A stretch of 61,291 nt of DNA, counting the filler, from Diploschistes diacapsis (Eukaryota): the NCBI GenBank assembly GCA_023645945.1. It is 4 parts of 4 records of this genome, joined end to end, with 100 filler letters (N's around TTAATTAATTAA, not from the genome) between each part and the next. Parts side by side here need not be neighbours in the genome. Positions count along the whole stretch, not along the records: positions 15,361 to 30,611 come from JALAIB010000562.1; 3 more parts are not named here. The stretch is one strand, 5' to 3'. The notes under the pieces are model-generated. The model saw nothing but the letters and a program-made list of their open reading frames with translations, did no database searches and was not told the origin of the DNA. Made by a program: the position numbers and the translations under genes. Shown here one piece after another: positions 1 through 61,291 of the stretch. Each line of letters begins with the position of its first letter. Within the stretch, counting starts at the first letter, position 1.

Positions 1-758
1 AGAAGGGGAAGGGGAAGGGAAGACGGGCTGAGAGAGATGGTGAGCGGTATTTGACCGGGGATATTACTTGGGCTATCTTTGCTTTTGGAGGAACAGAGAT
101 TGTGATTTCAGGCGTGGGCTGAGAGATGTCGTACACAAAGCGTCTAAAATGAAATGCAGGTGGCAAAGGCGTATCCAACCGCATCGGAACGCAATATGGA
201 GGAGGAGGTGTGGTGGGAAGTTGCATGGTTCAGGCCGAAGCCTTGATGGCTGCAATATCTTTATCGCGTCTTTATCGCCGATTCCTCGGTTGAGGATGAT
301 CGTCATGTGAACGTTGAAGGTACTCAACTCGAAAGCATTGTGGCATAATGGGCGATGTGACTGCCTGGATTGTGAGTGCAGCGACAGTAGCTAAGCAGTT
401 GAGCTGGTCCAGATGCAGAAAGACATGGACTGATGGATGTTGCCTGGGTGCACTCCAATGTAAGTCCATTGAACACCCTGCATTACTGGCAGTCCTTGGT
501 CCATTATGACTCTCTAAAGGAGTCCTTCGCTAACTGCTAAGATACATGAGCTCTTGAAGGAGCACTGATTCAGGTTCAGGTCCTGGCGAGTGGGCCAGCA
601 TCTCCTGCTGAAAGAACCCCCCGCTCTGATGCCTTTTCGCTTCGAGCGTTACTCTACAGCTTCAAGCGCCTTTCGCCTCATCATACCAGCCTTGCTCTAC
701 ATACCGATCTAATGACACCAGCATAATGACACGCCGGAGCCTTCGAATACCGCGCAGA

Positions 759-3700
759 TCACTGCAGGAACAACAAACGCTCCATCTCGCGTTCATCCGG
801 TGGCTCAGCAGCAACGATATGGTATTGACCATCCTCGCGCTTTCCCTCCGCTCGCAGATATCCTCCAGACACAGCGCAGATGGTATCGGCATACAGTTCC
901 GAATTCACGATCTTGCACCTGTTGCTCGTTGATTCCATGTGAGCGATAAGTGCGCTTGGAGAGGGGAAGGTGTTGCGGCACGAGGGGCAAACCAGCTGGC
1001 GGAAGTGGCCGGAGCGAAGGTGGCGGATGATATTAGCTTTCTGGGGCCAGGATTTGCTGGTAGATGTTAGCGTCTGCCATGCGCCTGTGGATGACAAGTA
1101 TCAGGCGCGGGACGACTTACGTGCAAGCTGCATATGGACAGACGTAGTATCCGTGCTGGTTCAGCAAGGGAGAGGGATCGTAAGAGTTGCTGAACGGGTT
1201 CTGCGAAGGTAAGCTGCGCTTGGCAAATTCAGCCTTGATACGATCGTCCCCAAGAATGAACTCCGATAGGCGCGCAATGTGCTCTCGTTTCAGCTCGATG
1301 TCGGCTATTGCAAGCGTTAGCTCTTACATTTTATAGGGATATGGAGTGGATGCTCTTTACTCTCTGTTCCTTCCAGCATGAGTCCTCGGCGTTGATACTG
1401 GACCATAAGATACCGGGACCTGACAAATTGGTCTGGGGAGATGTTCGGACAGTTGGACGCCTCGATGTGGTTGATGACCGCGCTACCAGAGATGAACTGA
1501 GCTCCGCAGCCTGAGCACTTGATCGGGTTTGGGACGATGGGATGGGCTATAGCTATTAGCGATCATGCTCCTAGAGATGCCTGGTGGGACCATTGTAGGG
1601 AGTAGCAATATCGTCTCAAGCCAGCAGGGATGTTGCAATTTTGACGTACCACGTTTGTTATGCTCCCCAAGGCTCTCCATTCCCGAGAAGTCCAAGTTGC
1701 AAAGATGACAGTAGTAGTGTCCGTCATTGGCCACCTTATGGCAAACGAGTTCTTCGAAGCCACCAAAGTCCACATCGCAAATCACACAGTAATGGTGCCT
1801 GTGCACCTTGTGGCTCTGTAGCGCTGGGAAACTCAAGTAGTTCTTCGGGTTGTCAACACATACGTTGCAAAAGAGTTGTTCTGGTTCGTTGCTGACCACC
1901 GGGCCTCCTGGCTCGGGTGTCCACCATTGCAAAACTTCAGCACTTGGCTCGAACCTTGGCTTCCGAGGGTCCTCTGCGGCTACAGAACGTGCGACCTCCG
2001 CGTCAATTTGGATTTTCTGGTCCCTGTGCCAGTCTTCGGTCTGGATTGCTGCAGCAATTTCGGCGTCAATGAGCTCTGATGTCGCTCTCTTGCGGGAGTT
2101 CTCTTGGTCTTGAGCTTGCATAGCTACCGCCATCCGGTGATCTATGAAGACCTGTTGCGTATCGCGGCCATTGGCGGTTCTGGCCTTGTTATTAACCACA
2201 TAGTCTTTCTGCTCTTCTAGAATTCCAGAGGAACGGGTAGTTGCACTTGGTGGTGGTCGAGTCTCTCCCACAAGCCCTTTGCCCCAAGCTTGAGCTGGTG
2301 AGTGGGATTTTGCGCGAGGGTCTTTTCGTTGCATCTTCTCATGCATCCTGGCGCCTTTTTCGAGCCAGGTGTTCATTGTGTCATCAATCGTGCGCTTTGA
2401 AACAATCAGCAAACAAAAATCTCGTGGAGTTATCAATTTACCTCAGAAGCTTTGGTGATGACTGGAGCCGGCTTTGGCTTTTCCTGTTCCTCTGGAATGA
2501 ACTAGGGGAGCGACGCATCAGCCGAAGAACCGCGTTTCAAAAATGACTTCTACTTACTAATAAAGGCTTCGAAGCGACGCTTGTCTTGTTAACCATATCC
2601 GCCTGCATTTTGGGTACTTTGGCATTGTTTTGGCCAGTATTCTCATATATGGTCTCAAGGTCTTTTGTCTTTGTCTGCATGTTTCTGATGGCCTTTGCAA
2701 AGCCTGGCCGGTCATCGACAACCTGTGTCTTGGCGATCTGAAGTCCAGGATCTTTTGGGGTCGCACGAACTTCAGGTTCAACAGTCTGATTCTTCTCTAT
2801 GCTCATCTGCGGTGGCTCTTCATAGAGCGTTGTGACTACTGAAATCGAAATGGGATTGGTCGGCTTCTCCAACGAGTTTGGAGGTATGTTCTCTTTAAGA
2901 TTACGGCTGGGGGAGTCGTTAAGATGCTCCGCAAGCATAGCTTGTAAGTGAGGAGTTTGCTTCTGCGTGATCTTGTTCTCACGTTCAATCGATCGTTCCG
3001 CAAGCGGGGTCCGTACTTGAGAGTCTCTCTTCGAAAATGCATCGTGCTGCACATCCTTTAGCTTCGCATGAGTAGGTTGTATGCGAGATTTGGAAGGCTC
3101 ATTCTCGTTGGTACTATGCTGAGAATTCGAGGCAGGCCGATCAACGAGGAATCCCTTTGATTCCTGTTGGCGATAACCACTAGGCTCCGCACCTGCTTGA
3201 TTCTGCTTCTGCGGATTGTACAGTGAATCAGCCTGAGCTTTGAATAAGCCAGATGGCATGGCGTGATGGGTGTCTGGCATAGGCCATTCCTCTACAACAG
3301 CTACTGAACGTGAATATCGCCCGTTGTCAGGCATGATGTTGCTCCGATATTTCTCGTGTTTGCCTTGTAATCTAGTGGAGTTTTCGAGAGGATCATTTTG
3401 CTCGGTTTCGTAATGTGCAGCTGGAGTGGACCATTCGTCAGTAATGGGTCTTTGCCGTACATGTTGTTGCTGTTCGACGGCAGCTCTCATGTTGCCTTGA
3501 TCCTCATATGCCTGAGCCTGTGCCGGACGACTAGGATCGTCATCCGGAGAGGGTGGCCTCTGGCAATAACGTGTGGTTGGCATAGACCACTCACCCATGA
3601 CGGCTTGGGGTTGCGCTTCGTGCTGTGAAACGTGATCTCCGACGTTCTGTTGGTCCGCTTCTGATCCGCCTTCTTCAAATAGATGGCTCAGCTTCGAGTA

Positions 3701-4324
3701 CCTGTCGAGGATACGTTGCTCGGTAGCTTTGGAAATTGGGGCTTTTTTAGGTGGTGTGACCGATTTCGGGACCTTCGTAGGAGCCGGAGTGCTTGCCCCA
3801 ATTGGCTTCGCTGACTCCAAACCTGCGGGTGAGCTTATCACAACTAGCTTCGACGGTTTCCCAGATGCTTGTGGGTTCGCTACTAACGGCTTTGGTTGTT
3901 GTTTGACAGCCGGCGACTTGGCCGCAACTGGTTTTGGTTGCTCAATATTTGTTGATCGCATAGCATTATCCAACTCTTCTAGCATCTGGTAGGTTGAGCT
4001 AACCTTGACCTTTTGTGGGTTCGAAGGACGATCAGAGAGGTCGCTAGTCTCGACCAGCATCTGTTCGTTGTTTGGCGCTCGAGCGCGGCCATCTGCCCCA
4101 AGGTTAGTGAATTCCGTAACAGCAGCCAATCGAACAAACTTACAAGACATAGGACCGTGCTGCTTCTCAGCAACTGGCCTCCTGAGACTTGCGATACCCG
4201 CTCCAGTGCTTGTTGAAGGTGCTAGGAACGATGAGGGCCGTGATGTATGCTGGTTGCGGCCCTGATGGCCTTCGGCCCACATGGACTCTCCGAGCCCACT
4301 CTTAAGGGAACTTCGCTCAGACAT
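759..4324 (-). CDS. Multi-exon C2H2 zinc-finger protein with a long low-complexity N-terminal region; exon boundaries approximate
   Basis: Consecutive minus-strand ORFs 2537-4324, 1483-2436 and 759-1097. Repeated CxxC...H/H motifs (FCNVC...SHKVHRHHYCVIC...HKVANDGHYYCHLC...H; CPSCRNTFPSPSALIAHME). Intron-like GT..AG segments lie between the ORFs. Confidence 0.65.
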
Positions 4325-5465
4325 CTTAGCCGAGATGAATAGGTAGAGATGCTGCTACTATATGGGGTGAGCTTGATACTTAGTTAATACAAGACTGTCT
4401 CGCTTGATTTGTATCCCTCAAGTTTGGCGTTTGCTTTGTTATCACTCTTTGACCGAAGTTCAGCTGTATTTCAACTTGATGGCCTCACAATCAAATACTC
4501 AGATCCTGTTGACAAATGGGCGGGTTAGAAAACATACGGAGAATCAAGAAAGCCTCTTGAGATATCCTGAGATAAAAGGCTAAGACAGATAAGGTCAAGT
4601 GAATCCAAACCATTCAAGATCTGCTGGACGCTCCTTTGACGTGACGTCCCCAAGAAGTGTTGGAGTGCGTTTTGAAAATGTTCTGTCCGGGGACAAGGTT
4701 GAGGGACTCTGCCCCTTCGATCGAGAGATTGGGTTGGCTTGGTGCTTTGGGCCAGAGTGTCGAAGCAAGATAAAACTTTGATGATTCAAGATCAAGACGT
4801 GATCTCAGGGTAGTAGAAAGTGGACGCTTTAAGGTAGTGTTCGTGGGCTCGAATTGCTAGTTACGTTTCAAGGCTGAGAGTTGTATATTTGCCAGACACC
4901 AGATGAACTCCGTCCGAGAGTGTACCTAGAGTTTATTTGAAAGTGTTAGTGAATATATAGCGATCAAAAACTCAGTAATGTTAGGCTCGGCGCGTAGACA
5001 GAGTATGTCAGTAGTTGGGTGACGTGCAAGGTTGAGAGAGAGGTCTTATCAGCCAGCGCATGAGTTGTGCTTTGAAGGCCCTTTTGCTATGTTGCAGGGA
5101 AAATGAACCTCACTATGAAGTCTGTTAGCTTGGGAGAGAGTGGTATGGGAGCTCTGCTGTTTTGAAAGGAATGATGTGATTTGTCACCTACATGGATATT
5201 TCTCATAGAGCGAAATGGATGAAAAGATATGCAAGCATTTACTGCTTAACAAAAAAAAGTTCAGTATCAGAGTCTGCCACTGAGTGGCGTAAGGGTATCG
5301 TAATCTTGCTCTCGTTGCTCATACCACGTAATCGCAAGCCAATGCGCTTTTTCAACACCTGCCAGCCTTCGTAACGCCGTACATACTTTCTCTCGCAGGC
5401 CTCCTTGCCCTTGCCCATCCAACTCACATAGCCAGCAACACCAAAGGCCCACGGTTACTGCCCCA

Positions 5466-6341
5466 TCAAAAGCACAGGAACTTCTTCTTCCCATCATCCT
5501 TCTTAGCCTGCCTCTCTTCCCATTCCCTCCTGCCCTCCTTGATCCTCTGCTTTTCCCACTCTCCCACACTTACATTGCGTCCCTCACTACTTGCAAAGCT
5601 CACACCACTATCAACCGTCTTCTCACTCCCGGTACTCCCCGCACTTCCCTTTCTCTCTTTGGTACGCTCACCTCCCTTACTCAACGCCGTACCTGTAGTC
5701 TCAACACTACCCTGCCTCATTCCCTTCTCCTTAAGCGGACACCCATTTTGCATGACACTCCTTACACTCTCCTCTTGCTCCGCCTGTTGCTGTGCCCGAG
5801 CTAGAGCGGCTTTGATGCCCTCCTGCCTTTCTCTAATAGCCAGCGGTCTGTTCGGATGGGTAGCGTACTCTTTCACTCCGAAGATGTTGCCGGACGGAGA
5901 CTGCACCAGGCCCGGGAGGCGTTTGTCCTTATCGGCTTCTGTGAGGTGATGGCCCTTGCTAGGACTTTTGTCCGGACTCAAGCCAGATCTCTTCGGATCG
6001 TGGACATCAGCCGCATGCTTGGCGCTACGAGATGCAAGTTCGAGGGGATCGATGAGCTCTGAGACGCGTAAGAGGTTCTGTCGCGGGGCAGGACGGGTGA
6101 TACCGGTTGGTGGAACGGGCTGGTCTTGGAATTGAGCGACGGTGGGGTCACGTGTGGGATGGGCAGGAGTTAAGGTTGCTGCTGCTGCAGAGATGGAATT
6201 GTAAGTATCGCTGCTGTAGTAGGCGGCGTAGTTCTTTTCAAGAAGCGCATCCTCGGTAGGATTGGCGGTGGGCCGAAAAGGGGTAGTGGAGGAAGTAGAT
6301 GAAGTAGAGCCTCGGTGAGGCTTTGATTGGTTCTGACCCAT
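5466..6341 (-). CDS. Hypothetical 291-aa protein with an N-myristoylation-type start (MGQNQS) and a basic, Cys-containing C-terminus (KKKFLCF)
   Basis: Uninterrupted 876-bp ORF, Ser/Thr/Pro-rich and charged. No recognisable enzymatic domain. Confidence 0.7.
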   Translation of the reverse strand: MGQNQSKPHRGSTSSTSSTTPFRPTANPTEDALLEKNYAAYYSSDTYNSISAAAATLTPAHPTRDPTVAQFQDQPVPPTGITRPAPRQNLLRVSELIDPLELASRSAKHAADVHDPKRSGLSPDKSPSKGHHLTEADKDKRLPGLVQSPSGNIFGVKEYATHPNRPLAIRERQEGIKAALARAQQQAEQEESVRSVMQNGCPLKEKGMRQGSVETTGTALSKGGERTKERKGSAGSTGSEKTVDSGVSFASSEGRNVSVGEWEKQRIKEGRREWEERQAKKDDGKKKFLCF

Positions 6342-6810
6342 TGTAGGTACAGCAGTGAATTAGCGAAATACTGAACCATGTGAGGTCAGACAAGTCGATG
6401 GATACTATATTCTTCAGAGCTTTCTTACCGGTATTTTGAGCAATGTGGCTGCAGGTAACTGAAGTCGAAAAGTTATTATGATATTAATTAATAAGCTACC
6501 CGATAAGGTTGAGCCTAGATATATTGCTTATAACAAATAAGGGAGAAAAGACTAGGCCAGCTAGTCATCAGGAATGTGCAAAGAAGAGCAGCGAGTTACC
6601 CCTCGACTGCAAGTAAACACAAAAGAATTAACAGATTAGGTTAGAGCAGCACGCTTAGGGTTTGCCGCCCACCGGGGGCGACTTGGGATAAAGCTGCAGT
6701 AAGATGCCAATTCAACCACTCCTCGATGCGAGGTCGTGATACTTGAGAAATCAGAAATCTACAGTTTGCGGGATAGCAGCTGTTATATCTAATTCTCCAG
6801 AGTCCAGTGC

Positions 6811-7522
6811 TCAGAATCTTGTGTAGGGCAACCTGCTCGTTATCAGTGTTGGTTCCAACACAGGAATGGCGCATGTATTCCAGTTTCCAACTAACCATTT
6901 CCCGCGAAGCGTGATAACTGCCCAATCGCCTTTTTCATCTGTTTCCTTTTCTACTTTGGTCGAGAAAGATATCGCGGACATGATTCCATCGCCTGTTGGA
7001 TCAGTCATTCTGTATGATGACATCGGCAAAGCTTTGATTCCTTACCAAATTTTTCGTTGAGCACGGCCTGGTGCAGAATGGCTATCAGTACAAAGATCGG
7101 ATACATTTTGCCCCAGAACTCATACCTTGTATGCTGGCCCATAATTCTGCACAATCTCATATAGTCGATATATCAGAGGCTCTCGCGGAGGCATATCGAT
7201 GACTCGGCCACGGTCTGGATATCCTGCTAGCTGCTGCTCCAGCGTCTTGTGGTCGATTTCTAATGCTTTGGAGAGCTTTGAGACATCTTCTTCCGATGCT
7301 CTTGCCTGTCCATAGAACAAGGCGGCAACAGCAACCTCAGAACGACCCAACTCTTTGGCGATCTGCTCAAAGCTCAGTTGCTTCTTGGCCTTGGCCTCAA
7401 ACATGGTCAAGGCGGACTGGGGTAGGCGCTCATGGAGGGAAGTCTGTTTGTGGTTAGCGGCGGAATTGCGCCTGTTGGGTTTTCCCGAGTCAGCGAACAT
7501 CTAGAGTTGCAAGATGCGACAT
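6811..7522 (-). CDS. cyn1: Cyanate hydratase (cyanase), five exons
   Basis: Exons read MSHLATLD / ...[25 protein letters not shown]...PDRG...[18 protein letters not shown] / AVLNEKFG / DGIMSAISF...ITLRGKW / LPYTRF*, the hallmark fungal cyanase sequence. Confidence 0.95.
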
Positions 7523-9422
7523 ATTTGCTGAGGTGTTTCTCGTTACAATTTGCGATTGTCCGTTGTAGTTTTGACTCTTGATCTTTTGTGATGCTTCAAT
7601 TACTGGTTTTTCTTCAGCCAGCTCTTCTGGATTGAGGCTTAAGTACTGCGGGGATCAACCCACGTCATAAACTTTGTGTAAGCAAGTCTGTCGGTCAAAG
7701 TCTATGACATGCCGCAACGGCTTGGGAATGGCTTGATAGCGGCTACATCAATTCCCCAGCCGCCTTAGGCTTTTAATTAATAAAGCAGTTATCATAGTAT
7801 GTTCCACTAAGTTATTAATGACCATCGATGATTAAGATACAATGCCGTCAAAAGAGACACGGGATCCTCGGACCGGTCCGCCGTACGTACACGGAGCAGC
7901 CATGGCCCCAGAGATCCAGCGTCTCGTATCACACGCTTGGTTTTGCAGCTTCATTCGTAGTACAATTTTCACTTCGACTAGACCAGGTATGCGCACGGGG
8001 CTCTCCCCATCTTCAGATCGGAATGGGGCGGAGATTGCAGAGGTAAGCAAGTGAGCTCTGGGTAGATAAAAGTAATTACATACCAAAAAATTGGGGGTTT
8101 TGGGATTAAATAATGCTGAGGTGCCAATATAACTCCCTCAATAATGCTTCAAACGATTTGAGAAAACAGTGAAGTATTTTTCAGATACTCAGTGACCACA
8201 TCTCTTCTCTGCAACATCTCCTAAAAGTTTCTGTATATGAAGTGCCGAAGTGACGCATCGGAGGCAATACCAGCAGCTGGGACATTCAGCGTCATTTGCG
8301 CCTTGAAAGTTACCCCTCGTGCGCCATCAAAGCCTTCCTTTTGCACCTCGTTGCTGCTTATTTAGGTTTGCAGATCTAGTGTTTTCTACCGCATCTGTCA
8401 ACGGCCACAAGCTTCCCCTTTTGGGATTGTCCGGTGATACACGATGATCGATTGGCTTAGGCATAGCACCATGGATGGGATGGGACAAGCTTTTGCCCCG
8501 CATGGCACTTCTCAGGTGCGAACGCCACCACCGTCCAAGCTCATAAGCCTCTAGCATCAAGCCCGCTGCGCACGATAGCGCCACAATTGCCCTGTGAAGC
8601 TGCAAAGACTGTCAAATCGTGAAGACAAACCAGCAGCAACTGCTAATCGAATCTTATGCGTGACCAGCAGATCCCTTGGGAAGTTTCCCCCACCGTGTCT
8701 CCTCTTTTGCTTCGGCAAAAACATACCCGCGGCTGGGGAGCTCGGCCATGCAAGATCTGGTGCTGCATACAAAAAGACGATCACTGAAGAGGGGAAGCGC
8801 AAATACATCTGCATGTCGTCCCCGCCACATGACAATGTCCAGAGTCGACTAAACAAAGATTGCAGCGCGGAGAGGTTACACTAATGCCTGGACAGGAACG
8901 TGATGTCCATTGAGTTCTGCTCAGTGCGGTGATCATCTGCGATTCAAACTGCGGGATCAGGTCCTGTAGTAGTCAGGCCAAAGCTTGTGCATTGGACCAA
9001 TGCGGATCTTACTCAAGCTCCTTGCAAGCTCACCTCTTGGTGATTTGCTTGCTATAAGAGCAGCGACGCCGCATTGGGGCCTCTGCCCTCGCTCCTCTCC
9101 CTCTCGAGCTGTGCCATCATCCAGGTAGTCAAGGAATTTGTGAGCTGCGTGGGGAGCTTTCACCTTGGTCCTATAGAGCTTGTAAGTGACTCGAAGTGAT
9201 TCCCATATTTCGCGTTTCCTCGACAGCGCCGAGTTGCCTTCTTTCCTCCATTTTGGTGTTGAAGTGCTGCTCTGAACCCAACTTATCAGGCTTGTTTTTG
9301 ACTAATAATCCTGTTCAGCGAAGAGACGTGCTAGTTATAACCACTCCCCGAACCTGGTAGACGTAAGTCTCTACCATAGACTCCGATACCATACCGTCGC
9401 CAATAGTGCTTCAGCACCCAAG

Positions 9423-11113
9423 ATGCATACTTTCGTTGTGCTTGCTCTCGCAAGCGCCGCTTTTGCAGCTCCCTCAAACCTTGTGGCCAGAACTCCGACA
9501 AGGTCCTACCCCGACGACTCTCTTCAGCGGCGTTACGATGTCAACGAAGCTCGCGCCTCCGCAGTAGCCCAGACCTTCCAGATCGGATGGGACGGCTACT
9601 ATGAGTTTGCCTTCCCAAACGACGAGCTTGAGCCGGTATCCAACGGATTCCAAAACCCACGGTAAGAGAAGCTACCCGACGTTCATACGCTTTAGCTGCA
9701 TATTCTGACTAAAACAGAAATGGCTGGGCAGCTACGGCGGTCGACGCTCTCGATACCGCCATTATCATGGGCCTTGACACCATAGTGTACCAGATCCTGG
9801 ATTATATTCCCAACATCAATTTTCACCAGTCGTACGAGAACGAATCTGTGTCTCTATTCGAGACCACCATCCGCTACATCGGCGGCATGCTCTCGGCATA
9901 CGACCTTCTAACAGGTCCCTTCTCGAACACTGCCAAGAATATGACGACAGAAGTCAACTCCCTCCTGGAGCAGGCCCAGGACCTTGCAAACGTCCTAGCT
10001 TACGCCTTCAACACCACAACCGGCATCCCCTACAATGACCTCTTCATCAACAATGACACCTACGCTGATTCAACGCCCGTCAACGGCATCGCCACAATCG
10101 GCTCCCTCGTCCTCGAGTGGACCCACCTTTCTGACCTCAGCGGCGACTCCACATACGGTCAGCTCGCGCAAAAGGGCGAGTCCTACCTCCTCGACCCCAA
10201 ACCCGCGTGGGCCCAGCCATTCCCAGGTTTGATCGGTACAAACGTCAACATCACCTCGGGTGAATTCCTCGACGCCGATGGTGGTTGGGTCGGTGGCGAC
10301 GACTCCTTCTACGAGTACCTGTTGAAGATGTACGTGTACGACCAGTCGCGCTTTGCCGAGTACAAGGACCGCTGGACCGCGGCCGCGGATTCCACCATCC
10401 GATACCTCACCTCCCACCCACTCACCCTGCCGAACATCACCTTCATCGCCGAATTCTCCAACACTTCCCTCATCGACACCTCCGAGGAGCTCGCGTGCTT
10501 CGACGGCGGCAACTTCATCCTCGGCGGCTTGGCGCTCAAGGAGCACAAGTACCTCGACTACGGCCTCGCCCTAGCCGCGGGTTGCTATAACACGTACAAC
10601 TCGACCGCGACCGGCATCGGTCCCGAAATTTTCTCCTGGAACGCGTCCACTGTGCCCGAGGACCAGGCGCAGTTCTTCGACGAGCACGGTTTCTACATCA
10701 CCGACGCCGTGTACGTCCTCCGGCCGGAATTCTTGGAGAGCCTGTACTACGCCTACCGCGCGACGGGCAACACCATGTACCAGGACTGGAGCTGGCAGAC
10801 CTTCCTGGCGATTAACCGCACCACGCACGTGGGCAGCGGGTACAGTGATATCAACAACGTGAACGTCGAGGGCGGAGGCGGCTTCCTGAATGTGCAGGAG
10901 AGTTTCTTCTTCGCGGAGGTGCTCAAGTATGGATACTTGATCCATGCGCCGGATGGCCAGTACCAGGTGGACTATCGGGGAGAGCAGCAGTTTGTGTTCA
11001 ATACCGAGGCCCAGTGAGTACTTCTCTTTTCGTTAGTTGGGCTTTTGTATGCAGACTTTGCTAATTTGTTCGTACCCAGTCCGTTCAAGGTCAAGGGATC
11101 GCCCCTACCGTGA
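9423..11113 (+). CDS. Secreted class I alpha-1,2-mannosidase, glycoside hydrolase family 47; three exons
   Basis: Signal peptide MHTFVVLALASAAFA. GH47 motifs SLFETTIRYIGGMLS, LEWTHLS, DSFYEYLLK, ACFDGG, LRPEFLES, ESFFFAEVLKY, FNTEA. Introns at about 9662-9717 and 11015-11079. Confidence 0.95.
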
Positions 11114-14100
11114 TTCACCCAGGAGAAATGAAGAGTCGGGCGATGCAGGCTTGTCGATAATGGAAGACTTGGATCTTTGCCCCAGACAATAGCGCTCGCT
11201 TTAGCTAGGCCCATCATAGAGACAATGAGAAAGTAGAAAGGAATAACATTACTCAATCCAGGATGAATGTGACAAATGCTTAGAATTTAATTCGGCCCCC
11301 CATTTGGGCTTCCCAAAATTCCTGTGGACATGGTTCGTACCGCACGTGACTCGAGCTTAGCAAAAAGGTACCATCGGTTAAACCCGAGTAACCCCCGGGT
11401 CAATAGCGACACGGGGTCACGTTAAGCCTATTTAAGCAAGTGAAAGACTTGGCAGCAACTGTTAAAAGGTTTAACACTAGATTTTAATGCAAGAAATTAT
11501 ATAAAAAATTGTAAGTTATGTCAAAAATATTTAATTTCAAATTCACCCTGTTTTTTCTCCCCCTAAATCTCCTTTTCCCTTCCCTTGCCCTTCCCCACGG
11601 GACTTCACACGACCTTCCCACGGCTTTCTCACGGCCTTAGTTACGAAGTACCCCCCAGAACAAAGGTTAGCACAACACACTAGTTGACGCAGACAAACAG
11701 GGGTATCTTGCCATACGAAAAAAGGCCCAACGTGTCCTGTCACTGAAGATATATGGTAAAAGACCCCTGTTTGTTGTCGCGTCGACTAGTGTGGTGCTAA
11801 CCTTTGGTTGTTTCGCTCCGCCCAGTGCCCTCCTGGTACCCGCGAGTGTAGTCTCATAGGTACCCTGAGCATTCCGATCGTACCGAAGGTACTGCGACGT
11901 AGCCAAACGCTAGCTTTTACCTTCTGTTCTCTTTATGGCTAGACTGATGATTTTTGATGACCATGTTGTACACTAATGCACCCTGGTATTGTCTGAAGCT
12001 GCCACGACAACAACACCAAGCTGTACGTACAAGAAAAATCAAGTTGTGCAGTACAAGGCGAGATAGTATTTAGTCACTGGTTAGGGTTAAAGCAGGCTTA
12101 GGAGTTCCAGGTGAGCAAACCCTGGTGAATCTTGCGCTGATGATAACTTATATCGCTGAAACAAAATGCAACCCCCACCACTCACCATATACTAATGCCC
12201 TCACAAAGGTGTTCAGGTTCTGCATTCTGTCCGACTGAAAGCAGGAACCTTGTCATATGCGGTGGCGAGTTTTTGCCTGGTGCCCAGATCTGTCGCAAGG
12301 AAATCTGCATATTGTACACGTAGAAAGGTGGTTCGGGTAACTGAGTTCAGGCTCGCAAGCGAGCTACATGAATTCTCTGCACCCCCAGATGCCGCATATT
12401 AAGACGATCACCTTGTGTATGGAAGCCAGCAGGACTTTAGCTACTATATAGCAAATGTTGCCGAGTCTGAACAGCCTTCGGACGGAGCGAGATCGGCAGT
12501 GAGAAAATAAACATAAGATCACGCACAATGTTGCCTCAAGTATCGAATACAACCTGTCCAAGACAAAACGGGTTCGCGAGTCACATTCTAGAAAGCTCAA
12601 CCCAAGCCCACCCACAGCCACAGCCACAAGCATGGCACACAACCACATAATGGCGGGATGTGAGCATCGTTTTTTCCGCAGTGTAACAACCCAGGGCTGC
12701 TCCGCACCCTTAAGAAATATACCGTACCTGCCAAGCCGTGTAGCTCATAAAACAATATAATTTGTCTGCATCTTAATGTCCCATGATACGAACCGAGTCC
12801 TTTTGTTGGTATGAAGAGGTGTGCATTGTGGGTCAGGGTACAGTGAATACCCCAAGTATAGAAATTCTTAGCTTTGTTCCTAGATTATGCTGGGGTTCTC
12901 CGTGGCTATACATTCCAAGGCATCCGTATCCTATATCGAATGATACCACTATTATACCTGTCAGAATGCATCGAACTAGTGCTGACGAACGTATTAATCG
13001 CGAATATATTAGGGGCCCACTTAGGACGACTGCCTGACCATCGCCTAAAATTGTAGGCTTCTTTACGATCATAGACCACAATTGTCCACAATAGTCAGAG
13101 TGCACACGGCCCTGTATTATGCCTTCTTTCTTGCATAATACAAAAATGACAGAAGAGGGAACGTCTGTAGGTCTCGCACGAGCATAAGAAGCCGTATATT
13201 TGCCCTTCTTCTTCTTCTCTTCGCTCTCCTCCTCCTTCTCCAAGCCTGTTTAGAAGTACGAATACCTATACTCCGTCGAACTCGCTGTAGAGCCTAGCTC
13301 TGTGCTGCAGTGCCTGCCCCGCTTCTTCACGGGCATCCTTGAACACCGTTGCCCCTCTAGTGACATTTCCTCTTCCGAAGGTTCTTACCTTTTTACCAGT
13401 CAAAGCCCTCTCATCTTCTTCTCTATCCAACCCACTGCCTTTATCATCCCTTCTTTGTTACGCTGCAACACCTCTGCTTGCTTATCATGGACAAATCTTC
13501 AGGAACCCCACAGCGAAGCCAGACCATCAAGACAGCTCGTCATGAACCCGAGCATCCAGCGAACTCCGACCAAGCTGCTGGTCACAGCAGCTCCAGCTCC
13601 ACTTCATTCTCCATGCAACTTTGGCTTAATGGAGGGGCTTCCGAAGATCCCTGGACCTCGCTCAGACACAATGCTGCCGACGCTCAGGGACCGGAGAAGT
13701 TTCCGAAGGCCAGTCCAAAGGTGTGCGGAATCTAGCCCTTGCTTGGGTGCGCGTCACTGACATATCGTAGGGTCATCTGTAGTGGGGGCGTGGCTTATAC
13801 GAGACCCTTTCTACTACATTGATGGGGTTCAACTTGGCTACGCCACTGCCGTGCTCGCGTGGTTGCCTAAGACTAGGAGAACGAGAAATGGAGAGATGGG
13901 ACACGGAAGAACGATATAAAGAACAAGCTCGAATGGATAATGAAACGCATTAGAATATACTTTCCGTCGTCTTGAATTTATTTCTGCAAGCTTATCAACT
14001 CTTATACCTCGTAACAATCGATGCTTGGTGCTCAGCTCATCTCCACCTACCCCATAGCCGCTGCTCCATCTCGAGGAAGCAGGGTCTTTAACCATTTTCA

Positions 14101-15260
14101 TAAATCAGCGTAAAGCCTGGAGCCAACTAGCACTCTATACGCGAGAGGACAATGCCAAGAAATCGGAGCATGGTTCTCACTATTAGCGGGTTGCTGTTAT
14201 TCTGACGGAAATAAAGGCTATTACATAAGTAAATTACCGGAGCTTAACACCTGTCCAACCTGTCTGAAATCTCTCGGTCTTCCCACTACATCTCAATATC
14301 TATACAACGTTTAACTGAAGCAAAAAAACATCGACACTGGATGGCCACCAGATCAAACAAATGGATCTGATTCGAGATGGTGATATGGGCTTTAAAGCCG
14401 CGCGTGGGTTGTAGAAAAACTTTATCATGAATATTATTTTATAAGGACCCGCAAAACAGGGACCCAGAGGGCTAATGGTAAAATATATTTTTGTTTTCAG
14501 GCATCATGACTAGCGCCGATCTACGCAATCGGGTCTTTTGTAGGGCTTAACGCTCTAAGGGCTGGTGGTGGATCGCAACCAATCAGCGTTGACGTTTTGT
14601 GCTAGTTCGTACTTTCAGGTCGCACACCTCACACATGGCAGCAAATTGCTCTTACTAGTGATCGAGTGACTCGTCAGTATGCACGTAGGGGAGAGCAGGG
14701 CCTCTTACTTGCAGATCTCATACTTAGTAAAATGCAAGAAGGAAATTGCTCTTACTGGTCATAGAGTGATCCATCAAGATGCACGCAGGAGGTACAAATC
14801 CTTGCGACGAAGCCTGCAACGTTAAAACAGAAGAGCATAAGGCTTTGAGGCAAAACGTATCCTTTGTCTTGTAGTTGCAACGAGGGTCCCACATGGGTGG
14901 GGACAGCCCGTTCCACACCACACAAGCACGAGTGCCGAGACTTGCTGTTGACATATTTCCGAAACGGGCATTGTAGCCGCTTTAGGATTAGCCCAGGCTG
15001 CTAGGCCTAGAATAAAAATCTTCGTGATAGGCGCGCGAACTTGCACCCTATTGTGAAATTGTTTCATGTCGGTCAATCAATGAATACTTCCTGTACTGCT
15101 ACGGAGGTACCTTCCTAGAGCCGTCATGGGAGTTCCCATAGTGTAAAGGCCCGAGTCACACCACGCTATGCCATCGCCTACTCACGATGAATGCCTTGCC
15201 GGCCACGAATACGCCGTTGAAAGATTGGGACTTCAAGACCCCATCCTGACCAACCCACCC

Positions 15261-15360
15261 NNNNNNNNNNNNNNNNNNNNNNNNNNNNNNNNNNNNNNNN
15301 NNNNTTAATTAATTAANNNNNNNNNNNNNNNNNNNNNNNNNNNNNNNNNNNNNNNNNNNN
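15261..15360. other. Artificial contig linker (N44-TTAATTAATTAA-N44)
   Basis: 100-bp spacer with a six-frame stop 12-mer. Identical at three places in the window. Confidence 0.97.
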
Positions 15361-15726
15361 TCCCTCATCCCTCATCCCGGTGCCGGCGTAGGGTCTGCAT
15401 GCAACGACGAAATGATTCGCCCTTACGCGTGAGTGGTTACATTTTTATATGGTAGCGACCGAGCGCTCGCTTTGTGCGAAACAGGATGGGGCTTGGACCC
15501 TGTTCGACACGTGAGGGAGTACAGAGTCGTGACCCCTAGGCTCTCAGTATATGGGCATGTTAATCCTGTCCAGCACTATTCTCGCTCTTCTTCGTTCCAA
15601 GCTCCACCGGGGAATCATCTCTTGAGTCATAGAATCCTTTGAAAGTCACCGGCTTTTGTGGGCGATCTTTTAGTAGTGGTTTATCTGCTTTTTACCCTCT
15701 CGCTCGACGAAGCGCAACTTTGCGAA

Positions 15727-17140
15727 ATGTCCAGTCCACAGATGGCCACAGGGTCTCAACCGTCCTTGATCACTACAGGTCTTATTGTCGTCTCTGTGAT
15801 ATTCCCCGTTCTGTCCTTGCTTTCCATTGTCCTGCGCTTTATGGCACGGAAAAGTGCTCGCCAGGATTTCATGGCGGACGACTGGTGGATTGCGGCTGCC
15901 TGGGTAAGGCGAATGTTCCAGCGCGAAGCATCGTCCCAGAGGATTGTCTTTGACGTCAATTAGATCGCCTCGTTGTCTGTCAGTATCAACTCGTGGTACT
16001 TTGGGGCTACGACAGGCGTGAATTACTTCACGGTCGATCCGCTCAGCGGTATCGAAGATTCCCTCGAGGTAATTGAAGACCTATTGATATCTTGATACTC
16101 GTGGACACAGACTGATTGAGAAGTGTATCCTCATTTCGAGCTGCCTAATCCAAATCGCTTTGACTGTCGTCAAAATCTCTATCCTATTTTTCTACAAGAG
16201 GATTTTCTCCACGGCCAAGTTTCAAATTGTGGCATGGATCGCGATCGCGATCGTCGCCGCATGGGGCGTAATATTCTTCTTCGTGGGTCAAGAGGTCGAC
16301 GTTGAGGACAGGGCTCTGATACCAATAGCTTGTCTTGTTCGAAAGCGATCCTGTCTCGGCGTCTTGGACAGGAGAAGGCACCTTGCGATATGATGCCGTG
16401 GCACTTGGGACGGCGCAGGTTGGAACGAGCATCGCTCTTGATGTGCTGATTCTTGCTCTACCACTTCCAATGATCGCAAGTCTCCACATGAAGACGGAAA
16501 GGAAGGTCGCTATCGGGATAATATTCTGGCTTGGAGGCTTGTAAGGACGTCCTCACCTACCTTGTAAAGCCACCATTACTGAGTCTGAGTAGCTGCTGTG
16601 TTGCAGCCATTGTGCGTCTAATACTTCTGACGCAGTCTCTAGCAGAGGTCGTTGGGCAGACAAGTCAAATACGTAAGTCCCGGTTGGGATGCCGACGGCG
16701 TAACTTGAGACTGACTGGAATCGACAGACCTCGAGGCAAACAACATAATCTTCCAGATCCTTGAGCCAAATTGCTCAGTCATAGCAGCCTGCTTACCGTG
16801 CTACGGTCCACTTTTCGCCGGGGGCAGGGCAACCGAGTCTATTGTCCGCAGCGTTCGAGCCGCCATCTCTCTTGCAAGTCGTGGCTCACATACATCCGCA
16901 CAAAGTAAAACCCAACAAAGTGCGAAGGCTACAGGTTCAGGTGTAGTGATGCCAAAGCCCAACCAGAACGAATCAGAGATCGAGCTTAACGATGCTACGC
17001 CGGAGTGGCCAAGCTCCTACTCGCAGACTCGAAACTCTATCGATGGTGCCCGTTTTTCGCAGCAAACCGGTGAGGACGGGAAGCCTCTTCCAGCGAACGG
17101 AATTACGCAGACGAGGGTCTTTGATGTCACGCGAAGCTAA
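15727..17140 (+). CDS. PTH11-like (non-CFEM) GPCR-like integral membrane protein, multi-exon
   Basis: Family motifs across exons: LRFMAR...ADDW, VKISILFFYKRIF, DVLILALPLPMI, KVAIGIIFWLG, CCVAAIVRL, ILEPNCSVIAACLP, followed by a Ser-rich cytoplasmic tail. Confidence 0.85.
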
Positions 17141-17859
17141 GTAGTAATGTGGTGAACAGTCAGTCTGTGCAGAATGTGCCTTTTTCTTAGACCTGGTAAG
17201 CCCATAAGATGTCCTCCAGGGCTGGAAGAAGTGAGGCCGGTGAGATGTCATTGTTCAAAATATTTCAGATACTACTATACCACGATTCTTGGAGACTACC
17301 GCGATATCTCTTGACCCTGTAGGCAATAGTCGCTGGTGTCCTGTCACAGAGCCGGCCACGTGAAGCTCGGCATCTTTCATAGTAACCCCCGTCATGAACC
17401 TGCCGGACACGCTGCTGGAGCCGGAAAGACGCTGTGGGAGAGCATTTGGATGTTTAAGGAGGAGTAACCTGCTGTTGCATCAACTAGCAAGCAGAAGTAG
17501 TTTAGCGCCTTATCTTTCTCCACGTAACTAAGCTTCCTAGATAATCCTACCTTAATGCAATCCTTTGCTCCCTTGCTCGCGGTTCATCAGTGGAAGTGGA
17601 GCGGTGAACAGGCGATTGGGAGCTGCAAGACAGTGTGGCACATGGATCAGCTGACGCGCCCAACGAAATGGCGTGCTGCGTTCAGGAGTAAGACCGAGTC
17701 TTACGAGAGGGAGTCAGTCGAAGCTGTGCTTCGAAATATCCGATTGGAAGAATTCGACCTGTAGCGCTCGCCAGCACTTGGGTAGGGTGGCATGGGGGTC
17801 GTTCGAAGGGCCTGTGGAACTGGCCTCGTTTGACCCAGATGACACTGTTAGCTACAGTG

Positions 17860-17950
17860 GGCGGGCATGGTCGAATGGTGAAGACGACTGCTGGATGATC
17901 TTCTTGTAAAGACAAAAAAGGTCGTGGGGGTTCGATGCCCACTGCTGCCA
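17860..17950 (+). pseudogene. Degenerate tRNA-like sequence (type II, tRNA-Leu-like), probably a tRNA pseudogene or SINE head
   Basis: A-box TGGTCGAATGG (17868-17878), D-stem GTC/GAC, B-box GGTTCGATGCC (17929-17939), GTGGG/CCCAC T-stem, and a GGCG(G)GCA/TGCTGCC-A acceptor stem with one extra base. The anticodon arm does not fold cleanly and there is no oligo-T terminator. Confidence 0.45.
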
Positions 17951-18450
17951 CTACTCTTCACTCCAGGCTTGGCATCCTGGACCCCACCTAGTTGCTAGTC
18001 ACTACTCTCGGCGCTACGTACGGGACCTTCCGTACGGGACCTTCCACACCAAAGACAACACAACTTAGGTTAGCATGTCCGACAAAATTGGTGCGGGATC
18101 ATGGGGTTAGCGGGGTAGCCACCCCTGGGGTTTTCAATGATGTGTCGCAATACGAGAAATTGCAGTTACTTGAAATGTCATGTGGGACCAATACTTATGT
18201 TTAGGCTCGTTCCTTCAGCCAATAATGTGTACAAATATACTAGGATAAAGCAGCTTCAGCTGCCAGATCGACTCCTGTTTGGCTTGACGGCATGGGTAGC
18301 CTTGTGTGGAAGTATGGAGTTGTTGCTCTCGGCAGTCAGTCGTAGTACCGTGGACCTTATCTCGGTCGACTTCTGTTACCCTCGCGGCTGAGGATGGCTG
18401 GGCTAGTCTGGTCCATGGTGTGCCGCTATCGATCCCAGAGTATTAACCCA

Positions 18451-18635
18451 AATAAGTTAGTCTAGCTGACCAACAAGCTTCTAGCAGGATCTTTGGGAGG
18501 TTCTAGGTAGAGCCTAGTGTAACACCATCGAAGATCCTCCTACTAATGATCGTCGATTATATTAACAATCGAAGATTTTAAATGGTTGAATTATAAATCC
18601 AAGTATTGGACAAGGGATCCGAGTTGTTGGATTGT
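18451..18635 (+). repeat. Degenerate repeat fragment, copy 1; related to 29971-30190
   Basis: Collinear blocks shared with the second copy: GTTAGT..CTGACYAACAA, GGAGGTTCTA, TAGARCCTA...TCCT.CTA..AATGATCG, TCCAA..TATT(T)GGAC.AGGG.TCC...TGTTGGATT. Confidence 0.55.
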
Positions 18636-19038
18636 AACGTAGTTCATTAGGAGATGGGTTATCCCAGAAGGTGGGCCACCGCCCTATCAAATTTTAAAAT
18701 GAAACTTTTAGCGTAATATATCTTAAAAACCTGTTGAGGATATGTTCTTGCAGCGGATGATAAAAGGAAGGAATGGCACTTTCCGTAGCAGTAATCCATT
18801 AGGGAAGAGAAACTATCTAGGTGGGAACATGCCCTTAAATACTGCGCTCGGCATTAGACTAGTCAGAACTCTCACGCCTAATTCTCAATAACTTATATAA
18901 TTAATTTATTTGATTTAATTTGTATATCTACCTACGCTTGGCGAGCAAATTTTCAGATACTTCAGGGGCACGCCAAGACGCTAAGAAATTCTTGTATATT
19001 TTCAGAAAGCACTGTAATTAATCAAGATATGATGAGAC

Positions 19039-19685
19039 TAGGCTAGCCGTCACGGTCACGGATATTAATATGGACACTATAGTATCTGTATCCGTGTCCG
19101 TGTCCGTGTTTTAAAAATTTTTAATTATAATTTCCGTGTCCGTATTTTTATTATATTATAATGTTCGTATTCCTATTCGTATTTTAAATTTTTTAATTAT
19201 AATATTCGTATTTGTTGGAAGGTATTGGGTCGGTGGTCTAGCAGTGGGATAGATTGGAAAGGAGAGAACTACTGCTAGCTAGCTATGAAGAGATTTATTT
19301 ATAGCTAGCGCGACACCCTAGCTAGTCACTTGCTACTAGGGTGGACCGACACTTGAGCCCGTACTGTCAGACAACCCGGCCTGTGCCGGGTTATCCAAAC
19401 AGTATTCGTGTTTTTATTGCCGTGTTTAATTTTTATATTTAATTCTTACTTTGATAATAATTTAATATTACAATATTCGTATTAAAAATTGGTTTATTAC
19501 GTTATCCGTATTCGTGTTTTTATTATATTCTAATATCCGTTTCCGTATCCGTAATTTAAACATTTTAATTATAATATCAGTATTCGTGTTTTTACTGCAC
19601 TATAGTATCCGTGTTAATATCCGTGTTTTAAATATTTTAATTATAGTGTCCGTGTCCGTGTCCGTGGCACGAAACGGCCAGCCTA
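19039..19685. mobile_element. Non-autonomous hAT-type element (MITE) carrying a nested solo LTR
   Basis: Terminal inverted repeats TAGGCTAGCCGT... / ...ACGGCCAGCCTA. Subterminal CCGTGT/ACACGG arrays. 8-bp target-site duplication GATGAGAC (19031-19038) / GGTGAGAC (19686-19693), one mismatch. Confidence 0.8.
19213..19401 (+). mobile_element. Solo LTR (189 bp), copy 1; orientation arbitrary
   Basis: Begins TGTTGG and ends CCAAACA. Exact 5-bp TSD GTATT on both sides (19208-19212, 19402-19406). Near-identical inverted copy at 29465-29648. Confidence 0.85.
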
Positions 19686-19793
19686 GGTGAGACGATGCTC
19701 CGGTAACATCGAGACTGCTTTTCGTGCTTTGGTTTGCCTACATCATGCTTGGCTCTTCCTCCCCCCCAAACCTTTTCCCTCGTGAGGCTCAGG

Positions 19794-20846
19794 ATGGCAG
19801 CCGAGTACAGCAAAGGACGGGATTACATCTCTTCCGCAAAGTAAGTACTGCCCCTTTCCGCGCCCCATTCGAATTCGTTGGCGCTGATTCTTGACAGATT
19901 GAATTATTTTCATTACGTGCTCAAGCAGCTCTTGCAATATACATTCCACCCTTGCATTCCTACTTCCCCTGAGCGACGACTTCGCGTGGCCGATCTTGGA
20001 ACTCAGACGGCGTACGGTTGTGTCCGTTTCATTGCGCGGTGTAACTGACCCACCACAAAGTATCTGGCCCATTGACGTTGCCTTAAGCTACGGTTCATCA
20101 GTCGAGCTCGATGCTTTCGACATTTCGGATACTTTCTTTCCGCCACCTGATTGGTTGCCGAGCAATGTGCGCTTACGCTTACACGACATTTACGACCCTT
20201 TTCCAAGCCACCTGCATGGCTTATTCGATGTGGTGCACCTGCGACTCTTTTTGACTCTCTCCAAAGTGGAGGTGGCAAAGATCCTAGAACATGCATCTCA
20301 ACTGCTGGGTTAGCACTGCGTAGCTCTTTTCTCTGGCTAGGTGCTGACAGCGATGGAATGCCGCTAACGTAAACACGTTTTGCAGCGCCCGGAGGGTTTG
20401 TCCAATGGACGGAACACGATAAAACCGCGCTTTCCGTCATCAGCTCTTCGGCATCGGACTCAGCTCATGATCAAGCAGCAGAAGCGGCCCATCGATTCGT
20501 GGAAATCCAGCAGCACACCCCATTTCCCGGTTATGACAGTGCCTGGGCTGCTTCGCTCGCACACACCATGTCCGAATGTGGCCTTGAAATCATGGCTGAT
20601 CATCGGGTGAGCGTTCCTTCGGCTTTGGTGCCTCAGTTTAGCGAGTTGCACTTGCTCTCGCTCGACGACGTGCCATCAGGACTAAGCACTACCATCGACG
20701 AATTCCGGGACTCGGGGGGGCTGACGAAGCTGAGGAACGAATTTGCCGCAGGGTTTGGGATCGTGGACGGATTCGTCTGCGTAGTCGGACGGAAAATTAA
20801 AGGACTGGGATCGAATGTCACCATGCCACAATCGATGGATTGCTGA
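19794..20846 (+). CDS. Class I SAM-dependent methyltransferase-fold protein of the fungal secondary-metabolism type, four exons
   Basis: Spliced translation MAAEYSKGRDYISSAKLNYFHY...FHPCIP...RVADLGTQTAIWPID...LDAFDIS...FPPPDWLPSNV...HDIYDPFP...FDVVHLR...LLAPGGFVQWTE...CVVGRK. Introns have GT..AG ends and branch sites. Confidence 0.85.
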
Positions 20847-21152
20847 GCATCTGTGAATTGCAGCTGATGAACATGAATACTCTAGAAGTAATGGCCAGAC
20901 TTTTTGTCAAGGGACTGGGTGTACGAAGATAAACACGTAAAACCATTCTTAGTTAAGTCTGAACATTAGCCATCCTTAATGTATTTGAAATTCCTTAATC
21001 ATTAATCTGAAGTACTGACTAACATAGAGCCTGCATGTGACGAAACAAGGAATGTAGCAAAGGCCTGATGTGTATACAAGGCAGTATCTGAGTGTGGTAG
21101 TCCTTTACGCAGTCACTTGCCTGTTTAAGAAAATGTACCTCGCACCCAATTC

Positions 21153-22820
21153 TCACGAAGATAACACTATGGGGCTCTTGTTCTTCAAAAGCATCTGATC
21201 CCATGGCCAAGGAAAGAGAAATTCATGGATGATGTAGTTCTTTGGGCGGCCTTGTCCAGGCACAAACTTGAAGTCGTAGTTCCGTAGCAACTTCACCATC
21301 GTCATCTTCACAATTAAGCTCGCAAAAAATCGGCCCGGACATGCGGACTTTCCGTAACCGAATCCCAGATTCGAAGGCTCGACTTGAGAGAACTGGTGCC
21401 CGTCTTCTTGTCCGTGTGTCTGACGTAGCCTGTAAGAACGTAATCCATCAAACGATGCAGGATCAGGCGTATGTGCAGGATCATTTTCGATGGTCATGGT
21501 CGGTAGACAAACGTAAGTGCCACGGGGTATTTGCAGACCTTCCGAGCCAGGGCTTGAGAAGGTATAGGGCTCTTTGAAGAGCCGCTTGAGTCCTGTTATC
21601 GTCGGAGGACTCAACCTCTGGGATTCCCTTATGAAAGAATCCAGCGCCTTAAGATCGTTGTAGGATGAGTAGCTCCAACCATGACCGCCGATGGCATCAA
21701 GTTCTGCAGAAAGCTCTTGAAGGTAAATTGGATTCGAGGTCAGATCGTAGAGCACGTTGACTACCCGCAGTAGGGTTGTGTGCACAGAGGCAAGTGCAAG
21801 CAGCACCTCTACGTGAGCAAGTGCCCCTGGATTGCGGTCCTTCCCTTTAGCAGCCTCAACAAGCCAAGATAGAACATTGAAATCTGCTGGATCATCACCA
21901 GGACTCCACTTTCCAGCGTCACTGAGGTCGATCAGCTCCTGAATCTTCGGGCCAAGCAACATCTTAGCCTTCCGTAGATATCCAAATCCAGACCACCAGG
22001 AAGGGAGCAACCGACTGATAAAAGGGTGCATCCATGGTGGAAACATGCGAAGTACAACAATAGTCTTGAAAACTGTACGATTAGTTTAGCGTAGTTCTGC
22101 ATGTCAGGGAGAAGGCACATCTTCTTACGGTTCTCAGTGTAATTGACCGAAATGTCGAGCCAGACAGGATCACGACAGAAAGCAGTGCCCACAAGTGCTC
22201 GGGCAGACAATTGTGCAATGATCTTGCCCAGGACTTTGAACGGCTGAAATCTCGTCCAAGTGTCTCCGACTCGTGGAAAATACTTCTCGAAGGCATCCTC
22301 GAATTCCAGTTGCAAATCAGGTAGCAGTGTGCCCAGTCGAGGCGTCAATCTTCGTTGAACTATGACATGATGCATCCGGTTTTCCAGGATAACGTCCAGT
22401 CCTGTATACGGCCCCAGCAAGTCATGTTCCAGCGCTCCGTGCGGGCTGGCAATTGTCGCCGGTAGCCCGGAAAGCTCCTCCAGCGTCGACAGTGGGAGTA
22501 CAACGACATCAGCATTGCCTCGGGAGAATTTGAATGCCCGGCCTTTGAACTCCGCGGATGTCAGTACATCGAGCCTTGCCTATACTAGCATGGGTTCGTC
22601 GAGATACCTTTATATAACCTTGACCGAGCACCTCTAAGCCGTTGAAGGCAAAAATTAGATTCAAAATATACCTTGGTGTCAATCTTGATGGACAGCCGAC
22701 AAGAGGGAAGTCTGGCAATTTTCGCAATTCCTTTCTCGTGATAAGCAGATCACCTGCGTGATACACAAGCAAGAGCAAAGAAAGACCCCATAGGGGCAAA
22801 GCCAGCGATTCTCCCAACAT
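21153..22820 (-). CDS. Cytochrome P450 monooxygenase of the ent-kaurene-oxidase-like terpene-tailoring type, three exons
   Basis: N-terminal membrane anchor, I-helix LASVHTT, ExxR (ESQR), FDGLR, heme motif FGYGKSACPGRFFA. ORF segments 22509-22820, 21932-22420 and 21153-22046. Confidence 0.93.
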
Positions 22821-23789
22821 TGCACTCTAAAACGGATTGCTCAAGAATTGGGAGTGGAGTTCGAATCTCCTTGACTCGAGAAGTCTCAAGTACCAGTCAA
22901 CCTTCTGTTCCGTAGGGAAAGTCCAGCATCTCACTGCAAGCCCTTCTCCGGTGATGTTCGCCTGGAAAAGAAGGTGTTGCTATTCAAGGCGCAGCCATTG
23001 CAGGCAATACAACGTACGTGTCGTCGCTTCATTAAATCGAGCAAGTCTGCGATCCTTGCAATCCTCAATTGCCTGCTGTGCCGCTCGTGTCCGAAGCAAA
23101 AGCTCGTGCATCGAGCCAGCTGCAGTCGGAACCCTTCCGTGCCCACCGTGCCAGTCACGGCAGTGCACATGCAGCGCACATGCAGCGCACTGACGAGGCA
23201 ATCAATGATTGCCGGCATAGAGGCACCAGCATCGCAATGCCGAAGGGGGGTGGGGATTGTAGGCTTGTGCTCGGTTTCCAGAGAATCGCGCATTGGTCGA
23301 CGTCTTTGTCGTGTGGTCCGCCTGCGTTTAGGTGGCCGGGCTGCGTAACCAATCAGAACGGCGATTCCTTTAGCAGCAACTTTCGACCGAATACTACGGT
23401 GATTTGAGTACTGGAGAATGGCGCGTGGGTGGCGGAACTGTTAGATCTCCTACCCTTCAGGTAAACCGTTGGGACAAGCGGGATAAGCCGTCGAAGGGAA
23501 TGAAAGGCTCGACGACGCGGGCCGTCAGATTAGGCAATTTTTTGTTGCCAGATGCACGGAGTACGACATAAGCTTCTGATCGACATTAAGCCCTCGATGA
23601 TCGCGTCTTGCTCAGGCAGATTTGGGTGGGCAGGTACTTTCCTTTTTATACACCTGCGGTCACTTTCCTACAAGGAGAATGTTCATGCCGCTACAGACTC
23701 ACTATCCCCGAAGGTTTCGTACAAGCTTGAGCATTGTTTGCTCACATATTTTCAAATATCTCACAGAATCTTTTTACTCCCAGTAGAGG

Positions 23790-25702
23790 ATGTCGTCCTC
23801 CCACGAGAAGATGACAGAACACACCAACCATACGGTGCTGAACGCACAGGGAGAGCATGGGTTGGGAGGAAATACGTCGAACGGGCCTGTCGAACGTGAT
23901 GTGGTAACTGGCGACATCGATCCTGAAGACGAAGTGAAGGGCGTCAAACTTCTAATCTTGCACATTGGACTGTGTCTCTGCACCTTCCTTGTCGGCTTGG
24001 TATGGGAGTTTCTCAAGAATGTCGTACGGACGAGAATTGCTGACCATGGACGCAGGACTTTACGATCCTTGCCACCGCTGTGCCAGTGATAACGTCTGCT
24101 TTCAATTCAATCAACGATGTCGGGTGGTACGGCGGCGCTTTCTATATTGCACTGTCAGGAACCGACTAACTCATCCTCTAAGTCTGCGACTGACCACATC
24201 TCAGATGCGCAAGCCAGCCTCTGATTGGAAAAGCCTTCACCCTATTTCCGAAGAAGGCTATTTACCTAGGCTCTGTGGCGGCTTTTGAAATCGGGAGTCT
24301 GGTATGCGCATTGGCACCAAATTCCCATGCTCTCATCGTCGGCAGAGCTGTGACCGGCCTGGGTGCATCTGGAATCCTTGGTGGCAGCCTGATTCTCCTG
24401 ACGGTAGTTATTCCGCTTCACAAGCGCGCGGTCTATACTGGAACACTACAATCCATGTTTGCCGTCGCGAGCATTGTTGGGCCTCTGATAGGCGGTGCTC
24501 TGACTCAAAATGTCACTTGGCGGTGGTGCTTCTACGTCAACCTGCCTATTGGAGGCTTTTCAGCCGCGGTCATCCAGGTATTCTGCAACATAAAACGATC
24601 ACCGACTGGAAACATGTCGTCCGCTCAAAAAATCAGAAGCTTGGATGGACTTGGATTCGTATTATTTGCTGGGGCTATCATCATGCTTCTGCTTGGTCTT
24701 CAATGGGGTGGGACGGCATTCGCCTGGAGCTCTTCGGTTATAGTTGGGCTGTTCATTGGAGCCGGAGTAACCTTCCTGGTGTTCGCAGGATGGCAGGTGT
24801 ATATGGGCGACTCTGCTCTAGTGCCATCGAACCTTTTCACTCACCGTAACGTGGTGCTGATATTATGTGCGGGTTTCCTCTCAAACGGACCCTTCCAGAT
24901 TCTTGTCTACTGGCTCCCTATCTGGTTTCAGGCCGTTTTGGGGGTTACTCCTACAGCAAGCGGTGTTAGATACTTGCCAACTGTGATATCGGATGTTCTG
25001 GCGGCCTTTGTCGGTGGCGGACTCGCCATGAAGCTCGGCATGTGGAACCCACTCCTCCTCTTTGGAAATGCAGCAATCGCTCTAGGGGCTGGATTGCTGT
25101 CCACGATATACCCAGGAGTACCGGACGGACATTGGATTGGTTTCCAGATCTTCATCGGGGTTGGCTACTCTCTTGTAACTACTATGGTAAGCTTCCTTTT
25201 ACCTGATGAAACTTTAAAAGCACGCTCACTGACCCAATCACCAAATAAGGCTCACTTGGGCATGCAAGCAACGCTGCCAGTAGCTCTCGTTCCTGTAGGG
25301 ACTTCTACCCTGTTAGCAGTCATTTCAAGTGGCTGTGCCGTATTTCTAGCAGTCGGTCAGGCGGTCTTCCAGATGCGACTTGTAGAAAATCTCTCCGCAG
25401 TGGTATCGGCGAACATGGTCAATGCGGTATTAGGCATTGGGGCAACAGAAATACGGTCGATTGTCGATCAGGCAGATTTGGCGGCTGTTGTCAATGCATA
25501 TGGTAAAGCCGTGACTGAGGTTTTCGTGAGTTTCCTGACGATTTGGCTTTCCTTGCTCGCTAATCGATGCAAGTATATTCCAGCTGCAGCCCCTGTTCTT
25601 GCATTTTTGTGCGTATGCTTCACTGCCTGGATCTCCGTGAAGAAATCGGAAGGAAAGGACTTGGAGAGCAAGAACGGACAAAGCACAATCGAGAAGGTAT
25701 GA
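23790..25702 (+). CDS. MFS drug:H+ antiporter (DHA2, 14-TMS) efflux pump, multi-exon
   Basis: [51 protein letters not shown]...[27 protein letters not shown]. Confidence 0.93.
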
Positions 25703-26334
25703 ACCGCCAAGCATTGACATCGAAGAGGTTGAGAGGCCCAGTCAGAGAGGCATAATTCGTAGTAAATTTCAAAGTAGTTTTGGGGTGCATCTAGACCAAA
25801 TCCTGACACTCTCCTTGTTCAGGCGTACTGTATATTCATCTCTGAACGACCCTCTCCGCCACTTCTTTCAATTTGAGTGTGGACACATCCGTGAAGTCGC
25901 CCTCTGCACAGCCCTGCTCTCCTCCCTGCCCCTCCACCTGTTCCTACTTTGTTCCCTTCTCTGCACCCTTTCCTCGTCTTTCGACCTGCCAACCTTCCTC
26001 GTCTTTCGACCTGCCAACGAATCGTGCGACAACCGCATCCACCCCCCTTTCTCCTGATTTTTCATCAACCTCAGCTTTGTCCACAGCCCAAGCTCTGTCA
26101 GGCAGTGCTTGCCACTCTTTATGCTCTTTCTTAATCCGAGTAAGGCACAGGTCAGCTCTGTTTTCAGGAGGACAACTTGAAATTGGAAACCATAGCACAG
26201 AAAAGCTCTTCGATTGGCTTACAAACATCAATTCTCTGGTCAGTCAACTGTAAACAACTGAGTCCCTGAGCTTAGATCGGTCCATACCAAAGTTACATAG
26301 TTTCACCCGTCCTCAAGGACAGAGAATCTTCCAA

Positions 26335-29280
26335 ATGGATATCTTCAACTCGTCGCACACTCCCTTCGACATCGTCCAGGACATCAGCAAACTTGCCGAA
26401 GATGACGATGCTTTCAGCCAGTTTGGGTCCTTTAGTAGTTCCATCTACGACACGGCTTGGCTCTCAATGGTTCGTCGCGAAGGAGACGGGCAAGAGCAGC
26501 TCCATTGGATCTTCGACGGCTGCTTTGAGTTCATTCTGGAAGCCCAGCAGGATGATGGCACCTGGCCCAGCTATGCTTCACCGGTCGACGGAATACTCAA
26601 CACCTTAGCTTCTCTGCTTGCTCTTGCTACTCGAATGAAATTGAGCATGTCGGACAAAGACACGAAAATGGCGTTGCAGCACCGTATCGATCGAGCTCAA
26701 AATGGTCTGAGTTCTATCCTGCAAAGGTGGAAAGTCAGGGAGGCCATCCACGTCGGGTTTGAGATATTGATACCCAGCCTCCTTCGTCAGCTTGAGGGGT
26801 TCAGAGTCGTTTTCCGGTTTTCCGGTTTCCAAGAACTTATGCAACTGCACGACAAGAAAATGAAAAGGTTCAAATCTTCCATGGTGTATTCAGCCAAACA
26901 GACGACGCTTTTGCACTCTTTGGAGGCGCTCGTTGGGTTGATTGAGTTTGAGAGAGTGAGCCATCACTGCAACGAGAAAACCGGTATTCTTGGCTCTCCT
27001 TCCTCAACAGCAGCCTATTTCATCAACAATCCACGGGATATCCGAGCAGAGAAGTATCTTAGATCGGTGCTTGTCGCAAACAAGAAGTCCTTCGCAGTCC
27101 CCAGCGCCTACCCTACATGCATCTTTGAGTTATCCTGGGCTTTGTCAACGTTAGTCCCTAACTTACCAAGCCCCACGCATCTGGAGACTGCAGGCCTCGG
27201 ACGCATCTCGTCAGCACTGTCTACTTTATTTGAGAAGCAAAATGGGCTTGTTGGTTTTGCGCCCGGAGTGTTGGAAGATGCCGATGATACAGCGCGTGTC
27301 ATTTTGGCTCTTCGAAGCTTGGGATTGGAGGTAGATCCTAAACCAATGATCGAGATGTTCGAGTCCGAAACGTACTTCAAGACTTATCTGTTGGAGCAGA
27401 ACGCGAGCTTCAGCACAAATTGTAACGTTCTCTTAGCTTTGCTGAGTCTGCCATCTCCCGATACGCATCTCTCCCAGATCGAAAAAGCTTTAGCATTTCT
27501 TCTTGAGAGATGGGAAACGCGCACAATCACTGACAAATGGAATATTTCTTCTTATTATTCTTTGATGCTAATCAGCGAAGCTTTGGTAGGCGTTCTCAAG
27601 CGCCGGGACGACGGCCACTTGCAAAAACTCTCGGCAGCTTTTATGGAAGATCGTGTGCCTGCAGCAATATGTCAAATACTCTCATATATTCTGGCGAATC
27701 AGCATGAAGACTGTTCCTGGGCACATTCCCAAGAAATCACGGCATACTGCGTCATGGCGCTCTCCCATCACGCCTCTCTTCCCTGGAGTCTAGAGCTTGG
27801 ACGACAAGTAGCTGCTCGTCTTGAAGGAGGCCAGAGGTACATTAAAGAGCATCAGTCGGAGTCGAAGTCCTCCGACGGTAACTATCTCTGGATTGAAAAA
27901 ACCACGTACGCTTCTTCTCTCTTGCACAACGTCTATTGCACAACCGCCATCCATGTTTTAGTTCCCCAAAAAACTTGGAAACAACAAGCCCAAGAGCTGT
28001 TCTGCCCTCGAACTTCGGATTTGGCAGCGACGCAGCATCTGACCTCTGCATTGCCCATGTTCAGCGAGCCGCCTCTCCTCTCGCTAGAGCTGGCTTTGCT
28101 TGAGGCCAAAATATTGGCGACGCGTCTGCAGAGAGCTAGGCATACCATCGTCACTAAAGAGTGGATGAAAATGAAAGAGGGTAAGTATCTGAAATACATT
28201 CCGTTTATTTGGGTGGCTTGTAATCAGCGGAATGGCAACAACCTCTCTTCCAATGCTGTTTGGGATATGGTGACGCTATCACTGTTCATCTATCAAATGG
28301 ACGAGCTCATGGAGTCCATCGTGGGGCAGTTCGATTCACACTCACTGCAGAAGCTGGCGTCGAAGCTGGCGCAGGAGTGCGGCTTCAATTTTGAAGAAGA
28401 AGTACGTGATGATGCGCTGCAGGTGCTGCACCTCCATCATGAGGATGTGGTAAACGTCAACGACAAACGACGAGCCGCGGCCGCATCGACAACTGAAGAG
28501 GTGCAAGCGGAGCCGGCCACATTCGAGGTAGTCACCAAGATCTTGAGTGGGTTTATCCAGCATGTGCTCCAGCATCCCGCAGTCCTTCAATCGCCGTTGC
28601 GCGTCCAGCGGGAACTGGCAACCGAAGTTTACAATTTCCTGATCGCTCATGTCAATCATTCTCTTGACGGCAAGTCTCTGCGGAAAAGTTCGAAGAAGCT
28701 CAAGCTTGGAGCTGACTCGGACTGGTCCGCTCCGAGCTCGCCGTTCGCGCTTTCACAAACTAGTTACTTCAAGTGGGTTCACACAACCGCGTCGGACGAC
28801 ACAAGCTGCCCCTTCGCATTCAAATTCTTCCTCTGTCTAATCGGCCAGTCGACGGAATCGTACCTCGGGGCTCCTCAAGAGAAGTACTACAGCCAGAGCC
28901 TCGTCAGGCATCTTTCCACAATGTGCCGACAGTACAACGATTACGGTTCGGCCAAGCGAGACGCCGAGGAAAGCAATTTGAACAGCCTGGACTTCCCAGA
29001 TTTTCAATCCGGCGCCGGAAGTGCAGCGCGTCAAGCAGATGGAGGCTGTGACTCCCAGTCAATGAAACAAGAGCTTATGGCAATCGCGGAGTTCGAGCGA
29101 TCGTGCATGCAACTAGCGCTGCAGAACTTAAGGCAGGTAGCTTCCAGTGCAGAGACTGTCGAGGCCTTAGAGACGTATATTGATGTGACAGACTTATTCG
29201 GCCAAATTTATGTACAGGCTGACCTTTCTAGTCGTAGTTTTTTTGTGAGAACTGAAGAGGATACATGTGCTCCTGGATAA
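26335..29280 (+). CDS. Bifunctional class II/class I diterpene synthase (fungal copalyl diphosphate/ent-kaurene synthase-like), 981 aa
   Basis: SIYDTAW, QW motifs (QQDDGTW, QHEDCSW), LHSLEA, SPSSTAAY, class II DxDD (DADD, aa 315-318), DKWN, WIEK, class I DELME (aa 656-660) and NDYGSAKRD (aa 868-876). Single uninterrupted ORF. Confidence 0.93.
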   Translation: MDIFNSSHTPFDIVQDISKLAEDDDAFSQFGSFSSSIYDTAWLSMVRREGDGQEQLHWIFDGCFEFILEAQQDDGTWPSYASPVDGILNTLASLLALATRMKLSMSDKDTKMALQHRIDRAQNGLSSILQRWKVREAIHVGFEILIPSLLRQLEGFRVVFRFSGFQELMQLHDKKMKRFKSSMVYSAKQTTLLHSLEALVGLIEFERVSHHCNEKTGILGSPSSTAAYFINNPRDIRAEKYLRSVLVANKKSFAVPSAYPTCIFELSWALSTLVPNLPSPTHLETAGLGRISSALSTLFEKQNGLVGFAPGVLEDADDTARVILALRSLGLEVDPKPMIEMFESETYFKTYLLEQNASFSTNCNVLLALLSLPSPDTHLSQIEKALAFLLERWETRTITDKWNISSYYSLMLISEALVGVLKRRDDGHLQKLSAAFMEDRVPAAICQILSYILANQHEDCSWAHSQEITAYCVMALSHHASLPWSLELGRQVAARLEGGQRYIKEHQSESKSSDGNYLWIEKTTYASSLLHNVYCTTAIHVLVPQKTWKQQAQELFCPRTSDLAATQHLTSALPMFSEPPLLSLELALLEAKILATRLQRARHTIVTKEWMKMKEGKYLKYIPFIWVACNQRNGNNLSSNAVWDMVTLSLFIYQMDELMESIVGQFDSHSLQKLASKLAQECGFNFEEEVRDDALQVLHLHHEDVVNVNDKRRAAAASTTEEVQAEPATFEVVTKILSGFIQHVLQHPAVLQSPLRVQRELATEVYNFLIAHVNHSLDGKSLRKSSKKLKLGADSDWSAPSSPFALSQTSYFKWVHTTASDDTSCPFAFKFFLCLIGQSTESYLGAPQEKYYSQSLVRHLSTMCRQYNDYGSAKRDAEESNLNSLDFPDFQSGAGSAARQADGGCDSQSMKQELMAIAEFERSCMQLALQNLRQVASSAETVEALETYIDVTDLFGQIYVQADLSSRSFFVRTEEDTCAPG

Positions 29281-29464
29281 TTTTATCTGAGGAAGGTTTC
29301 TCCGCACGGCCTGAATTGTAAAAGCAAACCTTTTTCCCTTTGGGGACATGCTAGTGTGAAACACTTTGTGTTTAGATCGATTGTTAATAATGTTATTATG
29401 TCGAGCTAAATAGCGTTTAGGTATATTTTATAATAACTTTCATCTCCGCTGTTAGGTATATAAG

Positions 29465-29648
29465 TGTTTGATAAACCGGCACAGGCCGGGTTGTCTGACA
29501 GTGCGGGCTCAAGTGTCGGTCCACCCTAGTAGCAAGTGACTAGCTAGGGTGTCGCGCTAGCTATAAATCTCTTCATAGCTAGCTAGCAGTAGTTCTTTCC
29601 TTTTCAATCAATCCCACTGCTAGACCACCGACCCAATACCTTCCAACA
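29465..29648 (-). mobile_element. Solo LTR, copy 2, inverted relative to copy 1
   Basis: Reverse complement of 19213-19401 with few differences. TG...CA ends and exact 5-bp TSD ATAAG (29460-29464, 29649-29653). Confidence 0.85.
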
Positions 29649-29970
29649 ATAAGTCCAAATATCCTCTGACTAGGAGGGTGCGCATCCTTTTAGCTCAATA
29701 ATACCCGCCATAATAACGTAGATCTTTAGTCTATATAACAACGATAACGTATTTCTGCTAATATTTATTTTAGTTTCTTTATTTAGGTCTCGAATTTTTG
29801 TTTTTAAAATAATTTACATAGTTTAGATCCCGTTATTTAAATAAACGATATTCGTTTTATTCATCTTATCTTTTGCGTAGGCGAGCTAAAAATTGGTTTA
29901 ATTGTTCGAAATCTTTTTTTCGTATTTTATTTTTAACGTTAAATAATAGTGTCAGATTATTAACCTCTAT

Positions 29971-30190
29971 GGGTTAGTGTCTGACTAACAACTAGTGGAC
30001 CTGGAAGATCTAGGAGGTTCTATACTGGTCTAGAACCTAATAGAACATTATCAAGGGTCCTACTAGCAATGATCGATCGTTCTACTAGTAGCCAGGTGCT
30101 ACTAGGAAGGATGTTTGGATTATTGGATCATTATTGGATTAATGATCCAATAATATTTGGACCAGGGGTCCAATAAATGTTGGATTACTT
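29971..30190 (+). repeat. Degenerate repeat fragment, copy 2, within an AT-rich TE-relic zone running to the contig end
   Basis: Collinear similarity to 18451-18635. Internal TTGGAT/ATCCAA repeats. A 20-bp tandem ATCTTCATCTCCATCATACT follows at 30361-30400. Confidence 0.55.
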
Positions 30191-30611
30191 AATCCAATAT
30201 TTACGCTGGATTGTGGGACAAACAATGTTGGATTAGGAGATCCAGCATTATCGGAGATTACTAGGTAGTATTGATTACTAGTAATAACAGATGAAAGTAT
30301 GTATAAAAGATCTTTCATCTCCCACTATCTATAGCTTTAATCTCTATCTCCATTAATACTATCTTCATCTCCATCATACTATCTTCATCTCCATCATACT
30401 ATCTTTATCTTAATTCATTACCTCCTACAATAATAAAACATTATTATTGTACTTAGCAAATATTTCCCTTAGCACTCTATTGTCTATTTAGTCACCAACC
30501 ACACTCCCACCTTTCCACAAATAGGATGATCGAATATTAATAATTTTAATAGATAATTATACGTAAATTTAAGAAATTATGATTTTTAATTATTTATTGT
30601 TACTTAAGGGA

Positions 30612-30711
30612 NNNNNNNNNNNNNNNNNNNNNNNNNNNNNNNNNNNNNNNNNNNNTTAATTAATTAANNNNNNNNNNNNNNNNNNNNNNNNNNNNNNNNN
30701 NNNNNNNNNNN
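30612..30711. other. Artificial contig linker
   Basis: N44-TTAATTAATTAA-N44. Confidence 0.97.
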
Positions 30712-33700
30712 CCACCAGGCGGCGATAAAGCTCCGCATACCTCACTCCGCCGCCGCCCCCCAGCGCGCTCGACCCGCCGGCCCCGCTGCCCAGCATCTCG
30801 TCCAAGCACGCCAGCACCACGCCCTTCAGCTCCGCCCTCGCCCTCCTCTCCGCCGCGCCCATGCCCTCCGTCAGCAGCGCCATGTCGATCAGCCCGGTGC
30901 GCTGGTCGGTCGCGGCCTGCTTCAGCGCGGCGCCGATCAGGCGCACCGCCTCGTCGACGTCCGCGACCTGCACCTCCTGGCTCAGTCGCATCTTGGCGTG
31001 CGCTTCGGCCAGCCGGATCATGGACTCGAGCTGCCGCGTGGTGGCGGTGATGCGGCGCTCCGAGGAGCGCATGTCGGAGCCGAGGGCGCGCATGCTGACG
31101 TAGGCGCTCACGAGGGCGGAGGAGGCGGCGGCCGTGAGTTTGGGATGGAGCGTTTCGCGGGCGTAGGTCAGGTAGGAGGTTAAGAATTCGAGGGGCTGGA
31201 TGCAAAAGGGGGGACAGTCAGTGGCATGTGCTTTTTCGTAGTGGGGGAGGTGTTGGGCCTTGATGGAAGGAGGAATGGGGGAAAGAGAAAGCGAATGGGA
31301 ATGATGGGTTAAAGGTGCGCCAGGCAAAAGGCTGGCTGCAACGTACCAGAATCTCCTCGCTGCTTCCCGTCTCCATTCTGTCGTCCAGGTACATGCCGAC
31401 CAGATGCTTTGCCAGCCTTCTGTCATTCTGCTCGTCTACCCGGTCCAGCACAAGATACACCAGATCAAATCTAGACAACAGCGTCGGCGGCAAGTCGATA
31501 TTCTGTGGCACCGGCAGGTTCGGGTTATACTTGCTCCCGATTGGATTCGCACTGGCAAGGATACTCGTCCGCGCATTGAGCGTGGTGATAATCCCAGCCT
31601 TGGCAATGGACACGGTCTGCTGCTCCATAACCTCATGCAGTACGCTTCGCGTCGAGTCGGACATCTTGTCGAACTCGTCGATACAGCAGATTCCCCCGTC
31701 GCTCAGCACCAGCGCGCCGGATTCGAGCACGAGCTGCCGCGTCTCCGGGTCACGCGTCACGTACGCCGTCAGGCCGACGGCCGAGGAGCCTTTGCCGGAC
31801 GTGTAGACGCCTCTGGGCGCGATGCGGTGCACGTAGGACAGGAGCTGGGACTTGGCAGTTGAGGGGTCGCCACATAATAATATGTTGATATCGCCTCTGT
31901 ACTTGGGCGAGCCGCCCTTCTGGAAGGTTTTGTTCGTGCCACCGAACATTTGTAGCAAAATGCCTTTCTTGACGTCGTCCATCTCATAGATGCCCGGCGC
32001 CAGGGAGCGGGCTAGAAGCTCGTACACATCTGGCCTGGCGGCGGTGGCGCGGATCTTGGCTTCTTCCTCTTCGGTAAATTTGCGGATTTGCTGCACATCC
32101 CCCGCTATCTGCTCCGAGAGCTCTTGCTCGATGGTGCTGACGTCGATACCGAGGCGCTTCTTATCCACTTTTTGGATGTGCAGGACGTCGATGTATGTCT
32201 TGAAGAGGTTCTTGATCGTGCGCTGCCGGGGGTTGATCCTTACCGGATTGCTCCTAAATATCCCCGTCACCTCGATACGATCGCCGGCCTTGCACACGTC
32301 GACGAGTTCCTCGTATGCGCAGAGGGACACTGAGTGAGGCGTCTGTCCATCGGGGACGTTGTCAGGGGTTTCCTGCAGCTTGATGATTTGCTTGTCTGCG
32401 AACTGACAGCGGTTGTGCACAATCTGCATGCTATTCTTCGACTGACAGGTGCGGCGGGGACAGACGGTTGGTTCAGCGATCTTGCCACGGTCGAGAGGGA
32501 CGTTGATGGCATGGTTGCAGACGGAGCATTGGAAGAAGGCTAAAGAAGTGTTAAATGGGGTGCAAGAGATATACCGAAGATGGACTTACCAACTTTCATA
32601 TCCGGAATGATAGGGGTTGTGCGAATAACGAGGCCTTTAATGCTGACCATCTTGTCCATATCTGAAGTAGATTAGCATTAGGTTATCATACATTTGTTGT
32701 AGCGAGATACCATTCGGATTTAGGTCCCGCATATTGATGCTCCCATCTAGCCCGAACGGCTTGGTCTTGTAAACACGCGTCTCGACCTCCTGAATCAGAT
32801 CCGGTACATCGTCAGCTTGAGCAGCAGCATCCGCCTGGGCGTTTGATTCTGAGCTTGGAACAGCAGGTACGGAACTTGAGCGTTGCTGCTGATTCTGTCT
32901 CCTCTCTGTTTTTATCCTATTCATTTCCTCTTCCGCTATGTCAATCATTAGATCCTTAATAGCTTGGTCCATAATCGGGATGATCTCATGCGGATACGCC
33001 TGCAACTGATGCCAGAGCTTAACCGTTGAAGGATAGCACTTCAGGTTTCGGACGTCCAGGTTGAAGCCTGTAAGCCCCATATGCAGCATATTTCTTAACA
33101 TTTCGAGGTACTCTTTTTCATTCGCCCCGCTCTCTGGATCCGAGGTTTCCTCCTCTATTGCGCCCTCTGCCCACATACGATATTTCCTCTGGTACCCAAG
33201 CAGAAAGTCCTTGAATTTTGCAATCGTATCTTGTAGCGATATATTTGTTCCCCAGATGGTCCTCGTAGATGAACCGCCCATTGCATCAGCCTCCGAGGTG
33301 TTCGGGTCCATGTTCGAAAACGTCGCGGCATCCGAGTTCGAGTTCCCATCTCTTACAGGCAAGCCATTCTCATCCACAAACATCCTTCGACGACGGCCCG
33401 ACGACGCACTGAAGATATCAGAATGGATGTCGCTCCGCCGTGAGTTGTTCAGACCCGAAGCGCCAGGCGCAGAAGACCTTGGTGTACGGGCAAACAGTCC
33501 GCTGCTGGGTTGATCCGAGGGACGATGGCCATTAGTAGCGACGGCTCGTGTGGGACTCGAGCTCGACACGTATCTGATGGGCGATGATTCTGTTCATGCT
33601 TTAGCTACTTTTTTTGAATGCGCCTTGATTATACGAACCGCCCGGTTGGGGACCCCGCCCGCGAGGTGTCGACTCATCATCCGCAACGCTCGATGCTTTT

Positions 33701-33915
33701 ATTCTTGCGCCTCCTGCACTTGCAGGCGTTGCATTGGCAGACGTGGATTCGAAGAAAATTGGGGAGGACATGGGTACATTCGAGCTAGTCCGCTGCTGCT
33801 GTGGTGTGCGCTGGGCAGCAGCGGGTGTGCCAGTTTGTTGTTGGGCTGTGCGTGATCGCGCAGGCGTGCCCGATACTGAGCTTCGCTTCGACCTATGTGA
33901 AACTGGCGACGACAT
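30712..33915 (-). CDS. MCM4: DNA replication licensing factor MCM4 (CDC54), multi-exon; 3' end cut by the contig edge
   Basis: Ser/Pro-rich N-terminus, [69 protein letters not shown] arginine finger, [17 protein letters not shown]. Confidence 0.96.
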
Positions 33916-34439
33916 ACTGGCTGTGAAGGTTAGATGATGTTGTCTATCTGCCAGTAATTGAAGTGGGATGAAGGTAGGGAAGCGAACGCGACCCGGCGCG
34001 AAAGGCTCGCGTACATTAGTCTTGGCGTGCGCTGCTAGATTTCCTGTATATGTTGACTACCATTGTACTTTGCTAGATTCCAGTATATATCATTCCTTTA
34101 CAGAATCTAGTTTGTCATTCCCGTCCCTTCATAATTCGAACTCTTCCCTAGACGACGATTTCCCGATTTCGCTAGTGTGTGCTACGAAGCTTATAGCGGT
34201 TGTAACATTAGCCAGTTGGTCTTGCCAATAGTATGGTCCCTTCGAGCCAACCACCTGATCAAGACATACAAACCTCCTAGTCCCCCTTTTCGCCTGCTTT
34301 ATATAGTCAAACTCTGAGCTTGCTTCATCCCCGTGTAGGCTTTACTGGAAATCTTGAGAGAATTCGGTAACGACATCTCAAAACTCCAATACTATCAACC
34401 CCATATCGTACTACCATCCTAGGCCCTGAGCAGCATCAT

Positions 34440-36283
34440 GCACCACGCATGTCTCTTACTCCTCATCTTCCGTGCGCGTTCTCTCGCCATGCTGTTGTCC
34501 ATTTCTTTGGCGAACACATTCAGACTGTAGCCTACTGGAAACCATATAGCGATCTCGCCACCGTCTTCGGAGGGACTTGAAGCCGGTGAGTCCCTTGCAT
34601 CTCAGGAGGCAATTGTCCGATTACAGCCAAACATCGAACTTGAAGTCGCGTATCAATGAATTGGTTTCCTATCCGCCATCTGTTAGGAATAAGCTCGCCG
34701 TTATTCATAAGATGTAGCAGATCCACCTCGGGCCAGGAATCGCATCTTGTTTCCGGGCGGGGTGTAGCAAGTGTAGCCATGTTCCCCTCAGAGCTGGCAT
34801 GTCGCGGACCAAAGAAGGCCAAGTTCTGTTGAACACATCGGACACATAATAAGAACAGCGAGGGCGTAATTCCAGCCGGGAGGGTCCTTCTCCTTTATAG
34901 ATCCTATATTCCTGAAGACTCAGCTCGATATCAATTATCGATAGCTGTAAACTAGGCCGGTGGGGACAGATATCCTTAAGTGCAGTGCAGCTGCCTCGTA
35001 CGAATTTGCGGTCTTTGGAGATAGTGTTCATGTAAGTAGAGGAGCCCCCTCTTGATAAACAACTCTAAATTGTTCGTGCAATCCATTATCGATCCAATGT
35101 GTAAAGCGGTGACTCCTCTACCTGAAGTTTGCGTAGATGTTGAAAATTTAACGCAACGCTTTGATACTCTGCGAACAACATATCAAACCAGCCATACTTC
35201 CTCCTCTGGCCCTTCCGTAAAGAAATTGGGGCTGTATCCCTTACTTACACCCGCTCGACGAAACACCCTCCTCTCGCCCCATTCATCTGCATAATCCTCA
35301 TCTGTTGCGGGGACCTGCTCGAGCAACAGCATGGCGCTCGTCCCAGCTTCAAGACATTACAGATTGGCTTCCACTCCCTATGGTACCACTATTTGCTCTT
35401 GCCTTGTCTTGATCGTGTGTCTGGCTTGATTTTCCTCGCTGCCGCTAGTTGCCAGCTGGGTATTAGGAATAGTGTAGTCAAGCTGCCCCAGAATTTCTTG
35501 CTTGAGCGTCTCGTAACTGAGTAGCTTTCCGCTCGTCATGTCCCGCGCGTGTACATCTTTGTCGATAACGGGCGCGAAAGTCGTATCTGCCCTCGTTCTT
35601 TTTGCCTTCCGTATCCTGTCCCTTTCCAGCTGTGAAGCTTTGGGCTGCGTTGCTTCCGCCACCAGCCCATTGTACCGTCTTCCATTCCACTCTCTCGCTT
35701 CTCGCCGAGATGAATCGTCGTATCCTGCCTTTGGCTCTCACAGCCTTCACGGACGCTCCGCGCTTCACCCGTTCTAATGCATCATCTCCCTTCCTCGTGA
35801 TTTCCATGGCTCATGCCCATACCTAAACAGCACTTCTAGTAGCGGAAAAATAACGAGGCTTCACCGAACCCCTCACCCAGCGCAATTTATTTAGTCTTCG
35901 TCCGAAGCGGTAGCTTGCCCAGCTCCAACCCGGCGCCAGGTCCCTTGGTGTTCTTTCCACGTCCCACGCATGCACGAAAGCCCACGCTCCATACTGGATC
36001 AGCAGCGAAGCTACCCCCCCCACAGATGCCGTTCGGGCCCCGGTTCCACGACGGCCGCGCTGTGTATGCCATGGAGGGTCTGGCGGACACGCACACGCGC
36101 CTGGGCGAGCTCGAGCCGAGCGCGGTGTGGCTGGAGAAGGCGGCGCACGACGCATGGGACCCGTGGAGGGGCGATGACGCGACGGTGCTCATTTTCGATA
36201 AGTTGGATCCTCTGCTGCGGAGGTGTGGGAGGGCGGAGGACGCGGATTGGTACTGGGGAGTGGTTTGTGCCGGCTTGTTTTGA
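34440..36283 (+). pseudogene. Possible disrupted gene; the last segment resembles a TPR-like helical C-terminus
   Basis: Only 35915-36283 (AVYAMEGLA...LGELEPSAVWLEKA...FDKL) looks protein-like. Upstream frames are broken by stops. The 5' boundary is a guess. Confidence 0.25.
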
Positions 36284-36658
36284 GGTCTGGGGAAATCCGG
36301 GACGGCTCAAGTGAGACTGGGGCTGGTTAATGAGATATGACTTTATGTTTTAATTATACGTAATAGTTATTGGTTTATTGCTTATAGGCATACCACACTA
36401 ACACTGAGCCCTCTTCTATCTTTCGTTTACTATATGACCCATAAACTTTCCGCGCCTAGGTACAACGAGTGAACGAGAATCGGAGTGTGTGAGAATGAGA
36501 GAGCGGAGGCTTTGCGGTTCGAAGCCTTATTGGAGCAAGAGGAGAGTTGTCAAAAGCCGCTTTTCAACGGAAATTGCAGAAAAGATATGAAAAGTAATAA
36601 ATGTATTTCCAAATACATGCACGCCACACTACACATCGCCCTTACACACGGTATGTCT

Positions 36659-37784
36659 TATTCTGCCTATTGTAAAATTGTGTAACATATTTAGTGGCGC
36701 CCTAGTGTGCATTCTGTTTAGTTCATTGTGGCTCTGTTAGGTACTTAGATCTCTATATAATTTTTATATAAATGTATGTTATTTATAGAAATACGTAGAA
36801 TTATATAGAATTAAAAATAAAATGAATTAAATTTAATGATTATTATGGTTATAAAAATTATATCGCAATAAAAAATAGATATTAAAATATTAAAAGATAT
36901 TTAAAATATTTTAAAAGTAGTTTAAAAGCGTGTTTTTAAGCTTTTTATAATCTTCTTTATACCGTATTTCTTCTTTTTCGTTTATTATATTTTTTTTTAT
37001 TTTATTATTACGTCGTTTACGTTTTTACGAATCGCGATAATTATATTATAAATAACGCGATCTTGCGTTATCTTTTTTTTTTTTATATTAATATTAAGAG
37101 TAATAAATCTCGATTCGATATCGTCGTTACGTTAATAACGGTAGCGATATTACGTAATATTTTTAAACGTTTTATTAAACGTTTAAAAATTGTTTACGTA
37201 TAATTAAAACGCGTTAAAATCTATTACGATTATCCGTAAAATATCCGCGACGATAAAGAAACGCGTTTTTCACGTTAGAAAATCCGTAAAAAAATTATAA
37301 AACCTTCCCGCAGCAGGTAGCGGCGGTAAAGGGAAACAAGAGCGAACGGGCGCGGCGGGCGCGGCGAACGCGGCGAGAGCAGGCGAGGTAAAAACGATAG
37401 AAGGAACGGAAAAAAGAACGAAAGAAAGAACGACATCTCTACGATCTAAAATAACGACGAAAATATTATAAAATATACGGTCTTTAAGATCCAGTTCGTC
37501 GTTATTATCGATATCAACGATCACGTTAAACGTAACCGTATCGGCGATAAGGGGCGTAAGGCGAATAAATAAAAAAATATTCATTATATTTAAAAAATAA
37601 TTAAAAAGATAAAATCAAAAATAATAAAAAAAGTATATAAATCGCGTAAAAAGTAAATAAATATAATTAAAAAAAGGAATAATTCCATAAGTACTTATAG
37701 CTGCAGACAAATTTGAGTGATTAAGAAAGTATTTATAGAATTATGGTATTCATCTTGTAATTTATGTGTATAGTAGGCAGAATA
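36659..37784. mobile_element. RIP-mutated transposon relic with imperfect terminal inverted repeats
   Basis: Very AT-rich, TpA-rich, depleted of CpA/TpG but retaining CpG. Bounded by TATTCTGCCTATTGTA (36659-36674) and TATAGTAGGCAGAATA (37769-37784), a 14/16 inverted match. Confidence 0.6.
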
Positions 37785-38431
37785 GCACTTGCCTTGCGAT
37801 GGGACAGTAGCAAAAAATGGGCATGTAAAAGTCTGCTCGCAGCTGCACGGGGAAACCTTAACTGGTTTCATTAATCGAATATTAACGGATTAATCTTGAT
37901 TTATTGAATCAAATATATACAGAAACTGCCATAAATAGTAGGGAAAAATAATAAAACTTTTGTCCCAAGTTTTATTTAAAAATTTATATGAAAACAGCTT
38001 AAAGCATATATAGAATTATTCAGTTTATTGGTCCTATTGATCGCCCGATTAATCGTTCAAAGGAGAGTAGGATCTGAGAGATTGTAACTTTGCCTAAACA
38101 AATCTCCCGTTACTAAAATTACCCACGCTGGAAAAGTCGAAGGAGTATCACTAGTCTAGTGTAATCTTTTTGGTCAGAATTGCATGAAGCTTCCTCACAA
38201 AACTTCTGCGCATCTATGAAAAGCAGATGCTAGACTTAGCAGCACTAATCTGGATATTTTCAATATCATCATTATAAGCTCGTGTAGGGATTTACTGCCT
38301 CCTGCAACTCATGATTGCACCGTGTAGAAAGCACGCAGTGAATGACCCAATCCTGGTTGGTAGGTCGTGGGAGAGAGGCTTTGCCAAGCTCAGCCTGACC
38401 GGGCCAGTCCATCCATCCTCAGCTCTTTACC

Positions 38432-41103
38432 ATGAACAACTATCAGCAAAGGGGCTCACCAGCTGCGAATCTCACTGCCACCTTCTATCCTGGACGTGAT
38501 GATGACTTCCAGATACCTGTCGTTGCACCTATACCACAGAGGTAAGTATATTCCTTACGCCACTATTCTGCATAGCTTCAAGTAAACCAGTCTCATATCT
38601 CTAGGTCCATGCACGAAGTGACGGGACAGATCCAAGAAGGGATAGAACACCTGAACTTTGATTCACGACCTGACACCGCTTCGCCTGGACTGCCTTCGCC
38701 TATAGTCATGGATCGACGCCAATATTCCTCAGGTCAGCAAGCTTCCGGTGCCTACGGTCAGGTCAATCCGGCACCGCGACCGGAATACGATGCACCAGCA
38801 CGTGTATCCCCCAAGCCACGGTCTCCGCATGCCACTCCTCAACCACGAGACGACGAGCCGACATTCTCACCGTTTCCCCAGATCCATAACCGTGCGCCCA
38901 CGGTGCCACCCTCGCCTGAAGAGAGAGAGCAGACCTTGGAGAGGGCCAGGCAGACTGTCTTGACGTCGAATGACCCTGAGATGCAAGTTACTTGGGCGCA
39001 GGATACCTTGACTTTCGTGGATACATCCATGGAAAATGAAGGTCGGATGGCCGAAACGGGCCGTGCTCGAGCACGCACTCCTCCAGTCGAACGTCAACTG
39101 CGCATCGACGCAATCAGTGTGGTTTCGTTCCTCGCAGACCAGCATCATCCCCATGCCGAATTCATGAGAGGGATATGGCTTGAGTTCGGGAAATTTGGTT
39201 TTGAGTGTGATAAGAGGGAGGCATACAGATGCTACTCAAGAGCAGCACAGAACGGATATGCTCGAGCTGAGTATCGCATGGGCATGCAATTTGAAAGTTC
39301 GAATGAGATAGATAAAGCGATCAAGCATTACAACCTTGGAATGCAGGGCCACGATGCAGCGTCGTTCTACGTAAGTCTCTCCATTTGCAAACCCGATATA
39401 GCTTCTGACATTGGGCAGCGCATGGGCATGATGACTTTACTTGGCCAGCATGGGCAGCCACAAGACATTCAAAGAGGGTTGGACTTCATTAGATTCTCCG
39501 CCGACAACGCCGATGAAAACGCGCCGCAAGGAGCATTTGTAAGGACAATCAAGTGAAAACCATGAAGAAGCTAATTCAGCAAAGGTCTACGGTATGTTAT
39601 ACAACAGGGAGCTTCCCCAGGTTTCGATACCTGATCATTTCCTGCCTTTGGACGTCAGCAAGGCGGCTTTCTATATTGAGAAAGCTGCTTATCTTGGCTT
39701 TGCGCGGGCCCAGGTCAAGATGGGGACTGCCTATGAACTCTCACAACTCAATTGCCCTTTTGAACCGGTGCATTCTCTACACTACAACGTTCTAGCTGCC
39801 AGACAGGGGGAGCCAGAGGCAGAAATGGCCATAAGTAAGTGGTATCTTAGTGGATACGAGGGCGTTTTCCAAAAGAACGAGGCTTTGGCCTACGAATATG
39901 CTCAGCGTGCGGCGCAAGCTGGATTTCCGACGGCGGAATTTGCCTTGGGGTACTTCAATGAAGTTGGCATTCATGTTCCAGTAAACCTCAGCGAGGCAAA
40001 AGTGTGGTATGGCAGAGCTGCAGAGCATGGCAACGACGATGCCAAGAGTCGAATCACCGGCATCAGCCGATCCAAAACGCTCTCTCGTAAAGACCACGAA
40101 AGAACTGCGCTTGCGAAGATCAACTCAACACGAGCAAGACCTCGCCAGAGACCTGAACGCTTCGGTGGTCATCCGACACAGGATCAGGTTGAGCAACAAA
40201 ACGTCGCAATGCCGCAGGTAGACAATTACATGTCGCCGAGTGGAGGCGACCAATACCAGACTTTCAACCAGAACCCATTTAACAGTCCGACTCAACCCTC
40301 CAATCCGTACGGCAATGGGCGTCCTTCTGCTTTGCCCACGTCTTCGGCAAGCTCAGGTCCTCGGCCCAATTACGGTGACCTAAATGCCATAGGCCGGCCA
40401 ACATCCTCGCCCAATACCTACGATAGGACCAACTCAACAGTATCGAGTATGAGTTCTGGTTCTTACGGTAACAACGGGCCTTCTCCAATGTCAGCTGGGC
40501 CAGGTCCAACATCTGTGCCTCCAATGAATCAACCTGGATTCAGGCAGAGCCCGCTTCCTCCAGGTTATCGGGTGAGCTCAAGTGGGTTACCATCCAGCCC
40601 TGCTGCGGGCAGACAGAACTACAACAACGCAACCAAACCTTTACCTGGCCCTATAGTCGATATAGGATTCAGCGCTCCACCAGATTTTTCTGGCGCAGAT
40701 AGGAGGAGAATTGCTTCCGGTCCGGCTTCTGGTCTAGGCGGTCCAGGTGGTCCTGGGACGAGACCGCTTACGGGAAGCGACCCTCGGCCGCAACGTTTGG
40801 GCCCTCCGTCTCGGCCTGAGAGCAGTATGTCCAGTCCTGGCTCGGTCCATCCACCGCGAACAGGGTCATTGCCCGTGCGACCCGGGTCTAAGGGACCCGG
40901 TGCTACACCTACACCTCCGCCGGCAAATCTGGGGGCCAAGCCACCGGGTCCGTCGCCACTAGCTGCACAAAAGCCTTCAAAGGGTCCATCGACATTTGAG
41001 CAGATGGGAATACCGCAAGCCAAGCAGGATAATGATTGCGTAAGTCGGAGCAGGTCCCTCGACGTGTCAGGCGTTGCTAACCCAGTTCAAGATTATCATG
41101 TGA
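38432..41103 (+). CDS. Chitin synthase activator (Chs4/Skt5-like Sel1-repeat protein) with C-terminal CaaX
   Basis: DPEMQVTWAQDTL, Sel1 repeats (RAEYRMG, RAQVKMG.AYE, EAEMAISKWYLSG, TAEFALGYFNEVG, AKVWYGRAAEHGN), GPSTFEQMGI, and spliced end DNDC/IIM*. Confidence 0.88.
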
Positions 41104-41414
41104 TATGCCCACTTGATGAGTTTCTTTGGATCAGGATGGTTACAAGAATAGTTATGATACCCGGCGGTCGAGCAAGGCCTATGTGCATACAGCTTGAGGA
41201 AGGGTAATATACAGCGAGTCCTAGCGAATGTGTATACCATATTGTCTCGTAATTTCTTTTAATCCTGTTTCTTCCGCCAGCCCTACGTGGCTTCTAGCGT
41301 CGGAAACTAAGCGAATCTTAAGCCCTATGCACTTCTATCGACCTGCTCTCATTGATTTATGCGCACCCAAAATTTATCATTACCTTCGACAGATTCTCCA
41401 TTCTTTGGGAAATC

Positions 41415-42431
41415 ATGGGTCCCAAAAAAGACAAGTCTGAAAAGAGCAGCGCCGAGACAGGTGGGAGAACCCGAGCCAACCTCATACAAGGTCATAGAAC
41501 TGAGCAGAGTAGGGAGCACATTGATACTCGAATACTTGAGTATGCAATAAGGATTGTGATATATGCCTGATGTCTATGCTAAATGCAGGATCAGAGGATC
41601 AAAAGTTTGTCTCGGCCTGGTTCAGTCGAAGCTCACGAGGCAAGCTAACGATGGTGAATCTTCTCAGCCGTCCTTACTCCGTAAGGCCTGCGAAGTCTCC
41701 CACGTGGAAGACCCAGCGTTGACTGCAACAAGGCTATCGAGATCTCAGCAAACTTGCACAACAAAGTTACCAAAGGCTCGCCATGCTCTATTTTGGGATT
41801 GGTGACATATTGATGTTGGTGAAGCTCAGGCGGTCAAGATCCTCAAGGAGCTCCAGGACCAGAGCCTCATCGCGGTGAAGGCTTCAGGTAACAGACGGCC
41901 TTGCCTTAAAGCACGGCTCCCGCTCATGCTTGTAGGGAAGGCATTGGTATACCATGCCCTGCAGGACCCCAGGGACAGCCTCACGGCCGAGGAACTTGCC
42001 TTGATGGATGAAGAAATATCGAACCTCCGGAAAGAGATTGCTGCAGCGAAGAACGAGGAGAAAGCCCTCAAGGGCCAACTCAATGCACTCAATGCTACTA
42101 TGTCTACGTCAGAGCTCAAAAGCGATATAGGTACGCTAGAGAAGGAGAAGGCAGAGCTCGCAGAAAGACTCTCGGGCCTGCAGGCTGGCACGACAGAGGC
42201 TATTTCGGCGGAAGAAAAGGCAGAGGTGGACAAGAGCTGGAAGCTGTGGAACTATAGGGCGGGTGCGAGAAAGAAGGCTTGCTTGGAGCTCTGGGGCACA
42301 GTCTGCGAGAACTTGCCAGAGGGGAAGACGAAGATGGAGCTATGGGTAAGGCAGCTGCTAGTCATAAGGTAGATTTGATACTAAGGCTAACCCCGCTGTA
42401 GGATGAACTCGGGCTGGAGCAGGATGAGTAA
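41415..42431 (+). CDS. HOP2: Hop2/TBPIP-family homologous-pairing protein, multi-exon
   Basis: MGPKKDKSEK start, EISANLHNKVTK winged-helix motif, GK.LVYHALQ, coiled coil, and end MELW/DELGLEQDE*. Confidence 0.75.
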
Positions 42432-43072
42432 GCTATACAGCCAGGATCCTTTGAGCTTTCAATTGGGATTCTACATTGCATCCAAAAAGCTTTGATCGGT
42501 CCCAGAACACGGGGGTTGCAGTGTCATCATGTCATACCTGATCACGTTCCCGCGTGTCTGTGTCTCTGTGTGGGTGTGTGGGTGTGACGACCCCTGCGCG
42601 TGACATGTCAGACGATTAACTCAAGATGGCGGCTCTTTTTGCATCTATTTAAAGTTGACTCATTGGAGGGAAGTGCCGCTTGTTTCCGCAATTTAGCTGG
42701 TGATCGTATCTGCTTACGAGTAAATAGGTACCTTTGATTGTACAGGTCAGAATCAGAGTGGACCGGGCTAAAATTCGAGCAAATATTAAGATAATATTAT
42801 AATATTAATAACATCATTTTTGCACTGAACTCGAACTTGAACTTGAATTTGACAGGGGCCAAGTGATCCCTGTTAAAACACGCACACGCACAATTCACCC
42901 GCAGACCTTTTAAAGCTTAAACCTCTTTTATCTGCATCCATACATACTTAGCATACTTTTTTCGCAACCTTAACTTGTATTCCCTTTCGCTACTTAATCT
43001 TAACCTATCCCATCCTCTTTTAATTCCTGCAGCTCTTTGGAAATCCAACTATCAACATACCTCTCCTGCTGC

Positions 43073-45033
43073 ATGGCGTTCCGTAACTCTCAGCAAGAAG
43101 GCCCCGCACAAGCACAAGCACAAGCACAAGCGCCCCTCCAGGACTTTCCACCTCTTGGAGCTAGCAGCCCGCCAGAACATGGGACCTGGCGCGGTAATGG
43201 TCATTCGTCGCAGAACAGTATGAACGGTGGACTCAACAGCATGAACACAATGTCTGCTGAATACAGACCTAACCCAACCACCTCCGGAAAAGCTATTCCC
43301 GCCGGGCCTCACCAAAATGCGCCAGCTTCATCATCCAGGACATTTGGCACAGGAGGAGCCTTTAACGGCCCCAGAAGCCCGCCGAACGCAAAAAGTATGA
43401 GCCGAGCTCACTGGCATTGTTCACAAGTTGAGACTAATGTGACTGGCTGCCAGACACCTCTCATGTCCCATGCAAGTTCTTCAAAATAGGTCAATGCCAG
43501 GCCGGCAACGCATGTCCCTTCTCTCATTCTACCGACGCTTCGAAATTCGAGCAGCCTTGCAAATACTTCTCAAAGGTGAAAAGGGCAAGCTCTGCCAGCA
43601 AGATTGTCGCTGATCTGCCGTAGGGCAATTGCAAGTTCGGTCAGAAATGTGCACTGCTACATATTCTACCAAATGGGCGCCTTATCAACAAGCCGCACCT
43701 CAACGTTCGGGACCTCAACATCGGCGGTCGAGTAGATCCCACGCTTTTTCAGAATCAAGAATCGGCGCGCGGAAACTCCTTGCTCACTCAACAGGTCGGC
43801 GGCATGCCTCAGCCTTTCAGCCACCAGATCCCGCACGTCCCAGAACACGATCAAGGTCCATCTGTTGCACCACGCTCTCAACCATATGATATTCCACAGA
43901 CTAGACCAGGTCTGGGAACGCCGAAAGAGGAGATGTATCAGGCCATGTCTCCTTTGCCTCATTTTACGACCCTCGATGCTCCCCTCCCGGCTTCATTCGA
44001 TAGTCAGGGCATATCCTACATGGCGCGACACGGCCCTGTTGCCGCTTCTATGCCTGGTAAGATTGGCGTCGAGTCTCCTCCATCATCGCTCCCGAAGAAC
44101 AGCGCCCTCACCTCGGAGGCTATTCGTGGCATGGCGGATGCCGCATATGCCAACGCGAACAAGGGTTTCAACCTCGGCTCCTCGCCCCTCGGTCCGTCCG
44201 GAGATATTATGAGTCAGCGCATTATGCACTCCTCGCGCTTCACCCGACCAAAGATGATGTCTGCCAGTCTGCCACGACAACTCGAAAAGGGTTGGGAGGA
44301 CGACCAAGTCTTGTTTGGTAACGAAGAGGAGTGGATTCCCGGTGGCTTGTCGGAGTTGATGACCCCAGAAGAAAGAAATAGAAGATCATCAGGAAAGGTC
44401 GAAAACCCGATGGCGATCAGAGAAAGCTTGACCGGCAACCATACTTCTGCCGATGTTTCGACAAGAATTGGTTCGCCCGGCCACGCTAGTCCTCTGCGCT
44501 ACTCCCCGTGGAACAAACCCAAGACGGATGATGAGCACAGCGGATATCCGAGCCCGAGCTTTGGCCCGGTCGGATCTCCGCTGCGTAACGCCACCCTGTA
44601 CCCAGGCTCGAGTCCCAGTCTGCGTGCTTCACGGGGCACTAGCGATCTTGCATTCAAAATATCCAGCCCCCCTCGCCAGTCTGCTACTTCTGTGCTCTCT
44701 CAGCAGCTTCAGCGCACCCGTCTCACTTCGCGGGCCTCCGAGTCCAGCGAAGCTTCGTCCTGTGGCCTCCACCCCACTCGTCACATTTCTAACCCTCGTT
44801 CCGCCTTCGATCGCGCGGTGTCTTCGTCGAGCGTCACGAACGAGCGCATCGATGAGGAGCAACCCGAGATGGTGTTCTCGCTTGACGATGAAGATTATGG
44901 AAGTGGCAGCAACACCAAATCCGGTGCCAACATCTGGGGACCAGCAGGCATAGCCCGTAGATCCAGCGGTCGACGGAGTGGCGCCGACAGGAAGGACGCG
45001 AACGGCACCAGGGAAAACGACGCCACCAAATGA
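43073..45033 (+). CDS. Tandem CCCH zinc-finger protein (Cps3/Scp3/Lee1-like)
   Basis: PRSPPNAK/TSHVPCKFFKIGQCQAGNACPFSH...PCKYFSK/GNCKFGQKCALLH, then LDAPLPASFDSQGIS and a Ser/Pro-rich tail. Confidence 0.88.
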
Positions 45034-45953
45034 TGATTTACCGTTCGAATTCTGCGGCCAAACTGTTTGGGAACTTTCCCACCCGACAACGAATTTTTGC
45101 ATTTACAAAGGGGCGCACGGCTTGACCACTTACTTAGCAGGCGCGGAGTTGGTGCTTCAAAAGCGAAATCATGCTGGCGGCGTTGTGGCTGGGACGACCC
45201 GATGGTACAAAGAATATTAATAACGATAGAACGACGGGCCTCACATACAGATCGAAGGTCCTTGCTTCTCTCGCGCAAGGGGGAAATAGATGACCCGCAT
45301 GGGATTCGGTAGGAGAGGCGGTCACATGTTTTACACTAGTGTCATCTTACTTGCTGCTTGGCGAGGTTTCATGGTGGCGCTTCTTCCGGGAGGCTGCTTG
45401 TTTACTTTCCCCGATGGCTTTGTTCAGATACCCCCTTTACGATATATCATGCTGGTTCCGGACCGGACGGGACGGGCTGGAGCGTGGGCCCTGTAGGATA
45501 GACACGGGGGCGGTGGTTTGTTCGAACAGGCTGTTGTAGCTATAGATGCGCGCAGACAATGCTGCAGTGCAAACCCATGACACGGGGAGTTTCCGACAAG
45601 CTCTGGTTCTGCGGTGTCGCTTTGCAATGACGGTGAAAAGTGTTCTCGCCGCGGCCCAACCGGTAGCTCTCTCGAATCCAAAGCTGATTAATGCCCACTT
45701 GAGCGTGTGCGCCTTTTTCTTTCTTTTTCAAATGCTATATCCACAAGCTCCCCAAACCCACCGCCTCTCTCTCTCTCTCTATCTCTCTCTCGCATTCTCT
45801 GACCACCGCTCTCAGAGCTAAAAGCCTTCGCTCCCCTTTTCCCCCTTCCGCCTCACCCATGTCCTTCCACACCCCTCCCCCTTCCTAAACAATAGTCTCC
45901 AACTCCCTCGCATACCCAATCGTATTCTCAATCACCCTCCCACTCCTCATCCC

Positions 45954-46053
45954 NNNNNNNNNNNNNNNNNNNNNNNNNNNNNNNNNNNNNNNNNNNNTTA
46001 ATTAATTAANNNNNNNNNNNNNNNNNNNNNNNNNNNNNNNNNNNNNNNNNNNN
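45954..46053. other. Artificial contig linker
   Basis: N44-TTAATTAATTAA-N44. Confidence 0.97.
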
Positions 46054-46446
46054 GGGGGATGTGGGGGAAAATGGAATGGGAGGGAACATGAAGGATGCAG
46101 GATGGCATATGTGGTAGGCTATAAGTTATTTGATGTCAGGTTTCTGAAATGGCGTGGTTCATGTAACCATGTTCCATTCCGGATGAGGATGTTCGCGTAA
46201 ATCGATGTATTTCAGTGTGCAACGGATGGCAATCAAGCATCATGCAATTTCATCTTATTGATCAAGTAGTCATTTTGCTCGAGTGACAAGTGCAGCGGGT
46301 CAAGGCCACTCTCCAACCTATCCGGAAAGGAGCTCGCATCTTCATGTGTTTTTTGTGCCCTCGGGTTTGATATTCCACGACTTTGTCAAGGATAAATTTC
46401 CCCTCGAGCTGTCCATCTACGGAGCTACTGAGCATATTTCGCCGTC

Positions 46447-49400
46447 CTACCTCCTCCCCCTTCCTTTGCCATGTCTCCCAGTCTTCTCCCTCCTCGCCGC
46501 CACCTTCATCCTTTCCCTCTGCATCTCCCCAACACCCTTAACCTCGTTCTTTCCATACCCCTCCCTGAACCGCCCCACTCTCTTCTCCCGCGCGCCCTCT
46601 ACCCGCTTCTTCCGCACCTGATAATCATCCCGCCACCTATCCGCATCCTTGGGCGCTTTTTCTTGCTGGTGCCGGTAACGCTTGGCATTATTACCACCGC
46701 CTCCGCCACCGGCACTGTCTGGCCCGCCGCCTGCCCTAATATGCGGGTTTAAAAAACGTGGAGTAGCCGTACTCTCCTTCTCCCCAACGCGAGGTAGACG
46801 CTCGATGCGGTTCGCGCGTTTCCAAGCCTCGAAACGGCCGCTCTTGAAACTCGCCGCTATCCTTGCGCCGGATTCGCCCTTGATCCACTTCTTTCCCTCC
46901 CCGCTATTTGCTCCGGCGTTGCTTTTCCCCCTCTTGCCATCCCTTCCCGGCCCGTCATTGGCTGTGGACACGTACTTCTTATGCCGCTTGTCCCAGCGCA
47001 TGCGGGCTGGTTCGGCGAAGGCTGTGGCTTCGTCGGCGGTAAGGTCCATTGTCGCAGCGCGGGCATCAGTTAGGAAGGAGGATAGGGGTTGGTGGGTTGC
47101 GCTGGAGGAATGAACGGAGTAGCCGCGCTCTTCGTGGAGGTTGATGGAAGTGGGGCGGTAGGACATGTAATTTTCTGTATCCTGAACGGTAGAGGATGGT
47201 AGTTTAGAAGAGGGTGTTTTGAGGGGCTTTGTGAAGGTATTGGTAATAGTAATTTCGAGATCGGAAAAGTCATCTGTCACTTCGAGGTCTTCTGCGTTAT
47301 CATGGTTTGTCATGCAGCTTGTCTCGCCCGCCTCACCGGCGTCGGTTCCTTTTCCTGATCTCTCACCGGCTTTTTGGGCCTCCTCGTGCTTGCGCTTCTT
47401 GGCTTGCATCGTCTGTCGCCTTTTCTGAGCAATGGCACCTGCTTCACTTTGGTTTCCTTTCCTATTGACCTCGAAAACAGTTTCTTGAGGACGAAAGCCA
47501 GAAAGCCTAGCCAGCATCTCCTCTCTTCGAATTTCAGCATCGGTGGTCTCGTCGTTGAACAAAGGGTGTAGTTCCATCCAACGTGTAGACATAGATACTT
47601 CTTTGGCTCGTTTAGCGCTCTCTGCAGATGCAGGATTACGAGTTCGGTGATACAGCTTCTCGCCCTTGGCAGCAACGGATCGTAGCGCAGCGAGGTCGAC
47701 GTTCTCGTCCATCAACTTAGACACCCATTCTGCACATGTAGAGACCTTATCCCTAGGTAGCGCCCCAATACAAATGTCCGAGACATAGCTTGCGCCCTTG
47801 CCCTCACCTTTCGTTCTTCCGACAACAATGGGCTTCCCCAAGAACAACTGCAGATCTAGAAGGTACGGACAGTCTGACTCCTTGATCAAACTGTAGCTCC
47901 AGCCTTGCTGGCCTGCACGTGCAGTCCGCCCAACTACGTCAATCAGCAATATTCGCAGATAGTTAATCAAAATTTCCCTACCGCGGTGAACGAAGATTTT
48001 GGGTTGAGCTGGGAAGTCGTAATTGATCACATTAGCCAGGAGAGGGACGTCAATACCCCTATTTGCGCGGTTAGCATGCCATTGCACCGTAAGGTAATGT
48101 TTCGTGTACTCTATGACAGATTTTCAAGCTTACCTGGCGGCTACGTCTGTCACTACGAGAATGTTGGACACGCCGGTGCGGAAATCCTCAACCTGCATCC
48201 TCCGCGCGACTTGATCAAGCGACCCATACGCGTATGACACGGCATATCCGGCAAGCTTTAGGAGAGACGCAAGGAATTCCACCTGATGCTTCGTAGCCGC
48301 GAATATCAGAGTTGCGTGTTCAGTCGGCAGTTCATTGGATTTGCCCTCGACTTCGTTGCGTTTGCGCTTCTTGCCTGCCTTATATGGAACATCTTTTGCT
48401 TCCTTGGCTGGCTTGGTTTGACCAGCCGGAATATGTAGTACATCTTGAAGAAGGTGTAATAGCGCGCCTTCTCTGTCTGAGCTTTTCACCGTAAAGAATG
48501 CACTTTGGAGGTCAGGAGATATCTTGCTTTCCGCATCCAAGCGCACCAGTTTTGGTTCCTGAAGACCAGCTCTGGCAAATTCGACTAGGGAACGCGGTAA
48601 AGTGGCGCTGAACAACAGAGTTTGTCGGGACGGTGGCAATGCGTGTAAAATCTCATTCAATTGCACCGAGAAACCCATTTCGAAGAGGCGGTCTGCTTCA
48701 TCCAAAACCGCGTAGCGTACAGAAGAAAGATCTAATCCCATTTCTACTTGCAGGTGTAAGAATCTGCCCGGGGTAGCCACAATGATGTCTGGATTACTGG
48801 ACATCATTCCAAATTGTTCCTCAACGCTGTCACCCCCAACTAGCAAGATACTCTTGAGGTCTGTGCCCTTCCCCAGCTCTTTGATAACTTTCAGGGTTTG
48901 TAGTGCCAACTCTCGTGACGGCGATAGAACCAACGCTCTGGCACCCACCGTCGGACTATGCTGCTTGAGCTTTTCAAGCATTGGAATGACGAAAGCACCA
49001 GTCTTTCCGGACCTTTAATCGAAATTAGTAAATGCTCGCCAAACCAGCTGGCCGACTTGCCCAGTCCGTGCCATGCCCACTACGTCTTGTCCAGCCAGTA
49101 CGAGTGGTATAGTCTTCCTCTGGATCGGCGTAGGCACAGAGAACCCCTTCCGCGTAATGGCCTTGAGAATGTTTACATTAAGCCCCATGGCCTGAAAGCC
49201 CCCTCCCCTCTTAACAGTCTTACTGATATTTGTACCCTTGCGATTTGAAGCAGCCTGAGCAACCGCGATAAAGTCCTCATCGTCTTCGTCGCCAACATCT
49301 GCAACAAAGATCTCGGGGACATTGCTTTGGCTAATAGCCGGGTGGCCGTCGACAGAAGTTTCTCCATCCTCGACAGAGAAGTTGTGACTGTTGGCATCTA

Positions 49401-49464
49401 CCAGTACTGCTGATATGTCAAACTCATTTTCCGATCGAGTAGGTGATGCCATGCGATGAGGCAT
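46447..49464 (-). CDS. DBP10: ATP-dependent DEAD-box RNA helicase DBP10, multi-exon
   Basis: [66 protein letters not shown], and the DBP10 C-terminal domain ([27 protein letters not shown]). Confidence 0.96.
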
Positions 49465-49719
49465 CCTTGCGCGCAAAAATAGCCACAATAATTTCGACTC
49501 GTATTTTCAATTCAGAAGTATAGGTTCAAAATACGTGCTTAAGTTTCCCTAAGCTTTATCCCCGTTTGTTAAATCCCCGTAGTACCGCAGTTAAAAAACA
49601 CAGTCAATCATTTGGTCTTGGCGCATTTCGGCAAAAACTCTGTCAAGGCTAAACTGTTGTCGACATAACATGTTTGACAGGTTACTGGGCCACCCTGAGA
49701 AATAAATCATTTTAATTGT

Positions 49720-49790
49720 GCTAGCCGTTTTATGCCACGGACACGGACACGGACACGGACACAGACATTATAGTTAGAATTTCTTCGACA
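49720..49790 (+). mobile_element. Truncated terminus of the same hAT-type MITE family
   Basis: GCTAGCCGTTTTATGCCACGG followed by (ACACGG)n, matching the TIR and subterminal repeats at 19039-19685 and 60888. Confidence 0.65.
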
Positions 49791-51184
49791 TGGGCAGAAA
49801 CCACGAGATACTAAGAGAGGGTATCCCGTCGGGGGTAATCGACGCCAGCCGCTTCGGGCCCGAGGATGGTTAAGAGGTTGGTGTCACGATGCCAGGCCAT
49901 GTTTGTACGATTTATAAAATTAACTAATGAAGGCCAAAAAATTTAGAATAAGTTGCGATTTGTGCAGGAAATCTATATTCATTTATAAGCTAATTTGCGT
50001 AACTTATAAGTTAAAAAATGCGATTTTCATTAATAATAGAATGTTAGCCTAAATAAGTTAGTCTGACTGATTAAGGGATCCCTAATTAGGCGATAAAGAC
50101 TAAGATAAATAACTGAAATAATTGCTAGCCAGCTTGCAGTAATACAATAATGTTCTTTAGGGATCCCCACTTCCACCTTTTAACAATTCTGACTAGGACC
50201 CGCTGACCATGGAGGCATACAGGACATAATTAATCAGGAGGGCCCTGGTCGCTTTGCTGAATTCGTGTACAGGGAATTATAAGGTGGTCGATAGGTTTCG
50301 GACTGCAATACTGCATTCAGTCAAAGAACATCGATTGGTGATATTCGAAACATAGCAAGATATAAGTCCCAAGTCTTGAAAAGGCGGCAGACGGTAGGCT
50401 AGAGCGTAGCAATAACGATCTGAGACTTAAACAGTCCTCTGTTCACAATCTGTTGTAATAGAAGAGCCTTAGGGGTAAGTTCATAAGCTCACGGACCGAC
50501 AGTTTCGCCTGGGTGCAGACCACAAAAATTGGGGGCGTGGGGGTTTAGCCCTTGTACTCACACTAGTAGAATTCATAGATTGGTCAGATGCACACCGTGA
50601 GATCTATATAATATTATAATCTAATATCAGCGCCGTTTTCTATGACGGGCTAGATGTGTAGCATTCCTTACACTGTTCCTATACTATCCTTCAAGATCAA
50701 GCACTTTTGGTTCATCTTGGGCCCAATTGGCGAGCAATAATGGCTAGAGAAAGCCGAAAGCTGGTTGATTGGATTTCCCGCAGTTGAGTCCGAAATAAAC
50801 AGAACTATCAAACATGGGATCCCCTGACCTCAAGGTCGGTGCAAAACGGACTGGTAATGCTTTGGTACTCGGCCGGAGCTTTTCTAGGGCCCGCTAAGGA
50901 AAACTGCATCATCTGATCGGGCTTCTTGATGATTTCCTACTAAAACGACATGGAGCCTAAAGTTAGCTCGTCAAGCTAGCATTCACCGTACCAGACTGAA
51001 GTCAAAGCCAGTTCTCACCTGATAAGAACACTATTAATTACTTTCACTCCCGGAGTCCTGGCTTTCTGAAGTACTGCTGTTCCGGCCATCTAGTGTTACC
51101 CCCGCGAGCAGCAAGAGTTCTTAACACTGATGGAGACCTCTCCGCCCTAATAATGCTATTGCGTGCCTGCCGTGCTTGCAAACA

Positions 51185-54100
51185 ATGGTACCTCCTCTCC
51201 TCCGGTCCAAGGAGGATCGACAACAGAGGCCGTTTATGCAAAGCCCCTCATCTTCTCCCTTTGCACTGCGAAGTCGTCCAAACCCCACAACTAGAGCATA
51301 TTCACAAGATTCTCACCGCATCGCAGCTGATTATGACGAAGAATCCGATATCGAAGAAGAAGAGATTGCAGGATATAACGAAGTCGAGGAAGATGAGGAC
51401 GAAGATGACGAGGAAAGTGCGGGTGAGCTTACTCCACTTCTCCCAATATTCGAGGCCTCACATCTCGGTAAGTGAAATGCGAAGAGTCTAGTCTACGAAT
51501 TGATTAACGTCGCGGCAGATGCTCTACCAGTCTACAACCTGACCCATGCCATCCGTTTGCTAGTTGCGCCTCGATGTGAAACAACACTCACCTGGGATCA
51601 GCTGCGCAGCCCTCAAATCAGTCAGTTTATGATCAAGCCAATACAAAAGAACATTCTCACCTCTCATTTCTCTCGAGCCACGCTGTACGCCCTAATGGCG
51701 AATTTTCTTCAGTTCGGAAAGGAGGCAGTCGGGAGTCCCGGCAACAGTGGGACTAACAAGACAAGGGCAATGGTCTGTGAACTCTTAGCCATTAGACTTT
51801 TGAAGGAATACTCTGTACGGGAACTGATAGACGCTCTGTCGTATGAGTTCTTCCCTCTTCAGGGACTGACCGCTATAAGCGCAACTTCGACGCCCATACC
51901 AATGCGGAACTGGGAACCCTCGCCACTAAGCAAACAAGCACGTGTTGCTCGCATTTCAACGCTCGAGATTGCCATTCGGTCAGAAGCGAAGCGCTTCCTG
52001 GCACATCCACTTGTTGTTCAGCAGCTCGAGGCTATTTGGGCGGGGACGATAGTGTTCCATTCTGCGGCTGATAACGCTCACAGACCTCAGTCAAAGATGG
52101 TACCGAATCAAACCCGTGGCTATGGCGCAATAGGCTCGCGAACTGTTCTTCTAGCATCGCAGGATGCAATAGGATCATCTAAGCAGGGAGACCATAAGCC
52201 ACCACCCCCAGTCCTGACGCGGCGAACAGTTATTTTGTATAACCCTCGCGAAGCTTCACTGTTTAAGCTATCTCGTCTCCGAGTCCCCCGTTATCGATCG
52301 TTCTTCTCAACATGTTCTCTAGCTGTGCTGCTCGGCTTGTTCATGGCTGTCCTTGCGGCGCGCTCCACCGATATCACGCCTTTAGAAGTGCTATTCTGGT
52401 TCTGGAGTGCTGGCTTTATGCTCGATGAAGTCGTTGGGTTTACAGACCAAGGGTTCAGTCTGTACCTCCTGAGCTTTTGGAACTCCTTGGATCTCGGTAT
52501 ATTGCTGGTTCTGGTGATATTCTATTGTCTTAGAATATTCGGACTATTGATGGCAGGCGACAGCAAGGTACAGATCGCTCAAATGGCACACGACGTTCTT
52601 GCTGTCAATGCCATCCTGCTTTTCCCCCGACTGTTCTCCGTACTTGACCATTATCGTTACTTTAGTCAGCTTCTCATTGCCTTTCGAATGATGGCGCGAG
52701 ACTTGATTGCGATCCTTGTATTGATCTTGATCAGCTGCAGCGGCTTCCTCGTTGCATTCACCCTGTCATTCGGTAATGACCAGCTTCAAGCCAGGGACGT
52801 TGCCTACATACTGTTCCAGCTCATTATGGGTAAGTTGGGCCCTACCCATCATTCGACGCCAGCTTTGCCTGCATCTGGTATATTAGACTGACTTTCGGCA
52901 GGTTTCACTCCAGCAGCTTGGGACAGATGGGAAGGGTACAATTTTCTTGGCCAAGCGGCTTTGGTCTTGTTCCTCTTCATAACCCACTTCCTGGTCGTTA
53001 CCATCCTGATCACTGTCCTGACAAACTCATTCATGGCCATCGCCCAGAACGCTAACGACGAGCACCAATATGTTTTCGCAGTTAATACTATATCCATGGT
53101 GAAGTCGGATGCCCTGTTCTCCTACATCGCTCCTACCAATATTATAGCCTGGCTATTAACACCATTGCGGACGTGCCTACCCTTTCGACAGTATATCAAG
53201 TTGAACAGAACCATCATAAAAATCACGCACTTTCCCGTATTGTTCGGAATTTGCGCTTACGAAAGGTTGTTCTTAAAGAGATCCGTCTATGAGCCTGCAG
53301 ATCTTGTAGAACAGCGAGGTCGGGAAGGTGCGCAGCTGCATGCGTTTAACATGACAGGGACGAATAATCTCTTCGGTCCCAAAACCCCGAGAGCGCGGGA
53401 CAGATCGGCTGCAACGCATCAGGAGCGTGCTCTGGATGCAGTCTTTCGCCATCCACTGCGACATCAAGATTCGGCAATCACTCGTGGCACGGGGCGTACC
53501 GTAAGTAGACGTCCTAGAACCGAGCACATTGATACTTGGTTTTCGAAGATGGGTCCAGAAAATCCAGCAAGCCCTCCAGCAGAACAGGATCGCAAAATCG
53601 TTGACCGCCTGGAGCGTCCGACACTCGGACAGCGTAGGTCAACGCCAAGACCAAGACGACGTGAACGCAGAAATTTCACAGCAACAACAACCATGTCAGT
53701 AGTGTCGGATCCGGAACACTTCATGAACAAGACGCTAGAGCGTCCGACAGGGATCAGAGAAGAAAACGAATGGCTGGATGCATGTATGACCGACTCTGTT
53801 CAGCTTGCAGGCGAGGATGGAGACGATGAATTGGTGACACAAGATGAAAATGAAGAACCGAGCCTTCATAGTAAAGCCTTGAATGCTGTTAGCACTGAAG
53901 CACACGATTACTTCCAGTCCAAAGCTCAACCCAGTTCTCAGTTGCGGCAACAAGTGGCCGGTTTATCGCAAACATCAGAAAGTCGATCTATTTCCTTTGA
54001 GCCAGGCCTTTCCTCGTCATCAGCACGACCGAACACTTCAAGGACTCGCCATCCTCATCAAAGAAATCTTTCAACAAATACGATCTTATACAACCCGGTC

Positions 54101-54781
54101 ACCGTTACCGAAGAGTCCTCATCAGCCGGTCATACGATCGTCGAGTTGGACGAGAACGAGAGGCCAAAGTCGAGACACCTGACGCCACCCAACGAGAAGG
54201 AGGAGCCTTCTTTCTCGGTCATGCGCAAAACACCTAAGCATATCCGCCCCATCATGCCAGACGGCACGAACTTCCAATCCGCACCAAATCTTGCTGGTTT
54301 GCTAACGCTAGATGATCAACGGCGGAACAGAGGTGACCGCAAGGCCCCTTACCAACTGGACCTAATCTCCGATCTAGGGGACAATAAAGCGGTAGGCGAT
54401 CAGTTTGTCGGCGGCCTCCCCGCCTCCTTAGCGACGCACATGGGCCTCATGGCCGGCGTGAGAGCAGTTAGCGACGAAGGCGAGGACCAGCGGCGGATGG
54501 GCAAGCTCATGCTCGCAAGGATGAACACGCTTGAGGAGGGGTTCAGGGAGGTGCTCAGAGAGGTTAAAGACTGGGGGAAAGGCTCGGGCGCTGCAACGCC
54601 AACAGCTCCGATTCCCATGACGCCCAGGAGGAGAGGTGACGGGGCAGCCAGGGAAAGGGACGGGAAGACGGCCAAATCGCTGGGAAAGAAGAGGAAGGAG
54701 GGCGAGTGGGTGGAGGATGGGTCTTCCGCGTCCGACGCCCAGCGGAAGGAGCCCGAGGGGGTGAGTGGAAGCTCGGTCTGA
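51185..54781 (+). CDS. TRP/Yvc1-like nonselective cation channel, three exons
   Basis: TLTWDQLRSPQ, CELLAIRLL, STLEIAI..EAKRFLAHPLV..LEAIW.G, LSRLRVPRY, multiple TM segments, LFPRLF, LITVLTNSF, VKSDALFSY. Confidence 0.85.
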
Positions 54782-55789
54782 CTTAGTGCTTTGGGTTACA
54801 GTGTCTTGTATCTGGGACAGCCGGCCAACACAGTGCCTGTCGCACTGCAGGCGCTTGCTTGTTTTGCATCCCCACGGCGTCCGGCTGCTACGTCTGAGCG
54901 GTGTGGCGTGCTGTGCCGAGTAGGCTTTGTTCTTTTTTGGCGGCGGATTTGCTTTCCATGTGCTTTGATACCCCTTTTTGCCGCTCGGTGGTAATGTTTT
55001 TCTGCTTTTGCCTGAGCTTTTCTATTACTGATAGACGGAGTGACTTAAAAGAAAGTGTCTGACAAGGCACAGACGCTTTTCCGACTGGACTACATGAGAG
55101 CTAACAACGTAAAGGATGACCGAGTTTCCGCGTCTCTTGAGAGAGTAGATATTATTTATACACGTACTAGACACTATAACCTGTTCGGAAGATAAGGCAC
55201 CATTTCCTGAAGATCATACGCCTCGTTCCAGGAGTTATGGACATGTATAAACCAAGTCGAAACCCTTGACCTATCAATATGCACATCTTATTTTCTGTAT
55301 TCACTTACAGCGAAGCTTTCTTCAGAGTAGATGGCTGTATATCACGATCACGGTGATGGGGAAGGATCTGTTATCATGGAACTGCATACGTAATGAGGCG
55401 CCCATTTCCTTTTTTTTTTTTTTACCTCTCTTTCCATTTCTCGCGAAATCCTGGCTTCGGAAATATGGATAACCCGCTCGGTACTCCATGCTCCCTAGGC
55501 CAACCCGCTAGCGTCTCAGCAAGTGCATTTTGTGACTTGGACGATCCTCCTCGGTAGTCTAGATATAGCATGAAGCGCTCCAACGTGACTGTAAACTTAA
55601 TACTACGATGTTAATAACACTAATCACAGATCGCACCTTGGGCGTATGTACAAGTCGTACAAGAAGCCATTAAGTGAATTAAACCCCTTTTTGCGGGAAA
55701 CAAGAATGATAAACCGAGCCGCCCGAGCGCCGTCGCTTGCTTTTTCGCACGCTCAGGTTTGCTTCCTCGCGTTGTGTACGTGCCAGAAC

Positions 55790-57952
55790 TCAATTCCCTT
55801 CGTTCCTTTTCCTCGCCTCCTCGACGCTGTGGTGCCAGTCCGTTCGCAGCAGAAACACCACCTCGACAGCCGCAATGCTATGACCAGTCAGCACCCACCG
55901 TGCCATCTGATTGATGCATCGGAGAATGAGAAGCAAAACTTACAAAGCAAGCGCAATAGCCACGCCGCTCCACAATCCCCTTAGCTCCCACCCTAAGCCG
56001 AATGCGGTCCCAAAACTTAGCGGCATTGCCATACCGTAATAGAAGATCAGCTGCACGTAGCCGCCTACTTCCTGCCTCCCCAATCCGCGCAGCGTACCGT
56101 TACAGATGGCCGCAATCGCATCGAACAGCTGGAATGCTGCGCATATGGGCAAAGCGTTGGCCACAAGAGCGTGCACGTGCGGATCGCTTGTGAAGAGCCG
56201 CGGGAGAAAGTCTTTGAGGCCCCAGAGGATGGCGAGGTTGAAGACGCCAACGACCACAGAGATGGCGCCGGCGACCTTCGTGGTCATGATCGCCGCGTCG
56301 ACGAGCGTAGCGCCGATGAGGTTGGCGATTCGAGTGGATGCGGCGATGGACAAGGGGAAGGGAAGCTGCCACGTTATCGAACAGAGGGTGGCGAGAACGC
56401 TCTGTGCAGCAAGGGCGTCGGTGCCAAAGTACGCGGCTGCGAGCGTCAACAGTTCGAAGGCGAGACACTCTGCTTCTACCATTATCACACCCGGCAGAGC
56501 TAGCTTGACCATGGGCCCCCAGTTCCTGAGTGCACGTTTGGTAAAGCCGGGCCAGCATTGCATGCCGTCAACGAAGCGCACGTAGACAAGGAGTCCAATG
56601 GGCAGGAGCCACTGTGTGAGCGCCACAGCGATGGGCGCACCAACGAAACCCCAGCCGAACTGCCAAACAAAAAGCCAATTCATGAAGGCGTTGAGGGGGG
56701 CGCAGACGAGGAGCACGTAGAGGGAGGCGGAAAAGAGACCCTGAGCTTGGAAGAAGCGCTTTGCGGACTCAAAAACAACATAGCCTGGTGCTCCGAAGAG
56801 CATGACCTTGAGGTAGAGGCCTGCGAGCCGAGCGACTTCAGGCTCGGGCACGATGCGCCGCAAGATGATATCAGAAGAGAGCCAGACGATACCGATGGGG
56901 ATGGTGATCACCCAGAGGAAGTAGATCATGCGCTGCATTTGGAGCCCAACCAGCTGTTTCCTCCCGGAGCCGTAGGCCTGTGCGCAGAGAGTGTCAAGAC
57001 TGGTGGCGAGGCCTTGATAGATGGCGATGCCGGTAATGTTGGCTGACATGCTAGCAAGACTCGCTGCTCCAAGCTCAATATTCCCCTTGTGGCCCAAGGT
57101 GAAGATACTAGCTACTGTGAGTGAGTATTGTAAGACAAATGTGACCATCAAGGGGGCTGAGAAACGAGCCATGACCAATCCCTCCCGCTGCCAGCTCGTT
57201 TTGATCTTTCCGGCCGTGACCGCTTCCTCCCATCTTTCGTCGAGGTTCTTTGGGTCGTCCAGACCGCCGTACGGGAGAGTTGGGTCTCCAAGAAGTGGGG
57301 TGGTTTCAGTGTTTGCCTCAAGTCCGCTGACCACGGCCGAGGCGGCTTCCGCATCGTCTGCGTTCAACACCCGTCTGTCTCCGCCAGGTATACCAGGTAC
57401 AGGTAAGTGCCGGTTGAAGAAGTCTCGTATCGATACTGTACTCTCTTTTGGAACCGGATGCTTTGGCGGAATGATGTTGTTGTCCCGCAATAGGCTCCGC
57501 TCCTCTTCTCTTGCTTCATGCCTTTCGAACCTCGTGGCAAATCGATCTGGGCCGGTCAAGCCAGGAAGCGCCATGGGCCTGAAGCCGCCGGGGATGAAGC
57601 TCGGTCTTCGATAGGAGCCAATCATTGAGTGTTCGACGGTAGATTCATTCCCCGGCCTGGCCGAGTAGCCGTCCGAGGAGCCGGACTCGTTGTCGGAGTA
57701 ATCTGGAGAATCGTCAATGGCGCTTCCTGGATCTTCGCCCTCATCTTCGAGGTCAGTAGCAATTGAACGTTGGACTAATGGCGAAGTGCCAAGAAAGTCT
57801 TGCAGATGTGAACGAGAGTGGGTGTATGATTGAGAGAGGTTGCTTTGCACAGTCTGCTGCGTCAACCGTGACGTTTGAGAGGAACGAACATCTGAGGAGC
57901 GTTGAGGCCTCAGTCGCCCGTCGAGTCTTCCGCTTGTCCTCCGTCCAGACAT
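55790..57952 (-). CDS. MATE family efflux transporter, two exons
   Basis: LGAASLASM, GLATSLDTLCAQAYG, FESAKRFFQAQG, LALPG..MVEAE.LAFE, LAAQSVL, STRIANLIGA, FQLFD...NG.LRG.GRQ. Last exon IAAVEVVF...EEARKRNEGN*. Confidence 0.93.
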
Positions 57953-58641
57953 AGTGATATCACGACCTCTAAGCAGTCGCACAAATGCAACAAGATAAAG
58001 GACAAAGTAGGAAAGGATGGGTTGGTAGTAAGACGACAAACGGCGTTACGAGGCGCAAGGAGATGTAGAAGAGGCACTATGTCACCTATAGTTAACTTTA
58101 TAGAGCTGAAACAGACAAACAGAGAGAACTGGCGGTGACAGAAGCACAGAGGGGGAGTTTTCCAAGGTTCTGTGAAGCCAAGCCCAGAAAAGCTTTTAGT
58201 GAGGTCAACGAAAAAGACAGTGTGGCCCAGCCAATCACTTCTGGGCAATCAGGAGGATAGCTTACACCTCGATTGAGTTTAGTGCTGCATAAATAAATGC
58301 ACGGGACATAAATCGGAGATCTTGAGACTCCGTTATATACTTACTAAGCAGAACTACACACGCTGAATGCTTTCGCGGCGACGGTAAAAAAAAAAAAACC
58401 AGTTGTATCCATACAAGTCTGCAGATGGATGCGTCCGTCATTCAAGTTCGGCTCTTCCCGCACGTGCCTTGCCTGCGATCGCTTAGCCCCCCAGTGCTAC
58501 TAGCTGTCTAGCTAGCCCGAGCTGAGCTGACGTGGGGAAATTGTATCTCATCTCATCTCGGCTGAGGTTTTTAACAGATCGAAGATTTCTCGACACACCA
58601 CTTTACTGGGGGACCCACTCGTCACCGGCTCGCTTATCGTC

Positions 58642-59287
58642 ATGCAAATGCAAGAATCTTCATGGCATCATCTCATTTCGCCCTTCCAGACCAACCCCGT
58701 CCATTCTGAAGAGTAACGTACCAAATCTGGACATGAGCTAGGCTAGCTCGTACTGACCGCTTGACTGAACGCTGACAGGAGCAGACGACCTGCAGCACTT
58801 TTGACGACAAAACCACTGGCGCCTCTGCTTTTTCCGAATGTCAGTTCCGATGCAAGAGACCATTGCGCCAATGAGAGGACATTTCTATCATGGCTTCGGC
58901 TGGCCACCTACATGGCTGTTGTCAGTATTGCCATCATCGTGTCCTTCCATCTGAAGAACCAGCCAACGGAACTGGAGAAGAAGTTTGCGCTGCCTTTTGG
59001 CTTGGTGTTCTGGGTGCTGAGCCTGGCTTGTCTGGCAAGTGGCCTTGCCAACTATGTGGGCACAGTTCGAAAGTATTCCGAAAGAAGAGCTTTGGTGCAG
59101 ACTGGGTGGAAGACGCAGGTGGTGAGTAAATATTTCTGTGCGACGGTCATGGCGTTCCCCTATCTTTGCATTGAACACTGGAGTATATTCATAGCTCTAA
59201 TAACATACAAATCAGGTATTCACCATCGTGGCAACCACAATTGTTGCTGCATGTATCCTCTTCCTGTCCACAAACGCTGGAAGATGA
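58642..59287 (+). CDS. DUF202-domain small membrane protein, three exons
   Basis: SDARDHCANERTFLSWLRL motif followed by hydrophobic segments and ALVQTGWKTQ. Confidence 0.85.
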
Positions 59288-59461
59288 AGAAGGTTCACGC
59301 TATTTTTGCAACTTCTTTCGCTGTGATTCAAGAACTCCCTTAATGCCTCTAACCTCTCTCCTTTGGCCGGATTCTAGTGACATCTCTGGTGTTTCAGTGA
59401 CCGTGGCACGGGGGACTCTACGGAAACGGGCTCGTCTCGATAAAAGAGGTCGTGAGGTCCT

Positions 59462-60479
59462 TCAATCCACTTCCAATACTGACCAAGTCTCGTCATCCAC
59501 CGTGTTGAATAGTAAGGACTGCTCACTGAGCTCGCGACAGGCATTGATGACTGCAGGAATTGGCAACCCTACTCTTGCCGCAATATCATGGTTGTGCAGG
59601 CCTTCGTTGTTTCGTGCATCCTTAATGCAACTGAATACCTTCCTCGCCACAGCGCTCATACCCTGTAGCTGATTTGCAAAAGCTGCATCTCCAGCATTCG
59701 CCCCATTGTAGCTCTGCTGCTGTTGCTGCTGCTGCCCGTAATCATTACCGCCCGCGTTACCTTCGGAATTGAGTGACCCGGGAGGGCCACGACTTAGGTA
59801 GAGGTGGACGTAGGTTGCTTCCAGCAGGTGATAGTTGATCTCATTCTTGTCTTTGATTTTCTTCATCACCGTAGCAGTGACGTGCTTCCGGTTGTTGGAA
59901 AACTTGATTGTCCCATTCACCTTCGCCCAATCCCCGTTCTCGATCGTCTCCTTGTTGGTCTGCAACGGATTTCCTCCCTCATCATACATCGGCGCGTCTA
60001 TATCGTTCCAGTCTTTGGCCTCTACCGTGCCCGTACCGTCGTCCATTTTGAATGTGGTGTTTGTGGTTTGCTTGGAGATGTTGCGCACTTGGCCTACGAA
60101 GCATATCCGCGTCAATTCCAGCCCGTCAAGCATTGTTTCTCCTCCCGAATGGATCTCTTCCGCGTCGAGGATTTGTTTGATAGTCAAGGGTCGGAGAGTC
60201 TCTTTCTCGTAGGAAGTCTACGTCAGGTCAATACCAGCTGCAGCATCCAAAACAAGTAAGGACCTCACCTTCTTCCCAACCTGACTACCGCCTTGAGAGC
60301 CTGGCAGGAACCCTCCGCCATCAGCTCCACCCTGTGCGCCGTACGAGGTTGTGGAGTAGTTGTTATGCTCATAATTGTTGTTGCCGTACGACGTCTGGTT
60401 GTATCCCCCTCCGTAGTTATTGTAGGCTAGGAAATGATGAGCTTTGAGCCCCCGGCATTAGTAGACAAACTATACCCAT
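59462..60479 (-). CDS. RFA2: Replication protein A 32-kDa subunit, multi-exon
   Basis: Gly/Tyr-rich N-terminus with GGGF, TLRPLTIKQI, OB fold (FVGQVRNI...DDGTGTVE), NEINYHLLEATYVHL, and winged-helix end LFNTVDDETW. Confidence 0.93.
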
Positions 60480-60887
60480 TTTTGGTGTTATTATGTTCCC
60501 AAACCTATTTACTCTCGACCGCTGCTCAGGTAGCTGTTCAAAGGGATGATAGCAACGGTGAGGTTATTTGTTTTAGAATGGCTGGGCCCACGCGTCCGGT
60601 CATGGTGGGGCGCGTAGCGTGTTTATGGGCTGGTCATGTGATACCCCGCAAACCTGTGAACCCCCAGCCTGAGGCTTGCAAATCCAGTGCCCGTTGAATG
60701 ATCTCAGGCAGCGTTTTCGTTAAAAGTAGGGTGGATAGGTGTAACAGCGGGGGAATAGCACCTAATAGGCAGCACTATCCCACTGAGCCAAAAGACTAAC
60801 CACAATGCTTTCAGGAACCCCGAAGCATTGTTTCCATTACACTATATATAGGTGCGTAGCTGTGGCAGTAGGTGGCAGATGTGTAAC

Positions 60888-61291
60888 TAGGCTGGCCGTT
60901 TCGTGCCACGGTCACTGACACGGACACTATAACAAAAAATTTCAAAACACGGACATTAACACGGACACTACAGTTAAAAATTTTAAAACATGGATATTAA
61001 TACGGATACTACATTTCCGTAAATTTATAAACACGGACACCGCAATTAAAAAATTTAAAATATTAATATTAACACGGATACTATATTATAATAAATTTAT
61101 CGAAATATTACGATAAATCTATCGAAATATCGCGGTGTAATTTTTTTAAAAAAAATAAAAGCGTAAGAAATAGGCGTGATAATTCTAAAATTATTAAAAT
61201 TAAAAAAATATTTTAAAGTGTTTCGATGAATGCACGGACACGAATACCGTAATAAAAATCTTCTCGATACGGAAACTAACACGAATATTAT
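60888..61291 (+). mobile_element. hAT-type MITE family member, left TIR plus subterminal repeats, cut by the window end
   Basis: TAGGCTGGCCGTTTCGTGCCACGG is the exact reverse complement of the right end of the 19039-19685 element. Followed by AT-rich sequence with ACACGG repeats. Confidence 0.8.

Follow-up and report, generated by a model that had tools for sequence, protein, structure and literature searches.

One 15,251-nt contig (positions 15361 to 30611) of the window, by which we mean the whole 61,291-nt stretch analysed here, four contigs joined by N linkers, probably carries an intact minimal gene cluster with which a lichen-sample fungus would make an oxidised labdane-related diterpenoid. 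The cluster would be a reduced variant of the AN3252/An18g02710 type. It spans 19794 to 29280, from the start codon of a methyltransferase-fold (MT-fold) gene to the stop codon of a diterpene synthase gene. The relevant features are:

15727-17140, plus strand: PTH11-like (fungal rhodopsin-domain) membrane protein, 381 aa, 6 exons, intact
19038-19687, no strand assigned: MITE-like repeat, AT-rich and high-copy, with short terminal inverted repeats; also present at 49720-49793 and 60887-61095
19213-19401, plus strand: solo-LTR-like insertion, left copy, 189 bp, TG...CA ends, its own 5-bp target duplication, nested in the MITE-like repeat
19794-20846, plus strand: class I MT-fold protein, 289 aa, 4 exons
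22820-21153 (exons 22820-22608, 22549-22129, 22072-21153), minus strand: cytochrome P450, CYP649A type, 517 aa, 3 exons, Pfam p450
23790-25702, plus strand: MFS transporter, 564 aa, 5 exons, Pfam MFS_1 (E 6.6e-24)
26335-29280, plus strand: bifunctional class II/class I labdane-related diterpene synthase, 981 aa, one exon (intronless)
29465-29648, minus strand: solo-LTR-like element, right copy, 184 bp, inverted, ~95% identical to the left copy, TG...CA ends, a different 5-bp target duplication

As the sequence-only reading had described, the four genes are adjacent and intact, each gene model splicing through GT..AG introns to a stop-free frame. The P450 and MFS genes are indeed divergent, on opposite strands with 969 bp between their starts, and TE relics do lie on both sides of the cluster (solo-LTR-like copies left and right, the MITE-like repeat on the left); the MT-fold and P450 genes are convergent. 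The first P450 intron has an unusual acceptor (GAG), and both P450 introns sit at identical codons in the orthologue on L001, an unrelated metagenome contig. The RIP signature is absent from the four genes, with TpA/ApT of 0.51-0.66 compared with 2.0-2.1 in the flanking LTR-like repeats. A single contig from a public run spans 19659-30084 with 0 differences at a depth of 87.5; this run is possibly the source of the window and hence non-independent. The earlier inventory stood for these four genes but overlooked the PTH11-like gene, two exons of which match PF20684 (E 9e-10 and 5e-10); TE relics fill the 2.65 kb between it and the MT-fold gene. The 15.25-kb contig has, as claimed, no detectable GGPP synthase or transcription factor, Pfam being blank in 32/32 intergenic and flanking frames, nor did Pfam find a GST or a second P450 on it. 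Because the contig stops 1.3 kb past the synthase, the absence of a GGPP synthase or regulator holds locally only, and a GST, second P450 or regulator could exist beyond.

All catalytic motifs, as defined by Fischer 2015 (PMC4617483), are present in the synthase and in its close homologues: class II DADD at residues 315-318, class I DELME at 656-660 and NDYGS, with an NSE/DTE-type motif at 868-879. Among PDB sequences, the synthase matches a copalyl diphosphate synthase (E 1.8e-108). Its AF2 model (pLDDT 81.6, pTM 0.83) predicts a three-domain alpha-beta-gamma fold; the best fold match is the class II domain of 9q3i, full-length three-domain plant bifunctional synthases also match, and the class I enzyme LrdC gives a weak match (E 2.3e-3). 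The closest named homologue is Icmadophila MMC33_001551 (50-51% identity). The A. niger/T. reesei clade is sister in the synthase tree, among whose members no gibberellin, aphidicolin or pbc synthase was identifiable; identity is 40.7% to the Trichoderma reesei protein and 39.7% to A. niger An18g02710, a level of sequence similarity that does not fix the product. In the motif strings of both sites, class II and class I, the synthase is close to Fischer's A. nidulans_a row (XP_660856). By-eye comparison with Fischer's Table 1 showed that the synthase carries HVGFEI and PGVLEDADDTAR, as do A. nidulans_a and the saprotroph clade, and DELME is also found in the A. oryzae row of that table (PMC4617483).

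The P450 has its heme ligand at Cys456 and ExxR at 361. It is 62.7% identical to Icmadophila MMC33_001553 and 58.9% identical, over 511 aligned residues, to A. nidulans AN3253 (CYP649A1), with whose Aspergillus clade it groups in the P450 tree (support 0.93). P450 nomenclature sets >55% identity as the cut-off for one subfamily, and by identity the P450 is classed as a CYP649A member, in the subfamily of AN3253. The MFS protein is 56% identical to its L001 orthologue and 58.7% identical to the MFS portion of an A. sclerotiicarbonarius protein annotated as a fused synthase (P0035); it is likely an exporter or self-protection pump.

L001 carries the same four genes side by side (57/42/56/45% identity), in an arrangement that differs only by inversion of the P450-MT pair. 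Since the four genes recur there, the grouping is conserved, in two distant fungi. Together with the synthase motifs and fold, this upholds the earlier call of a conserved labdane-related diterpenoid cluster. Moreover, 13 of the 119 listed synthase homologues are on a contig of exactly the same size as one of the 119 listed P450 homologues, and in the four such pairs checked the accession numbers are 1-3 apart.

The MT-fold protein is the cluster's one distinctive part, and its clade (support 1.0 in the tree) is often on contigs with CYP649-type P450s: 5/13 members share a contig size with a listed P450 homologue, and 8/13 have no such match. Motif I reads D-L-G-T-Q-T-A, which does not match the canonical D-x-G-x-G-x-G and places Gln52 at the usual Gly; Lys16 takes the usual Arg position. 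All five clade members with a visible motif (the window's protein, L001, P0264, P0270 and P0271) have this Gln, compared with Gly in 36 of the 37 homologues outside the clade. Likewise, the N-terminal Lys is found in 4/4 visible clade members, against Arg in 23/23 others. The change is kept at 42-53% identity and is thus fixed, not decay. The orthologue P0264 (52% identical) models as a Rossmann-type MT fold (pLDDT 95; against 3mgg, Z 20.2, rmsd 2.9, 236 aligned), which predicts a complete class I fold for the protein here; the orthologue scores 24.1 bits, under the Pfam cut-off of 27.

It is conceivable, if somewhat unlikely, that this protein has a remodelled methionine-side cofactor pocket and either tailors its substrate without methylating it (rearrangement, hydrolysis, ring closure) or acts as a CYP649-paired product-binding or resistance protein. 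The clade's Gly-to-Gln (5/5) and Arg-to-Lys (4/4) substitutions point this way, as does the presence among the model's fold matches of SpnF, which we take to be an MT-fold enzyme that does not methylate. However, the class I fold appears complete, and strands 2 and 3 are still followed by the acidic residues that presumably bind the adenosine part of SAM. SABATH carboxyl methyltransferases also lack this motif-I Gly and are active. In addition, the terpenoid-acid methyltransferase JHAMT is near in solved structures (E 3.4e-6; fold rank 4), and a fungal labdane methyl ester has been credited, speculatively, to the P450-MT fusion LabdC. The fixed Gly-to-Gln change offers a sharp test of methylation in this clade.

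In the pathway we favour, GGPP would be made by a synthase encoded at another place in the genome. By its motif and fold, the class II site (DADD) would cyclise GGPP to copalyl diphosphate, quite likely of normal stereochemistry. The class I site (DELME and NDYGS) has the motifs to ionise copalyl diphosphate, and we lean slightly towards a tricyclic pimarane/isopimarane-type diene as the result. The P450, as its CYP649A family suggests, would oxidise this hydrocarbon, probably more than once and as far as an alcohol or acid. The MT-fold protein would then act on what the P450 makes, with just under an even chance that it O-methylates an acid or hydroxyl; a non-methylating or binding role is less probable, and no role at all is distinctly unlikely. 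The MFS transporter would export the product and protect the producer. No product of this cluster was found in the literature; by analogy with related isopimaranes, the end product probably has an antimicrobial or defensive function.

Three other accounts of the locus were weighed against this pathway. The four genes may be the visible part of a larger one, with a second P450, GST and regulator beyond the contig or elsewhere and the PTH11-like gene as fifth member. The nearby contig end, the 2-3 P450s, GST and PTH11 of published relatives, and the intact PTH11-like gene 2.65 kb from the MT-fold gene all favour this reading. However, in L001 the 2.6 kb before and 7 kb after the four genes are mostly AT-rich and RIP-like, with Pfam blank in 20/20 tested frames and no PTH11 match found in the locus; in other loci (L002, L003 and L019) the synthase does have a PTH11 gene nearby, with weak matches (26-34%) at generic family level. 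We regard membership of the PTH11-like gene as possible and the larger pathway as unlikely. Database names such as 'ent-kaurene synthase' and 'ent-kaurene oxidase' among the homologues, labels that are probably automatic, would suggest ent-kaurane or gibberellin-like compounds (a hormone mimic, a kauranoic acid ester). This is very improbable: by eye, HVGFEI and PGVLEDADDTAR here contrast with NHIGVE and APR..DVDDTAK in the Fusarium, Phaeosphaeria and Sphaceloma rows, and F. fujikuroi has four P450s and a GGPP synthase, compared with one P450 and no GGPP synthase on this contig.

The inverted, ~95% identical repeats flank exactly the four genes, and Lecanoromycetes, Dothideomycetes and Eurotiomycetes are intermixed in the synthase and P450 trees, as might be expected if the cluster were cargo of a 10.4-kb mobile element ended by these ~190-bp repeats. 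Yet the outer ends share no target-site duplication, each copy having a different 5-bp one, and this largely refutes a terminal-inverted-repeat element. Moreover, the left copy lies inside the MITE, whose two halves abut it (summed contig depth of the MITE-like repeat, 12,744, versus 87.5 over the genes), the repeat is absent from L001 (blastn), and no junction skipping the whole unit is listed in the public-run contigs. The repeats are two independent solo-LTR-like insertions, not the termini of a mobile element, and the cargo reading is scarcely credible.

A bolder version of the favoured pathway, which we consider rather improbable, makes the four genes a complete minimal route to an undescribed lichen-fungal diterpenoid, with the MT-fold protein the first of a dedicated clade that has lost the canonical SAM loop and acts on CYP649 products without methylating them. 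If true, expression of the four genes would show what chemistry the orphan AN3252 family performs and bring to light a new MT-fold activity. Among the labdane-related diterpenoids of fungi are antibiotics and phytotoxins, and few clusters are tied to products. With four genes and an intronless synthase in which neither active site is lost, this version is the cheapest route into AN3252-family chemistry and lichen-fungal diterpenoids. The cluster itself is unsurprising to a specialist.

Among named systems, the gibberellin (Fusarium fujikuroi) and aphidicolin (Phoma betae) clusters share the synthase architecture, and their P450s presumably belong to the same broad group as the P450 here. Unlike the present cluster, they have 2-4 P450s and a dedicated GGPP synthase; published gene lists confirm such a synthase, as the sequence-only reading had stated, for both and for the A. 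nidulans pbc cluster. Gibberellin-cluster membership was rejected on the lack of a GGPP synthase on the contig, the presence of fewer than three P450s and synthase motifs that are not gibberellin-clade. Among solved structures, the nearest class II domain is that of the Penicillium/Talaromyces prenyltransferase-CPS chimeras (PDB 8v0f, 9q3i), at 36% identity and a target-normalised TM of 0.84, and in the labd cluster (PMC10744899) P450s likewise occur together with a methyltransferase domain. In these, however, a prenyltransferase stands as third domain in place of a class I cyclase, and the products are bicyclic labdanes. The pbc cluster (AN1592-AN1599; sphaeropsidin/isopimarane; Bromann 2012, PMC3323652; Lin 2026, PMC13644022) resembles ours in its bifunctional synthase, one P450 and putative methyltransferase-like gene (pbcF), but has a GGPP synthase, HMG-CoA reductase, GST-domain protein, SDR and transcription factor, and no MFS. 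None of its genes was among the close homologues listed, and pbc-type membership was rejected because a GGPP synthase, HMG-CoA reductase, SDR and Zn2Cys6 regulator are lacking on the contig (Pfam). The sequence-only reading had cited the A. nidulans cluster for ent-pimaradiene; pbc is now reported to yield isopimaranes, and with its one P450 gives multiply oxidised products (PMC13644022). Isopimarane skeletons come from the Aspergillus synthases that have been tested, AfCPS-PS, AoCPS-PS, AnCPS-PS, NfCPS-PS and, by its downstream products, PbcA (PMC13644022).

The same reading held that the gene set matched nothing known and treated the missing GGPP synthase as unusual. Neither point survives: only 19/56 fungal diterpene synthases adjoin a GGPP synthase, and a GGPPS-less family had already been mapped, comprising a synthase, P450s, PTH11 and GST, to which A. 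nidulans AN3252 and C. globosum add an MFS and A. niger and T. reesei a methyltransferase (Fischer 2015, PMC4617483). The family, known since 2012, ranges over Lecanoromycetes, Dothideomycetes and Eurotiomycetes. AN3252-AN3255 are jointly up-regulated in an A. nidulans sclB deletion (PMC6078315), a putative regulator failed to activate the cluster, and its product was called undetermined in 2023 (bioRxiv 10.1101/2023.10.20.563295). Like the present locus, the AN3252-AN3257 and Chaetomium globosum clusters combine a bifunctional synthase, a CYP649A1-type P450, an MFS and a PTH11-like gene (the last two alike by class) without a GGPP synthase; they differ in having 2-3 P450s, a GST (C. globosum table) and no methyltransferase listed (Fischer 2015, PMC4617483; Inglis 2013, PMC3689640). 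AN3252 reads DALME, a class I site that Fischer scored as lost, compared with DELME here. The GGPPS-less A. niger An18g02710/T. reesei cluster likewise has a synthase, P450, SAM-methyltransferase-like gene and PTH11, but also an alpha/beta hydrolase, GST and second P450, with no MFS listed (Fischer 2015, supplement 4). We infer that An18g02710 is AnCPS-PS, the A. niger enzyme that is reported to make sandaracopimaradiene. On the 15.25-kb contig, a diterpene synthase is linked to an AN3253-type P450 without a GGPP synthase, and both an MFS and a SAM-methyltransferase-like gene are present by protein class. Since the P450 is 59% identical to AN3253, the neighbour of the orphan synthase AN3252, and the GST and second P450 are missing from the contig, the four-gene cluster is a reduced variant of the AN3252/An18g02710-type family rather than a full member or an unprecedented system.

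Because the window joins separate contigs (four, of ~15.25 kb each) by N-padded linkers at 15261-15360, 30612-30711 and 45954-46053, genes on opposite sides of a linker are not neighbours. All features of interest lie on the contig spanning 15361-30611, which ends 1.3 kb beyond the synthase:

15727-17140, plus strand: PTH11-like (fungal rhodopsin-domain) gene, 381 aa, intact
19213-19401: solo-LTR-like copy, TG start and CA end, inverted relative to the copy at 29465-29648
19794-20846, plus strand: MT-fold gene, 289 aa, stop-free after splicing
22820-21153, minus strand: P450 gene, 517 aa, stop-free after splicing
23790-25702, plus strand: MFS gene, 564 aa, stop-free after splicing
26335-29280, plus strand: diterpene synthase gene, 981 aa, intronless and stop-free
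29465-29648: solo-LTR-like copy, TG start and CA end, inverted relative to the copy at 19213-19401

The sequence-only reading had taken the four genes from 19794 to 29280 as intact, and the stop-free spliced frames and the conservation of the region bear this out. Both P450 introns fall at identical codons in an orthologue, and the RIP signature, scored as TpA/ApT, is absent from the genes (0.51-0.66, versus 2.0-2.1 in the LTR-like repeats). Of three listed sequencing runs, one, labelled lichen metagenome and possibly the source of the window itself, contains this DNA, and one of its contigs covers 19659-30084 with 0 differences. The same reading saw neither a GGPP synthase nor a regulator on the contig, and this also holds: all 32 intergenic and flanking frames are free of Pfam matches, and no GST or second P450 was found on the contig either. 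Pfam gave no match for the synthase or for the MT exons taken singly, and a search for tRNA genes found none. A crude hydropathy count, too rough to assign subfamilies, gave 11 segments in the MFS protein and 5 in the PTH11-like protein. The PTH11-like gene was overlooked in the earlier reading; such genes recur next to fungal diterpene synthases. The other three contigs (1486-11014, 30659-49014 and 51476-60217) carry ordinary genes by Pfam: a C2H2 zinc finger, cyanase, GH47 mannosidase, MCM subunit, Sel1-repeat protein, DBP10 helicase, YVC1 channel, MATE transporter, DUF202 and RPA subunit.

The synthase has the motifs DADD (315-318), DELME (656-660) and an NSE/DTE-type motif (868-879), signatures of fungal bifunctional enzymes according to Fischer 2015 (PMC4617483). 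Its AF2 model (pLDDT 81.6) best matches the class II domain of Penicillium copalyl diphosphate synthase, and plant three-domain synthases align along its length. The homologue search scored 8000 candidates, and among the best 120 of 125 matches the nearest relatives that carry a name belong to lichen-forming fungi (Icmadophila, 50%; Teloschistales, 43-45%), followed in that list by Dothideomycetes and Aspergillus. A tree built from the window protein and 61 of these matches, most of them picked because they are named, places it as sister to Icmadophila (0.97) and the clade of A. niger An18g02710 and T. reesei as sister to the larger group containing it (1.0); no gibberellin, aphidicolin or pbc (A. 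nidulans isopimarane cluster) synthase was identifiable in that tree. The database version of the protein, P0001, covers residues 1-947 of 981 and lacks a conserved C-terminal helix motif that the open frame has.

The P450 shares 62.7% identity with Icmadophila MMC33_001553 and 58.9% with A. nidulans AN3253 (CYP649A1), and its tree places it with the AN3253 clade of Aspergillus (support 0.93). AN3253 is XP_660857; it adjoins the synthase XP_660856, which is Fischer's A. nidulans_a and, by numbering, AN3252. We found nothing published on CYP649 function in the open-access literature. In the trees, synthases from Teloschistales and Pleosporales are sister to each other, and the P450 of the window falls with Aspergillus; such mixed placements would be compatible with horizontal transfer or differential loss.

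Of 25 metagenome loci that carry a related synthase, one (L001) has all four genes (identities: P450 57%, MT 42%, MFS 56%, synthase 45%), with the convergent P450-MT pair flipped relative to the window. The divergent promoters of the two loci have 9-10-mers in common, a comparison made with no chance control and given no weight here. A second locus (L018, 7617-16596) carries a P450 (47%), a synthase (35%), a second P450 and an MT that is more distant and whose motif I is glycine-rich, and L017 has a nearly identical MT; this is a relative of the window cluster in which the methyltransferase looks canonical. A further variant is L002 (778-12968), where PTH11 and MFS (47%) genes accompany an alpha/beta hydrolase gene and the synthase (45%), and the 10 kb to either side contain no P450 match; L003 has PTH11, MFS and synthase genes. 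Most other loci hold more distant synthases and P450s at 25-36%, several being too short to inform. Nine of them (L005, L006, L008-L010, L012-L014 and L025) pair a synthase at 37-38% with two such P450s upstream, and L011 pairs a more distant synthase type with one; the L005-type loci are a different cluster type.

In the databases, 13 of the 119 listed synthase matches lie on contigs equal in size to that of one of the 119 listed P450 matches (the best 120 of 254, with the window's own rows excluded). In each of the four pairs checked the accessions differ by 1-3, and the members of the Lecanora pair are four locus tags apart. An MFS is fused to the synthase in P0035 (A. sclerotiicarbonarius) and a P450 in P0072 (Cudoniella); these are probably merged gene models, yet they show adjacency.

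The MT-fold protein is the cluster's one distinctive part. A profile search brought out a distinct clade made up of it and 13 database proteins (support 1.0 in a 37-sequence tree, which took in homologues of at least 240 aa plus 12 shorter close matches). Five of the 13 lie on a contig equal in size to that of a listed P450 match, versus, by eye, none of the six outside homologues with a contig of known size; one outside homologue lies on the same 2.1-Mb contig as a synthase match. A full-length orthologue from Clohesyomyces (P0264, 52%) is modelled as a complete class I methyltransferase fold (pLDDT 95) and matches 3mgg (Z 20.2, rmsd 2.9, 236 aligned); the nearest solved relatives include JHAMT, and a PDB sequence search using P0264 alone gave nothing below E 0.5. 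P0264 falls under Pfam's cut-offs, and three of three homologues outside the clade pass them. Motif I is visible in the alignment for 40 of 151 homologues, and its second glycine position holds Gly in 36, Thr in one and Gln in three; all three are clade members, and Gln is also present in the window and L001. Near the N-terminus, 23 of 25 visible homologues have an Arg; the two clade members among the 25 have Lys there, as do the proteins of the window and L001. Since the Gly-to-Gln change is fixed across 42-53% identity, it is not decay.

Taken together, these results favor a four-gene labdane-related diterpenoid pathway, encoded by an intact and conserved cluster, as the probable explanation. 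Directly supported are gene integrity, both cyclase active-site motifs, the P450 subfamily, the MT fold, the transporter family and the conserved linkage. GGPP, supplied from elsewhere, would be cyclized to copalyl diphosphate, quite probably of the normal series, and this to a diene for which a pimarane or isopimarane type is slightly favored. The P450 would oxidize the diene to an alcohol or acid; the MT-fold step could be O-methylation, the leading candidate at somewhat under even odds, another MT-fold reaction, a little behind, or, less plausibly, nothing at all; and the MFS protein would export the product. The product type is suggested by Lin 2026 (PMC13644022), in which four Aspergillus synthases give isopimaradienes (citing Xu 2017) and the one-P450 pbc cluster gives oxidized isopimaranes. 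We infer that AnCPS-PS is An18g02710, 39.7% identical to the window synthase, since Fischer lists a single full-length A. niger synthase. Enzymes of just 34-39% identity can have the same product (Sato 2024). Sequence identity of ~40% does not fix a synthase's product, which argues against a firm assignment. Other fungal synthases make kauranes or aphidicolanes; a kaurane or gibberellin-like product is improbable here.

Two alternatives overlap with the four-gene pathway. The MT-fold protein may be non-methylating, a possible though doubtful reading: motif I is altered, with Gln fixed in the clade, but the protein keeps the acidic residues that bind adenosine, and SABATH carboxyl methyltransferases are active without this Gly. 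Somewhat less likely still, the contig, stopping so soon after the synthase, may expose part of a larger pathway; against this, the four genes of L001 sit in AT-rich, RIP-like DNA with no further recognizable gene. The mobile-element reading was raised because inverted copies of a ~190-bp repeat (94.7% identity) stand on both sides of the four genes. TG...CA ends with an own 5-bp target duplication are the anatomy of a solo LTR. Each copy has its own, different 5-bp duplication, and on this ground the reading of a cargo-carrying element bounded by these repeats was rejected as very improbable. A 10,426-nt contig resembling a repeat-to-repeat unit maps to 19659-30084, so the resemblance is coincidence. 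Recombination between the two inverted copies could invert the four-gene block. The left copy is nested in a high-copy MITE-like repeat (19038-19687), one of an AT-rich family that contains short internal repeats and is also present at 49720-49793 and 60887-61095; its summed depth in X1, a public run covering this DNA, is 12,744 versus 87.5 over the genes, pointing to many genomic copies.

The sequence-only reading had put the cluster forward as the window's best candidate for an undescribed system. This did not hold up, since the cluster family is already mapped in Fischer 2015 (PMC4617483), which found a GGPP synthase next to just 19 of the 56 fungal synthases and describes a similar organization for A. 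niger, T. reesei, C. globosum and A. nidulans. As its supplements have it, the A. niger and T. reesei clusters comprise a hydrolase, methyltransferase, PTH11, GST, synthase and P450s, and the C. globosum cluster, with A. nidulans XP_660857-660861 among its best matches, P450s, PTH11, MFS, GST and synthase. AN3252-AN3255 are described as co-regulated in one A. nidulans mutant (PMC6078315) and as not activated by overexpression of a nearby regulator (PMC3323652); the AN3252 product was stated to be undetermined in 2023 (bioRxiv 10.1101/2023.10.20.563295). We found no characterized product for an AN3252-type cluster in the open-access literature (MIBiG and antiSMASH were outside its scope), nor anything there since 2016 combining diterpene, PTH11 and heterologous expression. 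Fungal genomes often contain uncharacterized terpene clusters. The novelty here lies in a minimal four-gene set that recurs and in an MT clade with the Gln motif and a link to CYP649-type P450s, which together allow simple tests of a family long left an orphan; that both a new compound and a new non-methylating MT-fold activity await there is a long shot, if a reasonable one. Like the C. globosum and A. nidulans clusters, the window has an MFS and a CYP649 gene, and like those of A. niger and T. reesei, a methyltransferase-like gene; unlike the AN3252 family, its contig has no GST or second P450. Because it works like that family yet fails two of the usual features, we file it as a reduced variant.
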